Shown: positions 1 to 64,000 of the stretch, in pieces
Position numbering within the stretch: position 1 is the stretch's first letter
Layout of the letters: each line of letters begins with the position of its first letter
Source of the DNA: Parcubacteria group bacterium
Lineage (GTDB): Bacteria > Patescibacteriota > Minisyncoccia > Moranbacterales > UBA2206
Assembly (NCBI GenBank): GCA_041664225.1
Contig: JBAYLE010000001.1
Location: forward strand, 68,939 to 132,938
Direction of reading: 5' to 3'
DNA length: 64,000 bases
Notes under the pieces: model-generated
Seen by the model: the letters and a program-made list of their open reading frames with translations, nothing else
What the model was told of the DNA's origin: nothing
Database searches by the model: none
Position numbers and translations under genes: made by a program

Positions 1-72
1 AAAAATATAATCGGAGTAAAAGGCGCTGTTCCGGGAGTGCATGGGAGAGTTGTCGAAATTTTTAGTAAATAA
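1..72 (+). CDS. rplC: 50S ribosomal protein L3, C-terminal end (partial at window start)
   Basis: Frame-1 translation ...IIGVKGAVPGVHGRVVEIFSK* matches the conserved L3 C-terminus; stop TAA 70-72 directly precedes rplD. Confidence 0.6.
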   Translation, partial: KNIIGVKGAVPGVHGRVVEIFSK

Positions 73-73
73 T

Positions 74-724
74 ATGGCTGAGGCCAAGGTGTATAATTTG
101 GAAGGCAAGGAAGTCGAAAGTTTGAAACTAGCTGACTCAGTTTTTGGTCTGCCAAAAAATGATGATTTGGTCCATCAAGTTTTCGTATCACTTTCTGCCA
201 ATCAGAGGCAAGTTTTAGCGGATACAAAAAATCGAGGCGAACGGTCCGGATCCGGTATCAAGCCATGGAGACAAAAGGGGACCGGCCGCGCACGCGTAGG
301 ATCTTCACGAACTCCGACCTGGAGGGGCGGCGGTGTCGCTTTCGGTCCGACAAGTGACAGAAATTTCAAGAAAAAAATTAATAGAAAAATGAATGCGAAA
401 GCGATTGCTACGGTTTTGAGTGGAAAATTGAAAGATGACGAATTGATTATCGTTGAAAAAATGGAACTAGCCGAAAACAAAACCAAGCAAATGGCAGCAG
501 TCCTCAAAAAATTTGATCTCAAGGGAAGAATTTTGATGGCCTTGATGGATGGAGAAAAAAAAGCAATGCTATCTAGCCGCAACTTGAAAAAAGTCAGCAA
601 TATTTCAGTGAAACAATTGAATGTTTGGGATATGTTGAATAACAAAAATTTAGTTTTGAGCAAAGAGTCAGCCAGGTTTTTGGAAGCGAAGTATGAAGCG
701 GAGGATAAACCGGCAAAAAAATAA
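74..724 (+). CDS. rplD: 50S ribosomal protein L4
   Basis: ORF 41-724 with probable start at ATG 74 (MAEAKVYNLEG...); KPWRQKGTGRARVGS motif; S10 operon order. Confidence 0.95.
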   Translation: MAEAKVYNLEGKEVESLKLADSVFGLPKNDDLVHQVFVSLSANQRQVLADTKNRGERSGSGIKPWRQKGTGRARVGSSRTPTWRGGGVAFGPTSDRNFKKKINRKMNAKAIATVLSGKLKDDELIIVEKMELAENKTKQMAAVLKKFDLKGRILMALMDGEKKAMLSSRNLKKVSNISVKQLNVWDMLNNKNLVLSKESARFLEAKYEAEDKPAKK

Positions 725-733
725 TTTAGATAT

Positions 734-1063
734 ATGACTGACAAACAAGCAAAAGTAAATATTTCAGAAAACAATGGCGTTTTGGCCGAGAAGGTTTTGA
801 TTGAACCATGGATTACCGAGGCTTCAACTTTGGCAATGGAGCTTAATAAATATGTTTTCAAGGTTAGCCCGGATTCAGCCAAGGGTCAGATCAAAAAAGC
901 AATCGAAGGCTTGTATAATGTGAAAGTGACTTCGGTTAATACGGTGAAGATTCCTAAGAAGCTTAGAAAATATGGCCGGACTCCAGGGTGGAAATCAGGA
1001 TTTAAAAAGGCGGTCGTAACACTGAAAGCTGGAGATAAGATCGAATTATTTCAAGGAGCATAA
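734..1063 (+). CDS. rplW: 50S ribosomal protein L23
   Basis: 109 aa, L23 fold signature, position between L4 and L2. Confidence 0.93.
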   Translation: MTDKQAKVNISENNGVLAEKVLIEPWITEASTLAMELNKYVFKVSPDSAKGQIKKAIEGLYNVKVTSVNTVKIPKKLRKYGRTPGWKSGFKKAVVTLKAGDKIELFQGA

Positions 1064-1073
1064 TTAGAAATTT

Positions 1074-1907
1074 ATGGCGATTAAAATATACAAAAGAAAT
1101 CATGCCGGAAGAAGGAATATGTCCGTAGTCAAATCTGATTTGGTAACCGACAAAAAACCGGAGAAGTCTTTGCTGGGGGCGCAAAAAAGCAAAGCGGGCA
1201 GATCTTGGGGGAAAATTTCAGTGAGACACCAAGGTGGCGGACACAAACAACGCTACAGAATCATTGATTTCAGACAGGATAAGTTTGATATTCCCGGCAA
1301 GATTGCCGCGATTGAAAAAGATCCGATCCGCAGTTCTTTCATTGCGCTGGTAAACTACAAAGATGGTGAAAAAAGATATATTTTGGCTTCTGAGGGAATG
1401 CAGTCGGGCATGAACATAATTTGTTCTGAAACGGCTCCGATAAAATTGGGCAACCGGACCAAAGTAAAGAATATTCCGGCTGGAACAACTATTTCCAATA
1501 TCGAATTATTTCCTGGTAGGGGCGGGCAGGCAGTCCGCAGTGCTGGATCAGGAGCTATTATGGCGGCGGTTGAAGGCGCAACGGCTCAGATCAAACTAAC
1601 TTCCGGAGAGACCAGATTAGTCAGCAGCGATTGTTACGCGACCATTGGACAGGTAAGTAATTTTGAACATAATACGATTAATATCGGAAAAGCTGGAAAA
1701 AGCCGTTGGATGGGCAAGCGACCAGCAGTTAGAGGAACAGTTATGAACCCGGTTGATCATCCGCATGGTGGAGGTGAGGGCCGACAGGGAATTGGTCTCA
1801 AGCATCCAAAGACCCCATGGGGCAAGCCGGCGCTAGGGAAGAAAACCAGAAAGAAAAAAAGATACAGCAATAAGTTTATAATTAAGCGAAGGGAAAAGAG
1901 AAAATAA
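1074..1907 (+). CDS. rplB: 50S ribosomal protein L2 (basic C-terminal tail)
   Basis: 277 aa; [25 protein letters not shown] and HPHGGGEG motifs. Confidence 0.96.
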
Positions 1908-1908
1908 T

Positions 1909-2250
1909 ATGACACGAAGTTTGAAAAAAGGTCCTTATGTGGATCAGCGATTAGTCAAAAAAGTTTTAGACAAAAAACCGGGAGACCGATCGGTTATCAA
2001 GACTTGGTCTAGAGCCTCCGTGATTTCTCCGGAAATGGTTGGTTTTACTTTTGGCGTGCATAATGGCAAGGACTTTGTTTCAGTTTTGGTTTCCGAGGAA
2101 ATGGTTGGGCATCGGTTGGGAGAATTTTCACTGACTAGAAAATTTGTACGGCACGGAGGAAAGATGCAGAAAGAAATCGAAATGGCGGCTAAGCAAAAAG
2201 AATTGGACGCGTCTAAAGCGGCCAAGGCCAGCACGGAAGCTAAAAAATAA
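1909..2250 (+). CDS. rpsS: 30S ribosomal protein S19 (C-terminal extension)
   Basis: [12 protein letters not shown]...GHKLGEF-like core plus ~20 aa Ala/Lys tail. Confidence 0.94.
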
Positions 2251-2277
2251 GAATTAATTTAGAGTTTAACTACCACG

Positions 2278-2838
2278 ATGAAGGTATCAGCCAAATTGAA
2301 AAATTTAAGAATCGCGCCCCGAAAAGTCAGATTGACTTCTAATTTAATCAAGGGAATAAATGTGACTGAGGCCTTGAGCCAGCTGGAAACTCATGTGAAG
2401 CGGAGCAACCCATACATGAAAAAATTACTCATGAGTGCGATCAGCAACGGCGAAAATAATTTTGGTTTAGATAAAGATAATCTATATATTTTTGATATTA
2501 TCGTGAATGCCGGATCAACTTTGAAAAGGTGGATGCCAAAGGCTTATGGCCGAGCCGGGCAAATCCTCAAAAGGACATCTAAAATCGAGATTATTCTTGA
2601 GGAGCGAGTTGAGGGTAAAGGCCGAAAGAGTAAGGAGCAGATGGAAAAAGAAAAACAAGCCAAGGCTGACGAAAGAAAGAAGGCTGAAAAAGCGGCCAGC
2701 AAAGAAATTGAAGAAAATGAAAAGAAAGAAGAAAAAGCAGAAACGAAAAGTAAGACTGCTGAAAATAAGGAATTAAGCAAAAAAGTTGAGAAGAAAGGCG
2801 GGATTACCAGCAAGATATTCAGAAGAAAATCAATGTAA
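2278..2838 (+). CDS. rplV: 50S ribosomal protein L22 with long Lys/Glu-rich C-terminal extension
   Basis: L22 core (NVTEALSQLE, KRW) ~110 aa plus ~70 aa KE-rich low-complexity tail. Confidence 0.93.
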   Translation: MKVSAKLKNLRIAPRKVRLTSNLIKGINVTEALSQLETHVKRSNPYMKKLLMSAISNGENNFGLDKDNLYIFDIIVNAGSTLKRWMPKAYGRAGQILKRTSKIEIILEERVEGKGRKSKEQMEKEKQAKADERKKAEKAASKEIEENEKKEEKAETKSKTAENKELSKKVEKKGGITSKIFRRKSM

Positions 2839-2870
2839 TTTAAATAGTATCTCAGTAAAAACTAAAAATT

Positions 2871-3527
2871 ATGGGACATAAAGTAAACCCAGTTGGACTC
2901 CGAATAGGCATTACCAATACATGGAAATCCAAATGGTTTAGTAAAAAAGATTATCAAAGCAATCTTGAGCAGGATATCGCTATCCGTACTGCTGTTGCGA
3001 AAAAATGGAAAAGTGCGGCGATTGCCGAAGTTGAGATTGAAAGATCGGCCGCGATGGTCAAGGTTATTGTTAAGACGGCCAGACCGGGAGTTTTGATCGG
3101 CCGAGGCGGCAGTGGAATCGAAGATATGCAGAAATACGTCAAGGATAATTTTTTTCGCGGCAAAAAAACCGGGCTCAAGATTGAAGTTCAGGAAGTCAAG
3201 AATTTTGAAGAAAATGCTTCCTTGATCGCTCAGAACATCGCAGAACAATTGGAAAAAAGAATCGCGTTTAGAAGAGCAATGAAAGCCATGCTGGACATAG
3301 TAGGCAAAAATAATTCTATCAAAGGAGTAAAAATCGAAATCTGTGGCAGATTAAATGGAGCAGAGATGGCGAGGCGCGAATGGTCGGCTAAAGGAACATT
3401 GCCGCTGCACACTCTGCGGGCGAACATTGATTTTGCTCGGGCGACGGCGTATACGACTTATGGGACAATCGGGGTCAAAGTCTGGTTGTATAAGGGAGAA
3501 GTTTTTAATGATAAATTGGGAAAATAA
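2871..3527 (+). CDS. rpsC: 30S ribosomal protein S3
   Basis: MGHKVNPVGLRIGI... KH domain; operon order. Confidence 0.96.
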   Translation: MGHKVNPVGLRIGITNTWKSKWFSKKDYQSNLEQDIAIRTAVAKKWKSAAIAEVEIERSAAMVKVIVKTARPGVLIGRGGSGIEDMQKYVKDNFFRGKKTGLKIEVQEVKNFEENASLIAQNIAEQLEKRIAFRRAMKAMLDIVGKNNSIKGVKIEICGRLNGAEMARREWSAKGTLPLHTLRANIDFARATAYTTYGTIGVKVWLYKGEVFNDKLGK

Positions 3528-3560
3528 TTTAATTGAAAAATAAGGCTTGAGTTCAAATAT

Positions 3561-3977
3561 ATGTTGATGCCAAAAAAAGTAAAACATAGAAAGCATCACC
3601 GCGGAGGTAAGATCCGGGGTACGGCTAACCGAGGAAACGCTGTCAGTTTTGGGAGTTATGGTTTAAAATCTGTCGAAACTAATCTGGTTTCAGCTAGGCA
3701 GATTGAATCTGCCAGGCGTGCGATGACCAGATATGTCCAGCGCGGCGGCAAGATTTGGATCAGGATATTTCCGGACAAACCAATGACGAAAAAAGGAGAC
3801 GAAACCCCGATGGGTAAAGGAAAAGGAGCAGTGGATCATTTTGTTTGCGTGGTCAAACCAGGGAGAGTTTTATTCGAAATGGACGGCGTGAAAGAAGAAA
3901 TTGCCAAGGAGGCGATGAAATTGGCTGCATACAAATTAAATGTTAAAACGAAATTTGTTTCTAGAAATCAAGCGTAA
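3561..3977 (+). CDS. rplP: 50S ribosomal protein L16
   Basis: [16 protein letters not shown]... L16 N-terminus. Confidence 0.96.
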
Positions 3978-3987
3978 AATATATGAA

Positions 3988-4050
3988 TCCCGTTAGAATT
4001 TTTAACGGGGGAAACAAGATTTATTTAATTAGATTATAATTCTAACGGGA
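3988..4050 (+). promoter_or_regulatory. Mutually exclusive hairpins in rplP-rpmC spacer (tcccgttagaa pairs either with ttaacggg at 4003-4009 or with ttctaacggga at 4040-4050)
   Basis: Direct reading of inverted repeats; TAACGGG motif recurs at 4270-4277. Confidence 0.4.
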
Positions 4051-4250
4051 TGAAAATAAAAGAACTGCGAGATAAAAATATAGAAGAATTGAAAAAGCTT
4101 TTGGGCGGGAAGAAGGAATATGTCAGAAAGCTTAGATTTGATATATCTTCAAAACAAGTCAAAAATAATCGCGAGTATAGAAACACCCGAAAAGAAGTCG
4201 CCAAAATGTTAACTCTAATTAATGAAAGCAAATTCACCCAAGTTAAATAG
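4050..4250 (+). CDS. rpmC: 50S ribosomal protein L29
   Basis: 66 aa; MKIKELRDKNIEEL... L29 helical pattern. Confidence 0.92.
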   Translation: MKIKELRDKNIEELKKLLGGKKEYVRKLRFDISSKQVKNNREYRNTRKEVAKMLTLINESKFTQVK

Positions 4251-4251
4251 G

Positions 4252-4266
4252 TTCCGCTCGGCGGAA
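4252..4266. repeat. GC hairpin TCCGC-TCG-GCGGA (member of TCCGCC...GGCGGA family), directly after rpmC stop; followed by TTTAACGGGG
   Basis: Direct reading. Confidence 0.5.
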
Positions 4267-4286
4267 ATTTAACGGGGTAAAATCAA

Positions 4287-4535
4287 ATGGAAAAGAATCT
4301 CGAAAAAAATAAGATTGTTATTCGGAAAAAGGGCGTAGTTGTCAGCGACAAAATGGACAAGACGGTGATTGTGGCGGTCGCTGGCTTCAAGACGCACCCG
4401 AAGTATAAGAAAAAATATAAAGTGACCGAGAGATATAAGGCGCATGATGAAGAGAACAAATATAAGACAGGCGATGTTGTTGAGATCGTCCCATGCCGCC
4501 CGGTTAGCAAGGATAAGAGTTATAAAGTAGTTTAA
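4287..4535 (+). CDS. rpsQ: 30S ribosomal protein S17
   Basis: 82 aa OB-fold S17 signature ([16 protein letters not shown]). Confidence 0.94.
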
Positions 4536-4539
4536 TTTT

Positions 4540-4905
4540 ATGATACAAGCAGAGACAAAATTAAAAGCGGCTGACAATAGTGGAGCTAAAATCATCGAAT
4601 GCTTTAAGGTTCTTGGCGGTTCTCGCAGGCGCTATGCGTATGTCGGTGACATTATTGTGGCGTCCGTAAAATCGGCCGAGCCGCGAGGCATGGTTAAAAA
4701 GGGCGATAAAGTAAGGGCCGTGATTGTTAGACAAAAGAAAGAAATCAAGCGTAAGGATGGATCCTATATCCGTTTTGATGAAAATGCGGCTGTGATTTTG
4801 GAGGGTAAGGAACCCAGGGGGACGAGAATTTTCGGTCCAATTGCCAGAGAAATACGTGATCGAGGATACAATAAGATAATTTCTTTGGCGCCGGAGGTTT
4901 TATAA
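4540..4905 (+). CDS. rplN: 50S ribosomal protein L14
   Basis: [17 protein letters not shown]... canonical L14. Confidence 0.97.
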
Positions 4906-4928
4906 AGTTAAAAGCTAAGAAAAAAGAG

Positions 4929-5234
4929 ATGAAAATCAAGAAAAATGATCAAATTAAAATAAGCGCAGGCAAAAACAAAGGCAAGTCCGGTAAGGTTCTG
5001 CGTGTTTTCCCAGTTGAAAATAAGATCATTGTGGAAGGCTTGAATTTGATAAAGAAACATATAAGACCGAGGCGCGAAGGTGAAAAGGGCCAACGTATAG
5101 AAATTCCCGGCAAGATGAATGTTTCCAACGTAATGCTGGTTTGTCCTAAATGCGGAAAGACGACTAGAATCGGGCACAAAAATATCGGAGAAAAAAAAGT
5201 GAGAGTTTGTAAAAAATGCAACGCTGAAATATAA
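4929..5234 (+). CDS. rplX: 50S ribosomal protein L24 with C-terminal C4 zinc-ribbon
   Basis: KOW domain (GKSGKVLRV) followed by CPKCG...CKKC. Confidence 0.9.
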   Translation: MKIKKNDQIKISAGKNKGKSGKVLRVFPVENKIIVEGLNLIKKHIRPRREGEKGQRIEIPGKMNVSNVMLVCPKCGKTTRIGHKNIGEKKVRVCKKCNAEI

Positions 5235-5274
5235 TAGTTTTTGCGAGGAGTAAGAGAATTTATAAAAAACGAGT

Positions 5275-5811
5275 ATGACAATAAAAGAATTATACAATAA
5301 AGAGGCCGTGGCTGAAATGAAGAAAAAGTTCGGTTTCAAAAATAACATGCAAGTTCCCAGAATTGAAAAAGTTGTGGTTAATGTTGGAATCGGAAAATTT
5401 ATTAAAGATGCTAATCTAGTCAAAGATGTCACTGCAACAGTAACGATGATTACCGGTCAAAAACCACTAACAACAAAAGCACGCAAATCAATTGCTGGAT
5501 TCAAGATTCGCGAAGGATTGGAAGTGGGCAACAAAGTTACTCTGCGTGGCCGAAGAATGTGGGATTTTTTAGACAGATTGGTCGGTGCGGCTATTCCGCG
5601 TATCCGTGACTTTCAGGGAATAAAAGAATCAGCTGTGGATGGAAGCGGTAATTTGAATATTGGCATCAAGGAACACGTTATTTTTCCGGAAATTATGCCG
5701 GAAAATGTGAAGAATATGATCGGTTTGCAGGTGACAGTAGTGACTAACGCTAAGAACAGAGAAAAAGGATTGGAATTGTTCAGGTTGTTAAAATTTCCGA
5801 TAGTAAAATAA
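5275..5811 (+). CDS. rplE: 50S ribosomal protein L5
   Basis: 178 aa, L5 signature; operon order. Confidence 0.96.
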   Translation: MTIKELYNKEAVAEMKKKFGFKNNMQVPRIEKVVVNVGIGKFIKDANLVKDVTATVTMITGQKPLTTKARKSIAGFKIREGLEVGNKVTLRGRRMWDFLDRLVGAAIPRIRDFQGIKESAVDGSGNLNIGIKEHVIFPEIMPENVKNMIGLQVTVVTNAKNREKGLELFRLLKFPIVK

Positions 5812-5856
5812 ATTATAATTGTAAGAAATTAGTCCCGAATTTTCGGGAATAAAAAT

Positions 5857-6042
5857 ATGGCAAAGAAATCTACAGAAGCAAGGGCAAGAAAGAAACCAAA
5901 GTTTTCAACACGAGAAGTCAAAAGATGTTGGAGATGCGGTCGAAAGCATGGTTATATGCGCGCCTTTGGTATCTGCAGAATTTGCTTCAGAGAACTGGCC
6001 AGCACCGGGCAAATTCCGGGAGTGAAGAAGAGCAGTTGGTAA
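5857..6042 (+). CDS. rpsZ: 30S ribosomal protein S14 type Z (zinc-binding)
   Basis: 61 aa; [10 protein letters not shown]...CRIC zinc-binding C4 motif. Confidence 0.94.
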
Positions 6043-6086
6043 TAATATCGAGATAATTAATTGTAAATTTTAGAGATTTATAAAAT

Positions 6087-6488
6087 ATGGACACAATAGC
6101 TGAAATGTTAACGAGAATAAGGAATGCCCAGGGAGCGGGGAAAAAAGAGGTGCTGATCAAAGCATCGAAGTTAAAGTTGGCTATTGCAAGTATCTTGGAA
6201 AAAGAAGGCTTTATTGAATCTGTTTCCGAAGAAGAAATTGATAATTTGAAAAACATAAAAATTGGGTTGAAGTACTACAAAATTTCCAATACGCAAAAAC
6301 TGCCCGCTATCAAGCAGATCAAAAGGGTGAGCAAGGAAGGCCAGCGGATTTACATCCAGAACAAGGATATTAAAAATGTTAAGAACAAATTTGGCATCGC
6401 AATAATTTCTACTTCCAAGGGCGTTATGACTGGAGCAGAAGCCAGAAAAAATGGTTTGGGCGGAGAATATATTTGCGAGGTTTGGTAA
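6087..6488 (+). CDS. rpsH: 30S ribosomal protein S8
   Basis: MDTIAEMLTRIRNA... canonical S8. Confidence 0.96.
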   Translation: MDTIAEMLTRIRNAQGAGKKEVLIKASKLKLAIASILEKEGFIESVSEEEIDNLKNIKIGLKYYKISNTQKLPAIKQIKRVSKEGQRIYIQNKDIKNVKNKFGIAIISTSKGVMTGAEARKNGLGGEYICEVW

Positions 6489-6506
6489 AAATTTTGATTT
6501 AATTTT

Positions 6507-7049
6507 ATGTCTAGAATAGGTAAAAAAACAATAGCTATACCCGACGGGATTGAAGTCAAGCTTCAAAACAACCGTTTGGCAGTGAAGGGTCCCAAGGGAA
6601 CACTGGAAATGATTATTCATCATGAAGTTTCCGTTAAGATTGGAGAAAAGGAAGTTAATGTTGAAAAAATCGGCAAATCCAAAAAAGCCCCGGCCATCTG
6701 GGGTTTAACCCGGGCCTTGATTGATAATATGATCGTGGGCGTCAAGGACGGCTATGTCAAAAAATTAGAGCTTCAGGGCGTCGGTTTCCGTATGGCGGTT
6801 CAAGGCAAGAAGATCAATATGGCGCTTGGGTTTTCCCATCCGGTCGTGGTAGATATTCCAGAAGGGTTGGAAGCCAAGATAGAAGAAAACAATGTATTGT
6901 CAATTGCTGGCCCAGATAAGCAAAGCGTCGGTCAATTTGCGGCCGAGATCAGAAAATTAAAGAAAGTTGAACCGTACAAAGGCAAGGGTTTCCGCTATGT
7001 CGGTGAACATGTAAGAAGAAAGGCCGGCAAGAAGGCGGCCGCTAAATAA
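6507..7049 (+). CDS. rplF: 50S ribosomal protein L6
   Basis: MSRIGKKTIAIPDGIEVK... canonical L6. Confidence 0.96.
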   Translation: MSRIGKKTIAIPDGIEVKLQNNRLAVKGPKGTLEMIIHHEVSVKIGEKEVNVEKIGKSKKAPAIWGLTRALIDNMIVGVKDGYVKKLELQGVGFRMAVQGKKINMALGFSHPVVVDIPEGLEAKIEENNVLSIAGPDKQSVGQFAAEIRKLKKVEPYKGKGFRYVGEHVRRKAGKKAAAK

Positions 7050-7069
7050 TACGCGCATAAGATATTTTT

Positions 7070-7417
7070 ATGAACACAATCAGCAGAAACAAATTAAGAT
7101 TACAGAGAAAAAGAAGGATCCGAGCTAAAGTTAGCGGGACAACCCTCGTTCCAAGACTGGCTGTTTTTAAAAGTTTGAAAGGGGTTCAGGTTCAGGTTAT
7201 CAATGATGAAAAAGGCGTAACTCTAGTTTCTGCAAATTCAAAAGAGGCGAAGGCTAAAAATACTATCGAAGGAGCCAAAAAAGTTGGTGAGTTGGCGGCG
7301 AAAAAATGCTTGGATAAGAAAATTTTACAGGTTGTTTTCGATAGAGCTGGCTATAAGTACCATGGGAAAGTTAAAGCAGTTGCCGACGGAGCCAGAGTTG
7401 GCGGACTTAAGTTTTAA
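7070..7417 (+). CDS. rplR: 50S ribosomal protein L18
   Basis: 115 aa; RLAVFKSLKGVQVQVINDEKGVTLVSA motif. Confidence 0.94.
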   Translation: MNTISRNKLRLQRKRRIRAKVSGTTLVPRLAVFKSLKGVQVQVINDEKGVTLVSANSKEAKAKNTIEGAKKVGELAAKKCLDKKILQVVFDRAGYKYHGKVKAVADGARVGGLKF

Positions 7418-7430
7418 TAAGCACTAAAAT

Positions 7431-7943
7431 ATGGCAAGGGACAATAAAAACTTTAGAGGAAAAAGAGAGAAACCAGAATATGATCAGAAACTTTTAGATT
7501 TAGCCAGAGTTACCCGCGTGGTAAAAGGCGGAAGACGTTTTCGTTTTCGCGCAACCCTGGTAATTGGAAATAGAAAAGGCAAGGTTGGTGTGGGAGTCGG
7601 TAAAGGTAGCGATGTCTCCGACGCAATTAGAAAAGCTTTTGATGATGCCAAAAAGAATATGATTGTTGTCCCGATGCGTAAAAACACGATTCCGCACGAG
7701 CTTGTCTACAAAGTTGGTAGCGCGAAAATTATTTTAAAGCCGGCCGCGCCTGGCAAGGGTGTGATTGCTGGCGGGGCTATCCGAGCTGTGGTTGATCTGG
7801 CTGGAATAAAAGATATTGTTTCAAAGTCTCTAGGAACTTCAAATAAGTTAAATGTGGCTCGTGCCGCAGTGGCTGCTTTTGCGAGTTTGGGCAACGCCAG
7901 AACCAGAAAAGCCAGAATCGGAGAAACTAGCGAGCAGATATAA
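7431..7943 (+). CDS. rpsE: 30S ribosomal protein S5
   Basis: RFRFRATLVIGNRKGKVGVGVGKG... S5 dsRBD; followed directly by L15 (no L30 gene). Confidence 0.96.
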   Translation: MARDNKNFRGKREKPEYDQKLLDLARVTRVVKGGRRFRFRATLVIGNRKGKVGVGVGKGSDVSDAIRKAFDDAKKNMIVVPMRKNTIPHELVYKVGSAKIILKPAAPGKGVIAGGAIRAVVDLAGIKDIVSKSLGTSNKLNVARAAVAAFASLGNARTRKARIGETSEQI

Positions 7944-7965
7944 AAAAGTAAATTAATGCAAGTTT

Positions 7966-8409
7966 ATGCAGATTAATACTCTACAATTAAAAAACAAGAA
8001 AAAGAAAAGGAAGACCATCGGACGCGGAGGCAAAAAGGGGACTTATTCGGGGAAAGGAAACAAGGGGCAAAAGGCGCGCAGTGGAGCGCATGTTGATCCA
8101 CTTTTTGAAGGTGGAAGATCGACCCTGATTGATCACATGAAAAAGAAAAAAGGCTTCAAGGCACTAGACAAGAAACTGGCCACAGTCGCTCTTTCTAGAC
8201 TGGAAAATAAATTCGAAGATGGCGCGGTGATAAATAAGGAAGCTTTGATAAAATCCAAGATTGTTGATAGAATAGACGCAGAGAAGGGCATAAAGATTTT
8301 GGGTGGCGGATCCATAAAGAAAAAATTCACCATAGCCAAAGAAATAAAACTCAGCGCCTCTGCCAAGGAAGCGATTGAAAAATCCGGAGGAACCATTGAA
8401 ACGAAATAA
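7966..8409 (+). CDS. rplO: 50S ribosomal protein L15
   Basis: N-terminal GRGGKKG glycine/lysine-rich L15 signature. Confidence 0.94.
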   Translation: MQINTLQLKNKKKKRKTIGRGGKKGTYSGKGNKGQKARSGAHVDPLFEGGRSTLIDHMKKKKGFKALDKKLATVALSRLENKFEDGAVINKEALIKSKIVDRIDAEKGIKILGGGSIKKKFTIAKEIKLSASAKEAIEKSGGTIETK

Positions 8410-8469
8410 TCACTTAGAGGGCGGCGCAAGTTGCCCTTTAATTCTTTAAATTAATTTTATTATTCCATC

Positions 8470-9741
8470 ATGTTTGAAAAAATAACCCAAATTTTCAAAG
8501 TCAAAGAGCTTAGGAGCAAAATAATTTTTATTTTTGCGATGCTGGTCGTTTTTCGGCTGGTGGCGAATATTCCGGTTCCGGGGGTCGATCAATCGCAAAT
8601 CAAAAATTTCTTTGAGAATAACCAGCTTTTCGGTTTGATTAATCTGTTTTCTGGCGGCGGACTTTCGAGCATCTCGATCGTGATGCTAGGGGTTGGGCCA
8701 TACATCACTTCTTCCATTATCATGCAGCTCTTAACCATGATTTTTCCAAGATTGGAGCAGATTTACAAAGAAGAAGGCGAGGCTGGACGGCAAAAATTCA
8801 ATCAATGGACGCGTTGGGCTACGGTTCCTTTGGCGGCGATGCAGACATTTGGCATGATTTCAGTTTTGCGGAGCCAGAAAATTTTAGGACAACTGAATGC
8901 TTTTGACATGACCGCGTTAATTCTGGTTGCCGTAGCCGGGACGATCTTTCTAATGTGGCTGGGCGAATTGATAACCGAAAAAAAAGTTGGCAATGGCGTG
9001 TCTCTGATCATCTTTGCCGGAATAGTTTCCGGCTTGCCGTCTCTAGTTTCTCAAACTTTTCTGACCTGGGATCCCGCAAAGGCGGTAACCTACTTAATTT
9101 TGCTGACTATGGTTGTTTTGGCAATCGGCGCGGTCGTAGTTATGACCGAAGGCCAGAGAAATATACCCGTGGCCTACGCCAAAAGAATCCGTGGCAACAA
9201 GATGTATGGAGGGACATCTACGCATCTGCCACTGCGCATCAATCAAGCTGGAGTGATTCCGATAATTTTTGCGATGTCAATTTTGATTTTTCCGGTTACA
9301 ATTGCTAAATATTTTGCTACGAGCTCATCAGCGCTAGTTGCCAAGATTTCATCCGGAATTGCTAATTTTTTGGATCCGACACATTTCGTGTATTGGGCGA
9401 TTTATTTTTTGATGGTCGTGGCTTTTACGTATTTTTATACCGCGGTTGTTTTCGATCCGCACAAAATTTCTGAAAGCTTGCAAAAACAAGGTGGATATAT
9501 CCCCGGCATCCGGCCCGGCAAAACAACATCAGAATATCTATACAAAATTATCAATCGGATAACTTTGTCCGGAGCGGTATTCTTGGGTTTAATTGCAATC
9601 TTACCGTATCTGGTGCAGACCACAACAGGACTCAATGTTAGTATTGGCGGCACCGGTCTTTTGATCGTAGTGTCGGTTGTTATCGAAACAGTAAAACAAA
9701 TCGAGAGCCAATTGGTCATGCGTGATTATGAAGGTTTCTAA
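8470..9741 (+). CDS. secY: Preprotein translocase subunit SecY
   Basis: 423 aa polytopic membrane protein with SecY motifs; conserved position after rplO. Confidence 0.96.
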   Translation: MFEKITQIFKVKELRSKIIFIFAMLVVFRLVANIPVPGVDQSQIKNFFENNQLFGLINLFSGGGLSSISIVMLGVGPYITSSIIMQLLTMIFPRLEQIYKEEGEAGRQKFNQWTRWATVPLAAMQTFGMISVLRSQKILGQLNAFDMTALILVAVAGTIFLMWLGELITEKKVGNGVSLIIFAGIVSGLPSLVSQTFLTWDPAKAVTYLILLTMVVLAIGAVVVMTEGQRNIPVAYAKRIRGNKMYGGTSTHLPLRINQAGVIPIIFAMSILIFPVTIAKYFATSSSALVAKISSGIANFLDPTHFVYWAIYFLMVVAFTYFYTAVVFDPHKISESLQKQGGYIPGIRPGKTTSEYLYKIINRITLSGAVFLGLIAILPYLVQTTTGLNVSIGGTGLLIVVSVVIETVKQIESQLVMRDYEGF

Positions 9742-9761
9742 TATCGCGTAAGCGTATTTTT

Positions 9762-10415
9762 ATGAACATAATTATTCTTGGTCCTCAGGGTTCAGGCAAG
9801 GGGACACAAGCGGAATTGGTAGCGCAAAAATATAAACTGGAACATATTGATATGGGGAAGACTTTGCGCGAAGTGGCGAAGTTAGATACGCCCTTGGGCC
9901 GCGAAATTTATTCTATCCAAAATGTGACCAAAACACTTGTGCCCAGCCGGATTCTAAAAGAGGTCTTGCATCTCAAGCTAAACTCACTGCCGAGAGAACA
10001 GGGGATTGTTTTTGACGGCGTGCCGCGAACGATGGATCAGTTGGAATATATGGAAAGTGCTCTCAAGGAATTTGGGAGAGCTACAGACAAAGTAATTTTG
10101 GTGAATATTCCAGAAGCCGAATCGATCAAAAGGATTTCCAGGAGATGGGTTTGCAAAAAGTGCAACTCAGTCATTATTATGGGCAAAGACATCCAAAGCG
10201 AGAACGATCAATGCCCAGCGTGTGAAGGACCGATAACGCAAAGAAAAGATGACACTCCGGAAGGAATCAAAATACGCCTGCGCATTTTTCAGGAAGAAAC
10301 CATGCCGGTCATCAACTATTATAAAGACAAGGAGGTATTGGTGGAAATTAACGGTTTGCAACCGATAGAAAAGGTTTTTGCCGATATCGCTAAAAGCGTT
10401 GAAAAAAGCAATTAA
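9762..10415 (+). CDS. adk: Adenylate kinase (zinc-lid type)
   Basis: P-loop GPQGSGKGTQ; LID domain with CKKC...CPAC. Confidence 0.95.
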   Translation: MNIIILGPQGSGKGTQAELVAQKYKLEHIDMGKTLREVAKLDTPLGREIYSIQNVTKTLVPSRILKEVLHLKLNSLPREQGIVFDGVPRTMDQLEYMESALKEFGRATDKVILVNIPEAESIKRISRRWVCKKCNSVIIMGKDIQSENDQCPACEGPITQRKDDTPEGIKIRLRIFQEETMPVINYYKDKEVLVEINGLQPIEKVFADIAKSVEKSN

Positions 10416-10438
10416 TTCAGATATTTTTTTATTTTTTA

Positions 10439-11203
10439 ATGATATCCATCAAATCAAAAAAAGAAATCGAGACAATGCGGGAAGGGGGTAAGATTTTGGC
10501 TGGGATAATGCAAAAGATTGAAAAGAACGTTGTTCCCGGAAAAAACACATTGGAATTGGATGAGCTCGCTACGGAGCTTGTTTTTGCAAATGGGGGCGTG
10601 CCCTCATTTAAAGGTTATGGCGAAGAAACTGGCAATCCCTTTCCAGCGACTATTTGCGCGTCCTTGAATTCGGAAGTTGTACATGGGATTCCTGCCAAAA
10701 ATAAAATTTTAAAAGTCGGGGATATTTTTAAGGTGGATATCGGGATGAAATATAAGGGCCTGCACACGGATATGGCCCGCACATACGTCGTTGGCGAATG
10801 TAGTGAGCAGGCACGCAAGTTAATTCAGGTGACAGAGCAATCTTTTTGGGAAGGTACAAAAAAAATTGGTCCGAATAAAATGTTAAGCGACTATTCCAAG
10901 GCAGCGCAAAAATGTATTGAGAGTCAAAGATTTTCCGTGGTAAGAAATTTAGTCGGGCATGGTGTAGGCAGAGAACTTCACGAAGATCCACAGATTCCGA
11001 ATTATTATAATAAAAAATACCAGGATTTTAAATTAGCTCCCGGTATGACGCTGGCGCTGGAACCGATGGTCAACGTCGGTGGATTTGAAACAAAACTGGG
11101 GCAGGACGGGTGGGTTTTTTTGACGAGAGATGGATCATTGTCAGCGCACTATGAAAATACAATTTTGATAACAGAAGGGGGAGTAGAAGTGCTGACAAAA
11201 TAG
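10439..11203 (+). CDS. map: Methionine aminopeptidase type I
   Basis: 254 aa; metal-ligand motifs (DIGMKYKGLHTDMART, HGVGRELHE, EPM). Confidence 0.95.
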   Translation: MISIKSKKEIETMREGGKILAGIMQKIEKNVVPGKNTLELDELATELVFANGGVPSFKGYGEETGNPFPATICASLNSEVVHGIPAKNKILKVGDIFKVDIGMKYKGLHTDMARTYVVGECSEQARKLIQVTEQSFWEGTKKIGPNKMLSDYSKAAQKCIESQRFSVVRNLVGHGVGRELHEDPQIPNYYNKKYQDFKLAPGMTLALEPMVNVGGFETKLGQDGWVFLTRDGSLSAHYENTILITEGGVEVLTK

Positions 11204-11302
11204 AATATCAAAACTTTTCTAGCGTTTCCGATTTTCGGTCCTCTTTTTTAAATTGCCGATGTTTAGTAAAATTAATATGATTTCTAGTTAAAGCATAAAA
11301 TA

Positions 11303-11737
11303 ATGCCAAAGTCGATGCAGTACAAAAAAAGCTCTAAAATAAGCCATATACTGGGCATAGATTTTGGAAAATCCAAGATTGGTTTAGCCATGGCTGACAC
11401 GGAGACTAAAATCGCCTTTGTGTATGGCGCAATCAAAAATGACAAAAAAATGCTCTCTAATCTGGAAAAGATAATTGAAAAAGAAAGTGTGGAGAAAGTG
11501 ATAATTGGACTTCCGGGGTATATGATTGAAACCAGCGAAGAAGCCGACCAAAAATCACTGGGAAAATTGCTGGAAATAAATACTGGTGTCCGAGTTGAGT
11601 ATTTTGAAGAAATGTTTACCACCAAAATGGCGCAAGCCAATCTTAAGGAAAAAGGCGCTAAAAACATCAGTAAGAGTGATGACGCGGAATCTGCCAAAAT
11701 CATACTTCAAGAATGGATGGATTCATGCTACAATTAG
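11303..11737 (+). CDS. ruvX: Putative pre-16S rRNA nuclease / Holliday-junction resolvase-like YqgF
   Basis: ILGIDFGKSKIGLAMAD...VIIGLP...AESAKIILQEW pattern of RuvX/YqgF RNase H-like fold. Confidence 0.8.
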   Translation: MPKSMQYKKSSKISHILGIDFGKSKIGLAMADTETKIAFVYGAIKNDKKMLSNLEKIIEKESVEKVIIGLPGYMIETSEEADQKSLGKLLEINTGVRVEYFEEMFTTKMAQANLKEKGAKNISKSDDAESAKIILQEWMDSCYN

Positions 11738-11787
11738 ACTAATCCAAGCGGGGGGAGGGAGCTTAATCAGTGTTAATAATAAAATTT

Positions 11788-12549
11788 ATGGACAATAAAC
11801 CATATTTGTCAGTCATTATTCCGGCCTACAATGAGGCTGGAAGGAAGGGAGAAGATCTTCAGAAGAATCTAGAGGAAATCGGAAAATATTTAAGAGAAAA
11901 AAATATAACTCACGAAGTGGTCGTAGTTAATGACGGATCCAAGGACAACACAGCGGAATTTGTCCGTGGCCTTTCTAATTTAGTGGATAAGCTCGACGTG
12001 ATTGATCGCAAGGAAAATAAAGGTAAATGGTATTCAGTAAGAGAAGGATTTTTGAAAGCCAATGGAAAATTTCGATTAATTACAGACGCTGACGGCGCAA
12101 CTTCTATAAGCAATATGGATAATTTTTGGCAGCATATGCAAAGGGGAGAAAATGTCATAATCGGTTCGCGTGATTTGAAGGAATCAAAAATTCAAAAACA
12201 TCAGCCGAAATGGAAAGAAATCCTGGGAAACCTGGGAAACTATGCAATTCAACTGATGCTTGGACTCGGGGGTATCTTGGATACACAGTGCGGGTTCAAG
12301 GTTTTTTCTGAGGAGGCGATAAATAATATTGTTCCACAAATGAAAGTTGATCGTTGGGGTGGAGATTTTGAAATGCTGGCCTTGGCAAAAAAGAATAAAT
12401 ATAAGATCATAGAAGTGCCGGTAGTTTGGGTGGATGCCGGGCAAAGCTTGGTTGGAGTTTCCGGATTGGGTGGTTATACTTCCACATTGAAAGAGCTTTT
12501 CCAAGTAAAATGGAGAATGATTACGAGACAGTATAAATATAAAAAATAG
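11788..12549 (+). CDS. Family 2 glycosyltransferase (dolichyl/polyprenyl-phosphate sugar transferase-like)
   Basis: SVIIPAYNE...VVVVNDGSKDNT...ITDADG GT-A DxD signatures; ORF opens at 11770, ATG 11788 preferred. Confidence 0.85.
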   Translation: MDNKPYLSVIIPAYNEAGRKGEDLQKNLEEIGKYLREKNITHEVVVVNDGSKDNTAEFVRGLSNLVDKLDVIDRKENKGKWYSVREGFLKANGKFRLITDADGATSISNMDNFWQHMQRGENVIIGSRDLKESKIQKHQPKWKEILGNLGNYAIQLMLGLGGILDTQCGFKVFSEEAINNIVPQMKVDRWGGDFEMLALAKKNKYKIIEVPVVWVDAGQSLVGVSGLGGYTSTLKELFQVKWRMITRQYKYKK

Positions 12550-12571
12550 TTAGGCGAAATAAACAAAAAAA

Positions 12572-13591
12572 TTGGCAGAAAACAAAAAAAATACAAAAGA
12601 AAAACTGACAGAATTGCGGCAGGATTTGGTAACAGGCGACTGGGTGGTGATTGCGACTGGACGCGCTAAGCGTCCAGAGGAGTTTGCGATGCAAAAAAGA
12701 GCGATAGTTGAAGAAGATCCGAACAAACCCTGTCTTTTTTGCGATCCAACGGCTTCAGGTCAGGAAAAAGACGTTCTGATTTACAATACCAAGGACGGCG
12801 ATTGGAGTTTACGCGTTTTTCCGAATAAATTTCCGGCTTTTTCCCGAAGCCGCGTGCCGAAACATTTTGAAGAGGGTCCATATTTTGGCATGGATGGCAC
12901 TGGCTATCACGAGGTGATAGTTACGCGCGATCACCAAAAGCAAATCGCGCTTTTAAATAAGATAGAGGTGGCGGAAATTGTCGATGCTTATCAAGACAGA
13001 TATATTGATTTAATGAATAAAAAAAGCATCAACTACATTGAGATTTTTCATAATCATGGCAGGGAAGCAGGTGCTTCGATTGCTCATCCCCATTCTCAGC
13101 TCATGGCTATCCCAGTCGTTTCTCCTTATGTCAAAAGCGAATTGGACGGCGCGGAAATATATTGGAAAGCCAATAAAGATTGTGCTTATTGCGCTATGAT
13201 TGAATGGGAAGCTGAAAATGAAAAAAGAGTAATTTTTGAAAATAATGATTTTATCGCTTTTTGTCCATATTCTTCGCGGGCGGCTTTCGAAGTTTGGGTG
13301 CTGCCCAAAAAACACAAACCATATTTTGAAAGGATTTTGGACAAAGAAAAAATCGAACTGGCGGAAGCGCTGCAATTTTCCGTTAACAAAATTTACAAAG
13401 CATTAGGTGACCCGGCTTATAATTTTTATATCCACACTTCGCCATGTGATGGCAAGGACTATCCACATTTTCATTGGCACATCGAAATTATTCCACGCAC
13501 ATCAGTTTGGGCCGGATTTGAACTTTCTACGGGCATAGAAATTTCTACTATCCAGCCGGAAGTGGCGGCGGAATATTTACGAAAGCAATAA
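12572..13591 (+). CDS. Galactose-1-phosphate uridylyltransferase-family (GalT-like HIT superfamily) nucleotidyltransferase
   Basis: CLFCD zinc motif, HPHSQL catalytic histidine motif, second half-barrel (HWHIE). Confidence 0.65.
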   Translation: MAENKKNTKEKLTELRQDLVTGDWVVIATGRAKRPEEFAMQKRAIVEEDPNKPCLFCDPTASGQEKDVLIYNTKDGDWSLRVFPNKFPAFSRSRVPKHFEEGPYFGMDGTGYHEVIVTRDHQKQIALLNKIEVAEIVDAYQDRYIDLMNKKSINYIEIFHNHGREAGASIAHPHSQLMAIPVVSPYVKSELDGAEIYWKANKDCAYCAMIEWEAENEKRVIFENNDFIAFCPYSSRAAFEVWVLPKKHKPYFERILDKEKIELAEALQFSVNKIYKALGDPAYNFYIHTSPCDGKDYPHFHWHIEIIPRTSVWAGFELSTGIEISTIQPEVAAEYLRKQ

Positions 13592-13596
13592 TTTTT

Positions 13597-14076
13597 ATGC
13601 ATGATCTGATTATTTCTTGGTTTCAAAATTTTCCCAAAGAACTGGCAACGTTTTTGATAGCCGCTATCCCAGTGACGGAACTGCGGGCCGCTTTGCCCTT
13701 GGCCTACAAGGTTTACGGACTCTCGGCTTTTTGGGCCTGGTTTTATTCAGTCGCGGGCACATTTTTTGCCATGGTTTTGATTGTTTTGCTTTTGGATCCA
13801 ATCGCTAAATTATTATCAAATTGGTTTGATATATTTGAAAAGTTTTTCAGCTGGCTGTTTGAGCATACCCGGAAGCGGGCCAACGGTAAGATGGAAAAAT
13901 ATGGCAGTTGGGCCATTTTTATTTTGGCGGCGATACCCATCCCATTCTTGGGCGGCATGACGGGCGCTCTGGCGGCATTTGTTTTTGGGGTTCCGCTCAA
14001 AAAGTCGCTTCCTTTGCTACTTTTTGGTACAATGGTATCAGGAGGAATTGTATTAATTTTGACATTAGGAATTTGA
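13597..14076 (+). CDS. Small polytopic membrane protein (COG2426/small multidrug-export-like); stop TGA
   Basis: 159 aa, four predicted TM helices. Confidence 0.6.
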   Translation: MHDLIISWFQNFPKELATFLIAAIPVTELRAALPLAYKVYGLSAFWAWFYSVAGTFFAMVLIVLLLDPIAKLLSNWFDIFEKFFSWLFEHTRKRANGKMEKYGSWAIFILAAIPIPFLGGMTGALAAFVFGVPLKKSLPLLLFGTMVSGGIVLILTLGI

Positions 14077-14077
14077 T

Positions 14078-14842
14078 ATGAAAAATCTTATAGTGGCAAA
14101 TCTAAAAATGAATCTGATAAATTCTCAGGAAAGAGACCGTTATTTGGAGTTGATAACCAAGGAGCTAAAGAATAAAAAATTCAAAAATACCGAGATAGTT
14201 TTGTGTCCTCCATATGTGCATCTGGAAGCTTTTCAAAAAAGCTGTAAAAAAGGCCTAAGAATTGGAGCGCAAGATATGTTTTCAGAGTCCAAGGGTTCGT
14301 ATACTGGGGAGATTTCGCCGGTCATGCTCAAAAATTATGGGTGTGACTTTGTAATTTTGGGGCACAGTGACAGAAGGAGATATTTTTCGGAAAACAATCA
14401 TGAAATAAATCTAAAAATAATAGCTGCTCTCAAAAATGGTCTGGAACCGATTTTGTGTGTTGGAGAGAACAGGGGTCAGCGGGCAGAAACGATAATCAAA
14501 GAACAATTGAAGAATTGCCTAAAAGGAATAAATAGGAGCAAGATGGAAAAGGTCACGATCTGTTATGAGCCGGTTTGGGCAATTAGCTCTAATAATCCTG
14601 ACCACGTGCCAACCACCAATGAAATCATGAGCGCCAAATTGATTATAAAAAAGTTTTTGGTGGAAAATTTTGGATTAAAAGTTGCCGAGAGAGTAAGAAT
14701 TATTTATGGCGGGTCAGTTGATTCTATTAATGTTAATGAGACCTGTATCAATTCTGGGATGAGTGGAGCTCTTGTCGGAAAGGAAAGTTTGACGCCGCAT
14801 AGATTTGTGAACGTGGCGAAAATAATGGATAATTGTAATTAA
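14078..14842 (+). CDS. tpiA: Triosephosphate isomerase
   Basis: NLKMN, ILGHSDRRRYF, CVGE, IIYGGSV motifs. Confidence 0.95.
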   Translation: MKNLIVANLKMNLINSQERDRYLELITKELKNKKFKNTEIVLCPPYVHLEAFQKSCKKGLRIGAQDMFSESKGSYTGEISPVMLKNYGCDFVILGHSDRRRYFSENNHEINLKIIAALKNGLEPILCVGENRGQRAETIIKEQLKNCLKGINRSKMEKVTICYEPVWAISSNNPDHVPTTNEIMSAKLIIKKFLVENFGLKVAERVRIIYGGSVDSINVNETCINSGMSGALVGKESLTPHRFVNVAKIMDNCN

Positions 14843-14864
14843 TTAATATTTTAATAAAATTTAT

Positions 14865-15731
14865 ATGATCACAACAGTCAAGGAAATCCTGTCTAAAGCC
14901 AAGGAAGGCGGCTATGCTGTGGGAGCTTTTAACACGGTAAATTTAGAAACGACCCAGGCGATAATTCGCGCCGCAAAAGAAGCAAAATCCCCCGTCATTA
15001 TCCAGGTGACAGAAAAGACCTTGGAATATGCGGGCGGACGGGAAATTTTTCATCTTATTCGTAATTATGCCGAATATTACGCGCCGGAAGTTCCGGTGGG
15101 AATCCATCTCGATCATGGCAAAAGTTTCGAAATAATTGAACGAGTCATCGAAATTGGATTTACTTCAATCATGTATGACGGGTCGCGGAAGGCTTATGCA
15201 GATAATCACGCCATGACCAAAAAAATAGCTGATTATTGTCATGAACGGGGAGTGAGTATTCAAGCGGAGCTGGGAAGTGTGCCTTATCTTGGTGAAGGAG
15301 GCATGACTGATGTTGATTGGGATTTATATATGACTAATCCGGCACAAGCTTCTGAATTCGTTTATGCTACCGGCGTGGATGCGCTTGCAGTGGCAATCGG
15401 CAATGCGCATGGGTTTGTGAAGGAGCGTCCCGAACCAGACTATAAAAGATTGGAAGCGATTCGAGAGAATGTTTCCGTTCCTTTGATTTTGCACGGAGCA
15501 TCCGATTGGGAGGATGGAAGAGTGACAGAAGTTATTAAGCGTGGAATTTCTTGCTTTAATGTGGATACGGCGTTGCGGGTTGCTTTTACAAATAGCGTGA
15601 TTCACACAGTTAAAGATCAGGAAACCACAGTTTCGTTTGATGTTAGAAAGCTTATGGGTGATGCCAGAGACGCAGTGCAAAAAACAGTAGCTGAAAAAAT
15701 TAAGTTGTATGGATGCGGAGGGAAAATATAA
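14865..15731 (+). CDS. fba: Class II fructose-1,6-bisphosphate aldolase
   Basis: GGYAVGAFN, HLDHGKSFE, LHGASD motifs. Confidence 0.92.
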   Translation: MITTVKEILSKAKEGGYAVGAFNTVNLETTQAIIRAAKEAKSPVIIQVTEKTLEYAGGREIFHLIRNYAEYYAPEVPVGIHLDHGKSFEIIERVIEIGFTSIMYDGSRKAYADNHAMTKKIADYCHERGVSIQAELGSVPYLGEGGMTDVDWDLYMTNPAQASEFVYATGVDALAVAIGNAHGFVKERPEPDYKRLEAIRENVSVPLILHGASDWEDGRVTEVIKRGISCFNVDTALRVAFTNSVIHTVKDQETTVSFDVRKLMGDARDAVQKTVAEKIKLYGCGGKI

Positions 15732-15735
15732 ATCT

Positions 15736-15936
15736 ATGTGTCTTGCGATTCCGGGTAAAATTATTGAAATCAAAAAAAATCAGCAGGCGACTGCTGATTT
15801 TAATGGCATAGAAAAAGAAATAAATATTTCTTTGGTGGAAGTGAAAAAAGGCGATTATGTTATCGTGCATGCCGGGTTTGCCATTGAAAAAATTGGAAAG
15901 GCGGACGCGGAAAGCATTAAGTCATTGATAAAATAA
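15736..15936 (+). CDS. hypC: [NiFe]-hydrogenase maturation factor HypC
   Basis: Start at internal ATG giving MCLAIPGKIIEI (essential Cys2 N-terminus); 66 aa. Confidence 0.85.
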   Translation: MCLAIPGKIIEIKKNQQATADFNGIEKEINISLVEVKKGDYVIVHAGFAIEKIGKADAESIKSLIK

Positions 15937-16980
15937 ATGAGCAGTGAGTCAGAAAATATTTTAAAAAAGATTTGGCAAGAGGCCGTGCAGATTGGTAGAC
16001 CCTTGCGCTTTATGGAGCTTTGTGGAACTCATTCACAGACGATTGCGGCAAATGGCTTGAAGAGCTTGATGCCAAGGAATATCAAATTAATAGCTGGTCC
16101 GGGTTGTCCAGTATGCGTGACCGACCAAAGCGATGTTGATGTGATGGTCGGACTGGCACTTGGGGGAATTCCAATCGCTGTTTATGGTGATGCCGTCAAT
16201 GTCCCTGGAAACATAATGAGCTTGGAACAGGCGAGGCAGAAAGGCGCTGATGTTAATATTGTCTATAGCGTTGAAGAAGCAATGAGATTAAAAAACAGCA
16301 ATCCCGGTTTAGTTTTTTTTGGACTGGGATTCGAAACAACTGCGCCGATGACAGCGTGGGCAGTAAAAAATGGACTTGTAGTTTATTCTGCTCACAAAAT
16401 TTTTCCGCCGGCTATGGCCGTACTTATGGCAAACAAAAAAATAAAAGTTAATGGGTTTATTAATCCAGGGCATGTAAGCGCGATCATTGGCACAGAAATC
16501 TATAAAAAATTCAAAATTCCACAGGTGATTGCCGGGTTTGAGGGATTGGATATTTTGCGAGCAATAAATCTACTTTTGGAGCAAATTCTCTCTGGGAAAG
16601 CAGAAGTTTCAAATGAATATACTAGAGTGGTCAGAAAAAATGGTAACGCTAAAGCTCAAAAATTAATCGAAGATGTTTTTGAAATAGGGGACGCAAAATG
16701 GAGAGGACTAGGTTTGATCAAAAAATCAGGATTGAAAATCAGAAAAAAATATCAAAAGCAAGACGCAGAATTTATCTATAAGGACTTAATTAAAAAAATC
16801 AAAGCAGAAATAAAATCGAAACCAAGCGCTTGTCAGTGCGGCCGAGTGTTGCAGGGCATGATTGAGCCCAGAGAATGTCCGCTTTTTGGAAAAATCTGCA
16901 CGCCGGACAATCCGCAAGGTGCTTGTATGGTTTCTGTTGAAGGAAGTTGTAATATTGAATATCGCTATGGCAAAAAATAA
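15937..16980 (+). CDS. hypD: [NiFe]-hydrogenase maturation factor HypD
   Basis: CGTHSQ, GPGCPVCVT, FETT and C-terminal Cys cluster motifs. Confidence 0.92.
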   Translation: MSSESENILKKIWQEAVQIGRPLRFMELCGTHSQTIAANGLKSLMPRNIKLIAGPGCPVCVTDQSDVDVMVGLALGGIPIAVYGDAVNVPGNIMSLEQARQKGADVNIVYSVEEAMRLKNSNPGLVFFGLGFETTAPMTAWAVKNGLVVYSAHKIFPPAMAVLMANKKIKVNGFINPGHVSAIIGTEIYKKFKIPQVIAGFEGLDILRAINLLLEQILSGKAEVSNEYTRVVRKNGNAKAQKLIEDVFEIGDAKWRGLGLIKKSGLKIRKKYQKQDAEFIYKDLIKKIKAEIKSKPSACQCGRVLQGMIEPRECPLFGKICTPDNPQGACMVSVEGSCNIEYRYGKK

Positions 16981-17950
16981 TACCATTGAATTGGAAATGG
17001 GCGCGGGCGGAAAAAAATCTAATGAACTGATTTCTGAAATCAGAAAGAATTTTAAAGTACATGGGAGATGGAAGAATACGGCGGATGACGGAGCCACTTA
17101 CGATTTGGGAAAAGAAAAATTGGTCTTTACAACTGATGCTTTCATCGTTGACCCGCTGTTTTTTCCCGGTGGAGATATCGGCAAGATTGCGATCTGTGGA
17201 ACTATTAACGATTTGGCGGTTATGGGCGCGGTGCCGATCGGAATTTCTTTAAGCCTGGTGATTGAGGAGGGGTTTCCGCAAAGTGATTTGGAAAAAATTA
17301 TGGCATCGATTGGAAAAATATCAAAAGAAACCGGTGTGCCGATTGTGACTGGCGACACGAAAGTTACGGAAAAAGGAAAAATAGACAAAATTGAAATTAC
17401 TACTTCCGGAGTGGGAATGGCCCAAAAAATAATTTCCAATGGCGGAGCGAAGCCAGGAGATGTTGTTATTTCTTCCGGCGATTTGGGCGAGCATGCAGTA
17501 GCGCTTCTGGCAACAAGATTTAATTACAAAACTAAAATAAAAAGCGATTGCCAACCAATCCTCAAGGAAATCCAAAGTATCAGAAATTATCTGACTTCTG
17601 CCAAGGATCCGACGCGCGGGGGAATTGCGGAAGTTTTGAATGAAATCGCCGGTAAATCCAAAGTAAAAATAATTTTGGAAGAAAAGAACCTGCCTTTTAA
17701 AAAGGAAACCGTGGCGCTTTCGGAACTTCTGGGAATTGATAAATTCGCTTTTCCATCTGAAGGTCGGTTTGTCGGCACAGTACCGCAAAAACAGGCCCAA
17801 AAAGTGCTAAAAATATTACAGAAATTCAACAAGGAAGCGAAGGTAATCGGCCGGGTTGAACACGGAAAAGGGCTTTATTTAAGCACAAACTTAGGTTCTC
17901 AAAAACTGATCGAAATGCCGAGAGGCAAATTAATTCCGCGGATCTGTTAA
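16967..17950 (+). CDS. hypE: [NiFe]-hydrogenase maturation factor HypE (overlaps hypD by 14 nt)
   Basis: AIR-synthase-like fold; C-terminal ...PRIC* with conserved terminal Cys; start reassigned to ATG 16967. Confidence 0.9.
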   Translation: MAKNNTIELEMGAGGKKSNELISEIRKNFKVHGRWKNTADDGATYDLGKEKLVFTTDAFIVDPLFFPGGDIGKIAICGTINDLAVMGAVPIGISLSLVIEEGFPQSDLEKIMASIGKISKETGVPIVTGDTKVTEKGKIDKIEITTSGVGMAQKIISNGGAKPGDVVISSGDLGEHAVALLATRFNYKTKIKSDCQPILKEIQSIRNYLTSAKDPTRGGIAEVLNEIAGKSKVKIILEEKNLPFKKETVALSELLGIDKFAFPSEGRFVGTVPQKQAQKVLKILQKFNKEAKVIGRVEHGKGLYLSTNLGSQKLIEMPRGKLIPRIC

Positions 17951-19087
17951 AAAATAGCGTATGATCTGTCCGAAACTCAGTCCCGCGTCGCCGACCGGGA
18001 CTGTTTTATTTTTATAAGCGCCTTTAGATTCTAAATAATGGGAAATTATTTTATTATTAGCAATGCCGCCAGCCATAAATATATTTTTTTGTTCTTGGCT
18101 TTTAATCTGTAGTTTTATAATTTCATATAAACCATGAGCAATATAAAGTTGTGCGGTAGCGGCGAGGCGCTTTTTATCTTTTTTTATATTTTTTATTAAA
18201 TATTCAAAAAGGGGAATAGTTTGCAGAATGTATAGTTTTTCTTTTTTATCATAAATTATTTTTGGTTTTAAATCGGTATAGGGCTTGGTTGAATTTTTTT
18301 CCAGAAGATCAATTGGTTCGTGCTTGTAGTTTCTTTTATTTCTACAAAAGCCCAGAAAAATTGAAACCGCATCCAAGATTCTTCCGGTGCTTGAAGTTTC
18401 AACGCAGTTGAAATTTTTTTGCAATTGATTATACAAAACTTCGAATTCGTTTTTGGAATAATATTTTTTTACGTATTTATATACTGCTTCTTTATCTAAG
18501 AATTTACTCAAAATACTGATCGACATCCTGGTTGGTTCTTGAATGGCTAAATCCCCGCCGATCAGTATCTGGTTTTCCAAATGTCCAATCCGGTCGATAC
18601 TTTCGATTTTCGACTCTCGACTTTTAACTTTGAATACTTCGCCACCCCAGATTTTGCCATCTAGGCCGTAGCCGGTGCCATCCAACGCGACGCCATAAAA
18701 AGAATTTTTAATTTCATCCGCCACGGCGGATGAATTTTGAATAAATTGGTCACCTACCACAGAAAAGATGTGGGCGATATGATGTTGGACTTGAATATGT
18801 TTAGCTTTGAATTGTTTGGATAATTTTTGACCTAAAATAGTCGTTTTGTATAACGGATGTAAATCGGTCAATATAATACCGGGAGTTATTTCATTTTGTT
18901 TTAAAAAAATATTTAATTCTTTTTGAAATTTGTTAAAATTCGTGTCTTCTAGAAGGTCGCCAAAATCTTCGGAAAAATAAAGCTTTCCGTTATGGAAAAC
19001 AGAAAAATTACCAGCCGATTCAGGACCAAGGGCTAAAACTGTCTTCTTTGTGTCGAACCTCAAATCAAGTATTTTCATTAACTTCAT
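17930..19087 (-). CDS. hypF: HypF-like carbamoyltransferase, Kae1/YgjD-like C-terminal domain only
   Basis: 385 aa; VQHHIAHIFS motif typical of the HypF C-terminal domain; acylphosphatase, Zn-finger and YrdC regions absent. Confidence 0.7.
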   Translation of the reverse strand: MKLMKILDLRFDTKKTVLALGPESAGNFSVFHNGKLYFSEDFGDLLEDTNFNKFQKELNIFLKQNEITPGIILTDLHPLYKTTILGQKLSKQFKAKHIQVQHHIAHIFSVVGDQFIQNSSAVADEIKNSFYGVALDGTGYGLDGKIWGGEVFKVKSRESKIESIDRIGHLENQILIGGDLAIQEPTRMSISILSKFLDKEAVYKYVKKYYSKNEFEVLYNQLQKNFNCVETSSTGRILDAVSIFLGFCRNKRNYKHEPIDLLEKNSTKPYTDLKPKIIYDKKEKLYILQTIPLFEYLIKNIKKDKKRLAATAQLYIAHGLYEIIKLQIKSQEQKNIFMAGGIANNKIISHYLESKGAYKNKTVPVGDAGLSFGQIIRYFLTDPRN

Positions 19088-19153
19088 TATACCAATTTTT
19101 TGCTAAAAAAGTACATTTGGCAGGGAAATAATACAAATAATAGCTTGTATCAC

Positions 19154-19182
19154 TTGACAGGTGGCTAAAAAAGGTATTTAAT
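19154..19182 (+). promoter_or_regulatory. Sigma70-like promoter (TTGACA-17-TTTAAT) upstream of the 19217 gene, followed by AAGGAGG RBS
   Basis: Direct reading of hexamers and spacing. Confidence 0.5.
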
Positions 19183-19216
19183 ACTTTAACACAATAAAAA
19201 AAGGAGGATGCGATAA

Positions 19217-19639
19217 ATGATAAGGATTTTTAAGGATGGCGTGGAGGTGATTAAGGAAAATAATTCAGGGGAAAAAGGCGAGAGTATTGTTAAAGAGGTT
19301 CTTTTAATGCCGGTCGAAGAGACCTTTAAAAAAGCAGTAAATGTCCGAAAAAGACCAGAAGAAGATCGAATAATCGGCATTCCTAAGGGGGAGCTCGTTG
19401 TGATTAGGCGGGCGGAGCTTGTTCTCGAAGGATGCCCCCCAAAAACAATTATTATTGGGGTACTAAGCAGGGCATTGACCGTAGAGGAGGTTAAAAAACA
19501 TCGAATCCCTTCCAAGGAATGCCCATATAATAATGAATGTAACAGGCGGGTTGCTCTAACCAAGATATCTTCCTTCAGCTGTACGCCCTGCGAAGTTTTT
19601 CAAAATTATCTGCAGGCCGGAAAAACGAGAAAGAATTAA
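19217..19639 (+). CDS. Hypothetical Cys-rich small protein (ECPYNNEC...CTPC) in hydrogenase island
   Basis: 140 aa ORF with consensus promoter, strong RBS and its own terminator; no family recognised. Confidence 0.5.
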   Translation: MIRIFKDGVEVIKENNSGEKGESIVKEVLLMPVEETFKKAVNVRKRPEEDRIIGIPKGELVVIRRAELVLEGCPPKTIIIGVLSRALTVEEVKKHRIPSKECPYNNECNRRVALTKISSFSCTPCEVFQNYLQAGKTRKN

Positions 19640-19659
19640 AAAAGTACAATATTGATTAC

Positions 19660-19694
19660 GGATAGCTTTTCTAAGCTATCCGGCTTTTTATTTT
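19660..19694 (+). terminator. Intrinsic terminator (9-bp stem GGATAGCTT/AAGCTATCC plus T-run)
   Basis: Perfect inverted repeat followed by ggcttttta tttt. Confidence 0.7.
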
Positions 19695-19723
19695 GGGCAG
19701 TTTTATGGTAAAATATAAAGCGT

Positions 19724-20503
19724 ATGGAACACCGCAAAACTTTTTTTAAACCCAAAGTTGCCATTGTCAGTCTGACGTCTTGTGAGGGTTGTCAATTTGC
19801 GCTCTTAGATTTGGGCGAGCGTTTTTTGGATTTTGCCAATAAAATCGAAATGATGGATTTTCGGCTGATTGAAGATGAAGAGGATGCGGGCCTAAAGCTG
19901 GACATCGGCATTGTCGAGGGCACGCCGATAACTGAAGATAATGTGAAAACCTTGCAAGAGCTCAGAAGGCGGAGCAAAATTTTGGTGGTTTTGGGCAATT
20001 GTGCGGCCATGGGCGGTATCCCGGAGATTAAAAACTATCATGAAGGGGCAAACACTATCAAGCATGTCTACAAATATATGCACGGGATCAATAATCCGGA
20101 AATTAGGGAAGTTGATAATTTTGTGAAAGTTGATTTTACTTTTCCCGGCTGTCCGATCAACGCGGAAGAATTCTTGAAATATATGCCGGAGATTCTGGAG
20201 GGCAGGATTCCGCAGATACCGGATCAGCCGGTGTGTGTGGAATGCAAAGCGGCGGGGAACAAATGTCTGCTTTTGGAAAACAAACCTTGTTTTGGTCCGA
20301 TGATCTTGGGCGGCTGCAATGCAGTGTGCCCGACTTCTCGCATGGGTTGCCAAGGCTGCCGCGGGCTGCGTCCCAAAGGCAACGTAACAGCTATGCGCCA
20401 AGCTTTGAAACGTATGATGACGGATGAAGAATTTGAAAATACAACGGAAATATATGGGCTGCGGGATGATGTGGAAGAGCGGATAAAAAAGGAGAACAAA
20501 TAA
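19724..20503 (+). CDS. [NiFe]-hydrogenase small subunit (group 3-like, FeS cluster-binding)
   Basis: VSLTSCEGCQ N-terminal motif; C-terminal Cys-rich FeS region. Confidence 0.85.
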   Translation: MEHRKTFFKPKVAIVSLTSCEGCQFALLDLGERFLDFANKIEMMDFRLIEDEEDAGLKLDIGIVEGTPITEDNVKTLQELRRRSKILVVLGNCAAMGGIPEIKNYHEGANTIKHVYKYMHGINNPEIREVDNFVKVDFTFPGCPINAEEFLKYMPEILEGRIPQIPDQPVCVECKAAGNKCLLLENKPCFGPMILGGCNAVCPTSRMGCQGCRGLRPKGNVTAMRQALKRMMTDEEFENTTEIYGLRDDVEERIKKENK

Positions 20504-20508
20504 AATTC

Positions 20509-21768
20509 ATGAATATCAAAATAAATCACATTGCAAAGATGGAAGGGCACGCCGGCTTTATGGCCAGTGTGGTGAGAGGTGATGTCAAGTCAGCCAAGCT
20601 GGAGGTGCAGGAAGGCATCCGCTTGATTGAAGGCGTTTTGATCGGCCGTCATTATGCGGATATGCCGATCGTGGCTCAAAGAATTTGTGGCATCTGCCCG
20701 GTGGTGCATAATTTGACTTCCATCAAGGCCTTGGAAAATGCGATGAAGGTGCAAGTCACGCCGGAAACAAAAAAATTGCGGGAAATTATGGAGCTGGGCC
20801 AGATTATCCACTCACATGCCCTGCATCTGTTTTTCTTGTCGCTAGCGGATTTTTTGGATATGGATAATGATATACAATTGATCAAAGAATATCCCGAAGA
20901 AACTAAAAAGGCCGTTCGTATCCGGGAGTTTGGCATGGCAATTGTAAAAGTTATCGGCGGGCGTGTCGTGCATCCGCTGACCAATGAAGTAGGCGGCTTT
21001 AAGAAAGCACCCAACGAAGAAGATTTGCGCAAAATTGTCGCAGATAGCGAGGAGATCTTACGGGAAGCGTTGGATCTGGCAGAGTTTTTTAAAACAATCA
21101 AGATTCCGGATTTTTCCCGTGTTACCGAATACGTATGTTTGGGCAAACGACCAAACTATTCCATTTATGATGGAGATATCGTTTTTTCCAAGGGCCTGCA
21201 TATTCCAGTGAGAAAATTTGAAGATAATTTTCAAGAGCTGCAGAAACAAAACGAAGTCATAAAAAAAGTCGAACATGCCGGGAAAAGCTACATGATCGGA
21301 GCGATTGCCAGGATCAATATAAATCACAGCAAATTAAATCCATACGCGCAAAATTATCTGGAAAGCCTGAAATGGAAATTTCCTGATTTCAATCCGTTTC
21401 ACAATATTTTGGCGCAAATGATCGAGATTATCCATTCAATCGAGGAGTCTGTAAAACTTCTTAAGGAGCTTTTGAATTCGGATTTGAATGAGGTCGTGAC
21501 TAAGCCATACAAAACGAGGCAAGGAGTCGGCGTAGCAGCAGTAGAGGCACCGCGGGGGACGCTTTATTATCATGTTGAGGTGGATGCCAGGGGCTATATC
21601 AAGAATGTGAACATCATTACTCCGACGGCGCAATTTCTGGCTAATTTAGAGGACGATATCATGGAATACATCCCGGGAATATTGGATTTAAGCAATAAAA
21701 ACCGAGAGAGAAAATTAAGGGCGTTTATCCGCGCTTACGATCCGTGTATTTCGTGCGCGGTTCATTAA
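20509..21768 (+). CDS. [NiFe]-hydrogenase large subunit (group 3-like; no C-terminal extension)
   Basis: N-terminal RICGICP and C-terminal DPCISCAVH* Ni-Fe ligand motifs; 419 aa. Confidence 0.9.
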   Translation: MNIKINHIAKMEGHAGFMASVVRGDVKSAKLEVQEGIRLIEGVLIGRHYADMPIVAQRICGICPVVHNLTSIKALENAMKVQVTPETKKLREIMELGQIIHSHALHLFFLSLADFLDMDNDIQLIKEYPEETKKAVRIREFGMAIVKVIGGRVVHPLTNEVGGFKKAPNEEDLRKIVADSEEILREALDLAEFFKTIKIPDFSRVTEYVCLGKRPNYSIYDGDIVFSKGLHIPVRKFEDNFQELQKQNEVIKKVEHAGKSYMIGAIARININHSKLNPYAQNYLESLKWKFPDFNPFHNILAQMIEIIHSIEESVKLLKELLNSDLNEVVTKPYKTRQGVGVAAVEAPRGTLYYHVEVDARGYIKNVNIITPTAQFLANLEDDIMEYIPGILDLSNKNRERKLRAFIRAYDPCISCAVH

Positions 21769-21786
21769 TTTTTAAAATAAAAAATT

Positions 21787-22161
21787 ATGACAGAATTAAA
21801 CCAGGTTTATAAATGCAATGTCTGCGGCAATATGGTCGAAAGTATTCATATTGGTGTTGGAGAGCTGGTTTGTTGCGGTCAGCCGATGGATCTTCGAGTG
21901 GAAAAAAACGAAGGCGAGGGCCAGGAAAAACACATACCCATTATAGAGAGGACCAGTGATGGAGTAATTGTGAGCGTTGGAAGCAAGCCGCATCCGATGG
22001 AGTCCGAACACTACATAGAATGGATCGAAATTGTCACTGAACATCGGACATACAGGAAACAATTGGAGCCCAATATGGATCCGCAGGCTGAATTTTTTCT
22101 GGAAGCGGAACATATCCAGGCTCGGGCCTATTGTAATTTGCATGGTTTGTGGACCTCTTAA
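21787..22161 (+). CDS. dfx: Desulfoferrodoxin (2Fe superoxide reductase)
   Basis: YKCNVCGNMVE...CCG desulforedoxin centre plus H/H/C/H neelaredoxin-type centre II region. Confidence 0.85.
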   Translation: MTELNQVYKCNVCGNMVESIHIGVGELVCCGQPMDLRVEKNEGEGQEKHIPIIERTSDGVIVSVGSKPHPMESEHYIEWIEIVTEHRTYRKQLEPNMDPQAEFFLEAEHIQARAYCNLHGLWTS

Positions 22162-22166
22162 AAGAT

Positions 22167-22439
22167 ATGCATGATTTTTTATTAGCTAAAGAAATAATCG
22201 ATAACGTTTTAAAAATTGTTGAAGAAAAAAAACTTGAGCATATCCAAAGCGTTGATTTTGAGATTGGCATGATTGCTCTCGCGCACGATGGATTTTCCGA
22301 GCACGTAGAAGACATCAATATTGAAAATCTGGAATTTGGGCTTGTTAGTATTGCGAAAAACACAATCTTAAAAGACACGGCATTTAATATTAAAAAAGTC
22401 GAGGGGGATTCTTGGAAAATAACAAAAATTAAAATATAA
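22167..22439 (+). CDS. HypA-like nickel metallochaperone lacking the Zn-finger cysteines
   Basis: Starts MHDFLLAKEII (HypA MHE-type N-terminus) and matches the HypA N-domain pattern (VDFEIGMIA); no CxxC pairs; ORF opens at 22149. Confidence 0.45.
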   Translation: MHDFLLAKEIIDNVLKIVEEKKLEHIQSVDFEIGMIALAHDGFSEHVEDINIENLEFGLVSIAKNTILKDTAFNIKKVEGDSWKITKIKI

Positions 22440-22443
22440 AATT

Positions 22444-23442
22444 ATGACAAAAATCGCAATTAACGGTTTTGGCCGGATCGGTCGGCCGTCGTTCAAAATC
22501 GCTTTTGAAAAAGATGATTTGGAAATTGTGGCGATCAATGATCTCACGGACTTGAAAACTGCGGCACATCTTTTGAAGCATGATTCTTCCTATGGACATT
22601 ATGGGAGAAACGTTGAAATTAACGAGGCAAGTTCAGAACTGATCGTGGATGGCAAAAATATAAAATATCTGATGGAAGCTAATCCGGAAAAACTGCCCTG
22701 GCATGATCTGGAAGTGGATGTGGTTTTGGAATGCACCGGGATTTTTAATGATCGTGACGGAGCGCAAAAGCATTTAATGGCCGGCGCGCGCAAAGTTATC
22801 TTATCGGCTCCGCCCAAAGGCGATATCCCGGTCTATATTATTGGCATCAATGAAAATGAATACAATTCTGAAAAGGATAACATTATTTCCAACGGTTCAT
22901 GTACGACCAATTGTCTAGCGCCGATGATCAAAGTTTTGGACGATAATTTTGGCGTGGAAAAGGGTTTTATGACCACAACACATTCATACACTAATGACCA
23001 GCGTTTGCAGGATCTTCCACACAAAGATTTAAGAAGGGCTCGCGCTGCGGCTTTAAATATTATTCCAACCACGACTGGTGCGGCCAAAACCGTCGGTAAA
23101 GTTATGAAGCACCTAGCTGGGCAATTAGATGGAATTTCTCTTCGTGTTCCGACTCCGGTAGTTTCCATCGTTGATTTTATCTGCATGCTCAAAAAAGAGG
23201 CGACTGTGGAGGAGATAAATTCAGCTTATAAAAAAGCGGCCGAAGGCGAACTAAAGGGAATTTTAAACGCGACCGAAGAAGAACTGGTTTCGATGGATTT
23301 CAAAGGCGATCCTCATTCTGGCATTGTTGATTTGCCGCTGACGATGGCCAATGGAAACATGGCGAAAGTTGTTGGGTGGTATGACAATGAATGGGGATAT
23401 TCCAATAGATTAGTGGAGATGGCGGAATATATATCAAAATAA
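22444..23442 (+). CDS. gap: Glyceraldehyde-3-phosphate dehydrogenase
   Basis: INGFGRIGR, SCTTNCLAP motifs. Confidence 0.96.
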   Translation: MTKIAINGFGRIGRPSFKIAFEKDDLEIVAINDLTDLKTAAHLLKHDSSYGHYGRNVEINEASSELIVDGKNIKYLMEANPEKLPWHDLEVDVVLECTGIFNDRDGAQKHLMAGARKVILSAPPKGDIPVYIIGINENEYNSEKDNIISNGSCTTNCLAPMIKVLDDNFGVEKGFMTTTHSYTNDQRLQDLPHKDLRRARAAALNIIPTTTGAAKTVGKVMKHLAGQLDGISLRVPTPVVSIVDFICMLKKEATVEEINSAYKKAAEGELKGILNATEEELVSMDFKGDPHSGIVDLPLTMANGNMAKVVGWYDNEWGYSNRLVEMAEYISK

Positions 23443-23454
23443 ACAAATAATTTT

Positions 23455-25026
23455 ATGTATGACATCATTATAAAAAACGGAACCATCATCGACGGTACGG
23501 GGAAGCCGATGTACAAGGCAGACATCGGGATTAAAGAAGATAAAATTGTAAAAATCGGTCAGCTGCATAATGAAAAATGGGAGATCGAAATTGATGCAAC
23601 AGATAAATTGGTCTGTCCTGGATTTGTTGATGTTAACAATCACAGCGATGCTTATTGGGAGATTTTTAAAAATCCAGATCTTGAAAGCTTGGTTTACCAA
23701 GGCGTGACGACGATTGTTGGAGGGAACTGCGGTTCGTCACTGGCGCCTCTTGCTGACGCGCAAACGCTTGCTTCGATTCAAAAGTGGGCCAATATAAACC
23801 AAGTTAATTTTAACTGGTTGAAGCTTTCTGAATTTTTGGACGTCATTGAGGATAAAAAATTATCAGTTAATTTTGCGACTTTAGTCGGTCATGGCACCTT
23901 ACGAAGAGGTATCCTTAAAGATCAGATGAGAAATCCGAACCCCAAAGAGGAGGCCTTTATTGAAAAAATGCTTGCGGGCTCATTGAAAGAAGGGGCACTG
24001 GGGATGTCATCGGGCTTGGTTTATACACATGCGCGTTCTGCCACTACGGAAGAGCTCATAAAATTGGCGAAAATTATTAAAAAATATAATGGTGTCTACG
24101 TGTCGCATATACGCAACGAGAGAGAGGGATTTATTGAAGCAGTTGAAGAAGCCATTCGAGTTGCCGAAGAATCAAAAGTCAAACTTCATATTTCCCATTT
24201 GAAAGTTATGGGTGAAAAAAATTGGTACTTCATGGATGAAGCTTTATTTCGTCTAGGGAAGGCTAAAGAAAGAGGACTGGACGTAACTTTTGATGTTTAT
24301 CCATATACCAATACGGGAACAGTTTTGTATACGTTGCTTCCTAACTGGGTAAGTGATGGGGGTAAAAAGATGATGCTTAGCCGGCTGCGCGATCCCTTGA
24401 TCCGCACCAAGGTCGTGGAGGAAATGAGAGAGTCTGGATTTGATTTTTCTAAAATTGAAATCGCAATCTCTTCTCTGGGCAAAACTCTTGCCAGGCGAAG
24501 CATACGAGAAATAGCGGAAGCACAAGAAAAATCAGTGGAAGACGCGGTGGCCGATATTTTAATTGCTTCCGAGGGTAGAGTTATTACTTCTATGGAAGTC
24601 TTAAGCGAAGAAAATATTGAAAAAGCTATATTGAGTCCGCTGGCGATAATTAGCAGCAATGGTTCGGGTTACAACATAGCACATTCGAAAACGGGTGAAT
24701 TGGTTCATCCAAGAAGTTTTGGTGCGTTTGCGAAAATTTTTGCCAAATATGTTTTGGGTAAAAGAATTTTGAGTTGGGAGGAGGCAGTTAGAAAAATGAC
24801 ATCCGCGCCAGCGCAAAAATTCGGCATTGAAAAAAGAGGAGAAATAGCTGAAAAATATTTTGCTGACATCGTGGTTCTCAATAGTGACACGATTTCGGAT
24901 TTGGCTACCGTTGATAATCCTTACCAATATAGCAAGGGGATAGAGGTCGTCTTGGTTAACGGTCAGCTTGTTGTGGCTGACGGCAAGTATACGGGCATAC
25001 GTAACGGAGAAGTAATAAAGAGATAA
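23455..25026 (+). CDS. N-acyl-D-amino-acid deacylase (D-aminoacylase) family amidohydrolase
   Basis: MYDIIIKNGTIIDGTG...PGFVDVNNHSD signature of D-aminoacylase-type amidohydrolases. Confidence 0.75.
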   Translation: MYDIIIKNGTIIDGTGKPMYKADIGIKEDKIVKIGQLHNEKWEIEIDATDKLVCPGFVDVNNHSDAYWEIFKNPDLESLVYQGVTTIVGGNCGSSLAPLADAQTLASIQKWANINQVNFNWLKLSEFLDVIEDKKLSVNFATLVGHGTLRRGILKDQMRNPNPKEEAFIEKMLAGSLKEGALGMSSGLVYTHARSATTEELIKLAKIIKKYNGVYVSHIRNEREGFIEAVEEAIRVAEESKVKLHISHLKVMGEKNWYFMDEALFRLGKAKERGLDVTFDVYPYTNTGTVLYTLLPNWVSDGGKKMMLSRLRDPLIRTKVVEEMRESGFDFSKIEIAISSLGKTLARRSIREIAEAQEKSVEDAVADILIASEGRVITSMEVLSEENIEKAILSPLAIISSNGSGYNIAHSKTGELVHPRSFGAFAKIFAKYVLGKRILSWEEAVRKMTSAPAQKFGIEKRGEIAEKYFADIVVLNSDTISDLATVDNPYQYSKGIEVVLVNGQLVVADGKYTGIRNGEVIKR

Positions 25027-25029
25027 AAA

Positions 25030-26424
25030 ATGATCATCGGTGATCTAAAAAATAAAAAAGTCACAGTGATGGGGCTTGGTCTCCATGGCGGCGGAATTGG
25101 CACCGTACGTTTTTTGGTTGCTGCCGGAGCAAAGGTAATTGTTACGGATTTGAAATCTATGGAAGAATTGGCTCCATCTCTAGAAAAATTAAAAGATTTG
25201 AAGGGCGTCGAATATGTTTTGGGGCAGCACCGCTCAGAAGATTTCACTTCAGTTGACACGGTGATGATGAATCCTGCAGTTTCTTGGAATAACAAGCACA
25301 TAAAACTAGCTCTTGAGAAAAAGATTCCGGTAGAAATTGATTCCAGCCTTTTCTTTAAGCTCTGCAAAAATCCTATCGTCGGAGTGACTGGGACTAGGGG
25401 GAAGACTACGGCCGCCAGCTTGATTTATGAAATTTTGAAGGTTGCTGGTAAAAATCCGATCAAAGTCGGTATTGGTCAGATTTCTGTTTTAGATAAATTG
25501 AAAGAGCTCAAAAAGGACAGCATCGTAATTTTTGAACTTTCTAGCTGGCGACTTTCCGCCCTGGGTAGATATAAATTGAGTCCAAAGATTTCTGTCATTA
25601 CCAACATCTATCCTGATCACTTGAATTATTATAAATCGATGAAAGAATACATCGCGGATAAGAAAAATATTTTTTTAAATCAGAAAGCTAGTGGTGTGTG
25701 CGTGATTAATTATGACAGTGAAATTTTGCGCAGTTTGGAACCGGAGATAAAAGCGGAGGTCATAAAATTTTCTATGCAGAAAATTTCTAACGGCAAAACG
25801 GTTTATATTGATAATGAAGAAGTTTATCTGAACAACGGCATAGACGATAAAAAAATTATGGATGTTTCGGCAATAAAAATTCGCGGACGACATAATTTAC
25901 AAAATATTTTGGCAAGCATCGGAGCTGCACAGGCGCTGGGCGTGGACATGAATTATATAAAAAAAGGCATTTTAGAGTTTAAGGACTTGCCGCATCGTTT
26001 GGAGTTTGTGAGAGAGTTGGATGGCGCGAAATATTACAATGACACCTGTGCCACTTCACCGGAGGGTGCGATTGCTGGAATTAATTCTTTCACGGAACCG
26101 ATTATTTTGATTGCAGGCGGCAGTGACAAAAATTTGAATATGAGAGGGTGGGCCCAAGCTATCCATGAAAAAGCCAAGGGCGTTATTTTTTTGAAAGGCG
26201 AGGGGACAAATAAAATCATTTCAGAGCTTAGAAAAATTTTTAATGATCCGGAAAAAGATTTTACCATTGTGGAATCAATGGAGAAAGCTGTAGAATTAGC
26301 CAAAAATTCGGTGGAAAAAGGAGATGTGGTCTTGCTGTCTCCCGGGGCAGCCAGTTTCGGTTTGTTTATCAATGAATTTGATCGGGGGAACAAATTCAAG
26401 GAAGCGGTGAAAAATTTGAAATAA
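25030..26424 (+). CDS. murD: UDP-N-acetylmuramoylalanine--D-glutamate ligase
   Basis: VTGTRGKTT P-loop; Mur ligase domain order. Confidence 0.9.
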   Translation: MIIGDLKNKKVTVMGLGLHGGGIGTVRFLVAAGAKVIVTDLKSMEELAPSLEKLKDLKGVEYVLGQHRSEDFTSVDTVMMNPAVSWNNKHIKLALEKKIPVEIDSSLFFKLCKNPIVGVTGTRGKTTAASLIYEILKVAGKNPIKVGIGQISVLDKLKELKKDSIVIFELSSWRLSALGRYKLSPKISVITNIYPDHLNYYKSMKEYIADKKNIFLNQKASGVCVINYDSEILRSLEPEIKAEVIKFSMQKISNGKTVYIDNEEVYLNNGIDDKKIMDVSAIKIRGRHNLQNILASIGAAQALGVDMNYIKKGILEFKDLPHRLEFVRELDGAKYYNDTCATSPEGAIAGINSFTEPIILIAGGSDKNLNMRGWAQAIHEKAKGVIFLKGEGTNKIISELRKIFNDPEKDFTIVESMEKAVELAKNSVEKGDVVLLSPGAASFGLFINEFDRGNKFKEAVKNLK

Positions 26425-26498
26425 GCCAACTTTTTGGCTATAGGAATTGACTATAGACAGGTTTTATTTTATTTGATACAATTAGTTACAGTTTTTTT

Positions 26499-26537
26499 GG
26501 CCCTTAGCTTAGTTCCCGCCAGAGGCGGGCAGGGTCC
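26499..26537 (+). pseudogene. tRNA-Ala-derived mini element: acceptor/D-arm 5' segment (identical 16 nt to tRNA-Ala) + CCCGCC-AGA-GGCGGG hairpin + AGGGTCC 3' acceptor segment
   Basis: ggcccttagcttagtt at 26499-26514 is identical to 26582-26597; agggtcc is shared with the tRNA-Ala 3' end. Confidence 0.5.
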
Positions 26538-26580
26538 GAGCGCCGTAATAAAAGTGAGTTTTACAATCCGAATGTTATCT

Positions 26581-26653
26581 GGGCCCTTAGCTTAGTTGGT
26601 AGAGCGCCTCGTTTGCACCGAGGAGGTCAGGAGTTCGAATCCCCTAGGGTCCA
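26581..26653 (+). tRNA. tRNA-Ala (anticodon TGC)
   Basis: Cloverleaf readable; anticodon loop TTTGCAC; G3:U70 alanine identity pair. Confidence 0.85.
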
Positions 26654-26677
26654 CAAATATGCTAAAATATGAAAAAT

Positions 26678-26751
26678 GGGCGATTAGCTCAGCTGGTTAG
26701 AGCGCGTCACTGATAATGACGAGGTCCGAGGTTCGAGTCCTCGATCGCCCA
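26678..26751 (+). tRNA. tRNA-Ile (anticodon GAT)
   Basis: Cloverleaf readable; anticodon loop CTGATAA; acceptor GGGCGAT/ATCGCCC. Confidence 0.85.
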
Positions 26752-26777
26752 CAAAATAAGCTAAAAAACACCATTTT

Positions 26778-26845
26778 TTTGATGTCTTGACATTAAAGTT
26801 AGAATACTGTAAGCTGAAAGTAATAAAAGCCCCGAGGGCTTTTTA
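26778..26845 (+). promoter_or_regulatory. Putative promoter (TTGACA 26787-26792, 17-nt spacer, TAAGCT) followed by leader hairpin AGCCC-CGA-GGGCT+TTTTT (26827-26845) upstream of secE
   Basis: Direct reading; the hairpin could terminate the tRNA transcript or attenuate secE-nusG. Confidence 0.35.
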
Positions 26846-26860
26846 AAAAACCTCAAAAAT

Positions 26861-27046
26861 ATGAATAAAATAACTCAATTTTTAAGAGAGGCTAAGGCGG
26901 AACTTTTGAAAGTAAATTGGCCTTCGAGGCAGCAGTCTATAAACTATACTTTGATGGTTATTGCTATCAGCATAGTTGTGGCTCTTTTTCTTGGAGGATT
27001 AGATTATTTTTTTGGTTACATTTTAAAAACTTTTATCGTAAAATAA
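26861..27046 (+). CDS. secE: Preprotein translocase subunit SecE
   Basis: 61 aa single-TM protein immediately upstream of nusG. Confidence 0.85.
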   Translation: MNKITQFLREAKAELLKVNWPSRQQSINYTLMVIAISIVVALFLGGLDYFFGYILKTFIVK

Positions 27047-27047
27047 T

Positions 27048-27593
27048 ATGGCAAAACAAACGCAACATCACGGCAGAGCTTGGTATGTTATCCATACCTA
27101 CAGCGGATATGAGGATAATGTGGCGAGAAATCTGAAACAAAGGATAGAATCCATGGATATGCAAGATCTGATTTTCGAAGTGATGGTTCCGATTGAGAAA
27201 AAAATAAAGATAAAGGCTGGCAAAAGAACAGTGGTTGAAGAAAAAATCTACCCAGGCTATGTATTGGTAGAAATGATCGTAACAGACGCGTCTTGGTATG
27301 TGGTACGCAATACTCCAAACGTAACGGGATTTATCGGTTTGGGTACTACACCGACTCCGGTTGATCCTGCCGAAATCGAGATGCTTAAGAAAAGAATGGG
27401 CGTGGCTGAGCCGAAATATAAAATTGATGTTAAAGTCGGAGAATCAGTTAAAATTATTGATGGACCATTCAAAGATTTCGATGGCAAGGTAGACGAGGTA
27501 GATGAAGCCAAGGGCAAGGTCAAAGTGTTAGTTTCTATCTTTGGTCGGGAAACCCCAGTAGAATTAGACTTCTTACAAATTAATAAGATATAA
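27048..27593 (+). CDS. nusG: Transcription termination/antitermination factor NusG
   Basis: NGN domain ([11 protein letters not shown]) plus KOW ([10 protein letters not shown]). Confidence 0.94.
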
Positions 27594-27601
27594 AAAAGTA
27601 T

Positions 27602-28024
27602 ATGGCTAAAAAGATTAAAACAGTTATCAAATTGCAAATCCAAGCTGGTAAGGCTAATCCAGCACCGCCAGTCGGGCCAGCGCTTGGTCAGCACGGTGTA
27701 AATATTCAGGAATTTTGCACCAAATTTAATGAGGCGACTAAAGACAAGATGGGAGACATTATTCCAGCTGAAATCACTGTGTTTGAAGACCGGACCTTTA
27801 CTTTTGTTCTGAAGACTCCGCCTGCTTCTGATTTGCTGCGCAAGGCGGCAAAAATCGAAAAGGGTGCTGGAAATCCACTGAAAGACAATGTTGGAAAAAT
27901 AACCAAGGCGCAGTTGCGTGAAATAGCGGAAAAGAAAATGTCGGATCTGAACGCTAATGATGTCGATGCAGCCGAAAAAATAATTGCTGGCACAGCCAGA
28001 TCAATGGGGGTTAAGATCGAATAA
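27602..28024 (+). CDS. rplK: 50S ribosomal protein L11
   Basis: [16 protein letters not shown] motif. Confidence 0.96.
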
Positions 28025-28077
28025 TTTTTTAATTTGCGGGAGCTAGCCTTGGGCTGACGTTAAAACCGCGAAAATAT

Positions 28078-28749
28078 ATGAAAAGAGGAAAAAAATATCG
28101 AGCGATTGCCGATAAGATAGATAAAAATAATATCTATTCCGTAGAAGAGGCGGTCAAATTGATGAAAGAAAACAAAATCGCCAAATTTAACGAGTCAGTA
28201 GAGGTTCACATTAAAACCAATGTGGATACGAAAAAGGGCGACCAACAGATTCGCGGTACGGTGATTCTGCCCCATGGAACCGGCAAAAGTAAAATAGTAG
28301 CGGTGATAACTTCAACTTCGGAAAAAGAAGCGAAGGAGGCCGGAGCGGACATTGTTGGCGGAGAAGAATTGATTGAAAAATTCAGCAAAAAAATCAATTT
28401 TGATGTTTTGGTCGCAACTCCAGAAATGATGCCCAAACTGGCCAAGGTTGCGAAGATACTCGGTCCCAAGGGCTTGATGCCAAATCCGAAAACTGAAACC
28501 GTGACGACTAAAATTAAGGAAACTGTGGAAGCGTTGAAAAAAGGTAAGGCAGCTTTCAAAAATGACGATACATCAAATATTCATCAGCCGGTCGGAAAAA
28601 TTTCTTTTGAAGATAACAAATTAGTTGAGAACATAAAAGCATTTATTGAAGCGATTGAAAAAAGTAAGCCGGCCACTTTCAAGGGTAAGCTCATTGCTAA
28701 TATAACCGTCTGTTCGACGATGGGCAGAGGAATACGGATAAAAGTATAA
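28078..28749 (+). CDS. rplA: 50S ribosomal protein L1
   Basis: 223 aa L1 signature. Confidence 0.94.
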   Translation: MKRGKKYRAIADKIDKNNIYSVEEAVKLMKENKIAKFNESVEVHIKTNVDTKKGDQQIRGTVILPHGTGKSKIVAVITSTSEKEAKEAGADIVGGEELIEKFSKKINFDVLVATPEMMPKLAKVAKILGPKGLMPNPKTETVTTKIKETVEALKKGKAAFKNDDTSNIHQPVGKISFEDNKLVENIKAFIEAIEKSKPATFKGKLIANITVCSTMGRGIRIKV

Positions 28750-28771
28750 TATTTTCTATGTATTTTGAAAA

Positions 28772-28806
28772 ACCTCGTTCCGCCAGCTGGCGGAGGCGAG
28801 GTTTTT
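28772..28806 (+). terminator. Intrinsic terminator after rplA containing palindrome TCCGCCAGCTGGCGGA
   Basis: cctcgttccgccagctggcggaggcgagg + TTTTTT. Confidence 0.8.
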
Positions 28807-28871
28807 TATTGACTTGATAACTAATTTCCAGTAAAATTATAAAGTGTTGATAATCAAATAATCTTATATGA

Positions 28872-29426
28872 ATGGAGAATAAAAAAATTGTGATCGGTCT
28901 TTTGGGCGAGAGTGGATCAGGGAAGGACACGGTTGCCAAGTACCTAAAGGAAAAATATGGAGCAAATTTGATGCGCTTTGCTGATCCAATCAAAGAAACA
29001 CTGCATATTTATTTTGAACAAAGCTCAAGAGAGGATCAACAGTGGTTGGCATTGGAATTTAGAAAAAGATTTGGAAATGATATTTTATCGCGGGCGATAA
29101 GAAAAAAAATAGACAACACCGATGGATTGGTAGCTGTTAATGGACTCCGTTTCTGGGAAGATTATGATTTTGTCAAAGGATTTGGGCCTGGCTATGTTTT
29201 ATATATTACCGCTGATCAAAAATTGCGTTGGGAAAGGACGGCTGGAAGAGGCGAGAAAGCGGATGATGATATTACGTTCGAAAAATTTCAGGAGATGGAA
29301 CGAGTTGAAACAGAAATTCATATTCCAGAAATTGGCGCTAAAGCTGATTTTAAGATAGTAAACGAAAAAGATCCGGAATCTTTACTCAGATCGGTAGATG
29401 AAATTATGGCGAAAATACTTAAATAG
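28872..29426 (+). CDS. Deoxynucleoside monophosphate kinase-like P-loop kinase (phage T4 gp1-like)
   Basis: GLLGESGSGKDT...FADPIKETL resembles T4 dNMP kinase motifs FLSGVKRSGKDT...AGPIKDAL (from memory). Confidence 0.55.
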   Translation: MENKKIVIGLLGESGSGKDTVAKYLKEKYGANLMRFADPIKETLHIYFEQSSREDQQWLALEFRKRFGNDILSRAIRKKIDNTDGLVAVNGLRFWEDYDFVKGFGPGYVLYITADQKLRWERTAGRGEKADDDITFEKFQEMERVETEIHIPEIGAKADFKIVNEKDPESLLRSVDEIMAKILK

Positions 29427-29435
29427 CCCGCAATA

Positions 29436-29467
29436 AAAGCCGTTTTCTGTAAAGAGCGGCTTTTTTG
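29436..29467 (+). terminator. Intrinsic terminator (AGCCG...CGGCT + TTTTTT)
   Basis: Hairpin plus T-run after the kinase gene. Confidence 0.6.
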
Positions 29468-29624
29468 ACCAACAAAACAAAAGGAGGTAAAATAGAGGAA
29501 CCCATCTAAGCAATAACTTCAAATAAAACCATGATCTAATTCTGAATTATTAATGTGGACGGAGCATAATTTATAATTAGACTTTTTGTTGCTTCAGTGC
29601 AACATAAGATTTTCACAAAATAAA

Positions 29625-30953
29625 ATGAAGAAATTACAAAAACAAGACCCGAAAATTTATAATGCAATCAAGAAAGAAATTAAAAGGCAAGAAGAAGAGC
29701 TAGAACTCATACCTTCTGAAATCGCGGCTTCAATCCCGGTGATGGAGGCTTTGGGATCAGTTATGACCAACAAGTATAGCGAAGGATATCCGCATAAAAG
29801 ATATTATGGCGGACAGCCAAATACGGACGAGATAGAAGATATCGCCATTGAACGGGCCAAGAAACTATTTAAAGTTCCACATGCCAACGTGCAGCCGTAT
29901 TCCGGAAGTCCGGCAAATCTTGCAGTGTATGTTGCGGTGTGCAATCCTGGCGATACAATTATGGGGCTCAATCTTCTTGATGGCGGACACCTGACCCACG
30001 GCTGGAAGGCCAGCGCCACCAGTATGTTTTATAAATCCGTTCCGTATCATGTAAAACCGGATGGCTATCTTGACTTGAAAGAAATTGAAAAATTGGCGAC
30101 AAAACATAAGCCGAAATTAATTTGGGTCGGGGCGACTGCTTATGTGAGAGAATTTCCTTTTGAAAAGTTGGCAAAAATTGCGGACAAGGTTGGTGCCTAT
30201 CTTGCAGCGGATATTGCGCACATTGCGGGCCTGGTGGTCGCGGGTGCACACAAAAGTCCCGTTAAATACGCACATATTGTGACGACTACAACGCATAAAA
30301 CTTTGCGCGGGCCAAGGGGAGGGATGATTATGGTTACGCAAAAGGGACTCAAAAAAGATCCGGAGCTGGCGCAAAAAATCGATCGGGCGATATTTCCGAA
30401 TTTGCAAGGAGGTCCGCATAACCATCAAACGGCGGCTGTTGCCGTTACTTTGGGAGAAGCCATGAAGCCATCGTTTAAAGTTTGGGGCAAGCAAGTTGTA
30501 AAAAATGCCAAGGCGCTGGCAAGCGAATTGATGAAAAATGGAGTAAGATTAGTGAGTAACGGAACGGATAATCACATGATGCTCATTGATTGCGGGAAGG
30601 GGCGGGGAGTATTGCTACAAAATGCTCTGGAAGAGGCAGGCATGACTGTAAACAAAAACACTATTCCTGCTGATCCTTCTTCGCCGTTCTATCCGAGCGG
30701 AGTCAGGCTAGGCACCCCTTTTATCACGGTTCGAGGCATGAAGGAAAAAGAAATGAAAATTATTGCCGGATGGATCGCTGAAGTGATGGCGGATGTTAAG
30801 GAGTTTCAGTTTCCGGAAGATAAAGAAAAAAGAAAAGAAGCTCTGAAAAAATTCAGGAAATACATAGCTTCAAGCAAAAAACTCAAACAAATTCGCGCGG
30901 ATATCAAAAATTTGTGCAAAAAATTCCCCCTGTATAAAGATTTAAAATGGTAA
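29625..30953 (+). CDS. glyA: Serine hydroxymethyltransferase
   Basis: SHMT PLP motifs (TTTTHKTLRGPRGG); start at MKKLQ within ORF opening at 29586. Confidence 0.94.
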   Translation: MKKLQKQDPKIYNAIKKEIKRQEEELELIPSEIAASIPVMEALGSVMTNKYSEGYPHKRYYGGQPNTDEIEDIAIERAKKLFKVPHANVQPYSGSPANLAVYVAVCNPGDTIMGLNLLDGGHLTHGWKASATSMFYKSVPYHVKPDGYLDLKEIEKLATKHKPKLIWVGATAYVREFPFEKLAKIADKVGAYLAADIAHIAGLVVAGAHKSPVKYAHIVTTTTHKTLRGPRGGMIMVTQKGLKKDPELAQKIDRAIFPNLQGGPHNHQTAAVAVTLGEAMKPSFKVWGKQVVKNAKALASELMKNGVRLVSNGTDNHMMLIDCGKGRGVLLQNALEEAGMTVNKNTIPADPSSPFYPSGVRLGTPFITVRGMKEKEMKIIAGWIAEVMADVKEFQFPEDKEKRKEALKKFRKYIASSKKLKQIRADIKNLCKKFPLYKDLKW

Positions 30954-30965
30954 CTTTTTACCGTC

Positions 30966-31523
30966 ATGCAAAGTAGGAAAATAATCGCTATTCTTGGTCT
31001 GCCTGGTTCAGGAAAATCGGAAGTGATAGATTTTATCATTGAAAAATATGGATGGCCGAAAATTTATTGCGGAGAGCCAACTTTTGATGAACTCCGACGG
31101 CTCAAGTTGCCATTCACCGAGAAAAACGAAAGAATGGTTAGGGAGGGATTGCGGAAAAAATTTGGCTCTCGTTATTACGGCGAGCAGGTAATAAAAAAGA
31201 TTAAGAAAATAGGAGGCAATAAAAATATCATACTGGAGAGTTTTTATACTTGGGATGAATATATTTTATTCATGGAAAAATTCAAAACTGATTTTATCAC
31301 TCTCGCTGTCCACGCTTCTCCGAAGATTAGATACAAAAGACTTAAGGACCGCAAAGAGCGTCCGCTTACTAAGAAAGAGGCGCAGGGGCGCGATTATGCC
31401 CAGATAGAAAATTTGAAACAGGGTGGTCCGATTGCTGTGACGGATTATATGATTGTAAATGAAAGCACTAAAGAAGAATTGAGAAAAAATGTGGATAATA
31501 TAGTTAAAAAACTAAAGAAATAA
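30966..31523 (+). CDS. P-loop nucleoside/nucleotide kinase-like protein (second paralogous kinase)
   Basis: ILGLPGSGKSE Walker A; size and layout of small NMP-kinase-like proteins. Confidence 0.5.
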   Translation: MQSRKIIAILGLPGSGKSEVIDFIIEKYGWPKIYCGEPTFDELRRLKLPFTEKNERMVREGLRKKFGSRYYGEQVIKKIKKIGGNKNIILESFYTWDEYILFMEKFKTDFITLAVHASPKIRYKRLKDRKERPLTKKEAQGRDYAQIENLKQGGPIAVTDYMIVNESTKEELRKNVDNIVKKLKK

Positions 31524-31527
31524 AATT

Positions 31528-32172
31528 ATGCCGCAAATTAAGAAAAGAAACATGAAAAAGAAACGCGCTTCTGTTGCTTCGAATGTTTTTGATTCCGAGT
31601 TGGTTTTTGGGAATCGGGTTGTATCTGATTACAAAAAATTGAAAAAAGCAGTTGAACATTGCAAGGGATTAGGGCTTGGAATTGTCCTGACATCCGGAAC
31701 CTGGGACTTGGTGCATATTGGTCACGCCCGCTATTTTCAGGAGGCGAAAAGACACGGTGATTTGCTGGTGGTCGGAGTTGACAGTGATGAAAAAGTGCGC
31801 AATCGCAAGGGTCCCGATCGTCCTATTGTTCCGGAAGACGAGCGTATGGAAATGGTCACTCATCTGAGATATGTCGACCTGGTTTTTTTGAAACAGGCGC
31901 ATGATCCCAAGTGGCACCTGATTAAACTCATAAGACCGGATGTTTTGATACTGACCGATGAAACATACAATAAAAAAACCCAGAAAGAACTGAAAAAGTA
32001 TTGCGGTGAAATAGTGGTTTTGAAACCGCAAGCTACGACCTCAACCAGTGCTAAAATCAGAAGACTGCAAATTTCTACTGCCAAAAAACTTCAGGATAAG
32101 CTGACCCCGAGACTGATGCAAACAATAGAAGACGTGTTATCGGAAATTAAAGAAGAAAAACTAAAAAAATGA
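31528..32172 (+). CDS. Cytidylyltransferase-family nucleotidyltransferase (TagD/RfaE domain II-like, HxGH motif)
   Basis: TSGTWDLVHIGHARYF...VVGVDSDEKV...RPIVPEDER matches the (H/T)xGH cytidylyltransferase family. Confidence 0.65.
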   Translation: MPQIKKRNMKKKRASVASNVFDSELVFGNRVVSDYKKLKKAVEHCKGLGLGIVLTSGTWDLVHIGHARYFQEAKRHGDLLVVGVDSDEKVRNRKGPDRPIVPEDERMEMVTHLRYVDLVFLKQAHDPKWHLIKLIRPDVLILTDETYNKKTQKELKKYCGEIVVLKPQATTSTSAKIRRLQISTAKKLQDKLTPRLMQTIEDVLSEIKEEKLKK

Positions 32173-33047
32173 AAAAAGTTACCTTAGCATATGTTCCGGT
32201 TTTGCATGAAGGCTACCGGCGTTTTCTGGAAAAATATCAGAATGCCAATCTTTATATTTTAGGACCTGATATAATTTCAGAATTTTCGCAACTCTCAAAA
32301 GAAATACGGCAACTTGATCCGGAGATCGTGAAAAAATCGATAGAAAGCTGGGGGATTCACAAAAATATTTTTATCTCCAACAAAAAAGAAATTCAGAAAA
32401 TTAGAGATGAGGCGGAGGAAATTGTCATGCCGGACGAGGACATTATGCATGAGCTGGCGGAAAAATATTTTTCGGATAAAAAAATTATTTTTGACGCAAT
32501 CTTTTTGCGCTGGGATAAACACAGCACTACAAAAGAAAAAGAGGTGAGTTTCGATCGTAAAATTTCGGTTGATGAATTTGACAAAGAAATGATCTTGACG
32601 GCAGATGCGGAAGGGCAAAAGAGTTCAGATTGGTGGCGAAGAATTGGTTCGGTGGTTGTGAAAGATGGAAAAACAATAATCTCAGCTCACAACAAGCATG
32701 TTCCGTCTGAGCATATGCCATATGTCAATGGCGATCCGCGCAGTAATTTTCATAAAGGCGACCATCTAGAGCTTTCTTCAGCCATCCATTCGGAAGCGGC
32801 GGCCATTGCGGAAGCGGCGAGACTTGGGATCAGTTTGGAGGGCGCTAGTATTTATGTCACAACTTTCCCATGTCCGCCATGTGCCAAGTTGATTGCTTAT
32901 TCTGGTATCAAGAAAATTTATTACAACATCGGCTATGGAGTTTTGGACGGTGAAAGCATTCTGAGGGACAAGGGAGTGGAAATTATTTTTGTAGACGTGG
33001 ACATTCCGCAGAAAAAAGGACTGGGGGATATTGAGTATAAAAAATAA
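32169..33047 (+). CDS. dCMP deaminase (ComEB-like CDA fold) with ~130 aa N-terminal extra domain
   Basis: C-terminal half has HSEAAAI...PCPPCAKLI zinc-deaminase motifs; N-terminal domain unassigned. Confidence 0.8.
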   Translation: MKKVTLAYVPVLHEGYRRFLEKYQNANLYILGPDIISEFSQLSKEIRQLDPEIVKKSIESWGIHKNIFISNKKEIQKIRDEAEEIVMPDEDIMHELAEKYFSDKKIIFDAIFLRWDKHSTTKEKEVSFDRKISVDEFDKEMILTADAEGQKSSDWWRRIGSVVVKDGKTIISAHNKHVPSEHMPYVNGDPRSNFHKGDHLELSSAIHSEAAAIAEAARLGISLEGASIYVTTFPCPPCAKLIAYSGIKKIYYNIGYGVLDGESILRDKGVEIIFVDVDIPQKKGLGDIEYKK

Positions 33048-33067
33048 AAATACTTTGGATAAAAAAT

Positions 33068-33095
33068 AAACCCCCGAGTGATTTGGGGGTTTTTG
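33068..33095. terminator. Bidirectional intrinsic terminator (CCCCC...GGGGG with A-run/T-run flanks) between convergent genes
   Basis: aaaaaataaacccccgagtgatttgggggtttttg. Confidence 0.65.
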
Positions 33096-33119
33096 CTGTT
33101 TCCAGCAAGGCAGCTCGGT

Positions 33120-33590
33120 TTATTTCAGTCTTTCCTTTCGTGCATTTTCTTTTTCGGGGCTGCGGTCCTTGAAGAGTGTCTCGGCTACCGGCTCTGTACC
33201 ATGTGGAACCACTATACTTTCGAAGTAGTGGTCGTCGGGCAAAGAACTGGCGTTCAGCGCTCTGTCACCGAAACGATGAATGATACCTCCACCGCGGAGG
33301 CTGAGTTCTTTGATCAACCAGTACCTGGCTTTGAAAATCTCTTCCATTTCTTTCGGTGCCAGTTCTTGCATTCTGATATGACGCTTAGGTATTATCAGAT
33401 ACATGTCACGTCCGGGTTTTGGGTATGCGTTTTTGCGTACAACGACCAGCGAAAATTCAGCGATAATAGCGCTTCCTTGTATTGCATCCGGCAGACACCA
33501 GGCGCATCCATGCTTTGCTGCTTTTTCTGTTGCCCTCATCTGTTCTTTTGAACGAACTGTGCTTGGGTCGACTTTAAAAGGTTTTTTCAT
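33120..33590 (-). CDS. HIT-superfamily-like protein (CxxC N-motif, degenerate histidine triad)
   Basis: CAWC...LIIPKRHI...DHYFESIVVPH resembles the HIT/GalT-like layout; paralogous to the downstream HIT gene. Confidence 0.4.
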   Translation of the reverse strand: MKKPFKVDPSTVRSKEQMRATEKAAKHGCAWCLPDAIQGSAIIAEFSLVVVRKNAYPKPGRDMYLIIPKRHIRMQELAPKEMEEIFKARYWLIKELSLRGGGIIHRFGDRALNASSLPDDHYFESIVVPHGTEPVAETLFKDRSPEKENARKERLK

Positions 33591-33691
33591 TACTCCTCCT
33601 CCTTTGCGCCTTTGGCGTCTTAAATTTATTGAATTTCAAATAAAAACCATAGCAAAAATATACCTCGCAATAAGGATTTTGTCAATGATTT

Positions 33692-34198
33692 CTACTTCAA
33701 GTATGGTTTATTTAAATTTTTATAGCCCAGTTTTACTTTTAACTTTTCATATTCCGCATCTGTGCCTTTGGCGTTGCCGACAATAAGTTGTGCGTGGAAA
33801 TGTTCGACACTGCCGCCGGTATATTCTGTTTTGCCAAAGCGTATGAAAAACGAACCACCTTCAATTTCAAACTCCTTTTCTGCCCACCCAATTAATTCAA
33901 ACAATTCCTTAGCTCCATCTGAGCTAATTTCTGAAGGAAGGGTAGTATGTTTTTTATAAACGAAAAGCAAGCTTACCCTTGTTCCTTCGTAGGGGTTCAT
34001 ATTTTCCGTAGCATACCACCATTTGGTTTCTTTCAAGATCGGATTTGGATGATATTTAGTGAAATATTCCGGGCAGAAAGGGCACACGCCATCTTCCGCG
34101 ATTTTGCGCATCAGCTCAATTTGCTTGGGAGTGCGCGCATGATTAAAATCCAAAAATCCAATTTTTTCTTTTTTTGTGTATTTTTTTGCTTTGTCCAT
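33692..34198 (-). CDS. HIT-family nucleotide hydrolase/transferase (CxxC + HxHxQ motif)
   Basis: GVCPFCPE...LFVYKKH...SVEHFHAQLIVGN. Confidence 0.6.
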   Translation of the reverse strand: MDKAKKYTKKEKIGFLDFNHARTPKQIELMRKIAEDGVCPFCPEYFTKYHPNPILKETKWWYATENMNPYEGTRVSLLFVYKKHTTLPSEISSDGAKELFELIGWAEKEFEIEGGSFFIRFGKTEYTGGSVEHFHAQLIVGNAKGTDAEYEKLKVKLGYKNLNKPYLK

Positions 34199-34203
34199 AT
34201 AGT

Positions 34204-35148
34204 TTATATCATTACCGGTATACCTTTTATTCCCGGATGCGGGTCATAATCGCTAAGTTCGAAATCTTCTTTTCTGAAAGCGAACAAGTCTTTCTTTCCA
34301 GTGTTCATTTTCATCGTTGGAAATAGACGTGATTCTCGTTCTAGCATCTTTTCTACAGCCGGAATCTGGTCAATATAAATATGAGCATCGGATATTGTGT
34401 GGACATATTCGTAAGGTATAGTTCCGGTTGCGTGCGCCAGCATCATGGTCAGGGCGGCATATTGAACCATGTTAGAAGGAACACCTATCGGTACATCGCC
34501 AGATCTTTGAATCATATTGAGAATAAGCTTATTATCTATGATTCTAATGTGAAGCCACCCATGGCAAGGGCAAACAACCACTTTCTGAACCTTGCCTTTA
34601 CCTCGGCCGTTGTATTGTGGAATCCAGGGAGAAATGAAATGCGTGCGCAGTTGCGGCTCTTCCTTGATTTGTTCAACGATGTGTTGAAACTGGTTGAATG
34701 TCTTTCCTTCAGCAGTCGGAAAATCATGAAAAGCGGCTCCATACGAACCAGGCCCGAGATCTCCGGTAGTAAGTCCTCTTTTGGAACATTTTTTTTCTGT
34801 GCACCAATCTTTCCACCAATAGACGCCAAATTTTTCAAGTTCTTCGACGGTGCGAGCTCCATTTATGAAAGCGCAAATTTCCGCGATAGCTTGTTGCCAG
34901 ATCGTGACCGGCAAAGCTGACATTTTTGGAGCCATATTTCTTTCAGTAATCATCGGGAAGCCGTTATCCAGTCTGAAACGCATGGGACGTGCCCCAACGA
35001 GAGTAATAGCGTCTGTGCTAGGACCCACCTTGCCAGAAGTGAAATCGGACCGGATACCTTTTTCAAGAATTTCTTTTAGGAGTTCCTTGTATTGGTTGTC
35101 CGGACTTCTTTCGCCGAGGGGCTTCATTTTGACAATGTCTTCAAACAT
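34204..35148 (-). CDS. thyA: Thymidylate synthase (ThyA family, with ~50 aa insertion)
   Basis: Alignable end-to-end with ThyA: RFRLDNGFP, CPCH catalytic Cys, QRSGDV, PSN, DYDPHPGIKGIPVMI C-terminus. Confidence 0.85.
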   Translation of the reverse strand: MFEDIVKMKPLGERSPDNQYKELLKEILEKGIRSDFTSGKVGPSTDAITLVGARPMRFRLDNGFPMITERNMAPKMSALPVTIWQQAIAEICAFINGARTVEELEKFGVYWWKDWCTEKKCSKRGLTTGDLGPGSYGAAFHDFPTAEGKTFNQFQHIVEQIKEEPQLRTHFISPWIPQYNGRGKGKVQKVVVCPCHGWLHIRIIDNKLILNMIQRSGDVPIGVPSNMVQYAALTMMLAHATGTIPYEYVHTISDAHIYIDQIPAVEKMLERESRLFPTMKMNTGKKDLFAFRKEDFELSDYDPHPGIKGIPVMI

Positions 35149-35183
35149 AGTTTTTGCTAAAAGTTTAATGGTTATTACCCTTA

Positions 35184-35317
35184 GGACTTACGCATTTGTC
35201 TCAAAAATTCCTATAGCGACCCCGTAAAAGCTAAACTAGATGCTCGCTTTTTACTTAAGGCTGTGCCCCGCGAAAAACATCAGCCGTAAGTAATTTTTTC
35301 GCCAAACGCATAAGTCC
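35184..35317 (-). promoter_or_regulatory. Conserved 5'-leader motif upstream of thyA (GGACTTACGCA ... AATTTTTTCGCCAAACGCATAAGTCC), shared with the thrS leader
   Basis: ~35-nt near-identical block to 42644-42679; both lie 24-36 nt upstream of minus-strand start codons. Confidence 0.45.
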
Positions 35318-35415
35318 TTGTATTATATCCCATGACGGTTAGTCTGCCAAATTGGCTCATTTGGATTATTTTTGTCCTTTTGATATAATAAAATAACGAT
35401 AAATTAAGACAAAAT

Positions 35416-35889
35416 ATGATTTCAATTATTGTGGCAATCGGCAAAAACAGAGCCATCGGACGCAAAAATCAGTTGCTGTGGGATATCCCGGAGGACATGG
35501 ACCATTTTCGGAAAACCACATCCGGCCGTACTGTCATCATGGGCGACAGGACATTCGAATCAATCGGCCATCCTTTGCCAAAAAGGAAAAATATCGTAGT
35601 GACTCTGAAGGAAAATTACGAGGCTCCCGGTTGCGAGGTGCGTAGTTCTCTGGAAGAAGTTTTGAACGAATATAAAAATAGCGAAGAAGAAGTTTTTGTG
35701 ATTGGCGGCGGGATAATTTATAAACTATCGTTGCCGTTTGCCGATAAACTATATTTGACGGTCGTGGATGACGCGCCGGAAGATGCGGACACATTTTTCC
35801 CTGATTATTCGGAATTTAAAAATGTTGTGAAAGAAGAGTCGATGGATAATGGACAATATAAATTTACCTTCTTGGAATTAACCAGATAA
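35416..35889 (+). CDS. folA: Dihydrofolate reductase
   Basis: MISIIVAIGKNRAIG...LLWDIPEDMDHFRKTT... canonical DHFR. Confidence 0.93.
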   Translation: MISIIVAIGKNRAIGRKNQLLWDIPEDMDHFRKTTSGRTVIMGDRTFESIGHPLPKRKNIVVTLKENYEAPGCEVRSSLEEVLNEYKNSEEEVFVIGGGIIYKLSLPFADKLYLTVVDDAPEDADTFFPDYSEFKNVVKEESMDNGQYKFTFLELTR

Positions 35890-35899
35890 AAATAAATTT

Positions 35900-36229
35900 A
35901 TGAATTTTGAAGAGTATCAAACAAAATCCAGGCGAACGGCGCTGTATCCTGATATAGGAAAAAACTTCATTTATCCGACTTTGGGATTGGCTGGAGAATC
36001 TGGAGAAGTAGCAGAGAAAATAAAAAAAGTACTTCGGGATAAAGCCGGAATTGTTGACGAGGAAACCAAAGAAATGATAAAGAAAGAATTAGGCGACGTG
36101 CTTTGGTATGTGGCGCAACTGGCGTCTGAACTGGGTTTGTCGCTGGATGAAATTGCGGAAAATAATATTATAAAATTAGCTAGCCGGCTCGAAAGAGGAG
36201 TGCTGCAAGGCAGTGGGGATAATAGATAA
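35900..36229 (+). CDS. MazG-like nucleoside triphosphate pyrophosphohydrolase (small all-alpha NTP-PPase)
   Basis: LGLAGESGEVAEKIKK...ELGDVLWYVAQLA EExxE/D motif pattern. Confidence 0.8.
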   Translation: MNFEEYQTKSRRTALYPDIGKNFIYPTLGLAGESGEVAEKIKKVLRDKAGIVDEETKEMIKKELGDVLWYVAQLASELGLSLDEIAENNIIKLASRLERGVLQGSGDNR

Positions 36230-36236
36230 TAAATTT

Positions 36237-37706
36237 ATGTCTAAATACATACCAGTAATCGGGATGGAAATTCACGTTGAGCTCAAGACTAAGAGCAAGA
36301 TGTTTTGTGATTCTAAAAATGGACTAGGACAGGAGTCGGAACCAAATGTGAACATTTGTCCGGTTTGCACCGGCCAACCAGGAACTTTGCCGGTGGCCAA
36401 TCGGCAAGCGATTGAATTTGTGCAGATGGCCGGATTGGCCCTTAATTGTGAAATTGCCAAAGTTTCCAAATTTGACCGTAAAAACTATTTTTATCCTGAT
36501 TTGCCCAAAGGCTATCAAATTTCACAATATGACCAACCATTATGTGGAAAGGGCTCGCTGGATATCGATGGCAAAACAATAGGCATCACTCGGATTCACC
36601 TAGAAGAGGACACCGGCAAATTGGTGCATCCGAAAAATGTCGATTATTCGCTGGTGGACTTTAACCGAGCCGGGGTGCCGCTAATGGAGCTGGTGACAGA
36701 ACCAGACATCGAAACGGGAGCAGAAGCCCGTCTATTTTGCCAAAAATTGCAGCAGATTTGCCGATATCTAGGCATTTCGGACGCAGACATGGAAAAGGGC
36801 AACATGCGCTGTGAGGCCAATATTTCGCTTTACAAGAAAGGCGAGGAAAAACTAAGTGGCACGAAGGTAGAAGTGAAGAATATAAATTCTTTCAAGTTTG
36901 TTGAAAAGGCGATTGATGCCGAAATAAAGCGTCAGACAGCGCTTTTAGGGAAGGACGGAAAGGTGATCCAAGAGACTCGCGGTTGGGATGAAACCAAGGG
37001 CGAAACTGTTCCACAACGCGTCAAGGAATCCGCTCACGATTATCGATATTTCCCCGAACCTGACATCCCGCCGTTGCGATTTACGGATGACTACATCGAA
37101 AAATTACGCCGCAGCTTGCCGGAATTGCCTGACCAAAAAGAAAAGAGATTTATGGCTGAATATGGTTTGTCTCGCGAAAATATGGATGTCATAACAAGTG
37201 ACAAAAGTTTAGCTGAATACTTTGAGGAAGTGGTTTCTGAGATCAAAGAAAAAATGAAATGCGGCGAAGTCATTGGTGATGAGGTAAAGTGTTTGAAACT
37301 CTCAGCTAATTATATGGTTAGCGAATTACAGAAACATTTGATCAAAAATAGTCACAAAATTGAGGAGATAAAAATAACTCCCGAAAATTATGCCGAACTG
37401 ATCGGTTTCATAGCAGAAGGAAAAATAAATTCCAGCGCGGCCCAGGCAGTGTTGGAAGAAATGTATCACACTGGCGGTGATCCCTCACAAATCATCGAAG
37501 CTAAGGGGTTGATCCAAATGAGCGATGAAGGTGTTCTTGAAGCGATTGTGGATAAGGTGATTAGTAAAAACCAAAAATCATCCGAGGATTATAAAGCTGG
37601 CAAGCAGAACGCCCTGCAGTTTTTGATGGGGCAGGTGATGAAAGACTCAAAAGGTAGAGCGAATCCGCAGATAGTGATTGAAATGTTAAAGAAAAAATTA
37701 AGTTAA
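36237..37706 (+). CDS. gatB: Asp/Glu-tRNA(Asn/Gln) amidotransferase subunit B
   Basis: PVIGMEIHVELKTKSKMFC...; start chosen at MSKYIP to avoid overlap. Confidence 0.93.
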   Translation: MSKYIPVIGMEIHVELKTKSKMFCDSKNGLGQESEPNVNICPVCTGQPGTLPVANRQAIEFVQMAGLALNCEIAKVSKFDRKNYFYPDLPKGYQISQYDQPLCGKGSLDIDGKTIGITRIHLEEDTGKLVHPKNVDYSLVDFNRAGVPLMELVTEPDIETGAEARLFCQKLQQICRYLGISDADMEKGNMRCEANISLYKKGEEKLSGTKVEVKNINSFKFVEKAIDAEIKRQTALLGKDGKVIQETRGWDETKGETVPQRVKESAHDYRYFPEPDIPPLRFTDDYIEKLRRSLPELPDQKEKRFMAEYGLSRENMDVITSDKSLAEYFEEVVSEIKEKMKCGEVIGDEVKCLKLSANYMVSELQKHLIKNSHKIEEIKITPENYAELIGFIAEGKINSSAAQAVLEEMYHTGGDPSQIIEAKGLIQMSDEGVLEAIVDKVISKNQKSSEDYKAGKQNALQFLMGQVMKDSKGRANPQIVIEMLKKKLS

Positions 37707-37711
37707 AAAAT

Positions 37712-37957
37712 ATGTTATTTAGAAACATCGAAAAAGGGTCGGAAAGCAAGGAAGAAGAGCGGCTTATGGAAGAAAGTATTGGCGGGCCTTGGGATAAAAA
37801 TTACTCCGAACAGCTGGATGATCAAGGTGAACCGATTGAAGAAGAGGAGCTGGATTTGGTGAATCCGTTTAAAGATTTGGATGAAAAAACCTTAGAAAGG
37901 ATGAGGTTAGAGACAGAAGAAGAAAGGAGAAAAAATGAAGAAAAGCTTGCTGCTTGA
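37712..37957 (+). CDS. Hypothetical small acidic protein
   Basis: 81 aa, very Glu/Asp-rich; no family recognised. Confidence 0.4.
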   Translation: MLFRNIEKGSESKEEERLMEESIGGPWDKNYSEQLDDQGEPIEEEELDLVNPFKDLDEKTLERMRLETEEERRKNEEKLAA

Positions 37958-38057
37958 CGAAGTTTTTAAGGTTTGCTATGATTGGTAAAATATGAAAATG
38001 CCAGCAACAAAATTCAGAAAGAGGCCAATGGTTGTTTCATATTTTCTGAAAAGGGTA

Positions 38058-38084
38058 TTCCGCCAATAGGGCGGATTTTTTTTG
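38058..38084 (+). terminator. Intrinsic terminator with TCCGCC-AATAG-GGCGGA palindrome + T8
   Basis: attccgccaatagggcggatttttttt. Confidence 0.7.
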
Positions 38085-38167
38085 GCTCTTTAACAAAACG
38101 AAGATCATTAGAATTATTAAAATAATGGCTAGCAAAAAATTTATCAAAGTTAAAAAGGAGGAAGGTC

Positions 38168-38536
38168 ATGTTAACAACCTCGAAGGATGTAGCCTCAAAA
38201 AAAGTTGTTTTTGATCAAAGCGATCTGGATGGGATTCCGAATATTCTTTCTGTGGTTTTTGCTGAAACGGCAGGTACAGACTTCCAGCATAGAGCTGAAG
38301 TCCTGTTTGAACGGACGGGGGCGATGTTGGATCCAATCGAACTTGGTTATTCGCAAAAAAATATTGCTGATATCGTAACATCTCGCGTCAAAATCATATG
38401 CCCTTTCTGCGGGGACGCGTTCATCGGACCATGCTACTGTCTCGGGGAAGGGGTAATCTCATTGCTGGATAAGGAAAAATTTGAAATGATATTATTGAAA
38501 AATATCAATGAACAACGGCAAGTGTCTTTGCCCTGA
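38168..38536 (+). CDS. Hypothetical protein with CPFC...CYC cysteine motif
   Basis: 122 aa ORF preceded by strong RBS AAAAAGGAGGAAGGTC. Confidence 0.55.
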   Translation: MLTTSKDVASKKVVFDQSDLDGIPNILSVVFAETAGTDFQHRAEVLFERTGAMLDPIELGYSQKNIADIVTSRVKIICPFCGDAFIGPCYCLGEGVISLLDKEKFEMILLKNINEQRQVSLP

Positions 38537-38615
38537 AAGTCCTTAAGTGGTAGTCGAGAAACATGGAAAATAGCAAACTATATTAAACCGGCAAGTTAAT
38601 TCTTGCCGGGCTTTT

Positions 38616-39563
38616 TTATTGAATAAAAAATTTTGATTTTCTTTCAATTTTTTTGTAGCTTGCAAGCCATTTTATCCTTTTATCTTTTTGAAACCAAGTC
38701 ATTTGCCGTTTAGCGTAATCTTTTTCAGCCTGGTAGACTTTTTCAAAAAGTTCCTTTCTGGATATTTTGCCTTGTAAAAACAGAGGAATCCAAAAATAGC
38801 CCAAACCGAAGCTTTGAATTTTTTTCCAGCTTAATTTATATTTTTCACGCAAATTTTTAACTTCCTTGATCATGCCTTGCGCGAAGCGTTTTTCAAGACG
38901 TTTTTTTATATTTTTTTGTAATTTTTCTTTAGAAACATTTATGCCTATTTGAAGAAAAGTAAACTGTGAGTCGTCGATCGTTAACTGTGAACTAATTTTT
39001 GGGACGTATCCCAAAAATTTTGCTATTTCGATTGCCCGAATCAGTCGCACCGGATTTTTTTGGTCGATATTTTTGGCTCTTTCTGGATCAAGTTTTTTGA
39101 GCATTTTGAAAAGTGTTTCCGCGGATTTGTTACGTAGCTTGTTACGTAATTCTTTGTTGGGTGCGACTTCTGGGAAATTGACATTGTCCACAATCGCCTT
39201 GATCCAAAATCCAGTACCACCACAGATGATAGGTAACTTCCCGCGCTGCAAAATATCCGCAATAATTTTTTCGGCTTGTTTTTTAAATTTTAAAACATTG
39301 TAATCAGTTTTTGGATCCACGATATCCAGCATCCAATGTTTGATGCCAGCCATTTCTTTCTTAGTAATTTTTCCAGTACCGACATCCATCCCACGATAAA
39401 TCTGCCGGCTGTCGGCCGAAATCACTTCGCCGTTGAATTTTTTGGCAAGCTTAACAGCTACCTCTGATTTGCCACTTGAAGTAGGACCAAGGATTACAAT
39501 AATTTTTCTCCGCCTTGTGTCGACGAGTGTCTTCACGATTCGAGACGGGCCTCGAGATTCCAT
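38616..39563 (-). CDS. miaA: tRNA dimethylallyltransferase
   Basis: ILGPTSSGKSE P-loop, DSRQIYRGMDVGTGK. Confidence 0.92.
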   Translation of the reverse strand: MESRGPSRIVKTLVDTRRRKIIVILGPTSSGKSEVAVKLAKKFNGEVISADSRQIYRGMDVGTGKITKKEMAGIKHWMLDIVDPKTDYNVLKFKKQAEKIIADILQRGKLPIICGGTGFWIKAIVDNVNFPEVAPNKELRNKLRNKSAETLFKMLKKLDPERAKNIDQKNPVRLIRAIEIAKFLGYVPKISSQLTIDDSQFTFLQIGINVSKEKLQKNIKKRLEKRFAQGMIKEVKNLREKYKLSWKKIQSFGLGYFWIPLFLQGKISRKELFEKVYQAEKDYAKRQMTWFQKDKRIKWLASYKKIERKSKFFIQ

Positions 39564-40867
39564 ATATTAGCTTTGGTTACTTTAACTTTAACTATTTTTC
39601 CGATCAAATTTTTTCGCTTGCTTTTCAATTTTACATTTTTCATTGTTCTGGTTCTACCGAAGTAAAAACCGTTTTTATAACTTTCAATCAGGACATCCAA
39701 AGCTTTCCCTACATATTTTTTGTTATTTTCAAAACTCGTCTTTTTTAAAATTTCATTGAGATATTTTTCGCGATTGACTTTTTCGAGCTTGGAAATGTTA
39801 TCATGCATATTCCAGGCGGCTGTGCCGGGGCGTGGAGAATACTGCCCGAAAAAGACCATATCATATTTGGCTTCGCGCATAATCTCGGCTGAATCCAAAA
39901 ATTGTTTTTTGGTTTCTCTGGGAAAGCCGACGATAATGTCTGAGGTTATAGCATAAGGTGCTTCAGGTCTGTATTTTTGGTAAGCCCTTTTAATTTTCTC
40001 TACCAGCTTTAAATATTGCTCGGCTGTATATTTGCGATTCATTCTTCGCAAAATTTCATTCGAACCGGATTGGATGGGCAAGTGAAAACATTCGCAAACC
40101 TTTTCACATTTGGCGACTGTTTCAATCATTTCATCAGTGACGTCTTTTGGGTGATTGCTTAAAAATTGAATCCAAAAATTTCCAGGAATAGCGTCGATTT
40201 TTTTGAGTAGCTGGGAAAAATTTGTTTTGCCATCTTTGTAACTATTCACATTTTGTCCTAACAGCACAATTTCTTTAAATCCGTTTTTAGCCAATCCTTT
40301 AACTTCCTTAATGATTTCGTTAGCCGGTCTCGAAGCTTCTCTGCCGCGGGCATATGGCACGACACAATATGAGCAGAAATTATTGCAACCGGTCATGATG
40401 GGCACAAAGGTCTGATGCTTATTAGTGCGCTTGGGATCTATTGAAAGATAGGCAATGTTTTCTTGAGTTGGAGAGATATCTTTTTGTACCGAATTTTTAA
40501 TTTTTAATTTTGTAATTTTTAAATAATTCTTAATGATAAAATTTTCAAACAGCTCAAATTGATTAATTGGAAAAAACAAATCCACTTTATCTTTCAATCT
40601 TTTTTGTACGTCTTCTCTATTTGCTAAGCATCCAGTTAGAATTATTTTGATTTGGGGGTATTTTTTTCTGAGGTTATGGATCTGACCATAAGCCCGGTCT
40701 TCCGCCATCTGGCGCACGCCGCAAGTGTTAAAAACAACCAAGTCGGCTGAATTTATATCTTTAGCCGGTTTAAATTTATGCAATTCCAAAAACCCAGCGA
40801 TGCGTTCCGAATCACTTGTGTTCATTTGACACCCAAAAGTCTTTATGAAATACTTATTTCTTATCAT
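39533..40867 (-). CDS. miaB: tRNA-2-methylthio-N6-dimethylallyladenosine synthase (radical-SAM methylthiotransferase)
   Basis: FGCQMN MTTase N-domain, CNNFCSYC radical-SAM motif, TRAM C-terminus. Confidence 0.9.
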   Translation of the reverse strand: MIRNKYFIKTFGCQMNTSDSERIAGFLELHKFKPAKDINSADLVVFNTCGVRQMAEDRAYGQIHNLRKKYPQIKIILTGCLANREDVQKRLKDKVDLFFPINQFELFENFIIKNYLKITKLKIKNSVQKDISPTQENIAYLSIDPKRTNKHQTFVPIMTGCNNFCSYCVVPYARGREASRPANEIIKEVKGLAKNGFKEIVLLGQNVNSYKDGKTNFSQLLKKIDAIPGNFWIQFLSNHPKDVTDEMIETVAKCEKVCECFHLPIQSGSNEILRRMNRKYTAEQYLKLVEKIKRAYQKYRPEAPYAITSDIIVGFPRETKKQFLDSAEIMREAKYDMVFFGQYSPRPGTAAWNMHDNISKLEKVNREKYLNEILKKTSFENNKKYVGKALDVLIESYKNGFYFGRTRTMKNVKLKSKRKNLIGKIVKVKVTKANIWNLEARLES

Positions 40868-42620
40868 TTATTTCTTTGACAATCTTTTCTGTAAATTCAT
40901 CAACTTTCATTACTTCTTGCTTCTTATCTCCGCGGCTGCGTACAGCGACGGAATCCGCGTTCATTTCTTTTTCACCAACTACCAGCATGTATGGAATTTT
41001 TTGTTTTTCGGCTTCGGAAATACGTTTCCCTAAACTTTCTTTGGAATCATCAAGTTCGGCTCGGATACCAGCCTCTATTAATTTATCTTTTACAGTTTTG
41101 GCATAAGCTCCAAATTTTTCTTCAGAAACGGGGATGACAACCGCTTGGACAGGGGAGAGCCAAACTGGAAAGGCGCCAGCGAAGTGTTCAATGAGTAATA
41201 CTAAAAATCTTTCATAGGATCCAAGCACTGCTCTGTGTACCATGACTGGGCTTACTTTTTCTCCTTTTTCATTTATGTAAACTAACTCAAATCTTTTTGG
41301 AGTGGCAAAATCCAGTTGAACTGTAGGTATTTGAATTTCTTTGCCTATGGCATCCTTGAACATGAAATCCAATTTTGGTCCGTAAAGTGCTGCTTCGCCT
41401 TCGCGTCTTTTTGCCTTGAGTCCCATCTCATCAGAAACTTCCTGGAGCATTTTTTCACACAAATCCCAATCCTCTTCTGTGCCAATATATTTTTCTGGGT
41501 GTTCATAATCCCTTACTGATAAAGAGATCCAGTGATTTCCCCAAAGTCCAAGAGCGCTGTAAAAATCTTTTATTATCTTTACCATATTAATCACTTCATC
41601 TTTTACCTGATCAACCCGGCAGAAAGAATGTCCATCTTCAACGGTAATGGCGTAAACACGATTTAACCCGCCAACTTCGCCGGTTTTTTCAGCGCGATAT
41701 TGTCTGTCGGATTCCATATATCTTATTGGTAATTCTTTGTAAGATCTCATTTTTGAAGCATAGATCTGGGTTTGATGAGGACACTGAACAGGCTTCAGAG
41801 AAAACTCATGATTTTTGGGCGAAGTAACAGAAAAAAGTTCCTCGCCAAATTTTGTCGCGTGGCCGGAAATTTCAAACAATTCTCTTTTTGCTAAGTGGGG
41901 AGTTTTCACTTTTTGAAATCCATATTTTCGGCAAACCATTTCAATATGTTTTTGAAGCTCATCGATAATTATCGTCCCTTTCGGAGTGTAGAGCGGAAGT
42001 CCAGGACCTACTAAATCAGAAAAGCAAAATAAATCCAACTCTTTTCCTAATTTACGATGATCTCGCGTCTTGGCTTCTTCCAGCATCTTTAAATATTCAT
42101 CCAATTCTTTTTTGCTTTCGAAAGCTACGCCATAAATTCTTTGCAGTTGTTTGTTTTTTTCATCACCCTTCCAATAGGCGCCGGAAATTTTGGTAAGCTT
42201 AAAAGATTCTGCGTTAATTTTGCCGGTTGATTTGATATGCGGGCCAGAACATAAATCTACAAAGCCGTTCGTCTTATAAACCGAAACTTTTTTATTGCCT
42301 TCTTCGGCTAGGCCGTTGATCAACTCGACTTTATATGGCTCCTGGGCTTTGATGAAATGTTCGAGCGCGTTTTCGATAGAAATCTCCTCTTTTTCAAACG
42401 GATAATCCGCTTTGATGATTTCTCTCATTTTTCCTTCCAGAATCTGAAGATCTTCGGGGATGAGCGTGCGAGGCAAATCGAAGTCATAATAGAACCCGTT
42501 TTCAATGGCTGGGCCGATGCCGAATTTAGCATCCGGAAACATTTCCAAAACCGCCGCCGCCAAAACATGGGCGGTAGAGTGGCGGATAATTTCTAAATTA
42601 TTTTGTTCTGATTTTTTCAT
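40854..42620 (-). CDS. thrS: Threonine--tRNA ligase (no N-terminal TGS domain)
   Basis: Editing-domain HSTAHVL motif, class II core motifs, anticodon-binding C-terminus. Confidence 0.93.
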   Translation of the reverse strand: MKKSEQNNLEIIRHSTAHVLAAAVLEMFPDAKFGIGPAIENGFYYDFDLPRTLIPEDLQILEGKMREIIKADYPFEKEEISIENALEHFIKAQEPYKVELINGLAEEGNKKVSVYKTNGFVDLCSGPHIKSTGKINAESFKLTKISGAYWKGDEKNKQLQRIYGVAFESKKELDEYLKMLEEAKTRDHRKLGKELDLFCFSDLVGPGLPLYTPKGTIIIDELQKHIEMVCRKYGFQKVKTPHLAKRELFEISGHATKFGEELFSVTSPKNHEFSLKPVQCPHQTQIYASKMRSYKELPIRYMESDRQYRAEKTGEVGGLNRVYAITVEDGHSFCRVDQVKDEVINMVKIIKDFYSALGLWGNHWISLSVRDYEHPEKYIGTEEDWDLCEKMLQEVSDEMGLKAKRREGEAALYGPKLDFMFKDAIGKEIQIPTVQLDFATPKRFELVYINEKGEKVSPVMVHRAVLGSYERFLVLLIEHFAGAFPVWLSPVQAVVIPVSEEKFGAYAKTVKDKLIEAGIRAELDDSKESLGKRISEAEKQKIPYMLVVGEKEMNADSVAVRSRGDKKQEVMKVDEFTEKIVKEINDKK

Positions 42621-42643
42621 AAGTTTAAAATTAATTAATATGC

Positions 42644-42679
42644 GGACTTACGCAATTTTTTCACCAAACGCGCAAGTCC
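42644..42679 (-). promoter_or_regulatory. Imperfect palindrome GGACTTACGCA-N14-CGCGCAAGTCC in the thrS 5' leader (24 nt upstream of ATG)
   Basis: 10-bp potential stem; same motif as the thyA leader. Confidence 0.45.
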
Positions 42680-42955
42680 TATAAAAAAACACCTAAAAAT
42701 TATTAGACTTCAGGACCCTGATTTGTGTCGGGGCGGTTCCACCTGAATTCCCATAATTTTTGGGCGCTCATGAGCCTTCCGAAAGGGCTCTAAGTTGTCT
42801 TGCCAACTTGTAACAGAAACTCCATGGTTGGTAGCCATTTCAAAATTTCATTAAATTGTAATTTTATTGTAGCAAAAAGTGGAATAAAAGCAAGAACCCC
42901 CTTGTATTTGCTTGTAAGTGAGTAAAAAAAATAGAATAGAGAGGAGGTGGCATGT

Positions 42956-43162
42956 ATGCAAAAGTTAAATGCACTTGATTGGGTCGCAGTGGTTTTGGTG
43001 GTTATCGGCGGGCTTAATTGGGGCTTGGTCGGGCTTTTTGGTTTCAACTTGGTTGATACTATCTTCGGGGTGATGGGAGCTATCTCCCGCGTCGTTTATG
43101 TTGTTGTTGGCCTGGCATCACTATATTTGGTTTTCTCTGTTTCTTCTTGGGGCAAGCAGTAA
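42956..43162 (+). CDS. DUF378-family small membrane protein
   Basis: MQKLNALDWVAVVLVVIGGLNWGLVG signature; strong RBS AGGAGG. Confidence 0.75.
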   Translation: MQKLNALDWVAVVLVVIGGLNWGLVGLFGFNLVDTIFGVMGAISRVVYVVVGLASLYLVFSVSSWGKQ

Positions 43163-43270
43163 TAATGAACTACGCGTAACTCGGTATTTCTAATAGAAAC
43201 GTTAGTGTGTTTTGTTTGGGCAAAAAGGCTCATTCCTTCTTTTGCGCAGGCGGGTATTGACAAACCGACT

Positions 43271-43297
43271 TTGGCCCTCTCAAAAACGTGCTATAAT
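43271..43297 (+). promoter_or_regulatory. Extended -10 promoter (TGCTATAAT) upstream of hup
   Basis: Direct reading; TGnTATAAT at 43289-43297. Confidence 0.45.
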
Positions 43298-43326
43298 AAC
43301 AGCATAAGTAATAATTAAAAAACAAC

Positions 43327-43608
43327 ATGGCAAAAATGACCAAGTCACAAATCGTTGCCGCCCTGGCTGAAAAGTCAGGAATGGCGAAAAAAGATGTTGT
43401 GAGCTTTATGGACACGCTGACAGAGCTGGCGTATTCCGAAGTGAAGAAGAACGGGGAATTTGTTCTTCCTGGATTCGGAAAGATGGTAAAAGCAAGAAGA
43501 AAAGCTAGAATGGGCGTAAACCCAGCAACTGGCGAAAAGATTCAAATTGCTGCTAAAACCGTAGTTAAGTTCCGTTTAGCTAAAGCTGCAAAAGAGGCTG
43601 TTTTATAA
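43327..43608 (+). CDS. hup: DNA-binding protein HU
   Basis: 93 aa; MTKSQIVAALAEKSG...GFGKMVKARRKARMGVNPATGEKIQI arm motif. Confidence 0.93.
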   Translation: MAKMTKSQIVAALAEKSGMAKKDVVSFMDTLTELAYSEVKKNGEFVLPGFGKMVKARRKARMGVNPATGEKIQIAAKTVVKFRLAKAAKEAVL

Positions 43609-43672
43609 TCAAAGATCTTTTATCAAAAAATGGCCAAGATTTTTCTTGAGCCGTTTTTTGTTTTTGATGGTT

Positions 43673-43758
43673 TACCCCCACACCAATTGAGGTATTTATG
43701 TTAGAATATAAATAGCTGATCGAATGCGTTTTGAAAGATTGCAATTGGTGTGGGGGTA
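43673..43758 (+). repeat. Perfect 17-bp inverted repeat (TACCCCCACACCAATTG / CAATTGGTGTGGGGGTA) enclosing a 52-nt AT-rich loop, 12 nt upstream of the next start codon
   Basis: Direct reading; the 3' arm overlaps a G-rich SD-like region. Confidence 0.6.
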
Positions 43759-43769
43759 AATAAATACAA

Positions 43770-44954
43770 ATGGCGAGAAAAATACTTAGCTTATTGGGTA
43801 AAATAGTTATTGTCGCGGCAATAGCCTTTTTGCTTATTTGGATCAAAACCGGACGTAAGATTGGAATAAATCCTAGTCAACCGATGCAAAGTGCCCAGGA
43901 AGTCTCCAGCCAGGTAGAGCAACTCCCGCAAAAAATAAATCCCAAGGTCATCAATTTCAAATGGGCTTATAATAAAAAAAATTACGCGATAACCGAAACG
44001 CTTTATGGTTCGATTTATGATTTTTATCGAACAAAACCCAAGGAATTTGAATATCAGGGGATGCTGCCCGATGATTGGAAGGAAAAGTATTTCAGCATGT
44101 TTTTACAAGTTGCTGACGGAGATGATGCTGTCCAAACGATTGCGGATGATATTAAGCAGGCCGGCCTAAAAAACGGGCTGAGTAATGATCAACTGGCAGA
44201 ACTCGTCGTGTCCTTTGTGCAGGCCATGCCGTACGATGACGCTAGGGCAAAAAAAATCCTGAGTGGACAGGGGAGCGGCCTGACTAATTATCCCTATGAA
44301 ACTCTCTATGAGGGCAAGGGGGTTTGTTCGGATAAAAGCTTCTTGGCGTATCTGTTGCTTAAGGATCTGGGATATGGCGCGTCGCTTTTTGTTTATGAAT
44401 CAGAAAATCATATGGCGGTCGGTGTCCAATGTTCAATCCAGTATTCAAGCTATGAATCGGGATATTGTTACGCGGAAACAACAACAGTTGGTGGAAAGAT
44501 AGGCATGATCCCGAGTTTGAACGCGCAAAATAATCAAGCGCAGACAATCAAAAAATTAAATTATTATGGCCAACAGGAGCAGTTCGATGTGAAGAATTTA
44601 GGACCCGTGGAAATATATGAAAAAATATCGGGAAATACATACGCGGGGATAATAAGCACTCTAAAGATTTCGCAAAGGATCGATACTTTAAGCAGATTGA
44701 TAATAAGTGAAAAAAAATCTTTGACTGCTATTAACTCGCAGATTAATGCTGACAAGGCGGACCTCAAAGAGATGGAAAAAAAGTTGGAAAAATTTTCCGA
44801 CGCGGACAATTATAAGGACTACAATAATTTAGTACCGAAATATAATGACCTCGTTTCCAAGTTGAAAAAAGAAATCAAGGATTATAATGCGCGGGTGAAC
44901 ACATATAATCAGAAGATCAATGAGTATAACAGCTTGATTGCCAATTTTCAGTAG
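43770..44954 (+). CDS. Membrane-anchored transglutaminase-like (Cys-His-Asp) domain protein with C-terminal coiled coil
   Basis: N-terminal TM; GKGVCSDKSFLAYLLLKDLGYGASLFVYESENHMAVGV resembles the transglutaminase-like core. Confidence 0.5.
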   Translation: MARKILSLLGKIVIVAAIAFLLIWIKTGRKIGINPSQPMQSAQEVSSQVEQLPQKINPKVINFKWAYNKKNYAITETLYGSIYDFYRTKPKEFEYQGMLPDDWKEKYFSMFLQVADGDDAVQTIADDIKQAGLKNGLSNDQLAELVVSFVQAMPYDDARAKKILSGQGSGLTNYPYETLYEGKGVCSDKSFLAYLLLKDLGYGASLFVYESENHMAVGVQCSIQYSSYESGYCYAETTTVGGKIGMIPSLNAQNNQAQTIKKLNYYGQQEQFDVKNLGPVEIYEKISGNTYAGIISTLKISQRIDTLSRLIISEKKSLTAINSQINADKADLKEMEKKLEKFSDADNYKDYNNLVPKYNDLVSKLKKEIKDYNARVNTYNQKINEYNSLIANFQ

Positions 44955-45008
44955 CCCCTAAATAATGCTATAATAAAAATCAGATAACTATGTAACAAAG
45001 AATAAATT

Positions 45009-45614
45009 ATGTCACAAAGATTATTTTTAGACATCGAAACAATTCCGGCTTCGGAAGAAGCGCGCGAAACTTTGGAAAAATTGCATGCCAAAAAGAACAG
45101 AGGTACTGAGGACTTTGAAGAATATATGGCCAAGACTTCTTTTGACGGCGCTTTTGGCAGAATCCTCTGTATCGGTTACGCGGTCGATGATGACGAAACA
45201 GATGTTTTGTACAATGAAGAAAATGAAAAAGAAACACTGCGCCAATTTTGGGAATTAGCCAAAAATACGGATGTTTTTGTTGGGCATAATGTCATGGATT
45301 TTGATCTGCGGTTTATCTATCAACGCTCGATCGTGAACAATGTCGTGCCATCGGTTGATCTGAGTTTCGCGCGCTACCGGAATTATCCGATTTACGACAC
45401 GATGCGCGAGTGGGCGAAATGGTCTATGAATTCCATCGGCCTCGAACATCTGGCGCTGGCGCTGGGCATTCCGACGCCGAAAGACGGAGGCATCGATGGC
45501 TCGCAGGTTTGGGATTTTTACAAACACGGTAAAGTGCAGGAAATTTTGGATTATTGCAAACGGGATGTGGAAACAACCCGCGCGGTTTTCAAGCGAATGG
45601 TTTTTGAAGATTAA
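45009..45614 (+). CDS. DnaQ-like/PolB-exo-like 3'-5' exonuclease (RNase H fold)
   Basis: Exo motifs LFLDIETIP, GHNVMDFDLRF, YCKRDVETT. Confidence 0.7.
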   Translation: MSQRLFLDIETIPASEEARETLEKLHAKKNRGTEDFEEYMAKTSFDGAFGRILCIGYAVDDDETDVLYNEENEKETLRQFWELAKNTDVFVGHNVMDFDLRFIYQRSIVNNVVPSVDLSFARYRNYPIYDTMREWAKWSMNSIGLEHLALALGIPTPKDGGIDGSQVWDFYKHGKVQEILDYCKRDVETTRAVFKRMVFED

Positions 45615-45630
45615 GAATAAAAAAAATGAA

Positions 45631-45659
45631 GTCCCCAGTGAGATCCGGGGACTTTTTTC
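45631..45659. terminator. Bidirectional intrinsic terminator (GTCCCC...GGGGAC with T-run)
   Basis: gtccccagtgagatccggggactttttt between convergent genes. Confidence 0.7.
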
Positions 45660-45675
45660 TTTGTGGCCTCTTTTG

Positions 45676-45915
45676 TTAAAAGAGGCAGGGTTCGGGCTGA
45701 ACAGCTGGGAGCTTGCGATATTCTCTTAGTTTTTGGTCGAGATTTTCTTTGCCATCGAATGCTTGAATATAGCGCCCGTATGAGACACATTTACCCAGAG
45801 CATGGTATTTGTCGATTATCGCTTTTGTGGCGATCTCGACTTTTTTTTCCTTGCATATTTCTGCAAGCTCTTTCAGCAGGTCTATCTTATGATGTCTTTC
45901 AATGGTTCCGTCCAT
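45676..45915 (-). CDS. Hypothetical small protein (79 aa) with consensus promoter and strong RBS
   Basis: AAAAAAGGAGGTG RBS; TTGACA-17-TATAAT promoter upstream. Confidence 0.55.
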   Translation of the reverse strand: MDGTIERHHKIDLLKELAEICKEKKVEIATKAIIDKYHALGKCVSYGRYIQAFDGKENLDQKLREYRKLPAVQPEPCLF

Positions 45916-45947
45916 TTAGACACCTCCTTTTTTAATGTAATACGCAA

Positions 45948-45975
45948 TTATATTACATTTTTCTTCAATTGTCAA
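45948..45975 (-). promoter_or_regulatory. Consensus sigma70 promoter (TTGACA-17-TATAAT) on minus strand with 8-bp inverted repeat (ATGTAATA/TATTACAT) overlapping the -10
   Basis: Direct reading of the reverse complement. Confidence 0.6.
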
Positions 45976-45988
45976 TAGCTAGGCCGTT

Positions 45989-48900
45989 TTAGCCTAATTC
46001 AAAGGTTATTTCCGGAATAGCATTTTTAAGTGAAACGAAAAGATCTTCAGTATGTTCTACGCAATAGGGAGTCTCCAATTTGGAATTACTGATGGATAAA
46101 AAAACTTTTGTCGATCCGCGGTTGCATGTGTCAAAAAAACTGGAGATTTTTTTTAGTGTCTCCTGAGTGGAATTATTTGGCAGAGTGATGGTGAGTTTCA
46201 ACGAGGTATTATTTTCTGTTCGGCTGCCGTTAATTTTTTGCGTGTCTAAAATCCTTTGAAATTTTTCTAGCTCTTCTTGGGTGACAGCCGTGACGGTGTC
46301 GCAAAGCAGTTTGAACTGGCCGTCCTTGTCAGAAAGTTTTCCGCTGGCCAGAATAATTTTTTCTTCTTCCCAGACTGATCCGGTTGCTTCCAGGGTTTTG
46401 GGGAAAACCAAAATTTCAATCTTACTTTCCATATCTTCGACAGTGACGAAGAGCATGGTCTTTTGGTTTTTCAGATATATTTTATCGATCTTGGAAATAA
46501 CGCCGCCCACGTTGATGTTTTGACCGACCAGCTGCTGGTCTATTTCTTTGATAGGCGTCGACATCTTGCGGAAATATTCCTTGTATTCTTTGACTGGATG
46601 ATCGCTGATGTATAAACCTAATAATTCTTTTTCCCAATTCAGCCGCTGCTTCGGAGAAGCCGGTTCGGTTTCCAAAATTTTGATTTCCGGCATAGACAAA
46701 TCTTCGGTGCCAAAGAGACTGACTTGATGAGAATTTTTTATATTTTGGAAATTTTTGGAATGCGCCAGGATATTTTCGATGGAGACGATAATCTGGTTTC
46801 TTTCGCCAAAGCCCTCCAGTGCACCAACCTTGGCTAACGCCTCGATAGATTTTTTATTGAGATCCTTGGTGGTCACTCTTTCAATAAAATCAGTGAGGTT
46901 TTTAAATTTTCCGTTTCTCTTTCTTTCCTCAACGATTTCGTGAGCGACGGTGTGGCCGACATTTTTGATGGCATTGAGTCCAAAGCGGATTCTTTCCGTT
47001 TTTGTTTCTGGGTCAACGATAACTGCGAATTCCTCGAAGCTTTCATTGATATGCGGCGCCATGACCTCGACACCCATATCACGGCATTCGGAAACTTCAA
47101 TGGCGACACGATCAATGACATCCGCATCGGAGGTCAAAAGGGCAGCCATAAATTCAGCCGGAAAGCGCGCTTTAAGATAGGCGGTTTGGTAGCCGATGAG
47201 GGCGTAGCAAGCCGCGTGTGAGCGATTGAAGCCATAGCCGGCAAACGGCTCGATATATTCAAAAACTTTTTCACCGATAGCACCAGGGATCCCTTGATCA
47301 ATACAACCGCTGATAAATTTTTGTTTTTGTTCTTGAATCAGAGTAAAAATTTTCTTGCCCATAGCTTTGCGCAAAACATCCGCTTCACCCAGGGAAAATC
47401 CGGCCAAGTCTCGAGCAATCTGCATTACTTGCTCTTGGTACACGGCTACTCCGTATGTTTTATCTAGAATTGACTCTAGTTTTGGATGCAGGTATTTTAT
47501 TTGTTTCTCGCCGTGTTTTCGGGCAATGAAATCAGGGATCCAATCCATCGGTCCCGGACGATAAAGTGCCACCATAGCAATGATATCTTCTAGTACATTT
47601 GGTTTTAGCAATTTGAGATAGCGTTTCATACCGGAACTTTCAAGTTGGAATACTCCGGTTGTTTCCGCTTTTTGCAGGAGGCGAAAAGCCTTTTTATCGT
47701 CCAGGGGGATATCGTCGATATTGATATCCAAATTTTTGATTTTGCGCACAATGCGCAAGGTGTTTTGGATGATGGTGAGATTTTTGAGTCCCAAAAAATC
47801 CATCTTGAGGAGTCCAATTTTTTCTACAAAACTATATTTGGTTGAGGAAGAATATTGTGTAACCGTTCCCTCGCCCTTGTTTTTGCCGGTGATGTTTTGA
47901 AGTGGCGTGTATTCGGTCACTGGTTCTTTGGTAATCACTACTCCACAAGCGTGCATCGAGGCATGGCGAGCCACACCCTCCAGGCGCTTGGCACTGTCGA
48001 TGAGTTTTTTTGCGTCGCCACCACTCGCGTAGAGATCTTTGAATTCCTTGGCTTCTTCCAGAGCTTCTTTGATATCGGAAAACTGGGGGATTAATTTAGC
48101 AGTTTTATCACAAAAATCGTAAGGGAGACCCAGGGCTCGGCCGGCATCGCGCACAGCGGCACGCGCGGCCATGGTTCCAAAGGTTATGATTTGCGCCACG
48201 TGGTCGTTGCCGTATTTTTTTCGCACATATTCCAAGACTTCATCGCGCCGGTCGTCGGCAAAATCCATATCCACATCGGGCATGGAAACTCTTTCTGGAT
48301 TCAAAAATCTTTCGAAAAGTAGATCATATTTGATCGGATCGATGTTGGTGATGCCAACCAGGTAGGAAACAAAACTGCCGGCGGCGCTGCCGCGTCCCGG
48401 GCCGACGACAATGCCCTGATCTTTGGCCCAATTAACAAAATCCTGGACGATCAAAAAGTATGATGCATAGCCGGTTTTTTCAATGACACCCAGTTCGTAG
48501 GCCATGCGCTCCTTATGTTCATCTGAAATATTTTCAGCATTTTCTCCAAATCTTTTTTTAAGTCCTTTTTCACACAAATGCCGCAAATAAGTTTCGGCGG
48601 TAAAACCTTCCGGCACATCAAAATATGGCAACTGAGTCTCGCCTAGTTTTATCTTCAAGTTGCACTTATCGACAATTTCTTGGGTGTTGGTTAGAGCGTC
48701 TGGCGTATCCTTGAAATGTTCTCCCATTTCCTCCGGACTTTTAAGATACAATTCAAAGTCCATCAAGTTCATGCGGTCTATTTCGGCGACCTTTTTGTTT
48801 GTTTGGATGCAAAGTAGAATATCTTGAATTTCGGCGTCTTCCTTGTTCACGTAATGGATGTCATTGGTGGCAACCAGCGGGATATTGTGTTTTCTGGCAA

Positions 48901-49498
48901 TTTTAATCAGCGCGTCATTGGCGATTTTTTGGTTGGAAAATTTAGGATGGTGTTGAATTTCGAGATAAAAATTGCCCTGGCCAAAAATATCTTGATATTC
49001 CAACGACAGCTTTTCGGCTTTTTCCATATCGCCGGAAATAGCCGCAGCTGGCACCTCACCTTCCGCGCAAGCGGAGAGGCCGATGAGTCCTTCCGCGTAT
49101 TTTCGTAAAACCTCGCGATCGATGCGGGGCTTATAATAGAAGCCTTCCAAGTGGGCGACAGAGATCAATTTCATTAGATTTTTGTAGCCCTTTTCGTTTT
49201 TGGCAAGCAGAATAAGATGATGTCTTTTTCTGTCTTCACTGGACGGATTTTTACTGTGGAGGTCGTGGGGCGTAATGTACATTTCGCAGCCAATGATCGG
49301 TTTGATTCCGCGCTCTTTGGCTTTGATGAAAAACTCAATGGCGCCATACAAAACACCGTGGTCGGTGATGGCCAAAGAATCCATACCAAGTTCTTTGGCG
49401 CGGTCAAGAATATCATCGATCTTAGCGAGACCGTCTAAAAGGGAATAATGAGTGTGAACGTGGAGGTGGGTAAATTTTGGCTTGGTGGTTTCGGGCAT
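45989..49498 (-). CDS. dnaE: DNA polymerase III alpha subunit
   Basis: 1169 aa; N-terminal PHP domain HLHVHTHYSLLDG, polymerase core and OB domain. Confidence 0.96.
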   Translation of the reverse strand: MPETTKPKFTHLHVHTHYSLLDGLAKIDDILDRAKELGMDSLAITDHGVLYGAIEFFIKAKERGIKPIIGCEMYITPHDLHSKNPSSEDRKRHHLILLAKNEKGYKNLMKLISVAHLEGFYYKPRIDREVLRKYAEGLIGLSACAEGEVPAAAISGDMEKAEKLSLEYQDIFGQGNFYLEIQHHPKFSNQKIANDALIKIARKHNIPLVATNDIHYVNKEDAEIQDILLCIQTNKKVAEIDRMNLMDFELYLKSPEEMGEHFKDTPDALTNTQEIVDKCNLKIKLGETQLPYFDVPEGFTAETYLRHLCEKGLKKRFGENAENISDEHKERMAYELGVIEKTGYASYFLIVQDFVNWAKDQGIVVGPGRGSAAGSFVSYLVGITNIDPIKYDLLFERFLNPERVSMPDVDMDFADDRRDEVLEYVRKKYGNDHVAQIITFGTMAARAAVRDAGRALGLPYDFCDKTAKLIPQFSDIKEALEEAKEFKDLYASGGDAKKLIDSAKRLEGVARHASMHACGVVITKEPVTEYTPLQNITGKNKGEGTVTQYSSSTKYSFVEKIGLLKMDFLGLKNLTIIQNTLRIVRKIKNLDINIDDIPLDDKKAFRLLQKAETTGVFQLESSGMKRYLKLLKPNVLEDIIAMVALYRPGPMDWIPDFIARKHGEKQIKYLHPKLESILDKTYGVAVYQEQVMQIARDLAGFSLGEADVLRKAMGKKIFTLIQEQKQKFISGCIDQGIPGAIGEKVFEYIEPFAGYGFNRSHAACYALIGYQTAYLKARFPAEFMAALLTSDADVIDRVAIEVSECRDMGVEVMAPHINESFEEFAVIVDPETKTERIRFGLNAIKNVGHTVAHEIVEERKRNGKFKNLTDFIERVTTKDLNKKSIEALAKVGALEGFGERNQIIVSIENILAHSKNFQNIKNSHQVSLFGTEDLSMPEIKILETEPASPKQRLNWEKELLGLYISDHPVKEYKEYFRKMSTPIKEIDQQLVGQNINVGGVISKIDKIYLKNQKTMLFVTVEDMESKIEILVFPKTLEATGSVWEEEKIILASGKLSDKDGQFKLLCDTVTAVTQEELEKFQRILDTQKINGSRTENNTSLKLTITLPNNSTQETLKKISSFFDTCNRGSTKVFLSISNSKLETPYCVEHTEDLFVSLKNAIPEITFELG

Positions 49499-49789
49499 AT
49501 TGTGCTAGTTATAATTTTTGAATTTTTAATTTTGTAATTTTTAAATAAATCACAATTCTCTAATTTTTAAACATTTAAACATCAGAAATTATTTAAAAAT
49601 TAAAAATTGGAAATTAAGAATTTGAGCGAAATAAAAAACCGGCTAATCTAAGTGATATCCCAGTCTTTGAAAATAAATAAAATCTTTGTCATATGATTAT
49701 TCTATCTTCATATCCCGGGTTGCCCGCTGGGTTTTGCAAGATAGGTTTTACATAAGGCTAGTATAACATAAAAATGCTATAATACAAAC

Positions 49790-50488
49790 ATGATAAAATC
49801 CACATTTGATCTAGAAAACGCATTATCAGCAGATGGATATAAATTTATTATCGGTATTGATGAGGCTGGGAGAGGACCATTGGCAGGACCGGTAATCGCC
49901 AGCGCTGTCGCGCTGCGCAATTTCCAATTTCCATCCGCCAGCCGGCGGACCAATTTCCAAACAAATTCCAATAACCAAATTTCCAATGATAAAAATTGGG
50001 ATTTTGTGCGTGATTCAAAGACATTGTCTGAAAAACAACGGGAAAAAATGTTTGATTTTGTCCACGAGCATTTTTATGTCGGGGTAGGGATTTGCGATCA
50101 CGAAACGATTGACCGGGTAAATATTTTAGAGGCTACTTATTTGGCTATGAAAACCGCTCTTTCAGATTTGCGCGGCAAAATTAACTATAAGGATTGGCGA
50201 CATATAATAGTGGTGGATGGAAACAAAAAAATACCCAATTTGAGCCTGGAGCAAAAAGCGATAGTGAATGGAGATAGACTAGTGAAGTCCATTTCTGCCG
50301 CTTCGATCATAGCCAAAGTTACGCGCGACCGGATCATGCTGGAAATGCACGCAAAATATCCAGAATATAATTTTGCCCAGCATAAAGGTTACGGAACGAA
50401 AATGCATTTCGCAATGCTGGAAAAAAACGGACCATGCGAAATCCATCGCCGCAGTTTCGCCCCGGTGAAAAAGTCTCGCCAGAGATAA
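49790..50488 (+). CDS. rnhB: Ribonuclease HII (with low-complexity insertion)
   Basis: IIGIDEAGRGPLAGPV catalytic motif; ~30 aa Asn/Gln-rich insert. Confidence 0.9.
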   Translation: MIKSTFDLENALSADGYKFIIGIDEAGRGPLAGPVIASAVALRNFQFPSASRRTNFQTNSNNQISNDKNWDFVRDSKTLSEKQREKMFDFVHEHFYVGVGICDHETIDRVNILEATYLAMKTALSDLRGKINYKDWRHIIVVDGNKKIPNLSLEQKAIVNGDRLVKSISAASIIAKVTRDRIMLEMHAKYPEYNFAQHKGYGTKMHFAMLEKNGPCEIHRRSFAPVKKSRQR

Positions 50489-50537
50489 AAACCTCTTTGT
50501 TTCTTGCCCTAAAAAATGCTAAAATTAGAGTAGAAAA

Positions 50538-51707
50538 ATGAATAAATATTCCAGACTAAAAATACTTTTTTTCGCAATAATATTCTGCGGAACTTTTAAG
50601 TTAGCAGAAAATTCTCTGGCAGCTCCGGCCGTCACGGGCGTTTCAGGCACAGTTGAACATGGACAAAATATTACGATAACGGGCACGGAGTTTGGAACGA
50701 AATCAACCGCGGCGCCTTGGAAATTCGATGATTTTAGCGGCGGAGCAAACGGACAGACACTAAATGAATACACAAACGGCTGGAGCACGTCAATTACATC
50801 TCCGCTTTGTGGTGATCCTTGGCCTGACCATAATTGCATACCCGTTTATTCTAATTCGATAATAAGGCCAAACACGACGATGAGCTTGTTGTCGAGATTT
50901 CCCACTGTCTATCAAGGACCGTATGACAGCCAGTTTTGGATAACGTCCGATGAGCCATTTTCAGATGTTTATATTGATTATTATTTATACGCAGACACCG
51001 ACTCTCCATATGCACGGAATATGAAATTTTTCAGATTGCTTTCTGAAAGATATGACGCCCACCTGGCTCCTTATTTTGATAGTTATTATGTTTCTTACAG
51101 AACTAGTGCAGAACTTACTACGGATAATACTTCAGCCAATAATCCCGGCGCGTGCAGCACTTCTTCAGGCGGGAATGGGGTTGTTAAAAATTTGCCGTAT
51201 ATAGCAGATACTTCGAATAATTGGATTCACGTGCAGATTTTAAACAGGCTGAATACTCCCGGTACTGCCGACGGAACTATGCAAATGTGGGTAAACGGCG
51301 TGAATTATAAAGATGTAGCCAATTATTGCATTCGGGAAGCAGATAATACTGATGCGTGGAAAACATTAGGGCTCGGCAAGGAATGGTATCAGGATACAGT
51401 GGGCGATTCAGGTTCTGACAATTATTGGTCGAATGTTTATGTGGATAAAACTCCCGCGAGAGTAATGTTGTGTAACAATAGCAACTTTTCGTCAGCGACG
51501 ATCTGCGAGCCACAAATTCCTTCGGGGTGGGGAGCAACTTCAATTACAACAGCGGTAAACATTGGAGATCTTCCAAGCACCGGCACGGCTTACCTTTTTG
51601 TTTTTGACGCGGATAATAATCACAACGCGACAGGCTATCCAGTGACTTTGGGCGCGATGCCGGACACTACCCCGCCGGCCAGCCCTACTGGATTGAGCGT
51701 GAATTAA
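50538..51707 (+). CDS. Secreted protein (signal peptide; jelly-roll/lectin-like) ending in TPPASPTGLSVN*
   Basis: N-terminal signal peptide; no catalytic family assigned. Confidence 0.6.
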   Translation: MNKYSRLKILFFAIIFCGTFKLAENSLAAPAVTGVSGTVEHGQNITITGTEFGTKSTAAPWKFDDFSGGANGQTLNEYTNGWSTSITSPLCGDPWPDHNCIPVYSNSIIRPNTTMSLLSRFPTVYQGPYDSQFWITSDEPFSDVYIDYYLYADTDSPYARNMKFFRLLSERYDAHLAPYFDSYYVSYRTSAELTTDNTSANNPGACSTSSGGNGVVKNLPYIADTSNNWIHVQILNRLNTPGTADGTMQMWVNGVNYKDVANYCIREADNTDAWKTLGLGKEWYQDTVGDSGSDNYWSNVYVDKTPARVMLCNNSNFSSATICEPQIPSGWGATSITTAVNIGDLPSTGTAYLFVFDADNNHNATGYPVTLGAMPDTTPPASPTGLSVN

Positions 51708-51723
51708 AAGTTTATAAAGTAGA

Positions 51724-53208
51724 ATGAAAAAAGAGAACATGAAATTAAAAATCATTCTTACAACAATTTTATTCTGTGGTTTTTTCGGCTTGGTCCACTC
51801 CGCTTCCGCCAAGACTTTTTATCTGGACGGGGATTTAAGTTTCAATTGTTCTGGAAATTATTCGATTGCAAATAAAAATTGTTCGGGGAGTGACGGAGAT
51901 GCGTATGTGTCCTTGGCTGATGCTGAAACCGCTCTGCAGGGAAGCGACACTCTGTATATCCGATCGGGCACTTATTCGCACGCGACAACTAATAGTAATA
52001 CGGCGGGAATTTTAGACATTACAAAAGCCGGTTCTGCTGGAAATCCAACGATTGTAAGCGGTTATCCCGGAGAACAGCCGGTCATCTGCGCTTATCAGGG
52101 GCATTGCAACTACAATCCCAACCCGGCTGATAATAGCGTTACTCCGTGCACCCCCGGAACGTCTGCCGGAGGCGCGGCTTGTTATTATCCCAACCCGGCC
52201 GTATCTATCCAGAACAGTTATGTGAAATTAATAAATATCAAAACCTACGGGCAGGTTGTATTGCCCTATATTAATGGCAAGCATGACATCACCATAGAAC
52301 AATGTGATATTGGAGGAGCGGGCCCGTTTCTCAACCAGGGGCAGGCTTTAGCCATAGACGGTTATGATTCTTCACCTGGAGCATATAATATAACTGTTCA
52401 GAATAATAAAATCCACCACAGCGCTTGGGGCGAGGCAATTTTAAACAGCAGCACGCTGATGACGTATGCAACTGGTGATTTAATTATAGAAAACAACGAA
52501 TTTTCTGATGGCTACGGTCCGGATGTGAGAATTAAGGACGGGAATTATCAGGGCGGAACAAAATCGGTTACAATCAGAAACAACTTTTTCAAGCCATCCA
52601 CCATCAGTCCGGGAAATTCAGGAGTAAGCGGCGTAGGGCAGTGGGACCAGCTATATATGGTCTATGTTCATAACAATATATTTTTTGGCAAGAACATTGC
52701 CGGCGGGCATGATACAAGCAATATTATGTATTATAATAATACATTCATTGATAATGATTATGATTTATACTCTTGGGCGGCCGGACTGACTTTATCATCT
52801 TATAACAATCTCCACTACCACTCCAACAGCAGCAAATATTATATATACCACGAAAACCAGAGCCCCACTACAGTGCTAATTTCAGATTATAATTTATTTT
52901 ACCAGACTGGCACTGGAAATAAGTGGAAAAATGGGGCTACATCCACCACCAGTTTTTCTGCCTGGCAGGGAGCAGGCTATGACGCAAATTCCATAAATAG
53001 CAGCGATCCAAACTTCGTCAACGCTTCCGGCAATTTTAATATACCGACAGATTTCAAGCGAAATTCTTACACTGAAAATTTTATCGGCTCAAGTTACGGC
53101 AATCATGCCGGCGCCTATGAAACCGGCAATGAAACCATCGGCGTTGACTGGACAACTCCGGCGGATGTGACGCCGCCGGCCAGCCCGACAGGATTAAGCG
53201 TTAGCTAG
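51724..53208 (+). CDS. Secreted right-handed parallel beta-helix (pectate-lyase-fold) protein ending in TPPASPTGLSVS*
   Basis: Signal peptide; repeated NN-containing PbH1-like coils (QNNKIHH, ENNEFSDG, RNNFFK, HNNIFFG, YNNTFIDND). Confidence 0.65.
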   Translation: MKKENMKLKIILTTILFCGFFGLVHSASAKTFYLDGDLSFNCSGNYSIANKNCSGSDGDAYVSLADAETALQGSDTLYIRSGTYSHATTNSNTAGILDITKAGSAGNPTIVSGYPGEQPVICAYQGHCNYNPNPADNSVTPCTPGTSAGGAACYYPNPAVSIQNSYVKLINIKTYGQVVLPYINGKHDITIEQCDIGGAGPFLNQGQALAIDGYDSSPGAYNITVQNNKIHHSAWGEAILNSSTLMTYATGDLIIENNEFSDGYGPDVRIKDGNYQGGTKSVTIRNNFFKPSTISPGNSGVSGVGQWDQLYMVYVHNNIFFGKNIAGGHDTSNIMYYNNTFIDNDYDLYSWAAGLTLSSYNNLHYHSNSSKYYIYHENQSPTTVLISDYNLFYQTGTGNKWKNGATSTTSFSAWQGAGYDANSINSSDPNFVNASGNFNIPTDFKRNSYTENFIGSSYGNHAGAYETGNETIGVDWTTPADVTPPASPTGLSVS

Positions 53209-53268
53209 AAAATTAGTATATTTATGCTGTAATAAAGTCAGAAAAGATACTCTGATTTTTGGTAAAAT

Positions 53269-53652
53269 ATGAAAAAATCAATCATAATATTGTTGATAAT
53301 TCTATTCGTAGGTTTGTTGTTGTTCCAGGCCCTTTCTGGTAAAATAGAGGCAAGTGGGCAAGCTAATTTGTCGTGGAATCCGAATACTGAAGCGGATGTA
53401 GTCGGCTACAGGATTTATTATGGCACGGCTCCCAGAAACGCGGACTGTCCGCCAGGCGGCTATACTGACAATATTGATGTTAAAAAGGCGACAAATTATA
53501 AAATTGAAAATTTAAAAAATAATCAGACCTACTATTTTTCTGTGACATCCTACGACAATTCCAAAAAAGAAAGCTGTTTTTCCGAGGAGATGAAAAAAAC
53601 GATATCTATTGTATCAAATCTTAAAGCTATATTCAAAAAAAGTGATAAATAA
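53269..53652 (+). CDS. Small secreted FN3-like domain protein (domain begins at strand B)
   Basis: Signal peptide then ANLSWNPNTEADVVGYRIYYGT FN3 B-C strands. Confidence 0.6.
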   Translation: MKKSIIILLIILFVGLLLFQALSGKIEASGQANLSWNPNTEADVVGYRIYYGTAPRNADCPPGGYTDNIDVKKATNYKIENLKNNQTYYFSVTSYDNSKKESCFSEEMKKTISIVSNLKAIFKKSDK

Positions 53653-53719
53653 ATTTTTTTTGGACAGTGATAAATTCAAAGAGAAAAAAATAAAATTAAA
53701 ACTTTTCAGGGGATTTTTG

Positions 53720-55045
53720 ATGGCGGCTTTCTTGCTGATAGTTTTTGGTGTGTTGGGGTTTATTTTCCGCAGTGATTTAAAATTGCGAACGAATGCCTCA
53801 ACCTACGGTTCGGCAGTTCTCGTCTGGGATGCCAACAGCGAACCGGATCTGGCCGGATATAAAATTTATTATGACACTTCTTCTCATTCCGGAAGCTGCC
53901 CCGAAGGGTATGGAGCAAATGTTGTGGATGTCGGGAATGTCACGACTTATACTATTGGAACTCATCCTGGAGACCCAGACCTGGTCTATGGCCAGACTTA
54001 CTATTTTTCCATAACGGCTTATGACGATGCTTCTCCGGCTAATGAAAGCGACTGTTCCAGTGAAGTAAGCAAGTTAATAAATGCTCCAACAATCACGAAT
54101 GTTACTTCAGACAAAACCGATGGAACTTATGATACTAATGCAGTCATTGACATCGATGTTACTTTTTCCGAAGCGGTAACTTCTACAGGAGTTGTTATAG
54201 TCACTTTGGAAACCGGCGCGACCGACAGGACTTGCACTTTTACTATAACGAATTCAACAACTGGAACCTGTAATTACACTGTTCAAGCTGGCGACAGCTC
54301 GAGCGATTTAAATGTCAATAGTGTTTCCGGCACGATTAAAGACCAGGGGTTGAACGAAATGACCAATTTTGCGCCTACAACAAACCTGTCCACGAATAAA
54401 AATTTAATTATCAATGGCGTCAGCCCAGATACTATTCCGCCCGACAGATCGAACGGATCTCCCACGGGCAAACTTTCTTCAGGGACAAAAAGCAAAACAA
54501 TATCGCTTACGACCAATGAAAACGCGACTTGCAAATATGCGACTTTGTCAGGGGTTGATTATTCATCAATGACTTCAACTTTTACAACTACTGGCGGAAC
54601 ATCTCATTCTGAGAGCATTTCGGGTCTTAGCAACAATCATTCTTATAATTACTTTGTGCGTTGTCAGGATGAATCTTTAAATTCCAACCTCGACGATTAT
54701 GTGATATCTTTTTCAGTCAATAAAAAATCTTCCGGTTCCAGTAGTTCTTTAAAAAGCAAGAAATCAACTAAATATAAAATCAGCAATACGCCCAAAAATC
54801 TTGGCCGCGGCCAAATCGCCATCCAATCCGGGAAAAAATTCTCCAAAAATAGTTTTGTAAAGCTTTATTTTTCAAGACCACTGGGGGGTTATTACGCGCC
54901 GCAAATAGTAAAAACGTCTATTACGGGAACATTTGCAATTTCCTACAAGATTCCTTGGTATAAGCCGTCCGGAAAATATACTTGGTATGCGGTAGATGGG
55001 AAAACCGGGTCAAAAAGTAATAAAATTACATATACAGTTAAATAG
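53720..55045 (+). CDS. Secreted multi-domain surface protein (N-terminal FN3-like domain lacking strand A + Ig-like repeats)
   Basis: TM/signal MAAFLLIVFGVLGFI; SAVLVWDANSEPDLAGYKIYY FN3 core; start set to ATG 53720 inside ORF opening at 53609. Confidence 0.6.
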   Translation: MAAFLLIVFGVLGFIFRSDLKLRTNASTYGSAVLVWDANSEPDLAGYKIYYDTSSHSGSCPEGYGANVVDVGNVTTYTIGTHPGDPDLVYGQTYYFSITAYDDASPANESDCSSEVSKLINAPTITNVTSDKTDGTYDTNAVIDIDVTFSEAVTSTGVVIVTLETGATDRTCTFTITNSTTGTCNYTVQAGDSSSDLNVNSVSGTIKDQGLNEMTNFAPTTNLSTNKNLIINGVSPDTIPPDRSNGSPTGKLSSGTKSKTISLTTNENATCKYATLSGVDYSSMTSTFTTTGGTSHSESISGLSNNHSYNYFVRCQDESLNSNLDDYVISFSVNKKSSGSSSSLKSKKSTKYKISNTPKNLGRGQIAIQSGKKFSKNSFVKLYFSRPLGGYYAPQIVKTSITGTFAISYKIPWYKPSGKYTWYAVDGKTGSKSNKITYTVK

Positions 55046-55175
55046 GACTCCTGTTTTTTTGTTGCTTTTAAAAGGTCAGGAGCTTTTATTGTTTTTAATT
55101 TATAGTCTTGCCAAAAAGCCTGTTTGATGATAGATTTAACAATGTAATAATATAACAATTTAGCAATATAATTTT

Positions 55176-55382
55176 ATGTCAGTACAAAAGCAAAGACACA
55201 CCAAAGGCAGGCGCGATCGGGCCAGAGTCAATCTGCGGCTCAAAAAGAAAAGCCTGGTCAAGTGCACCCACTGCGGCGCCATGATTGTCGCGCATACTGC
55301 TTGCTCAAAATGCGGGTACTACAAGGGCAAAGAGGTGGTGGATACGATGAAAAAAATTAACAAAAAAGCAAAGAAAAAATAA
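55176..55382 (+). CDS. rpmF: 50S ribosomal protein L32 (zinc-ribbon type)
   Basis: 68 aa; KCTHCGA...CSKCG C4 motif. Confidence 0.85.
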   Translation: MSVQKQRHTKGRRDRARVNLRLKKKSLVKCTHCGAMIVAHTACSKCGYYKGKEVVDTMKKINKKAKKK

Positions 55383-55883
55383 ATGGCTAATCGTCATCTT
55401 TCACGTTCAATTGCGATGCAAACGCTGTATGAATGGGATTTTAATGGAAGAAAGAAAAGCAATGTCGACGAACTAATTGAAAAAAATATAAAGGAATTTG
55501 GTCCAGGAATGGATGATGATTCCTTTGTTTTTTCTTTGGTGAAAGGTGTGATTGCGAATCAGAAAAAAGTCGATCCGATTATCGAAAAGTGCGCCCCAGA
55601 ATGGCCATTGGAGCAGGTTACAATTGTTGATCGAAATATCTTGCGCTTGGGGATTTACGAACTATTATTTGGAAATTATGAGGAAGTTCCGCCGAAAGTA
55701 GCAATTAATGAATCAATTGAGCTGGCTAAGTCATTCGGAGGGGAATCTTCTGGCCGGTTTGTAAATGGAGTTCTGGGAACGATCTATCGCGAACTCGGCG
55801 AGCCGCTCAAAGACGATACTTCCAAGAAGGATAAAAAATCTATTAAAAAGACAGAGGCAAAAAAAGAAGGAAAGAAAAAATAA
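55383..55883 (+). CDS. nusB: Transcription antitermination factor NusB
   Basis: [13 protein letters not shown]...FVNGVLG NusB helical pattern. Confidence 0.88.
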
Positions 55884-55998
55884 TAAGTTTTTTTTAAATT
55901 TCTAACTACCAATATCTAATTCCTGATAAAATGTCAAAGTTTTAAAATTAGACATACGAAATTTTATTGGAAATTGGTAATTAGGAATTATGAATTGA

Positions 55999-56688
55999 AT
56001 GATAGAAAATCTTGCAAAAAAAATCGGAGTTGAATTTAATGATATAAATTTTTTGCGGCAGGCCGTTACCCATCGTTCATATTTAAACGAACACCGCGAC
56101 TATGGGCTTGATCACAATGAGCGTCTCGAATTTTTGGGGGATGCTGTTTTGGAATTGGTGGTTACCGAATATTTGTATGAGAATTTTCCGAATCCTGAGG
56201 GTGAGCTGACAAATTGGCGGGCAGCCCTGGTCAATGGCGAAATGCTGGCCAAAATTTCCAAACGAATAGGCGTGGAGGAATTTTTACTGATGAGCCGGGG
56301 TGAAGCTAAAGATACGGGTAAAGCCAGGCAATATCTTTTGGCGAATGCTTTTGAATCTATCACAGGCGCCATCTATCTGGATCAAAAAGAAAGCGGTTAT
56401 AATGCCGCCAAGGAATTTATAATGAAAAATGTAATAGTTGAGCTTCCGGAAATAATCGAAAAAAAGTTATATATGGATCCCAAGAGCCGTTTTCAAGAAG
56501 TAGCACAGGATAAGATCGGTGTAACGCCGGCGTATCGAGTAATGGATGAAAGCGGTCCGGATCACGACCGAAAATTTACAGTCGGGATCTATCTAAATGA
56601 CGAGTTAATCGCTAAAGGCGACGGTTCTTCCAAGCAGGAAGCCCAGCGAAACGCGGCGGCTGCCGCATTGGAAGTTAAGGGCTGGTAA
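55999..56688 (+). CDS. rnc: Ribonuclease III
   Basis: ERLEFLGDAVLELVVTEYL catalytic signature + C-terminal dsRBD. Confidence 0.94.
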   Translation: MIENLAKKIGVEFNDINFLRQAVTHRSYLNEHRDYGLDHNERLEFLGDAVLELVVTEYLYENFPNPEGELTNWRAALVNGEMLAKISKRIGVEEFLLMSRGEAKDTGKARQYLLANAFESITGAIYLDQKESGYNAAKEFIMKNVIVELPEIIEKKLYMDPKSRFQEVAQDKIGVTPAYRVMDESGPDHDRKFTVGIYLNDELIAKGDGSSKQEAQRNAAAAALEVKGW

Positions 56689-56697
56689 AACAAAAAA

Positions 56698-59031
56698 ATG
56701 TATCTGAAAAAACTTGAAATTTCCGGTTTTAAATCTTTTGCCAACAAGACTACGTTGGATTTTTCTGATTCGCAAGACGGTCATCGCGGAGTGACGGCCA
56801 TTGTCGGGCCGAATGGTTCCGGCAAATCCAATATCGCTGATTCGATGCGCTGGATCATGGGTGAGCAGTCGATGAAAAATTTGCGTGGTAAAAAATCCGA
56901 AGATATTATTTTTGCCGGTTCAGGGAAAAAAGCCAGGCTTGGCAGCGCTCAGGCGACTTTATTTTTCGATAACTCCGACAAAAAAATTCCTTTGGATTTT
57001 TCTGAAGTAACCATCACCCGAAAAATATTCCGTAGCGGAGAAAGTGATTATCTAGTCAATGGTTCGCGCGTGCGCTTGCAGGATATTGTGGATATTTTGG
57101 CCAAAGCCGGCATCGGACGTGAGTCCTATTCTATAATCAATCAGGGTATGGCGGACGCCGTCTTGAACGCCGCTCCGCTGGAACGCAGATCAATTATTGA
57201 AGAAGCGGCAGGCGTGAAGCAATATCAAATCAAAAAGGATAGGTCGCTCCGCAAGCTCGAATCGACTCGGGAAAATTTGGACAAGGTGAAAAGCTTAACG
57301 GAGGAAATAAAACCGCACTTGAGGATGCTGAAGCGGCAGGCAGAAAAGGCAGTCCAGGGTGAGGGAGTGCAAAAAGAATTGAAGGAAAAACAAACTAGGC
57401 TGTTTACATATCTCTGGAATAATTTTCAGCAGGAAAAAATAAAATTAAACGAAGCCAAGGAAGAAATGGGCAGAACAATGATGAACGTGCAGCGAGAGGT
57501 GGATAAGTTAACGGATGAAATCAACAAGGAATCAAAACAAGGCGCAGCTAACAATAAGCTGTCTGAATTGGAAGCAAAAAGAAATGAAAGCCGCGGTAAG
57601 CTAAACCAATTGGAGCGAGATTTGATTGTCACCGAAGGCAGAATTGAAATAGAAAAAGAAAAGCAGCAGAATATAAGAATGATCGAGGAAATCAAAACAG
57701 CCAATCCGCCGGCTGGCGGACTGGTGGATTTGAAATATGTGAGATCTGCGATTGATGAAATCAGGCGCGACCAGGAAATCTTGATTAAGAAAATAGAAAA
57801 TGTTGAGAGCTTGAAAGAACTGCAGGACATCAAAGAGTTAGCGCGATCCATCCAACAGCGCTTGTATGATCTAAAATCGGACATCGAAAAAGGAAAAAAA
57901 GAGGAAAAAATTGAACAAGGGACCAAAAAGGGAGAAATAATCAATAATGAAGCCGTGCTGGATCTGGTGAAAAAAACAAAAGAGATTCGAGAAGAAACTG
58001 GGAAACTAGAGAATGATCTGAAAAGAATTGAAGCGGAAATTTTGGAAGAAGTGAATTTTGACCGCCAGAGACGTCAGAGATTTTTTGAAATCGAAAGGAA
58101 TTTGCGCGCCAAGCAGGATGAGCTGGGCAAGCTCAAGGATAATTTTAATGAATCAAAAATTGCTCTGGCCAGAGTGGAGGTACGCGAAGAGGATTTGCGG
58201 GCCGAAGTTTCACAGGATTTAAAAATCAATCCGGAAGAATTGAAATTACAAACAGAAGAAGTTAACAAGGAATCGCTGGAAAAAGAAATTGCGCGTCTCA
58301 AAGTGCAGATGGAGCAGATTGGCGGCATTGATCCAATGGTGGTTTCCGAGTATGAGGAAACAAACAAGCGTTTCGATTTTCTGTCAAAAGAATCTGAAGA
58401 CTTGGAAAACGCCATTGTTTCCTTGAAAGAAGTTATTAAGGAAATGGATCAGAAGATAAATGAAGTTTTTGCGACGACATTTTCTGAAATTGACAAAGAA
58501 TTTACCAAATATTTCCGGATTATTTTTGGCGGCGGCAATGCCAGCCTTAAAAAAGTTGAAGTGAAAAAACGAAGCTATAAAAGCAAAGAAGAAGAATTGG
58601 AAGCGATCGGCGAACCGGGGGAAATGGAGATTGAAAATAATATTGAAGGAGAGAAAGAAAAAACAGAAACGGGCATTGATATTTTTGCTTCGCCTCCAGG
58701 CAAAAAAATCAGCCATCTGTCGATGCTTTCCGGCGGCGAAAGGTCGCTTACTTCTTTGGCGCTTTTATTCGCGATCATTTCTCATAATCCGCCGCCTTTT
58801 GCGGTTTTGGATGAAGTGGAAGCGGCCCTAGATGAAGCTAACTCAAAAAGATTCGGCAGGATTATTCAAGAGCTTTCCGACAATACGCAATTTATTATCA
58901 TTACGCACAACCGTGAAACAATGCGTCAAGCGTCAACGATGTATGGCGTAACGATGGGAGAAGACGGAATTTCCAAACTGCTGTCAGTCCGTCTGGACCA
59001 AGTTGGGCAGGGAGGAAAGATTTCGCAGTAA
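56698..59031 (+). CDS. smc: Short SMC-like chromosome segregation ATPase (777 aa, no recognisable hinge domain)
   Basis: N-terminal GPNGSGKSNIADSMRWIMG Walker A; C-terminal LSGGERSLTSLALLFAI signature and D-loop; coiled-coil midpoint is NPPAGG at ~aa 337. Confidence 0.8.
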   Translation: MYLKKLEISGFKSFANKTTLDFSDSQDGHRGVTAIVGPNGSGKSNIADSMRWIMGEQSMKNLRGKKSEDIIFAGSGKKARLGSAQATLFFDNSDKKIPLDFSEVTITRKIFRSGESDYLVNGSRVRLQDIVDILAKAGIGRESYSIINQGMADAVLNAAPLERRSIIEEAAGVKQYQIKKDRSLRKLESTRENLDKVKSLTEEIKPHLRMLKRQAEKAVQGEGVQKELKEKQTRLFTYLWNNFQQEKIKLNEAKEEMGRTMMNVQREVDKLTDEINKESKQGAANNKLSELEAKRNESRGKLNQLERDLIVTEGRIEIEKEKQQNIRMIEEIKTANPPAGGLVDLKYVRSAIDEIRRDQEILIKKIENVESLKELQDIKELARSIQQRLYDLKSDIEKGKKEEKIEQGTKKGEIINNEAVLDLVKKTKEIREETGKLENDLKRIEAEILEEVNFDRQRRQRFFEIERNLRAKQDELGKLKDNFNESKIALARVEVREEDLRAEVSQDLKINPEELKLQTEEVNKESLEKEIARLKVQMEQIGGIDPMVVSEYEETNKRFDFLSKESEDLENAIVSLKEVIKEMDQKINEVFATTFSEIDKEFTKYFRIIFGGGNASLKKVEVKKRSYKSKEEELEAIGEPGEMEIENNIEGEKEKTETGIDIFASPPGKKISHLSMLSGGERSLTSLALLFAIISHNPPPFAVLDEVEAALDEANSKRFGRIIQELSDNTQFIIITHNRETMRQASTMYGVTMGEDGISKLLSVRLDQVGQGGKISQ
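57705..57720. repeat. TCCGCCGGCTGGCGGA palindrome inside smc, in frame as N-P-P-A-G-G
   Basis: 15/16 identical to copies at 28779 and 63446. Confidence 0.6.
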
Positions 59032-59061
59032 AGCTTTAGTGCAAATATCGGCAAGATACAA

Positions 59062-59366
59062 TTATTTTTTTCTTAACTTTTTGTGCTCCTTGTAAACACT
59101 GTCAATTATCGCGCGAAAAATTTTGCTGATCATTTCTTTTTCCAGAGAATATTTTTTCGCTAGCGCGACTCTTCGTACAAACATTTCTTTCTCTCTTTTT
59201 AAATCTTTTATGGGAAGATTATTTTTTGCTTTGTATTGCCCTACTTTTTTCGTGACTGAAAAACGTTTTGACAAGATATCCAGCAATTTCTTATCGAGAC
59301 TATCGATTTCATCGCGGTATTTTAACAGATCTGTTTTTTTTGTTGACATATTTGTGTTGTTCATTA
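59062..59366 (-). CDS. Chorismate mutase (AroQ class, monofunctional)
   Basis: C-terminal ~95 aa of ORF 59062-59550 matches AroQ (LLKYRDEIDSLDKKLLDILSKRF...); start placed at internal Met. Confidence 0.7.
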
Positions 59367-59402
59367 TAATAATTATTAAAAGGCCTAAGGAGGTGTATAG
59401 TA

Positions 59403-59569
59403 TGAGCAGAAAGACTTTTTTTAAGCTGAAAGAGAAGCTCGACAGCAAATTTGAAGGCAGAGAGCATATTTCAAAGAAGGAAGTTGAGGATTTCTGTGGA
59501 AGCTGTCCTGAGCTCGATACTTCTGAAAAAAGAAAGCTTTTTGTCGACAACTTGGCCCTTTATGAGTAG
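59403..59569 (+). CDS. Possible small protein (55 aa, CxxC) with strong AAGGAGG RBS, divergent from chorismate mutase
   Basis: RBS 8 nt upstream of ATG; no homology recognised. Confidence 0.3.
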
Positions 59570-59626
59570 TAGATTTTTCTCCCAACGTGGGCACCCTTCT
59601 TTCCGGATGATTGAAGGGCTGTTTTT

Positions 59627-61345
59627 TTATGCCGCCCCAAAAACTCTCACGATTGAACAAAATTGCTTGGCTCCCTTCAGAGCCTCTTTTATTTTTTTAT
59701 CTTTCGGCAATCCTTCCAGCTCAATGAAAAAATAGTAATCCCAACCTTCAGCCTCAGAGGTCTTGGAATGAAGTTTAGTGAGATTCAGCTTTCGGCTGGA
59801 AAATTCATTCAAAATATCGCGGAGCACGCCGGGACGGTCATAAACCGCCAGAATCACGAGAGTTCTCGAGGCTTTTAATGCCTTGTTCATTTCCGGAGAT
59901 TCCTTTTTGGCAATAACATAAAATTGAGTGGTGTTGGTTTTTTTATCCTCGATATTTTCGGCGATGATTCTGAGGCCGTATTGCTTGGCCGCTTGTCGGC
60001 TGGTTACAAAAGCCACTTGCGGATCTTTGGTTGAAAGAATGGCTCCGGTTGAACTTTGCTCCATTTCAATTTTTATCCCAGGGAAATGCTGGCTGAGCCA
60101 GTTTCGCGATTGGGCGATTGGTTGGGGATGAGACTTGATAATTTTAATATCTTGGAGATTGCCAGTCCTGGCTAAAAGAAAAAGGTGGATGGGCAACTTA
60201 TAGGAACCGACCACTCGCAGGGGAAAGCGGATCAAATTATCCAAAGTTTCCTGGACTATGCCTTCGGTCGAATTTTCCGCTGGCACTACGCCAAAAATTG
60301 CTTTTTCATTGATTACCTCCTCAAAAACGCGAGAAATTGTCGGGGCGGGCGCGAGGAAAAATTTTTCAGGGAAAATATTACGGGTGGCTTCGTGGGAAAA
60401 TGTGCCTTCTGGGCCGAGGAAGGCTACTTTGCCGGCAAGATTCTTCAATTTAATCGTGCCAAGACTTCTTTTCATTTCAACCGGCTGGCGGTCCATAAGA
60501 GAAATTATTTCCACTGCCTTGGCTTGCGCGATCGGGATGAAGTGTTTCATAAAGTTTGACGATTCTTCGAAATCTCGTATAAAAGACCGCTTGTCTTTTT
60601 TTAAAACGTATGAGGCAAACTTAGAAACTTCTTTTTCAAAATCTTTGACGACTTTGGAAAAATTTTCATTTTCCAGCTCGATATCGGAATAAAGATCAGC
60701 GCTTCCGCCCAAGACACGCCCCGCCAAGATACTTTGCAGCCTAAATACTGGAGTGGTATAAGCGTTTTGTATTTCGAAGTTCTGTTTCTGGATGACGCGG
60801 GCATAAATAATATTAATGAAATGAGTGAGTGCTTGAGTCACAGCCATCTGTCGATCATGATTTTTGTGATCCGTGTTTATGATTTCAGCTCCGTTTTTTT
60901 CAAATAAATCTTGGAGATATTTTGTCCAGTGGTTGTCGCGTCCCGAGCAGAAGACTACGCTTTGCTTGTTAATACTTGGCACGAGTGGTCCAAAGAGGGG
61001 ATGGATTCCTGTTACTCCGCACTTGCTTTTTGTTTTCATCATTTCTTTCATAGGCATTGCTTTGACCGAAGTCAGGTCGCAAAGCAGGGCGTCGTTTTTT
61101 ACTTGGTCCCTGATTTCTTTGATGATTTGGGCGGTTGCTGTTATCGGAACACTTACCACAACAATATCGGCCCTTTTCGCCAGTTCATTAGGGGTGAGTT
61201 TTGTTTTCCTGCCGGCGACCAAAACCTCTAGCCCCTGTCCTTCGAAGAAATTTCGAAACCAGCCGCCAAATCTGCCGGTGCCGCCGATAATTCCGATTAC
61301 TGGATTTTTTGATGCATTATTTGACATAAGCGAGCCATTTGTCAT
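59627..61345 (-). CDS. Bifunctional prephenate dehydrogenase (TyrA) / prephenate dehydratase (PheA) fusion with C-terminal ACT domain
   Basis: N-terminus IGIIGGTGRFG Rossmann TyrA-like; C-half AFLGPEGTFSHEA PheA signature + ACT-like tail. Confidence 0.8.
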   Translation of the reverse strand: MTNGSLMSNNASKNPVIGIIGGTGRFGGWFRNFFEGQGLEVLVAGRKTKLTPNELAKRADIVVVSVPITATAQIIKEIRDQVKNDALLCDLTSVKAMPMKEMMKTKSKCGVTGIHPLFGPLVPSINKQSVVFCSGRDNHWTKYLQDLFEKNGAEIINTDHKNHDRQMAVTQALTHFINIIYARVIQKQNFEIQNAYTTPVFRLQSILAGRVLGGSADLYSDIELENENFSKVVKDFEKEVSKFASYVLKKDKRSFIRDFEESSNFMKHFIPIAQAKAVEIISLMDRQPVEMKRSLGTIKLKNLAGKVAFLGPEGTFSHEATRNIFPEKFFLAPAPTISRVFEEVINEKAIFGVVPAENSTEGIVQETLDNLIRFPLRVVGSYKLPIHLFLLARTGNLQDIKIIKSHPQPIAQSRNWLSQHFPGIKIEMEQSSTGAILSTKDPQVAFVTSRQAAKQYGLRIIAENIEDKKTNTTQFYVIAKKESPEMNKALKASRTLVILAVYDRPGVLRDILNEFSSRKLNLTKLHSKTSEAEGWDYYFFIELEGLPKDKKIKEALKGAKQFCSIVRVFGAA

Positions 61346-62213
61346 ATTTTCCTATTTTTCCGCGGACAGCGTCATCGTATATGCTCTGAATCACAGAGGC
61401 CACTTCCGGTTTCTTTTTGAAAATACATTTGTCGATTCGTCCTATCGTTGAAATTTCTGCTGCCGTTCCGACGAAAAAAGCTTCGTCGAAATTTTTAATT
61501 TCACCAGCCTTGATTTTCTTTTCGATAATTTTATATCCCAAATCCCTTGCGATTTTTATAACGCTATCCCGGGTGATGCCGGGGAGGATCGTTCCTTTTC
61601 CGGGGGTAAAGATATCATTGCCTTTTACGAAAAAAATATTTTCTCCCGGCCCTTCGGCGATGCTACCTTCATAATCAAGGAGGAGAGCTTCATCGGCAGC
61701 AGACTTGCTCGCCTCAAGAGAAGCGATAATTGAGTTGGCGTAGTGTCCGGAAATCTTAGCTGTCATTTCGGAAGATTTCGGATGAATGCGGATGTATTTG
61801 GAAATATGAACGCGCACACTATCGTGGCCAAGATATTTTCCCCAAGGCCAAGCCGCGATAGCAAAATAAAGGGGAGCGCCAATCGGGGAGAGCCCCATTT
61901 TTTCACCGTAAAAAATAATTGGCCGGACGTAGCATTCTTTCAGCTTATTTTTTTTAATTAAATCTCCAACTGTCTTGATGATAGTTTTTTGGGAGTACGG
62001 AATTTTCATTCCCATCACTTTGGCTGAATGAAACAGCCGGTCCACATGTTCTTTTAAGCGAAACACGGCCGGTCCTTTGGGGGTGTCGTAGCAGCGGACA
62101 CCTTCAAAAACAGCGCTTCCATAGTGCAGGCTGTGGTTCAAAAGATGGATTTTGGCTTTGGCAAAGGGAATGAATTTTCCATTGAGCCAGATGTATTGTG
62201 CTTGATTTTTCAT
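61317..62213 (-). CDS. ilvE: Class IV (branched-chain/D-amino-acid type) aminotransferase
   Basis: PLP fold-type IV motifs; start set at Met (MKNQAQYIW) so the gene does not run through tRNA-Glu. Confidence 0.85.
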   Translation of the reverse strand: MKNQAQYIWLNGKFIPFAKAKIHLLNHSLHYGSAVFEGVRCYDTPKGPAVFRLKEHVDRLFHSAKVMGMKIPYSQKTIIKTVGDLIKKNKLKECYVRPIIFYGEKMGLSPIGAPLYFAIAAWPWGKYLGHDSVRVHISKYIRIHPKSSEMTAKISGHYANSIIASLEASKSAADEALLLDYEGSIAEGPGENIFFVKGNDIFTPGKGTILPGITRDSVIKIARDLGYKIIEKKIKAGEIKNFDEAFFVGTAAEISTIGRIDKCIFKKKPEVASVIQSIYDDAVRGKIGKYDKWLAYVK

Positions 62214-62236
62214 AAAGGTAGATTTTAAAATTCTAG

Positions 62237-62310
62237 TACCGCCAACGGGAGTCGAACCCGTGATCTTCAGAATGAGAATCTGATGTCCTGGACCACTAGA
62301 CGATGGCGGC
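62237..62310 (-). tRNA. tRNA-Glu (anticodon CTC)
   Basis: Reverse complement folds as tRNA-Glu-like (TCGTCTAGTGGTCCAGGA D-arm); anticodon loop TTCTCAT. Confidence 0.75.
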
Positions 62311-62445
62311 TCAATAAATATAACTTTAACAGGGTTGTTATATTTTTTCAAGCCAAAAAGAAAAACCTACCAGTGTGAGATTCCGATTTCATATGAGCAT
62401 ATGATTTGGAAATAGAACCCGATAAATTGGATTCAACTGATAAGT

Positions 62446-62634
62446 TTAATTTGGCATAGCGCATGTCGGGCCCGAAAAATACTGTCTTAAAAATAATTCA
62501 GCATCCATGTATTTTTGGGCAGTATCGCTGTCTATCGTACAAGATACGATAGCCTGGGTGGTAGCTAACATGCCACCATTTTTATTTTCGACAGAATGTA
62601 AAAAGCGTATTGCTTCTCTGGGATTTGTAAACAT
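62446..62634 (-). CDS. Hypothetical small protein (62 aa) with strong RBS
   Basis: AAAAAGGAGG 8 nt upstream of ATG on minus strand. Confidence 0.5.
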   Translation of the reverse strand: MFTNPREAIRFLHSVENKNGGMLATTQAIVSCTIDSDTAQKYMDAELFLRQYFSGPTCAMPN

Positions 62635-63077
62635 GGCGGTTAGCCTCCTTTTTTAAGCGATAATTATATCGCCTAGATTTTGCTAAAGAACTTCTTAAAT
62701 AAACGAAGACAATCTCCATTAAGAAACTGTCTTCGTTTGTCAAAGCAACTAACTTTAACTTCTTTTTCTATTCGGTTTTATTTTTGTTTTCGCCCCCTCC
62801 CAATCAACAAAAATATTCCATTCACCTTATGTTTTTATTACACTCCTTTTTTGGTTCTTTGTAAACGGGCTGTGGATAACTCGAAAATAAATGCTTAATA
62901 TAAGCCAAAAATGCGATTTATAAATACTTACAATTTTCATGAACATTATACTACACTGGATATTCCAAAATATTGCAAATTGGCCAAAGTCGCATATTGA
63001 CAGATTTTGGCGTGTAGTATAAACTATATTAGTAACAATAAACCGTAAAGACTAAGGAATTTATCCTTTTTAATTTT

Positions 63078-63500
63078 ATGCTAACTATAAGATTTGCTAG
63101 AACTGGAAAAAGAAACAGAGCTCAATTTCAAATAGTGCTTCAAGAGCAGGCTATCGCTCCGGGAGGCCGTCACGTGGAGGTTTTGGGCAGTTATGATCCA
63201 CATTCCAAAAAAACAGTACTCAAAGAAGAAAAAATAAAATACTGGCTAGGGCAAGGTGCGCAGCCCTCTGATTCTGCTTTTAATCTTTTGCTGGCCAAGG
63301 GTCTTGTAACTGGCGAAAAAAGAAAAGTAAAAATGCCGGCAAAGAAAGTCGCAGAGGCGCCCGCCGAAGCAGTTGTACCAGTTGAAGCTAAGACAGAAGA
63401 AGCGTCTGCGGTTGAAGCTGTAGAAGTATCCAAAGAAGAAGTGAATCCGCCAGCTGGCGGAGAAGAGGTTGCTCCTGTGGAAGAACCAAAGGCTGAATAA
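63078..63500 (+). CDS. rpsP: 30S ribosomal protein S16 with Ala/Glu/Val-rich C-terminal extension
   Basis: MLTIRFARTGKRNRAQFQIV S16 N-terminus; ~55 aa acidic tail. Confidence 0.93.
   Translation: MLTIRFARTGKRNRAQFQIVLQEQAIAPGGRHVEVLGSYDPHSKKTVLKEEKIKYWLGQGAQPSDSAFNLLLAKGLVTGEKRKVKMPAKKVAEAPAEAVVPVEAKTEEASAVEAVEVSKEEVNPPAGGEEVAPVEEPKAE
63446..63461. repeat. TCCGCCAGCTGGCGGA perfect palindrome inside the rpsP tail, in frame as N-P-P-A-G-G
   Basis: Identical 16-mer to the rplA terminator core. Confidence 0.6.
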
Positions 63501-63621
63501 TTGACAATCTTAGGATTTAGATATAAACTAAGCATTACAAGTAAATATCCGCAGACAATAGGCATTTAAGTCCTATCTAGGAAATAAATCGTTGCGATCT
63601 GTCGTTTCGTTTTAAATTGTG

Positions 63622-63646
63622 TTCTGCGGTGATACGCAGTTTTTTA
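63622..63646 (+). terminator. Hairpin CTGCG-GTGATA-CGCAG + T-run (terminator/attenuator in the rplJ leader)
   Basis: gttctgcggtgatacgcagtttttt. Confidence 0.6.
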
Positions 63647-63660
63647 TTTAATAAAAATAT

Positions 63661-64000
63661 ATGCAGACTAAACTACAAAAAGAAGAAATCGTAAAAGATT
63701 TAACCAAAAAACTTAAAGCTTCCAAGGCGGTTGTTTTTTCCGACTATAAGGGTCTTCGGGTGAAAGACATGACCGTGCTTCGTAGGGAATTGCGAGAGGC
63801 TGGCATCGATATCAAGGTGCTGAAGAAAACCCTGATTGACTTGGCACTGAAAGATGCCGGCATCGAAGTGGACATAAAAAAACTTGAGGGTCAAATTGCA
63901 ATTGCAATTTCGAGCGGGGATGAGGTGGCGGCAGCTAAAATAATCGCGAAAGCCGCAAAGGCGAATGAAAATCTGAAGATTGTTGGTGGAATTTTGGGAG
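63661..64000 (+). CDS. rplJ: 50S ribosomal protein L10, N-terminal part (partial at window end)
   Basis: MQTKLQKEEIVKDLTKKLKASKAVVFSDYKGLRVKDMTVLRREL... L10 N-terminus; ORF continues beyond window. Confidence 0.85.
   Translation, partial: MQTKLQKEEIVKDLTKKLKASKAVVFSDYKGLRVKDMTVLRRELREAGIDIKVLKKTLIDLALKDAGIEVDIKKLEGQIAIAISSGDEVAAAKIIAKAAKANENLKIVGGILG

What the first reader, a model, noticed from the sequence alone, without database searches (positions are those of the whole stretch)
28778..28795. Recurrent GC-rich palindrome family TCCGCC-N(3-5)-GGCGGA in terminators, a tRNA-derived element and in-frame inside two essential genes
Seen in sequence: near-identical copies of TCCGCCAGCTGGCGGA occur at 28779-28794 (core of the rplA terminator), 63446-63461 (inside rpsP) and 57705-57720 (inside smc, one substitution). 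Related hairpins TCCGCC-AATAG-GGCGGA (38059-38075, terminator), CCCGCC-AGA-GGCGGG (26515-26529, inside the tRNA-Ala-derived element) and TCCGC-TCG-GCGGA (4252-4266, after rpmC) share the same arms. In both coding copies the palindrome is in frame and encodes Asn-Pro-Pro-Ala-Gly-Gly. This is unexpected for independent sequences in a ~38% GC genome. Inference: a small mobile or selected palindromic element, comparable to Rickettsia palindromic elements that insert in frame or to a DNA-uptake-sequence-like motif. A sequence-specific protein-binding or R-M-related site is also possible (it contains CAGCTG).
Basis: seen in the sequence. Interest (0 to 1): 0.65.

Follow-up and report, generated by a model that had tools for sequence, protein, structure and literature searches.

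The report
Tiny palindromic repeat inserted into genes
A 16-base GC-rich palindrome (TCCGCCAGCTGGCGGA) has recently been added, at the DNA level, to a terminator loop and in frame to tolerant loops and tails of essential genes in this Moranbacteria (CPR) genome and its relatives; it behaves like the hairpin repeats of Rickettsia and yeast mitochondria but is much shorter.

Summary
A 14-mer version sits in a HypF/Kae1-like gene. That is 6 TCCGCC hairpins against 0.09 expected.

The window is from a Parcubacteria/Moranbacteria (CPR) contig. In 2.2 Mb from about 170 related loci this is the commonest GC-rich hairpin. It has 50 copies, and the first 80 loci alone hold 30 against 1.25 expected.

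Orthologue comparison shows every testable window copy is an addition:
- The closest SMC (86%) and about 60 other orthologues lack it.
- The closest S16 tails lack it.
- The RNase HII copy interrupts an ancestral (aatttcc)n loop, in a different reading frame.
- The terminator copy sits in the loop of an older terminator stem.

A genome 86% identical has a copy where the window has none. Distant species carry the identical 16-mer at other positions.

No half-site or uptake-sequence-like enrichment exists. Centre length varies from 2 to 5 nt, which argues against a fixed double-stranded binding site.

Best reading: a REP / GC-cluster-like repetitive hairpin element. How it spreads is unproven; an IS200-type transposase in a relative is flanked by similar hairpins. 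This is a new variant of a known kind.

The parts
28779..28794 (.). Exact 16-mer TCCGCCAGCTGGCGGA, the core of the rplA terminator
   Evidence: It lies 30 nt after the rplA stop; L1 is identified by Pfam. The closest relative L209 has the same element with an AGCC centre. L221 has only the outer stem with a GCAA loop.
28772..28807 (+). Whole rplA intrinsic terminator: outer stem CCTCG/CGAGG, the inserted palindrome, then a T6 run
   Evidence: RNA fold -22.2 kcal/mol. Sequence. The outer stem and T-run are conserved in L209 and L221.
63446..63461 (.). Exact 16-mer inside the C-terminal tail of rpsP (S16), read as NPPAGG
   Evidence: It is absent from the closest S16 tails P0122-P0126 and from the L082 DNA.
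57705..57720 (.). TCCGCCGGCTGGCGGA at the coiled-coil apex of the hinge-less SMC-like gene, read as NPPAGG
   Evidence: The alignment with L081 shows a net +12 nt gap at 57711.
49934..49949 (.). TCCGCCAGCCGGCGGA inside the variable loop of RNase HII, read in another frame as SASRRT
   Evidence: It interrupts the ancestral (aatttcc)n stretch that is intact in L208.
18717..18730 (.). 14-mer version TCCGCCACGGCGGA (arms extend to TTCA/TGAA, 18713-18734) inside a HypF/Kae1-like ORF on the minus strand
   Evidence: The same 14-mer occurs at other sites: L081:272 and about 2.7 kb past the window end. The one orthologue available (L241) is 3 aa shorter here.
38059..38075 (+). Terminator TCCGCCAATAGGGCGGA followed by T8. 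It has the same arms but a 5-nt centre; family membership is doubtful.
   Evidence: The L209 orthologue is TCCACTAATAAGGTGGA, whose arms differ while keeping the stem.
26515..26529 (+). CCCGCCAGAGGCGGG hairpin inside a partial copy of tRNA-Ala (26499-26545), upstream of the real tRNA-Ala. It is related to the family, not identical.
   Evidence: The same CCGCC-AGA-GGCGG hairpin flanks an IS200-family tnpA in L207.
4252..4266 (+). TTCCGCTCGGCGGAA hairpin between rpmC and rpsQ. It is a weak relative with 5-nt arms and no T-run.
   Evidence: -7.3 kcal/mol.
40701..40716 (.). 2-mismatch match TCCGCCATCTGGCGCA in miaB, probably chance
   Evidence: It lies in the conserved NTCGVRQMAE motif and one arm is broken.

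Best explanation
The palindrome is one member of a lineage-wide family of very short repetitive hairpin-forming elements. The arms are TCCGCC/GGCGGA, the centre is 2-5 nt, and the commonest form is the perfect 16-mer TCCGCCAGCTGGCGGA. These elements are added to Moranbacteria genomes at the DNA level and turn over quickly.

Copies survive only where they do no harm:
- Intergenic DNA, where a copy inside or next to a stem plus T-run serves as, or strengthens, an intrinsic terminator.
- Disordered tails, coiled-coil tips and variable loops of proteins, where the net length change is a multiple of three. All three reading frames of the palindrome lack stop codons, and the usual frame encodes small residues (PPAGG).

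The steps above are shown. The following steps are inferred. Spread is most likely driven by machinery that recognises the folded single-stranded hairpin. Either an IS200/IS605-type (Y1/HUH) transposase acts in trans, as for REP sequences, or the hairpin is copied from another copy by template switching or gene conversion at the replication fork. After insertion the unpaired centre drifts (AGCT to GGCT or AGCC) while the arms stay paired.
For: 1. Excess. The window has 6 hairpins against 0.09 expected. The 80 related SMC loci have 30 against 1.25 expected. TCCGCC is the top GC-rich hairpin arm in both the window and the clade. There are 50 copies in 2.24 Mb from 169 loci.

2. The unit is nucleotide sequence, not peptide. 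The same 16-mer is read as NPPAGG in rpsP and SMC, as SASRRT in the window RNase HII and as PPPAGG in the L205 RNase HII. It is non-coding in terminators.

3. Copies are insertions.
- SMC apex: absent in the closest relative (86% aa) and in about 60 other orthologues; net +12 nt.
- S16: absent in the five closest tails.
- RNase HII: interrupts an ancestral (aatttcc)n stretch that is intact in L208 and many others.
- rplA terminator: the outer stem alone exists in L221.

4. Fast turnover in both directions. In 6.5 kb aligned at 86% nt identity, 2 of the 7 indels of at least 4 nt are family hairpins. One is window-only and one is L081-only.

5. Repeated independent hits in the same tolerant places. 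S16 tails of at least 5 species carry the identical nucleotides at different tail positions. RNase HII loops of three species carry a TCCGCC hairpin at three different points: the window, L205 (one nt to the left of the window's point) and L038.

6. Hairpin logic. A variant with a matching change in both arms, TTCGCC...GGCGAA, occurs in the L068 S16 tail. Centres vary while arms are constant. Tandem pairs with a second hairpin family, CAGCC-N3-GGCTG, are common.

7. An IS200/IS605-family tnpA in Moranbacterium locus L207 is flanked on both sides by CACCGCC-AGA-GGCGGTG hairpins plus CAGCC..GGCTG hairpins.

8. The behaviour matches described hairpin repeats: yeast mitochondrial GC clusters inserted in frame in the ribosomal protein gene var1 (PMC8811140); sponge mitochondrial 15-18-nt hairpin elements with conserved stems, variable loops and tandem doublets (PMC2800124); and Rickettsia palindromic elements (PMC10969869).
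Against: - No transposase, target-site duplication or conserved flanking guide sequence was found. Junctions are imprecise, with several bases replaced rather than a clean insertion.
- 16 nt is shorter than any element known to be moved by a Y1 transposase.
- No Y1 transposase gene was found in the window, its 20 kb of flanks, or about 160 related loci other than L207. These loci sample only 1-2% of each genome.
- The L207 hairpins share only the CCGCC/GGCGG core with the window element.
- The identical 16-mer is kept across species whose SMC proteins are only about 59-66% identical. That could also reflect selection by a host factor.
- Only 84 kb of this genome was seen, so the genome-wide copy number is unknown.
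Confidence: 0.45

Rival explanations
1. Same class of element, but spread needs no dedicated enzyme. Copies arise by replication template switching or short-patch gene conversion from existing copies, seeded by microhomology. Fold-back synthesis then completes the perfect palindrome, as proposed for mitochondrial GC clusters.
For: - Junctions are imprecise and replace a few bases. The empty sites already held TCC or TCCG (SMC attccg, RNase HII atttcc).
- There is no target-site duplication and no conserved flank.
- The perfect dyad AGCT centre is the commonest form.
- Several copies sit at the centre of pre-existing palindromes or terminator loops.
- GC clusters are reported as recombination and gene-conversion hotspots (PMC8811140).
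Against: This does not by itself explain why one specific sequence is maintained across many diverged species, nor why it pairs with a second specific hairpin family. No direct evidence was obtained.
Confidence: 0.25
2. The palindrome is a selected binding site for a conserved host protein or RNA-binding factor, for example a chromosome-organising protein or regulator, comparable to parS, matS or Noc sites that also lie inside genes.
For: It is a perfect 16-bp dyad. The identical sequence occurs in many diverged species. Four copies lie within 35 kb of the window.
Against: - Centre length in the family varies from 2 to 5 nt, and the 3-nt and 4-nt versions are about equally common.
- No positional conservation: close relatives differ in which sites are occupied.
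- Copies are confined to permissive protein regions and hairpin loops, often in tandem with another hairpin.
- Density varies several-fold between genomes.
Confidence: 0.15
3. It is a DNA-uptake-sequence-like motif enriched through biased uptake and recombination, with inverted pairs serving as terminators.
For: CPR bacteria depend on imported nucleotides and DNA (general knowledge). Neisseria uptake sequences often occur as inverted pairs in terminators (general knowledge).
Against: No 8- to 10-mer, including the half-site, is enriched in the window. TCCGCC and GGCGGA occur 19 and 39 times, and 6 of the 19 TCCGCC are in hairpins. Density is about 1 per 13 kb here and about 1 per 54 kb in relatives, far below known uptake sequences.
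Confidence: 0.03
4. The copies have independent origins. They are ordinary terminators that happen to share arms, plus protein-level selection for an NPPAGG turn or linker, or a restriction-modification or methylation-driven palindrome centred on CAGCTG.
For: The 38059 terminator looks like an ordinary orthologous terminator. PPAGG is a plausible loop peptide. CAGCTG is a known restriction site (general knowledge).
Against: - Identical 16-mers at this rate are not expected by chance.
- The RNase HII copy uses another frame.
- Other terminators in the window use unrelated stems.
- The CAGCTG centre is not conserved.
Confidence: 0.04

Closest known systems
Yeast mitochondrial GC clusters and other mitochondrial repetitive hairpin-forming elements (RHEs)
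   Same: Both are short GC-rich palindromes in an AT-rich genome. They lie mostly in intergenic DNA but also in frame in a ribosomal protein gene (var1 there, S16 here). They are polymorphic between close relatives, have conserved stems and variable loops, and form tandem double hairpins (PMC8811140, PMC2800124).
   Different: This element is bacterial (CPR), not organellar. No AG/TAG terminal repeats or target-site duplication were seen. It is shorter than yeast GC clusters; the sponge 'blue15' and 'yellow18' elements are of similar size.
Rickettsia palindromic elements (RPEs)
   Same: Both are palindromic repeats inserted in frame into unrelated housekeeping genes at structurally tolerant places, adding a short peptide (PMC10969869).
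   Different: RPEs are about 100-150 bp and encode a conserved peptide of tens of residues. This element is 14-17 nt (4-6 residues), is used in at least two frames, and also forms terminators.
REP/BIME sequences with RAYT (Y1) transposases; IS200/IS605 end hairpins
   Same: Both are short GC-rich hairpins at gene ends that act as terminators or stabilisers, occur singly or as adjacent pairs, and have family-specific arms. An IS200-family tnpA in a relative is flanked by CCGCC/GGCGG and CAGCC/GGCTG hairpins.
   Different: REPs are extragenic, usually 20-40 nt, carry a conserved 5' tetranucleotide and come with a RAYT gene. None of these features was found here. The L207 enzyme scores as IS200 (133 bits), not RAYT (40.9 bits against a cut-off of 80).
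Neisseria DUS / Haemophilus USS
   Same: Both are short specific sequences found inside genes and, as inverted pairs, in terminators.
   Different: There is no half-site enrichment and density is at least 10 times lower. Here the unit is the hairpin, not an oriented 10- to 12-mer.

Membership tests
Repetitive hairpin-forming elements / GC clusters (descriptive class) | Short GC-rich palindrome repeated at non-homologous sites far above chance | tested here: met
Repetitive hairpin-forming elements / GC clusters (descriptive class) | Presence/absence differences between close relatives; insertion relative to orthologues | tested here: met
Repetitive hairpin-forming elements / GC clusters (descriptive class) | Terminal short direct repeats (target-site duplication such as AG/TAG in yeast) | tested here: not met
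   No consistent flanking repeat or conserved flanking dinucleotide
REP / REPIN | Extragenic location only | tested here: not met
   About 16 of 50 copies lie inside long ORFs, including four in the window
REP / REPIN | Conserved 5' tetranucleotide (GTAG-like) next to the hairpin | tested here: not met
   Flanks are not conserved
REP / REPIN | Associated RAYT gene in the same genome | tested here: inconclusive
   No Y1 gene in 84 kb of this genome or in about 160 related loci except an IS200-type tnpA in L207. The whole genome was not available.
Rickettsia palindromic elements | In-frame insertion in housekeeping genes at tolerant sites | tested here: met
   SMC apex, S16 tail and RNase HII loop
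Rickettsia palindromic elements | Length of about 100-150 bp encoding a conserved peptide domain; sequence homology to RPE families | tested here: not met
   The element is 14-17 nt. It is used in more than one frame.
MITE | Terminal inverted repeats plus target-site duplication, 50-500 bp | tested here: not met
   The whole element is a 16-nt dyad with no target-site duplication
DNA uptake sequence | Oriented 9- to 12-mer at about 1 per kb; single sites enriched, not only inverted pairs | tested here: not met
   No enriched 8- to 10-mer. Half-site counts.
Intrinsic terminator | GC-rich stem followed by a T-run downstream of a gene | tested here: met
   True for 28772-28807 and 38059-38083, and for 17 of 50 family copies. 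Not true for the coding copies.
Fixed-spacing palindromic protein-binding site (parS-like) | Constant half-site spacing and positional conservation among relatives | tested here: not met
   The centre is 2-5 nt. Occupied sites differ between genomes 86% identical.

The most novel reading that the evidence does not exclude
The 16-mer is a complete, self-sufficient substrate for a conserved Moranbacteria machinery. That machinery could be a hairpin-specific single-strand DNA transposase acting in trans, or a dedicated repair or recombination route, which writes this exact sequence into hairpin loops and other exposed single-stranded spots. If so, this would be the smallest mobile DNA unit known. 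It would also be a steady source of new terminators and of small loop insertions in essential CPR proteins.
Probability: 0.15. Interest if true: 0.8.

Novelty: new variant of a known kind. Interest (0 to 1): 0.55.

Why it matters
CPR/Patescibacteria genomes are small and are thought to carry few repeats, and their proteins are known for unexplained small insertions. This finding gives a concrete, traceable source for some of those insertions: a 14-17-nt hairpin that lands in frame in S16, an SMC-like protein and RNase HII, and that also builds terminators.

It extends the 'hairpin repeat inserted in frame' phenomenon, known from Rickettsia and from mitochondria, to a third reduced, AT-rich genome type, and at a much smaller element size. 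That raises a testable question about how such a short sequence can be propagated.

There are practical consequences too. These elements create false 'lineage-specific motifs' in protein alignments. They could also serve as markers of recent divergence among uncultured strains.

Tried and rejected
- **Uptake-sequence model.** An unbiased 8- to 12-mer enrichment scan shows only the full palindrome and nothing at 8-10 nt.
- **tRNA 3'-end origin (T-loop AATCCGCC...).** No tRNA-like TTCGAATCCGCC was found in any CPR locus. The window's tRNAs are unrelated.
- **Rfam.** Only three tRNAs were found in the window.
- **Viral collection scan for TCCGCCRGCYGGCGGA.** It returned 120+ hits, mostly in 55-73% GC phage contigs, consistent with chance in GC-rich DNA. 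A few 40-53% GC contigs carry it as a repeated extended palindrome; this was not pursued.
- **Search for a Y1 transposase.** tblastn with the L207 TnpA found nothing in the window, its flanks or the other Moranbacteria loci.
- **Target-site duplication or conserved flank.** None was found. The apparent CCA / (aatttcc) repeats around the RNase HII copy are explained by the ancestral low-complexity repeat.
- **Literature searches for a prior description in CPR.** Nothing relevant was found; one search term was rejected by the tool.
- **HypF-like copy.** Only one distant orthologue (64%) was available. The window is 3 aa longer there, which is weak evidence.
- **Tool problems.** A first anchor regex for the SMC apex failed and was fixed. 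A first Markov simulation timed out and was rerun. DNA for P0003 and P0173 could not be fetched.

Full report
**What is there**

The exact 16-mer TCCGCCAGCTGGCGGA occurs at 28779 and 63446. A 2-mismatch match lies at 40701. Shuffles predict 0.01 such matches.

A 14-mer with the same arms, TCCGCCACGGCGGA, lies at 18717. TCCGCCAATAGGGCGGA lies at 38059.

Of 19 TCCGCC hexamers in the window, 6 are followed within 12 nt by GGCGGA. In a census of every 6-bp-arm hairpin, TCCGCC is the only GC-rich arm with more than two hairpins. A 3rd-order Markov model predicts 0.09.

The hosts of the copies are:
- The terminator 30 nt after rplA (L1 by Pfam; hairpin plus T6, -22.2 kcal/mol).
- The C-terminal tail of S16.
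- The middle of a 777-aa SMC_N protein with no hinge domain.
- RNase HII.
- A HypF/Kae1-like ORF.

In S16 and SMC the reading is N-P-P-A-G-G. In RNase HII the same nucleotides are read as S-A-S-R-R-T. So the repeated unit is nucleotide sequence, not peptide.

**Where the window comes from**

The SMC-like, S16 and RNase HII proteins are identical to proteins of a 'Parcubacteria group bacterium' metagenome-assembled genome. Their relatives are Candidatus Moranbacteria/Moraniibacteriota.

I collected 80 SMC-centred loci from species-representative genomes, 80 rplA-centred metagenome loci, and several contigs of close relatives. I also took 10 kb on each side of the window from the same contig.

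**The family is clade-wide**

In the 80 SMC loci (1.30 Mb), TCCGCC..GGCGGA is the commonest GC-rich hairpin. It has 30 copies in 23 loci. The next are CCTGCC with 17 and CCCGCC with 15, and the reverse arm order occurs only 3 times. The Markov expectation is 1.25.

Over all 169 Moranbacteria loci (2.24 Mb) there are 50 copies:
- Centres are mostly 3 nt (16 copies) or 4 nt (21 copies).
- AGCT is the commonest centre (11), followed by its one-step derivatives AGCC/GGCT (5).
- The exact window 16-mer occurs in 9 loci, including the window.
- About 16 copies are inside long ORFs.
- 17 copies have an adjacent A- or T-run.

The element often sits directly next to a second hairpin family, [T/C]CAGCC-N3-GGCTG[A/G], in either order.

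**Each testable window copy is an addition**

*SMC.* Nearly all of 120 orthologues read ...K-x-QSI-P-VDL at the coiled-coil tip. The window reads ANPPAGGLVDL. At the DNA level the closest relative (L081, 86% aa) has acagccagtattccg|gtggat, where the window has acagccaaTCCGCCGGCTGGCGGActg|gtggat. That is a net +12 nt.

*S16.* The five closest tails (72-92% identity) lack the block. L082 shows unrelated codons there. More distant S16 tails carry EE[VA]NPPAGGE at other tail positions, encoded by the same nucleotides: L083 has the exact 16-mer and L084 has the GGCT variant. L068 has TTCGCCAGCTGGCGAA, in which both arms changed together.

*RNase HII.* Many orthologues have the loop RNFQFPISNFQ[ST]NSNDQISNDKNW, encoded by (aatttcc)n. 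In the window, 'att tcc' is replaced by TCC GCC AGC CGG CGG ACC. In L205/L206 the exact 16-mer sits one nucleotide to the left, in the PPAGG frame. In L038 a CAGCC hairpin plus a TCCGCC hairpin sit elsewhere in the loop.

The RNase HII loop also holds other palindromic inserts in other species. L013 has a long GC palindrome. L059 and L068 have an element with terminal inverted repeats, tgtcatcctgaacttgtttca...tgaaacaagttcaggatgaca. Other species carry CCTGCC..GGCAGG types.

*rplA terminator.* L209 (94% L1 identity) has the same element with an AGCC centre. L221 (82%) has only tgaaaaacttcgc-gcaa-gcggggttttt. So the 16-mer sits in the loop of an older terminator stem. Other species use unrelated terminators at this position.

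**Turnover is fast**

The window and L081 align over 6.5 kb at 86% nucleotide identity. Seven indels are 4 nt or longer, and two of them are family hairpins. One is the SMC copy, present only in the window. The other is a TCCGCCACGGCGGA copy in the nusB-rnc spacer, present only in L081. The same 14-mer occurs again about 2.7 kb past the window end.

**What it is not**

- No 8- to 10-mer, including the half-site, is enriched. An uptake-sequence model fails on that and on density.
- The CAGCTG centre is not conserved, and 3-nt centres are common. That argues against a restriction-modification site and against a fixed-spacing double-stranded binding site.
- Different frames and non-coding copies exclude protein-level convergence.
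- Rfam and tRNA scans give nothing at these sites, and no tRNA 3' end matches.
- The 38059 terminator has an orthologue in L209 with different arms (TCCAC/GTGGA), so it may be an ordinary terminator.
- The 40701 match lies in a conserved MiaB motif and is probably chance.

**How it probably works**

Shown: a specific hairpin-forming sequence is repeatedly added at new sites. It persists in permissive places, and in intergenic copies it forms part of terminators.

Inferred: it spreads as a folded single strand. One lead is an IS200/IS605-family transposase gene in Moranbacterium locus L207 (NF033573, 133 bits). It is flanked on both sides by CACCGCC-AGA-GGCGGTG hairpins and by CAGCC..GGCTG hairpins. 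These are the same two arm types as the scattered doublets. The CCGCC-AGA-GGCGG motif is also the one at window 26515.

Against a transposase model:
- Junctions are imprecise.
- There is no target-site duplication or conserved flank.
- No Y1 gene was seen near any copy.

An enzyme-free route remains a serious rival. This would be template switching or short-patch conversion seeded by TCC/TCCG microhomology, with fold-back completion of the dyad.

**Comparison with known systems**

The behaviour matches three known systems:
- Yeast mitochondrial GC clusters, which insert in frame in the ribosomal protein gene var1 (PMC8811140).
- Sponge mitochondrial 15-18-nt hairpin elements, with conserved stems, variable loops and tandem doublets (PMC2800124).
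- Rickettsia palindromic elements (PMC10969869).

It fails the defining features of REP (extragenic location, 5' tetranucleotide, RAYT), RPE (about 150 bp, conserved peptide) and MITE (terminal inverted repeats plus target-site duplication). I found no description of such elements in CPR bacteria.

**Verdict**

This is a real, non-random, recently active family of ultrashort palindromic insertions. It is best filed as a new variant of the known class of repetitive hairpin-forming elements. The means of propagation is unresolved.

Noticed in passing
window 56698-59031: The 'SMC' of this organism and about 120 relatives is only about 770-810 aa. It has SMC_N head halves but no hinge domain hit. 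The two coiled-coil arms meet at a short conserved tip (K-x-QSI-P-VDL). A hinge-less SMC appears to be the norm in Moranbacteria.
   Followed up: partly
window 26499-26545 (upstream of tRNA-Ala 26581-26654): A partial copy of tRNA-Ala. It has the first about 16 nt (ggcccttagcttagtt) and the 3' acceptor piece (agggtcc), with the tRNA core replaced by the hairpin CCCGCCAGAGGCGGG. In the close relative L209 the tRNA-Ala is inverted relative to rplA.
   Followed up: partly
window 49916-49990 (RNase HII loop); L208, L044, L071 and many P02xx proteins: The RNase HII of many Moranbacteria carries a low-complexity loop encoded by a 7-nt DNA repeat (aatttcc)n, giving NFQFPISNFQ... This loop is a hotspot for several unrelated palindromic inserts.
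   Followed up: partly
L059 and L068 RNase HII loop; P0334, P0348, P0359: A different element with long terminal inverted repeats (tgtcatcctgaacttgtttca ... tgaaacaagttcaggatgaca) is inserted in frame, giving CHPELVSGS...QVRNDK peptides. In L016:4880 a CAGCC + TTCGCC hairpin doublet sits in the middle of such an element.
   Followed up: no
L207:600-1700: An IS200/IS605-family tnpA (138 aa) in a Moranbacterium contig. It is flanked on both sides by CACCGCCAGAGGCGGTG hairpins on the same strand, plus CAGCC..GGCTG hairpins.
   Followed up: partly
L002:11981 and L002:13561: Another species carries its own version of the hairpin, CCGCCGAGGCT[A/T]CGGCGG. It occurs both in its SMC gene (at a different site from the window) and in its S16 tail (peptide SAEASAG). 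Related 'EPASAEA[ST]AG' blocks recur in many S16 tails, sometimes twice.
   Followed up: partly
L044, L063 S16 tails; P0130, P0163: Much longer GC-rich nested palindromes (about 100 nt) are inserted in frame right after the conserved KKPA of S16, giving peptides such as PARNA...AGGAE.
   Followed up: no
L126:1064 and 10272; L089, L162, L169; L106, L112, L113, L136, L161: The same 16-mer TCCGCCAGCTGGCGGA recurs in some 40-53% GC viral contigs. It is embedded in longer conserved repeats, with two copies in one contig. These contigs are unrelated to CPR as far as seen.
   Followed up: no
L082, L084, L289 (downstream of rpsP); window end: In this lineage rplJ-rplL follow rpsP rather than rplK-rplA. 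rplA is instead followed by its own terminator and a small nucleotide-kinase-like gene (28872-29426).
   Followed up: no

What the first reader, a model, noticed from the sequence alone, without database searches (positions are those of the whole stretch)
28872..36229. Compact thymidylate-cycle and nucleotide-salvage island with a phage T4-like dNMP kinase, extra kinases/transferases and two HIT proteins
Between the rplA terminator and gatB lie a T4 gp1-like dNMP kinase (SGKDT...DPIKETL motifs), glyA (CH2-THF supply), a second P-loop kinase, a cytidylyltransferase-family HxGH nucleotidyltransferase, dCMP deaminase, two divergent HIT-family proteins, an insert-bearing thyA, folA and a MazG-like NTP pyrophosphatase. 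Together these convert dCMP to dUMP to dTMP, recycle DHF and sanitise the pool. The gene set (hydroxymethylase-family enzyme, dNMP kinase, nucleotidyltransferase, HIT, MazG) also resembles phage-type nucleotide or DNA base-modification modules. The adjacent folA and conserved thyA Asn (PSN) argue for ordinary dTMP synthesis. The function of the two kinases, the nucleotidyltransferase and the HIT pair is undetermined.
Basis: partly seen in the sequence, partly recalled or inferred. Interest (0 to 1): 0.55.

Follow-up and report, generated by a model that had tools for sequence, protein, structure and literature searches.

The report
Conserved thymidylate gene cluster with unexplained enzymes
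This is the chromosomal gene cluster that makes the DNA building block dTMP in a tiny candidate-phyla (Patescibacteria) bacterium, not a phage or DNA-modification island; its standard enzymes are tightly linked, across hundreds of species, to a nucleotidyltransferase, a related domain fused to dCMP deaminase, and histidine-triad (HIT) enzymes whose roles nobody has described.

Summary
Their identities hold: SHMT, ThyA, DHFR, a MazG-like pyrophosphatase, dCMP deaminase (DCD), a cytidylyltransferase-family enzyme (NT), two paralogous P-loop kinases and two paralogous HIT proteins.

It is not a mobile or phage island. The same block sits beside secE-nusG-rplK-rplA in 309 species-level genomes; the 80 loci fetched nearly all carry Patescibacteria-type names. 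No relative was found in viral contigs.

- The deaminase carries a 135-residue N-terminal domain with no family match. It models as a cytidylyltransferase-like fold, with HxGY in place of HxGH.
- NT lies directly upstream of the deaminase in every locus with sequence there. A natural NT–deaminase fusion exists.
- HIT-A lies directly downstream of thyA or folA. Natural DHFR–HIT-A fusions exist.
- The window's HIT-B has lost the nucleophilic histidine.

The kinases resemble archaeal UPF0200 more than T4 gp1.

Best reading: an ordinary dCMP→dUMP→dTMP pathway with folate recycling, plus an uncharacterised catalytic pair (NT and HIT). That pair probably feeds cytidine deoxynucleotides to the deaminase and ThyA; this step is inferred, at about 0.3. 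Verdict: a new variant of a known kind, of moderate interest.

The parts
28768..28808 (+). rplA terminator hairpin with T-run; upstream boundary of the cluster
   Evidence: Read directly from the sequence: AACCTCGTTCCGCCAGCTGGCGGAGGCGAGGTTTTTT. The simple terminator scan missed it.
28872..29426 (+). K1: P-loop NMP-kinase-like protein of the DNMK/UPF0200 type (184 aa); probably a (d)NMP kinase
   Evidence: PF21448 DNMK 4.7e-9, above cut-off, residues 8-71 only. phrog_139 dNMP kinase 8.5e-27 full length. PRK08356 5e-19. Best solved relative is Sulfolobus SSO1041 at 3.4e-11; T4 gp1 only 8.5e-3. This kinase type occurs in 18 of 80 related loci, usually directly upstream of NT.
29625..30953 (+). 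glyA, serine hydroxymethyltransferase (442 aa from the ATG at 29625)
   Evidence: PF00464 3e-152; NF000586 534 bits, above the 335 cut-off. Within 10 kb of the deaminase in 43 of 80 loci.
30966..31523 (+). K2: paralogue of K1 (185 aa)
   Evidence: 26% identical to K1, E 1e-11. AAA_17 6e-12. SSO1041 2.4e-11. PADLOC dCTPase kinase-like region 1.2e-9.
31528..32172 (+). NT: cytidylyltransferase-family nucleotidyltransferase (214 aa) with all catalytic motifs intact; its stop overlaps the deaminase start codon (ATGA)
   Evidence: PF01467 3.6e-22. The closest equivalog is RfaE domain II at 109 bits, below its 181.5 cut-off. Best solved relatives are human ECT at 1e-18 and HldC at 2.5e-14. In 79 orthologues these residues are conserved at 90% or more: G57, D60, H63, G65, H66, R93-K94-G95-P96, R98-P99, R114, D117, T171-S-T-S, K176, R178. 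The overlap is read.
32169..32570 (+). N-terminal domain of the deaminase: a degenerate cytidylyltransferase-like (HUP) domain with HEGY in place of HxGH; matches no Pfam or NCBIfam model
   Evidence: No family hit on residues 1-137. AlphaFold model pLDDT 84.8, with five alternating strand-helix units. Top Foldseek PDB hits are 3glv, the Fom1 cytidylyltransferase domain, TagD, PPAT and PanC (E 4e-3 to 2e-2, TM about 0.55). hhalign against the NT profile gives E 0.04 and puts HEGY on HIGH. Invariant residues: P10, V11, H13, G15, Y16, G32, K44, R47, L49, F112, L113, R114. It occurs in 469 clusters at 50% identity; nearly all the listed hits of 270-310 aa carry it at the N-terminus, as expected for the full deaminase.
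32571..33047 (+). dCMP deaminase catalytic domain (zinc-dependent CDA fold; HxE and PCxxC present)
   Evidence: PF00383 2e-16. Best solved relatives are T4 Cd (1vq2) at 5e-16 and cyanophage S-TIM5 dCD at 2e-15. H207, E209, C235 and C238 are invariant.
33068..33092 (.). Hairpin terminator between the convergent NT-DCD and thyA-HIT operons (11-bp stem)
   Evidence: Terminator-like site AAACCCCCGAGTGATTTGGGGGTTT followed by a T-rich tail.
33120..33590 (-). HIT-B: second HIT paralogue (156 aa), degenerate in this lineage (HYFES replaces HxHxQ; CAWC retained)
   Evidence: 26% identical to HIT-A, 3e-9; its DHYFES aligns to HIT-A's EHFHAQ. B-slot paralogues form their own group in 46 loci, and most of them keep H-x-H. 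Only this protein and three B-slot relatives (L030, at 57% identity, plus L022 and L029) have lost the middle His.
33692..34198 (-). HIT-A: divergent but catalytically intact histidine-triad protein (168 aa; CPFC and HFHAQ); starts 5 nt after the thyA stop
   Evidence: Family profile against PDB HIT proteins 1.7e-6. 22 of 30 members hit PF01230 at E<=0.1. C39, C42, H50, H84, H133 and H135 are invariant. Present in 77 of 80 loci; 77 of 78 A-slot copies keep HxHx[HQ]. DHFR–HIT-A single-ORF fusions occur in L041 and L067.
34204..35148 (-). thyA: thymidylate synthase with three inserts (314 aa)
   Evidence: PF00303 1e-61. TIGR03284 182 bits, above the 108 cut-off. Best solved relative 6auj at 2.4e-45; the alignment shows PCH, QRS, D, PSN, DAH and the C-terminal PGIKG-PV conserved.
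35322..35350 (-). Promoter-like site for thyA-HIT-A, in the divergent intergenic region shared with folA
   Evidence: TTGGCA-17-TATAAT, 11 of 12 matches. A consensus match only.
35416..35889 (+). folA, dihydrofolate reductase (157 aa)
   Evidence: PF00186 3e-52. Present in 61 of 80 loci.
35900..36229 (+). Small MazG-like NTP pyrophosphatase (109 aa), in the folA-gatB slot that holds dut in the closest relative
   Evidence: PF03819 8e-12. phrog_229 2e-39. Only 3 of 80 related loci carry it, whereas dUTPase is in 29. In L009 the order is folA-dut-gatB. No dut homologue lies in the window.

Best explanation
The region is the vertically inherited chromosomal module for dTMP and dTTP supply of a Patescibacteria (Parcubacteria or Moranbacteria-like) bacterium.

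Shown or securely inferred from family membership:
- DCD converts dCMP to dUMP.
- ThyA methylates dUMP to dTMP.
- GlyA and FolA regenerate CH2-THF.
- The MazG-like enzyme occupies the dUTPase slot.
- K1 and K2 are (d)NMP-kinase-like enzymes. One of them probably stands in for Tmk (weak evidence).

Shown by comparative genomics: two further catalysts belong to this pathway.
- NT is a fully intact cytidylyltransferase-family enzyme. It is translationally coupled to, and once naturally fused with, a deaminase that itself carries a degenerate copy of the NT fold.
- HIT-A is an intact histidine-triad enzyme. It is coupled to thyA or folA, and at least twice is fused to DHFR.

Inferred mechanism (probability about 0.3):
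1. NT uses a pyrimidine (deoxy)nucleoside triphosphate, most plausibly dCTP from ribonucleotide reduction. It transfers the (d)CMP moiety to a small phosphorylated acceptor and releases PPi.
2. The conjugate, or the dCMP released from it, is deaminated by the attached deaminase.
3. HIT-A cleaves the pyrophosphate link to release the monophosphate (dCMP or dUMP) for ThyA.

Together this would be a dCTP-to-dUMP route analogous in outcome to Dcd+Dut. The NT-like N-domain probably pairs with NT, as the two tandem domains of ethanolamine-phosphate cytidylyltransferase do, or binds nucleotide. HIT-B of this genome is probably a non-catalytic partner of HIT-A.
For: Gene identities.

Synteny in 80 loci from different species:
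- NT directly upstream of DCD in 77. The other 3 are cut by a contig end.
- HIT-A in 77, thyA in 74, folA in 61, glyA in 43.
- dut in 29, folD in 25, tmk in 13, K-type kinase in 18, a YfbR-like HD 5'-deoxynucleotidase in 8.

Operon coupling:
- The NT-to-DCD gap is an overlap or <=20 nt in 64 of 78 loci.
- The thyA/folA-to-HIT-A gap is an overlap or <=20 nt in 60 of 74 loci.
- The ATGA overlap in the window is read.

Natural fusions:
- NT+N-domain+DCD (P0274), on 2 contigs and followed by DHFR and ThyA genes.
- DHFR+HIT-A in L041 and L067.

Both unknowns are enzymes, not relics:
- The NT catalytic set is >=90% conserved in 79 sequences.
- The HIT-A nucleophile motif is kept in 77 of 78 copies.

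The N-domain has an NT-like fold, with HxGY at the HxGH position.

Chemistry, from established knowledge of the families: CT-family enzymes make NMP-O-P-X pyrophosphate conjugates from NTP, and HIT enzymes (Fhit, DcpS, GalT, Cdh) cleave exactly such links through an NMP-His intermediate.

The module is not viral, and no literature on it was found.
Against: - No substrate was or can be determined from sequence. NT's nearest characterised relatives use ATP (RfaE-II/HldC) as well as CTP (ECT, TagD, CCT).
- No conserved gene for a candidate phospho-acceptor sits in the cluster.
- A MazG or Dut in the same cluster already gives NTP to NMP in one step, so a two-enzyme route looks redundant.
- The fusion-protein model was too poor (pLDDT 67.6, pTM 0.43) to show an NT:N-domain interface.
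- N-domain similarity to NT is weak at sequence level (hhalign E 0.04) and moderate at fold level (Foldseek E 4e-3, TM about 0.55).
- The Tmk versus K-type kinase exclusion (1 locus in common against about 3 expected) is not statistically significant and considers only +/-10 kb.
- Fusions of adjacent operon genes show co-function, not reaction order.
Confidence: 0.55

Rival explanations
1. Regulatory or scaffold model. NT and the NT-like N-domain are nucleotide-binding sensor or oligomerisation modules that control the deaminase in response to dCTP and dTTP. They would play the role of the classical allosteric site of dCMP deaminases, or of the kinase-like domain of DcdV-type deaminases. HIT-A would be a general house-cleaning hydrolase (for Ap4A or NMP-amidates) that merely shares the operon.
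For: - The N-domain has lost the second His of HxGH yet remains highly conserved, as expected of a binding domain.
- The deaminase core scores better against the anti-phage dCTP-deaminase models, which pair a nucleotide-binding domain with the deaminase, than against ComEB (2.7e-18 against 7.6e-14; PADLOC 4.6e-18).
- Classical dCMP deaminases are allosterically regulated (established knowledge).
Against: - NT keeps every catalytic residue of the family in 79 orthologues, which is unnecessary for a sensor.
- HIT-A is as tightly conserved and coupled as ThyA itself, and is fused to DHFR in two lineages, which is unusual for a generic house-cleaning enzyme.
Confidence: 0.25
2. Phage-derived or DNA base-hypermodification module. 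The ThyA homologue would be a pyrimidine hydroxymethylase. The kinase, NT, HIT and MazG would build or protect a modified nucleotide, as in T4, SPO1 or phiW-14-type systems.
For: - The gene set superficially matches phage nucleotide-precursor modules.
- K1, DCD, ThyA, DHFR and MazG all hit PHROG families.
- The best solved relatives of the deaminase are phage enzymes.
Against: - ThyA passes the thymidylate-synthase equivalog cut-off, keeps the dUMP-specifying Asn and the C-terminal folate-closing tail, and is paired with DHFR, which hydroxymethylases do not need.
- The block lies beside secE-nusG-rplKA in 58 of 80 species.
- No relative was found in 2.9 million viral contigs.
- G+C content matches the flanks.
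- There are no glycosyl-, amino- or methyl-transferases for base decoration in the block.
Confidence: 0.03
3. NT belongs to an unrelated pathway (ADP-heptose, CDP-glycerol or another envelope precursor, FAD, NAD or CoA), and its position next to the deaminase has no functional meaning.
For: - Public annotations call it heptose-1-phosphate adenylyltransferase.
- Its best NCBIfam hit is RfaE domain II (2e-31).
Against: - It scores below the curated cut-off of every such equivalog.
- It is adjacent to DCD in 77 of 77 loci where this could be assessed, mostly with overlapping or <=20-nt junctions.
- A natural fusion to the deaminase exists.
- The deaminase carries a diverged copy of the same fold.
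- No heptose, teichoic-acid, flavin or NAD genes are conserved nearby.
Confidence: 0.07
4. Kinase-bypass model. NT joins dTMP (or dUMP) to an NMP as a dinucleoside diphosphate. HIT-A then resolves it with phosphate or pyrophosphate to give dTDP or dTTP, which would replace Tmk and Ndk.
For: - NMNAT and FMNAT-type members of the same fold use nucleotide monophosphate acceptors, and some HIT enzymes are phosphorylases (established knowledge).
- A few HIT-A relatives weakly hit the ATP adenylyltransferase model (6 of 30, best 4e-5).
- No tmk lies in the window.
Against: - It is energetically costlier than a kinase.
- K-type kinases or canonical Tmk are present in many of the same clusters.
- In most family members the HIT-A motif is HxHxH, the hydrolase type, rather than the strictly HxHxQ of transferases and phosphorylases.
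Confidence: 0.05

Closest known systems
dCMP-deaminase route to dTMP (ComEB/DCTD + ThyA + DHFR + SHMT), as in Bacillus and eukaryotes
   Same: The same four enzyme families and the same chemistry for dCMP to dUMP to dTMP with DHF recycling. HxE/PCxxC deaminase and PCH/Asn thymidylate synthase residues are conserved.
   Different: The deaminase has an extra 135-residue NT-like N-domain. It is always preceded by a cytidylyltransferase-family gene. ThyA or DHFR is always followed by a HIT gene. DCD scores below the ComEB equivalog cut-off (52 against 219 bits).
Phage T4 dNTP-precursor enzyme set (gp1 dNMP kinase, Cd dCMP deaminase, Td thymidylate synthase, Frd DHFR)
   Same: The same functional repertoire in one compact block. 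T4 Cd is the best solved relative of the deaminase domain (5e-16). K1 passes the Pfam DNMK threshold.
   Different: The block is chromosomal, vertically inherited and absent from viral contigs. K1 aligns to T4 gp1 only over about 40 residues (8.5e-3) and is closer to archaeal UPF0200. T4 has no NT or HIT partner, to my knowledge.
Ethanolamine-phosphate cytidylyltransferase (ECT/Pcyt2), which has two tandem CT-fold domains in one chain
   Same: ECT is the best solved relative of NT (1e-18, matching both ECT repeats). The fusion P0274 has the same layout of an NT domain followed by a second NT-fold domain, which suggests a pseudo-dimer.
   Different: The second domain here has HxGY rather than HxGH and lacks the ISTT-type motif. 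It is normally on a separate polypeptide fused to a deaminase. The acceptor substrate is unknown. No interface could be modelled.
Anti-phage dCTP deaminases (DcdV type; NCBIfam NF041025, PADLOC dCTPase)
   Same: A CDA-fold deaminase core plus a nucleotide-binding accessory domain. The window's DCD core (2.7e-18) and both K1 and K2 (1e-6 and 1e-9) hit different parts of these fused defence proteins.
   Different: Here the kinase-like unit is a separate gene, and the domain fused to the deaminase has the HUP fold, not a P-loop. Scores are far below the equivalog cut-off (66 against 400 bits). The context is housekeeping dTMP synthesis, not defence.
Dcd + Dut and the archaeal bifunctional DCD-DUT (dCTP to dUMP)
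   Same: The proposed net outcome (dCTP to dUMP + PPi + NH3) would be the same. Dut itself sits in 29 of 80 related clusters.
   Different: The folds and chemistry are entirely different (a zinc deaminase plus nucleotidyl transfer and HIT hydrolysis). The equivalence is a hypothesis and has not been shown.
HIT superfamily hydrolases (Hint, Fhit) and the HIT-fold CDP-diacylglycerol hydrolase Cdh
   Same: HIT-A has the CxxC and HxHx(H/Q) motifs, and its profile hits Hint/Fhit-type structures. Cdh shows, from established knowledge, that HIT-fold enzymes can release CMP from CDP-alcohols.
   Different: The window protein is below Pfam and NCBIfam thresholds. It forms a Patescibacteria-specific family with a paralogous B form. 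Fusion to DHFR is, as far as I could find, undescribed.

Membership tests
Thymidylate synthase ThyA (PF00303 / TIGR03284) | Score above the curated equivalog cut-off | tested here: met
   TIGR03284 182.2 bits against a 108.35 cut-off; PF00303 208.7 against 24.3.
Thymidylate synthase ThyA (PF00303 / TIGR03284) | Catalytic Cys (PCH), phosphate-binding Arg (QRS), Asp, dUMP-specifying Asn, and the C-terminal folate-closing tail | tested here: met
   The alignment to 6auj shows cPCHg, QRSgDv, vPsN, sDaHiY and a ...PHPGIKg-PV ending. The second Arg of the RR pair is Thr, and there are three inserts.
Pyrimidine hydroxymethylase (T4 gp42-like) | Asp in place of the dUMP-specifying Asn; no requirement for DHFR | tested here: not met
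   Asn is retained (PSN). DHFR is adjacent here and in 61 of 80 loci.
T4 gp1-type dNMP kinase (PF21448 DNMK) | Pfam gathering threshold | tested here: met
   K1 scores 36.6 bits against 27.1, but only residues 8-71 align to model positions 3-65 of 232. K2 has no DNMK hit.
T4 gp1-type dNMP kinase (PF21448 DNMK) | Full-length similarity to T4 gp1 (1dek) | tested here: not met
   1dek scores E 8.5e-3 over residues 8-45 only. The full-length best match is SSO1041/UPF0200 at 3.4e-11.
T4 gp1-type dNMP kinase (PF21448 DNMK) | Phosphorylates dTMP, dGMP and hm-dCMP | not testable with these tools
   Only indirect evidence: the K-type kinase and canonical Tmk occupy similar slots and co-occur in 1 of 80 loci. 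This is not significant.
Canonical Tmk / Cmk / CoaE | Equivalog cut-offs | tested here: not met
   K1: DTMP_kinase 18.8 against 83; CoaE TIGR00152 31.5 against 65.6. K2: cyt_kin_arch 33.2 against 102.
Cytidylyltransferase-like nucleotidyltransferases (PF01467; TagD/CCT/ECT/RfaE-II) | HxGH motif, RYVD-type motif, C-terminal (R)TxGISTT-type motif, and the Pfam threshold | tested here: met
   HIGH (residues 63-66), RYVD (114-117) and ATTSTSAKIR (169-178) are all >=90% conserved in 79 orthologues. PF01467 79.4 bits against 21.
RfaE domain II / HldC heptose-1-P adenylyltransferase | Equivalog cut-off; heptose pathway context | tested here: not met
   TIGR02199 108.8 bits against 181.5. No heptose genes are conserved nearby.
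TagD glycerol-3-phosphate cytidylyltransferase | Equivalog cut-off | tested here: not met
   TIGR01518 51.2 bits against 165.4.
dCMP deaminase (PF00383; ComEB / T4 Cd) | HxE and PCxxC zinc motifs; Pfam threshold | tested here: met
   H207, E209, C235 and C238 are invariant. PF00383 60.1 bits against 25. T4 Cd 5e-16.
dCMP deaminase (PF00383; ComEB / T4 Cd) | ComEB equivalog cut-off; single-domain architecture | tested here: not met
   TIGR02571 51.9 bits against 219. There is an extra 135-residue N-domain.
Anti-phage dCTP deaminase (NF041025 / PADLOC dCTPase) | P-loop kinase-like domain fused N-terminally to the deaminase; equivalog cut-off | tested here: not met
   66 bits against 400. The N-domain has the HUP fold, not a P-loop.
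HIT superfamily (PF01230) | HxHxHxx (or HxHxQ) motif with the nucleophilic middle His | tested here: met
   HIT-A has HFHAQLI, with H133 and H135 invariant. 77 of 78 A-slot orthologues keep the motif.
HIT superfamily (PF01230) | The same motif in HIT-B | tested here: not met
   HIT-B has HYFES; the middle His is Phe. It is still a homologue of HIT-A (3e-9).
HIT superfamily (PF01230) | Pfam gathering threshold for the window proteins | tested here: not met
   Neither window protein gets a Pfam hit. Family-level support exists instead: 22 of 30 members at E<=0.1, profile against PDB 1.7e-6, and a B-slot relative (L033) at 28.2 bits against 21.5.
GalT / nucleotidyl-phosphorylase branch of HIT | Strict HxHxQ and a two-half (tandem HIT) architecture | tested here: inconclusive
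   The window's HIT-A has Q, but most orthologues have H at that position. The A and B paralogues, and one tandem HIT-HIT ORF (L074), recall GalT halves. Hits to GalT models are only marginal.
DHFR (PF00186) and MazG (PF03819) | Pfam thresholds | tested here: met
   DHFR 177 bits against 25; MazG 45.7 bits against 22.

The most novel reading that the evidence does not exclude
NT, the NT-like–dCMP deaminase fusion and the HIT-A/HIT-B pair form a previously undescribed enzyme system restricted to Patescibacteria. It would channel dCTP (or another pyrimidine NTP) into dUMP through a covalent nucleotidyl conjugate. That would be a third, mechanistically new solution to the universal dCTP-to-dUMP problem, alongside Dcd+Dut and bifunctional DCD-DUT. 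It would operate as a metabolon with ThyA and DHFR, as the NT–DCD and DHFR–HIT fusions suggest.
Probability: 0.25. Interest if true: 0.7.

Novelty: new variant of a known kind. Interest (0 to 1): 0.5.

Why it matters
dTMP synthesis is essential, and Patescibacteria have minimal genomes with little room for spare genes. Two catalytically intact enzymes of unknown role are welded by operon structure and natural fusions to dCMP deaminase, ThyA and DHFR in hundreds of species. They therefore probably mark a missing or alternative step in deoxypyrimidine metabolism.

The analysis yields clear, cheap biochemical experiments. It corrects public annotations, which call NT a 'heptose-1-phosphate adenylyltransferase' and the HIT proteins 'hypothetical'. 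It defines a new NT-fold domain family on dCMP deaminases. It may also point to the housekeeping ancestry of the kinase-plus-deaminase anti-phage dCTP deaminases.

If NT and HIT turn out to be only regulators or house-cleaning enzymes, the finding reduces to a well-conserved but ordinary thymidylate operon.

Tried and rejected
- Searching homologues with the 140-residue N-domain alone in the word-indexed database gave only 10 fragments. The exhaustive HMMER search and a full-length search were needed.
- The natural fusion P0274 was modelled instead. MAFFT kept aligning NT onto the N-domain when more than about 12 deaminase rows were present, which is itself a hint of homology. With only 15 rows the model was poor (pLDDT 67.6, pTM 0.43), so nothing was concluded about an NT:N-domain interface.
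- hhalign of N-domain against NT gave only E 0.04. It supports the register of the motif but is not proof on its own.
- Rfam found no riboswitch or other RNA in 26000-38500 except two tRNAs.
- The viral-contig scan found no relatives.
- Six literature searches found nothing on this gene association, on UPF0200, or on DHFR-HIT fusions.
- PADLOC and NCBIfam hits to anti-phage dCTP deaminase were considered and rejected as membership, because scores are far below cut-off and the context is housekeeping.
- Tmk versus K-type kinase complementarity was tested but is not significant.
- No tmk, dut, folD or YfbR homologue was found in the window. This says little, because the window is only 64 kb of the genome.

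Full report
OBSERVATION. The ten ORFs are at the coordinates given. Family searches confirm the following:
- glyA: SHMT 3e-152.
- thyA: PF00303 1e-61; TIGR03284 182 bits, above the 108 cut-off.
- folA: 3e-52.
- A small MazG-like pyrophosphatase: PF03819 8e-12; phrog_229 2e-39.
- A cytidylyltransferase-family enzyme, here called NT: PF01467 3.6e-22.
- A 292-residue dCMP deaminase, here called DCD: PF00383 on residues 138-252.
- Two P-loop kinases, K1 and K2.

The two proposed HIT proteins match no library model themselves. They are nevertheless paralogues of each other (26% identity, 3e-9). A profile of 30 HIT-A homologues hits solved Hint/Fhit-type proteins (best 1.7e-6), and 22 of 30 members touch PF01230.

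The rplA terminator hairpin (about 28768-28808) is visible in the sequence. A strong 11-bp hairpin at 33068-33092 separates the convergent NT-DCD and thyA-HIT operons. Rfam finds no regulatory RNA in the region.

ORGANISM AND CONTEXT. The window is ordinary chromosome of a Parcubacteria-group (Patescibacteria) MAG.
- Identical proteins occur on 148-198 kb contigs from JGI, ENA and NCBI.
- The flanks carry ribosomal-protein operons, secY, adk, murD, secE-nusG-rplK-rplA, gatB, thrS and dnaE.
- G+C content is uniform across the window.

(1) K1 and K2 are paralogues (26% identity, 1e-11). Both match archaeal UPF0200 protein SSO1041 over their full length (about 3e-11). T4 gp1 (1dek) aligns only around the P-loop (8.5e-3). 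K1 does pass the Pfam DNMK threshold, but only on residues 8-71.

(2) The deaminase carries a 135-residue N-terminal domain with no Pfam or NCBIfam match.
- An exhaustive HMMER search finds this domain in 469 clusters at 50% identity. Nearly all the listed hits of 270-310 aa carry it at the N-terminus, as expected for the full deaminase.
- Its invariant residues are P10, V11, H13, G15, Y16, G32, K44, R47, L49, F112, L113 and R114.
- An AlphaFold model (pLDDT 84.8) has five alternating strand-helix units, with H13-x-G15-Y16 at the start of the first helix.
- All top Foldseek PDB hits are HUP-class nucleotidyltransferases: 3glv, the Fom1 cytidylyltransferase domain, TagD, PPAT and PanC (E 4e-3 to 2e-2, TM about 0.55).
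- hhalign against the NT family places HEGY on HIGH (E 0.04). MAFFT repeatedly aligned NT onto this domain of its own accord.
- I conclude that the domain is a diverged copy of the NT fold. It has lost the second catalytic His.

(3) HIT-A keeps CPFC and HFHAQ. The window's HIT-B has CAWC and HYFES, so the nucleophilic middle His is Phe.

COMPARATIVE GENOMICS. A scan of one genome per species found 309 genomes with the extended deaminase. Nearly all of the 80 best loci carry Patescibacteria-type record names: Moranbacteria, Uhrbacteria, Paceibacteria, Taylor-, Zambryski- and Vogelbacteria, WWE3, Woesebacteria, and bins labelled Saccharibacteria. A handful are MAG bins labelled as other phyla.

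Within +/-10 kb of the deaminase:
- NT lies immediately upstream in 77 of 80 loci. The other 3 are truncated by a contig end.
- HIT-A is present in 77, thyA in 74, folA in 61, glyA in 43, and nusG/rplK in about 58.
- dut is present in 29, folD in 25, the K-type kinase in 18, canonical tmk in 13, a YfbR-like HD 5'-deoxynucleotidase in 8, and MazG in 3.

Junctions are tight. The NT stop to DCD start is an overlap or <=20 nt in 64 of 78 loci. The thyA or folA stop to HIT-A start is an overlap or <=20 nt in 60 of 74.

Three kinds of natural fusion exist:
- NT + N-domain + deaminase in one 469-residue protein (P0274). It occurs on two contigs, followed by a DHFR-containing 315-residue gene and thyA.
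- DHFR + HIT-A as single ORFs in a WWE3 genome and a Parcubacteria genome (L041, L067).
- One tandem HIT-HIT ORF (L074).

The B-slot HIT is a distinct paralogous family in 46 loci; every B protein's best hit is another B protein. Most B proteins keep H-x-H. Only the window's copy and three B-slot relatives (L030, at 57% identity, plus L022 and L029) have lost it.

In 79 NT orthologues the whole catalytic set of the cytidylyltransferase family is >=90% conserved: GxxDxxHxGH, RKGPxRP, RxVD and TSTSxKxR.

No relative of the extended deaminase exists in IMG/VR viral contigs.

INTERPRETATION. The canonical part is clear.
- DCD makes dUMP and ThyA makes dTMP.
- SHMT and DHFR (and FolD in relatives) cycle folate.
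- Dut, or here the MazG-like enzyme in the same folA-gatB slot (compare L009), cleans or converts dUTP.
- Tmk or a K-type kinase phosphorylates the product. K-type and Tmk genes occupy similar positions and co-occur in only one of 80 loci. With about three expected, that is only a hint.

ThyA is a genuine thymidylate synthase and not a hydroxymethylase.

The unexplained but clearly pathway-linked catalysts are NT and HIT-A. Enzymes of the NT family make NMP-phosphate conjugates from NTPs, and HIT enzymes cleave such conjugates through an NMP-His intermediate (established knowledge of both families). The simplest catalytic model is therefore that NT takes a pyrimidine dNTP, most plausibly dCTP, into a (d)CMP conjugate beside the deaminase, and HIT-A releases the monophosphate for ThyA. 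That would give a dCTP-to-dUMP route.

I put this specific mechanism at about 0.3. The broader statement, a vertically inherited dTMP module in which NT/DCD and HIT-A/ThyA/DHFR are functional units, I put at about 0.85. The composite confidence given is 0.55.

The main rival (0.25) is that NT and the N-domain are nucleotide-sensing or oligomerisation modules for the deaminase and HIT-A is a house-cleaning enzyme. Full conservation of NT's catalytic residues and the DHFR-HIT fusions argue against it but do not exclude it. The phage or base-modification reading is essentially refuted. The idea that NT serves an unrelated pathway is unlikely.

COMPARISON WITH KNOWN SYSTEMS.
- The block works like the ComEB/DCTD-ThyA-DHFR-SHMT route and has the same repertoire as the T4 precursor enzymes. 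It differs by the NT, the NT-like N-domain and the HIT pair.
- NT followed by a second NT-fold domain recalls the tandem repeats of ECT, which is NT's best solved relative.
- The K-type kinases and the deaminase core match different halves of anti-phage dCTP deaminases, but far below their cut-offs. That suggests shared ancestry rather than membership.
- Searches of the held literature found no description of the NT-DCD-HIT association or of DHFR-HIT fusions. Absence from that library does not prove novelty.

LIMITS.
- No substrates can be assigned from sequence.
- The model of the fusion protein was too poor to test an NT:N-domain interface.
- Only +/-10 kb per genome was examined, so the presence or absence of tmk, dut, dcd and ndk elsewhere in these genomes is unknown. 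None of tmk, dut, folD or YfbR lies in the 64-kb window.

VERDICT. This is a new variant of a known kind, of moderate interest (0.5). The value lies in a sharply defined, experimentally tractable pair of unknown enzymes inside an essential pathway of minimal-genome bacteria.

Noticed in passing
L041:10859-11815 (-) and L067:11710-12660 (-): Single ORFs of 318 and 316 aa encode a complete DHFR domain followed by a HIT-A domain. One is in a WWE3 genome and one in a Parcubacteria genome. The contig carrying P0274 also has a 315-aa DHFR-containing gene next to thyA.
   Followed up: yes
P0274 (ENA ERZ1426824 / ERZ1426813; no DNA held): A natural 469-aa fusion of NT, the NT-like N-domain and dCMP deaminase. 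The identical protein occurs on two contigs.
   Followed up: yes
L074:3632-4585 (-): A 317-aa ORF with two tandem HIT-like halves, reminiscent of the two-half GalT architecture. It sits in the B slot of the cluster.
   Followed up: partly
window 35900-36229 versus L009:14253-14678: The small MazG-like gene of the window sits between folA and gatB. In the closest relative that position holds a trimeric-type dUTPase. This suggests non-orthologous replacement of Dut by a MazG-like dUTP pyrophosphatase.
   Followed up: partly
window 12572-13591 (+): A separate, canonical two-domain GalT-type (GalP_UDP_transf / DUF4921) HIT-superfamily gene lies next to a family-2 glycosyltransferase. It is unrelated to the thymidylate cluster.
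   Followed up: no
window about 15730-21770: A NiFe hydrogenase (small and large subunits) with hypC, hypD, hypE, hypF and hypA-like maturation genes, plus a desulfoferrodoxin gene, in this small-genome bacterium.
   Followed up: no
window 59062-62213 (-): A chorismate mutase gene, a 566-572-aa fused prephenate dehydrogenase/prephenate dehydratase/ACT protein, and a class-IV aminotransferase. This is an unusually complete end of aromatic amino-acid synthesis for a Patescibacteria genome.
   Followed up: no
window 26581-26653 and 26678-26751 (+): Two tRNA genes lie immediately upstream of secE-nusG.
   Followed up: no
window 31528-32172 (public annotations): Public sources annotate NT as 'D-glycero-beta-D-manno-heptose 1-phosphate adenylyltransferase' or as the bifunctional heptose kinase/adenylyltransferase. 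Its score is below that equivalog's cut-off and its context is pyrimidine metabolism, so this is likely a mis-annotation that has propagated.
   Followed up: partly
L004 (JGI Ga0675941_000031, 724-kb contig): A distant relative's cluster also contains a YfbR-like HD 5'-deoxynucleotidase, a dUTPase, a NUDIX gene and two unannotated genes (171 and 297 aa) between HIT-A and the deaminase. The accessory content of the module is therefore variable.
   Followed up: no

What the first reader, a model, noticed from the sequence alone, without database searches (positions are those of the whole stretch)
50538..55045. Surface-protein cluster with FN3 domains split across polypeptides: two lyase-like proteins end in an orphan FN3 A-strand, and the next two proteins start with FN3 domains lacking it
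Seen in sequence: the proteins at 50538-51707 and 51724-53208 both terminate ...TPPASPTGLSV(N/S)*. Their last ~40 nt are ~85% identical (51669-51707 vs 53170-53208). P-x-A-P-x-G-L-S-V is the consensus first (A) strand of an FN3 domain. The next proteins (53269-53652 and 53720-55045) each have a signal peptide followed immediately by an FN3 core starting at strand B (ANLSWNPN...GYRIYYGT and SAVLVWDAN...GYKIYYDT), with no P-x-x-P-x-x-L A-strand. Joining protein 2's tail to protein 3's mature N-terminus gives PTGLSVS-KIEASGQ-ANLSWNP, the spacing of an intact FN3 domain. Inference: either trans donor-strand complementation assembles a secreted or cell-surface complex (analogous to chaperone-usher pilins, with a C-terminal donor), or the genes are a modular, recombining surface-protein family. 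Both are notable for an episymbiont-like lineage where host attachment matters. The catalytic parts are a jelly-roll/lectin-like domain and a pectate-lyase-fold beta-helix.
Basis: partly seen in the sequence, partly recalled or inferred. Interest (0 to 1): 0.75.

Follow-up and report, generated by a model that had tools for sequence, protein, structure and literature searches.

The report
Split FN3 domain docking tag
Two secreted enzyme-like proteins end in a conserved 13-residue peptide that looks like the missing first strand of the fibronectin-type domains encoded next door, and this pairing recurs in many bacteria, which suggests (but does not prove) a strand-insertion way of docking enzymes onto cell-envelope anchors.

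Summary
P1 and P2 are unrelated apart from their signal peptides and a shared C-terminal tail, D(T/V)TPPASPTGLSV(N/S)-stop. P3 and P4 begin with FN3 domains that lack strand A.

The tail is not an assembly error. Across 136 fetched loci I found 98 distinct genes from several unrelated enzyme families ending in D-T-T-P-P-x-x-P-x-[GN]-L-x-[VI]-x-stop. They come from CPR bacteria and several diderm phyla, including an array of 17 consecutive genes. The codons differ synonymously while the peptide is conserved.

In CPR loci, tail-gene arrays are directly followed by P3-like genes (membrane helix plus A-less FN3) and usually P4-like genes (signal peptide plus A-less FN3, some with peptidoglycan-binding ends).

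AlphaFold2 gives P3 a confident six-stranded FN3 and leaves P2's tail unstructured. In homologues the tail's position is taken by dockerin-like ends, a T9SS-type C-terminal domain, or ends that look like membrane-sorting signals.

Best reading (about 0.55): the tail inserts in trans as strand A and tethers enzymes to membrane or wall anchors. The binding itself is inferred, because no complex could be modelled. A-less first FN3 domains also occur in proteins with no evident donors.

The parts
50538..51707 (+). P1: 389-aa secreted protein, a donor. It has an N-terminal signal peptide, a body of uncertain fold (sub-threshold PL14 polysaccharide-lyase and TIG hits) and the C-terminal tail.
   Evidence: ORF. 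Pfam PL14 E=5e-4, below the cut-off. No PDB or NCBIfam match. Its family forms a cluster of 13 genes in 7 loci, 12 of which carry the tail.
51663..51707 (+). P1 tail DTTPPASPTGLSVN plus stop: an orphan FN3 A-strand.
   Evidence: It fits the consensus D-T-T-P-P-x-x-P-x-G-L-x-V-x-stop.
51724..53208 (+). P2: 494-aa secreted right-handed beta-helix protein, a donor. It is PL6-like by a weak profile match.
   Evidence: AF2 pTM 0.87 with a beta-helix body. Homologues carry PF13229/PF22842. The family profile hits PL6 lyases and chondroitinase B at E~1e-5.
53164..53208 (+). P2 tail DVTPPASPTGLSVS plus stop: an orphan FN3 A-strand, unstructured in the monomer model.
   Evidence: Residues 481-494 have pLDDT below 50. 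12 of 13 residues are identical to the P1 tail, with 5 synonymous codon differences.
53269..53652 (+). P3: 127-aa acceptor. It has an N-terminal hydrophobic helix (residues 3-23, 53275-53337), a six-stranded FN3 lacking strand A (residues 30-112, 53356-53604), and a short basic amphipathic C-terminal helix (residues 119-125).
   Evidence: AF2 pLDDT 88, with 95-98 across the domain. The top Foldseek PDB hits are all FN3. Of the 116 of 120 homologues that have the core motif, none has a PxxPxxLxV strand upstream.
53642..55045 (+). P4: roughly 441-478-aa acceptor with an uncertain start (GTG 53642 is the JGI call; alternatives are 53609, 53660 and 53720). It has a signal or TM segment, an A-less FN3 (about 53795-54034), and then further Ig-like domains.
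   Evidence: Pfam fn3 profile positions 10-73. 34% identical to the P3 FN3. P3-family HMM E=1.6e-29. Gene call.

Best explanation
The four genes look like a donor-acceptor surface-display module built on an FN3 domain split in its A-B loop.

Donors. P1 and P2 are Sec-exported, polysaccharide-lyase-like enzymes. Each ends in a flexible Pro-rich linker followed by a 13-14-residue peptide, D-T-T-P-P-x-x-P-x-G-L-x-V-x-COOH. That peptide is the sequence of an FN3 A-strand.

Acceptors. P3 and P4 are exported proteins whose first residues outside the membrane are already FN3 strand B. Their domain therefore has a two-stranded B-E sheet with an open edge and a partly exposed core.

Proposed mechanism (inferred). 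After export, the tail inserts antiparallel to strand B. Its Leu and Val/Ile fill the core positions that strand A normally supplies, and the seven-stranded sandwich is completed. This tethers the enzyme non-covalently, one enzyme per acceptor, to a membrane anchor (P3: TM helix plus basic amphipathic helix) or to a longer envelope-associated scaffold (P4; its relatives in other loci end in peptidoglycan-binding domains).

Geometry (inferred from standard FN3 topology). The TM helix and the C-terminal helix of P3 both leave the pole that carries the A-B loop. The inserted tail would therefore end next to the membrane, and the enzyme would project outwards.

Shown here: the tail exists, is conserved, is under selection and occurs on unrelated enzyme families; strand A is absent from the acceptors; the gene linkage is conserved; the tail is not predicted to pack on its own protein.

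Inferred: the physical binding, its stoichiometry, and the tethering function.
For: 1. Conserved and family-independent tail. 98 distinct genes in 42 of 136 loci end in the motif, and 85 of 98 stop exactly one residue after L-x-V. Shuffled C-termini match at 0.2%, against 12.4% observed. The carriers include beta-helix, PF14099 lyase-like and P1-like families, among others. Arrays reach about 10 genes (L085) and 17 genes (L133).

2. Selection on the peptide. Tails within one genome differ mostly at synonymous sites, including AGY/TCN serine switches. In L089, 36% of pairwise codon comparisons are synonymous differences and 13% are nonsynonymous. P1 versus P2 has 6 identical codons, 5 synonymous differences and 2 nonsynonymous differences.

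3. Synteny in both directions. Starting from P2 homologues, A-less FN3 genes lie beside tail genes in L001, L035, L037 and L047, and also in L004/5 and L031. Starting from P3 homologues, 5 of 7 loci have 2-7 tail genes immediately upstream: L124, L126, L127, L129 and L131. In L126 the whole module is two tail genes plus a P3-like gene. Starting from a third enzyme family, L135 is positive, and the diderm L134 has an acceptor-type protein about 9 kb downstream.

4. Structure predictions. P3 is a confident six-strand FN3 with nothing replacing strand A. P2's tail has pLDDT below 50 and is not docked in cis.

5. Sequence-level reconstitution. Adding the tail to the mature acceptor extends the Pfam fn3 match from profile positions 16-72 to 5-72. 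Against an HMM of cis-complete repeats of the same FN3 subtype, the tails add 6.8-8.1 bits for P3 and 9.9-10.8 bits for P4. Shuffled tails add about 1 bit (SD 2.0 for P3, 1.3 for P4).

6. Dichotomy. N-terminal acceptor FN3s start at fn3 profile position 13 (10 for P4). Internal FN3s of the same proteins start at position 1-2.

7. Module substitution. In homologues, the tail's position is occupied by dockerin-like ends (one with a dockerin Pfam hit), a T9SS-type C-terminal domain (PF18962 in P0023), or Cys-rich-plus-TM ends that look like sorting signals.

8. Anchoring features. P4-like acceptors in L047 and L131 end in PG_binding_1 domains.

9. Precedent. C-terminal strand complementation docks PilC/PilY1 on the minor pilin PilK (bioRxiv 10.64898/2026.02.14.705861). 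Donor-strand exchange operates in CPR Pam pili (bioRxiv 10.64898/2026.03.03.709456).
Against: No complex could be predicted.

A-less first FN3 domains of this subtype also head giant multi-FN3 proteins that end in T9SS-type C-terminal sequences and have no evident donors. The six-strand domain may therefore be stable and functional on its own.

Several donor arrays have no acceptor within 10 kb: L133 with 17 donors, L136, and L085 within 13 kb. Two P3-family loci lack canonical donors: L130 and L132.

Donors often outnumber acceptors, up to 7 to 2 in L129.

AlphaFold confidence says nothing about the stability of a strand-deficient domain.

Signal-peptide cleavage and membrane topology were judged by eye and not predicted with a dedicated tool.
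Confidence: 0.55

Rival explanations
1. The tail is a conserved C-terminal tag with a different receptor or role. It might be a sorting, retention or processing signal, or a carbohydrate or envelope contact. On this view the neighbouring A-less FN3 proteins are independently stable surface proteins of the same envelope apparatus and do not take up the strand.
For: A-less first FN3s are widespread, including in giant proteins that end in T9SS-type C-terminal sequences and have no evident donors. Large diderm donor arrays lack a nearby acceptor (L133). The tail occupies the slot used by sorting-type modules in homologues. Donor and acceptor numbers are unequal.
Against: In CPR loci the only partner that recurs next to tail genes is the A-less FN3 gene. 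In L126 it is the only non-housekeeping neighbour. The tail has no TM helix, no basic end and no known sortase-type motif, and no curated NCBIfam model matches. The conserved residues are the ones that face the core in an FN3 A-strand, and the chain ends where strand A ends.
Confidence: 0.25
2. The arrangement is an evolutionary by-product of domain shuffling. The DTTPPxxPxxL-coding segment would be the joint at which FN3 modules are gained and lost, so truncated tails and A-less domains are neutral scars or recombination cassettes.
For: Fused forms exist in the same families. Examples are beta-helix plus full FN3 (L002, L034, L070, L093) and lyase plus FN3 plus tail (P0192, L100, L135). Toxin-antitoxin-type and defence-type genes are interspersed in several arrays, which suggests a plastic region.
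Against: The peptide is conserved while synonymous sites have diverged. The stop position is fixed in 85 of 98 genes across phyla. DNA identity is only 31/39 and ends abruptly upstream, which is too little for homologous recombination. The acceptors carry their own signal peptides, which would make no sense in a fusion product.
Confidence: 0.08
3. The tail acts within its own polypeptide, either capping or stabilising the catalytic domain or serving only as a protease-resistant or glycosylated linker end.
For: The Pro/Thr-rich sequence resembles interdomain linkers. D-T-T could be a modification site, which was not tested.
Against: AF2 leaves residues 481-494 of P2 unstructured while the body is confident. 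Close homologues lack any tail. The same tail sits on unrelated folds, and also after a complete FN3.
Confidence: 0.05
4. The split is an artefact: an assembly error, a pseudogene, or programmed read-through that joins P2 to P3.
For: P2 and P3 happen to be in the same reading frame.
Against: Four stop codons separate them. An identical P2 is on record on a second contig. The stop is conserved in about a hundred divergent genes. P3 has its own start codon and its own export segment.
Confidence: 0.01

Closest known systems
C-terminal beta-strand complementation of PilC/PilY1 onto the minor pilin PilK at type IV pilus tips. In T2SS the strand is supplied in cis by GspK. (bioRxiv 10.64898/2026.02.14.705861)
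   Same: A strand of about 10 residues at the extreme C-terminus of a large functional protein is proposed to complete the small beta-sheet of a small membrane-anchored partner. Related systems carry the same strand fused in cis, which parallels the fused FN3 versions found here.
   Different: The acceptor fold differs (pilin versus FN3). No pilus machinery is involved. Here many different enzymes share one tag, and the split lies in the A-B loop of an FN3 domain.
Donor-strand complementation or exchange in chaperone-usher pili and in CPR Pam pili (bioRxiv 10.64898/2026.03.03.709456)
   Same: An incomplete Ig-like sandwich is completed by a strand from another polypeptide. The Pam work shows that the principle operates in CPR bacteria without an outer membrane.
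   Different: In those systems the missing strand is the C-terminal G strand, the donor is an N-terminal extension or an internal linker, PapD-like chaperones are needed, and the product is a polymer. Here the missing strand is A, the donor is the C-terminus, no chaperone or usher is present in the locus, and donors and acceptors are different proteins, which implies docking rather than polymerisation.
Type V pili of Bacteroidota (FimA/Mfa1).
   Same: The acceptor groove arises from the absence of an N-terminal strand, and it is filled by a C-terminal strand of another subunit.
   Different: In type V pili the groove is created by proteolytic removal of the strand from a lipoprotein precursor, and the subunits polymerise. 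Here the strand is absent from the gene, and no polymer is implied.
Cohesin-dockerin enzyme display (cellulosome)
   Same: Functionally, many secreted polysaccharide-active enzymes share a small C-terminal docking module that binds an anchored scaffold. In homologues the tail is replaced by dockerin-like ends, and one P3-family locus (L130) has cohesin and dockerin Pfam hits.
   Different: There is no sequence or fold relationship. The dockerin is a folded Ca-binding domain of about 60-70 residues, whereas the tail is a 13-residue strand that would become part of the acceptor's fold.
Engineered split Ig-like domains: SpyTag/SpyCatcher, and fragment complementation of 10Fn3.
   Same: A short strand peptide reconstitutes a beta-sandwich domain with a truncated partner.
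   Different: Those are laboratory constructs, and SpyTag forms an isopeptide bond. A natural, genome-encoded split FN3 has not been described in the literature I could search.

Membership tests
Fibronectin type III domain (Pfam PF00041) | Match to the fn3 profile above the gathering score | tested here: met
   P3 scores 32.6 bits against a 25-bit cut-off. P4 scores 16.8 bits, below the cut-off, but is 34% identical to P3 and hits the P3-family HMM at E=1.6e-29.
Fibronectin type III domain (Pfam PF00041) | Seven-strand A-B-E / C-C'-F-G sandwich | tested here: not met
   The AF2 model of P3 has six strands and none equivalent to A. The profile match starts at position 13. The fold is otherwise FN3, with all top PDB hits being FN3 domains.
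Right-handed parallel beta-helix / PL6-like polysaccharide lyase (P2) | Beta-helix fold | tested here: met
   AF2 pTM 0.87 with a regular strand ladder. Homologues carry PF13229/PF22842. Profile hits to PL6 lyases and chondroitinase B reach E 1e-5 to 1e-4.
Right-handed parallel beta-helix / PL6-like polysaccharide lyase (P2) | Catalytic Lys/Arg and Ca-binding residues of PL6 | not tested
   No residue-level comparison was made, so the enzymatic activity is unknown.
Chaperone-usher donor-strand systems | Subunit lacks the C-terminal G strand and the donor is an N-terminal extension | tested here: not met
   The missing strand is the N-terminal A strand and the donor is the extreme C-terminus.
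Chaperone-usher donor-strand systems | PapD-like chaperone and usher encoded with the subunits | tested here: not met
   No such Pfam or NCBIfam hits among the four window proteins or in the listed genes of the related loci.
Known C-terminal sorting signals (LPXTG, PEP-CTERM, MYXO-CTERM or GlyGly-CTERM types, T9SS CTD) | A motif followed by a TM helix and a basic end, or an 80-110-residue CTD | tested here: not met
   The chain ends one residue after L-x-V. No NCBIfam hit. Homologues that carry T9SS-type or Cys-rich-plus-TM ends have them in place of the tail.
Cohesin-dockerin | Dockerin on the enzyme and cohesin on the scaffold | tested here: not met
   No dockerin or cohesin hit in P1-P4. 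They appear only in some homologues and in L130.
Proposed split-FN3 donor/acceptor pair | Physical insertion of the tail as strand A of the acceptor | not testable with these tools

The most novel reading that the evidence does not exclude
Bacteria from CPR lineages to Nitrospirota and Proteobacteria use a previously unrecognised, genome-encoded split FN3 domain as a general docking device. A 13-residue C-terminal strand tag, shared by up to 17 different secreted polysaccharide-active enzymes per locus, completes A-strand-less FN3 domains on membrane-, wall- or surface-anchored proteins. This would be a minimal natural counterpart of cohesin-dockerin or SpyTag/SpyCatcher.
Probability: 0.5. Interest if true: 0.85.

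Novelty: new variant of a known kind. Interest (0 to 1): 0.75.

Why it matters
If the tail really inserts as strand A, three things follow:

- It would explain how wall-poor, ultrasmall CPR bacteria, and possibly many diderm bacteria, keep batteries of secreted polysaccharide-active enzymes at their surface without sortases, S-layer-homology domains or cellulosome modules.
- It would define a very small natural peptide/domain pair that could be useful for protein engineering.
- It would give genome annotators a rule for recognising donors (the C-terminal D-T-T-P-P-x-x-P-x-G/N-L-x-V-x) and acceptors (an FN3 starting at strand B directly after the export signal) in thousands of currently hypothetical proteins.

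Even if binding turns out to work differently, the tail is a widespread, strongly selected C-terminal motif, and I found no curated family or paper that describes it.

Tried and rejected
1. **Single-chain surrogates for a complex.** P2 and P3 are in the same frame.
2. **Curated families.** NCBIfam, and PDB sequence searches for P1, found nothing useful.
3. **Promoter and terminator scan of the cluster.** It was uninformative.
4. **Covariation between tails and acceptors.** Only one suggestive case turned up: L131 has tails GLKV with an acceptor strand B reading LEW, where other loci have GLSV with LSW. There are too few loci to test this, so I did not use it as evidence.
5. **Read-through or frameshift fusion of P2 and P3.** Rejected, because four stops separate them.
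6. **Assembly error or pseudogene.** Rejected, because an identical P2 is on record on a second contig and the stop is conserved in about 100 divergent genes.
7. **Exhaustive profile search with the P3 family.** It did not give a clean family size, because generic multi-FN3 proteins dominate the list. It did give the useful cis-complete control repeats.
8. **Literature.** Four searches found no description of a split FN3 or of this tail.

Full report
**Observation**

The four ORFs are present as described.

- P1 (50538-51707, 389 aa) ends ...MPDTTPPASPTGLSVN*.
- P2 (51724-53208, 494 aa) ends ...PADVTPPASPTGLSVS*.

BLASTP between P1 and P2 finds only two shared segments: the signal peptides and the tail, which is 12/13 identical. 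At the DNA level, 51669-51707 versus 53170-53208 is 31/39 identical.

Pfam fn3 matches P3 at profile positions 13-72 of 84 and P4 at positions 10-73, so the segment corresponding to strand A is absent from both. The FN3 domains of P3 and P4 are paralogues at 34% identity.

Within the whole 64-kb window, only these four genes carry either feature. The source is a 156-kb metagenomic contig. An identical P3 is named by NCBI as coming from a Parcubacteria-group bacterium. The cluster lies between rnhB and rpmF-nusB-rnc-smc.

**The tail is a conserved module and not an error**

P2 homologues at 33-50% identity repeatedly stop after the same kind of peptide, for example ...DTTPPSSPSGLAVS* and ...DTTPPAAPSGLSVN*.

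Fetching 122 loci for this beta-helix family showed the same ending in MAGs labelled as follows:

- Nitrospira and Nitrospirota
- Gamma- and Deltaproteobacteria
- Bdellovibrionales
- Acidobacteria
- Myxococcaceae
- Moranbacteria and other Patescibacteria

The tail is also independent of protein family. Arrays of unrelated signal-peptide proteins all end in it:

| Locus | Organism label | Consecutive tail genes |
|---|---|---|
| L085 | Moraniibacteriota | about 10 |
| L037 | (not labelled) | about 7 |
| L088 | Bdellovibrionales | 4 |
| L133 | Acidiferrobacterales contig | 17 |

Over all 136 loci I counted 98 distinct tail genes in 42 loci. The consensus is D-T-T-P-P-[AS]-[AS]-P-[TS]-[GN]-L-x-[VI]-x-COOH, and 85 of 98 stop exactly one residue after L-x-V. 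The pattern occurs at 12.4% of gene ends, against 0.2% for shuffled ends.

Tails within one genome differ mainly at synonymous sites, including AGY/TCN serine switches. In L089, 36% of pairwise codon comparisons are synonymous differences and 13% are nonsynonymous. P1 versus P2 has 5 synonymous and 2 nonsynonymous differences in 13 codons. This points to purifying selection on the peptide and not to recent gene conversion.

**The acceptors**

P3 belongs to a family of 99-166-aa proteins (120 listed hits). The source names that exist say Parcubacteria, Moranbacteria, Pacebacteria or Patescibacteria.

Of the 116 members with the FN3 core motif, none has a PxxPxxLxV strand upstream. Strand B begins about 8-16 residues after an N-terminal hydrophobic helix, and the C-terminus is a conserved basic amphipathic segment.

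P4-like proteins have a classical cleavable signal peptide that runs straight into strand B (...AFA|G(S/T)ATLxW), followed by variable domains. Two of them, in L047 and L131, end in PG_binding_1 domains.

Pfam shows a clean dichotomy. N-terminal acceptor FN3s start at profile position 13 (10 for P4), whereas internal FN3s of the same proteins start at position 1-2.

**Linkage**

| Starting point | Result |
|---|---|
| Beta-helix family (forward) | A-less FN3 genes lie next to tail genes in L001, L035, L037 and L047, and in the differently organised L004/5 and L031 |
| P3 homologues on long contigs (reverse) | 5 of 7 loci have 2-7 tail genes immediately upstream (L124, L126, L127, L129, L131); L130 and L132 are exceptions |
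| PF14099 heparin-lyase-I-like family (third family) | L135 positive; L136 negative |
| Diderm contexts | L134 positive; L133 negative |

Details:

- The gene order is always tail genes, then P3-like, then usually P4-like.
- In L126 the module is just two tail genes plus the P3-like gene, between aspS and an MFS transporter gene.
- L135 (Patescibacteria) has five tandem genes reading lyase, full FN3, tail. A 141-aa gene with signal peptide plus A-less FN3 follows about 460 nt downstream.
- L136 has one donor and no acceptor within 10 kb.
- L134, a Desulfuromonadaceae polysaccharide-biosynthesis locus, has two tail genes. About 9 kb downstream is a 910-aa protein whose signal peptide runs straight into strand B.
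- L133, the 17-gene array, shows no acceptor within the fetched region.

**Structure and reconstitution**

AlphaFold2 with a 114-sequence alignment gives P3 a confident model, with pLDDT 95-98 across the domain. It has a TM helix at residues 3-23, six strands, and a short C-terminal helix. All top Foldseek PDB hits are FN3 domains. Nothing replaces strand A.

P2 is a confident beta-helix (pTM 0.87), and its last 14 residues have pLDDT below 50. This argues against an intramolecular role for the tail.

Joining the tail to mature P3 extends the Pfam fn3 match from profile positions 16-72 to 5-72.

An exhaustive profile search found giant proteins built from tandem repeats of the same FN3 subtype. 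Their internal repeats carry a cis D-x-T-P-P-x-x-P-x-I/L segment. I built an HMM from those complete repeats and scored the acceptors with and without tails:

| Acceptor | Gain from native tails | Gain from shuffled tails |
|---|---|---|
| P3 | 6.8-8.1 bits | about 1 bit (SD 2.0) |
| P4 | 9.9-10.8 bits | about 1 bit (SD 1.3) |

**Module-substitution argument**

In both the beta-helix family and the PF14099 family, homologues carry one of the following after the conserved end of the catalytic core:

- the tail
- a complete FN3 followed by the tail
- a dockerin-like end (one member has a dockerin Pfam hit)
- a T9SS-type C-terminal domain (PF18962 in P0023)
- a Cys-rich stretch plus TM helix plus basic end, which looks like a sorting signal (my reading of the sequence)
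- nothing

The tail therefore occupies a slot used by anchoring or docking modules.

**Mechanism proposed**

The donor tail inserts antiparallel to strand B of the A-less FN3, and its Leu and Val/Ile supply the two core residues that strand A normally contributes.

From standard FN3 topology (established knowledge), both the TM helix and the C-terminal helix of P3 emerge at the pole that carries the A-B loop. The inserted tail would therefore end next to the membrane, and the enzyme would project outwards. When a complete FN3 precedes the tail (L135), the docked pair would reproduce a normal tandem FN3 junction with a chain break in the A-B loop.

The binding itself is inferred.

**Caveats**

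- A-less first FN3 domains also head giant multi-FN3 proteins that end in T9SS-type C-terminal sequences and have no evident donors. The six-strand domain may be stable by itself.
- Some donor arrays have no nearby acceptor, and two P3-family loci lack canonical donors.
- Donors often outnumber acceptors.
- Enzyme activities are unverified. P2's family only weakly resembles PL6 lyases, and P1 has only a sub-threshold PL14 hit.
- In diderm bacteria the donor families sit in polysaccharide-biosynthesis-type loci, with glycosyltransferase, Wzy and Asn-synthase Pfam hits in L134. Their role there may differ.

**Comparison with known systems**

The closest mechanistic analogue is the C-terminal strand of PilC/PilY1 completing the sheet of the minor pilin PilK. 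In T2SS, GspK carries the same strand in cis (bioRxiv 10.64898/2026.02.14.705861).

Donor-strand exchange operates in CPR Pam pili (bioRxiv 10.64898/2026.03.03.709456). However, that system differs in which strand is missing and in which segment donates it. It also needs chaperones and produces a polymer.

Functionally the arrangement resembles cohesin-dockerin display. It fails the defining features of chaperone-usher systems, of known C-terminal sorting signals and of cohesin-dockerin, so it is not a member of any of them.

Four literature searches found no description of a natural split FN3 or of this tail, and no NCBIfam model covers it.

**Verdict**

The donor-strand reading is the best-supported explanation, at about 0.55, but it is not demonstrated. 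I rate it a new variant of a known kind (beta-strand complementation or docking), with an interest score of 0.75.

Noticed in passing
L133:1-18343 (Acidiferrobacterales contig; overlaps L089): Seventeen consecutive signal-peptide genes, mostly separated by about 9-nt spacers. They include beta-helix, PF14099 and PL14-like bodies, and all end in ...D(T/R)(L/T/I/V)(A/P)PA(A/V)P(T/S)NL(T/S)VQ*. The array is interrupted once by a PIN-domain gene pair. No acceptor-type FN3 lies in the fetched 19 kb.
   Followed up: partly
L124:1482-5103; L127:4534-8529; L135:7272-14043; L133:11919-12528: Toxin-antitoxin-type or defence-type genes are interspersed between the tail-bearing genes in several arrays. 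Their Pfam hits are AbiEii, Fic, HEPN / HepT-like / nucleotidyltransferase, HigB-like, PIN and AAA_14/DUF4143. This suggests these arrays are plastic genomic regions.
   Followed up: no
L114:4980-7502; L118:5428-7734; L135:16284-19169; L136:5595-9992: Large CPR surface proteins related to the donors share a different C-terminal ending, a heptad-like helix (...IQKQIQxLQQKLIELLAKLAE...). This is another recurrent C-terminal module of unknown role.
   Followed up: no
P0179, P0186, P0189, P0190, P0200, P0209 and others; L101:2-934: Homologues of the PF14099 and beta-helix enzymes (two are named Nitrospirota by NCBI) end in S-G-G-G-C-G-F-[VI]-K-D plus a hydrophobic helix plus a basic end. This looks like a Cys-containing C-terminal membrane-sorting signal, sitting where the tail sits in other members.
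   Followed up: no
L130:10593-13228: In one P3-family locus the downstream A-less FN3 proteins have Pfam cohesin and dockerin hits. No canonical tail genes were seen, but the assembly there is heavily frameshifted, with rpoC and ftsK in pieces.
   Followed up: no
L131:6493-10339: Both tails in this locus read ...TGLKV(I/T)*, and the adjacent P3-like acceptor has strand B ...AFLEW. Other loci have GLSV with LSW. This is a possible Lys/Glu compensatory pair across the proposed A-B interface, but it is a single case.
   Followed up: partly
window:53206-53271: P2 and P3 are in the same reading frame but are separated by four stop codons in 60 nt, so read-through fusion is excluded.
   Followed up: yes
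window:53609-53720: The start of P4 is ambiguous. In-frame GTG 53642 (the JGI call, which overlaps the end of P3 by 11 nt), TTG 53660 or TTG 53609 would each supply one.
   Followed up: partly
window:26581-26752: tRNA-Ala(TGC) and tRNA-Ile(GAT) are adjacent. This pair usually sits in the 16S-23S spacer, but no rRNA gene was detected anywhere in the window at Rfam gathering thresholds.
   Followed up: no
window:1-64000: There is a strong strand bias: 62 of 77 called genes are on the + strand, and GC skew is positive in all but one 2-kb bin, with cumulative skew rising across nearly the whole window. This is consistent with the window lying within a single replichore.
   Followed up: no
window:53446-53578 (P3 residues C60 and C103): The P3 family has an invariant Cys pair (the CPxGGY ... 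ESCFS motifs) and invariant E101, E107 and K110 near strand G. This suggests a conserved disulfide. The charged cluster lies near where the tail's linker or its C-terminus might sit. Not analysed structurally.
   Followed up: no
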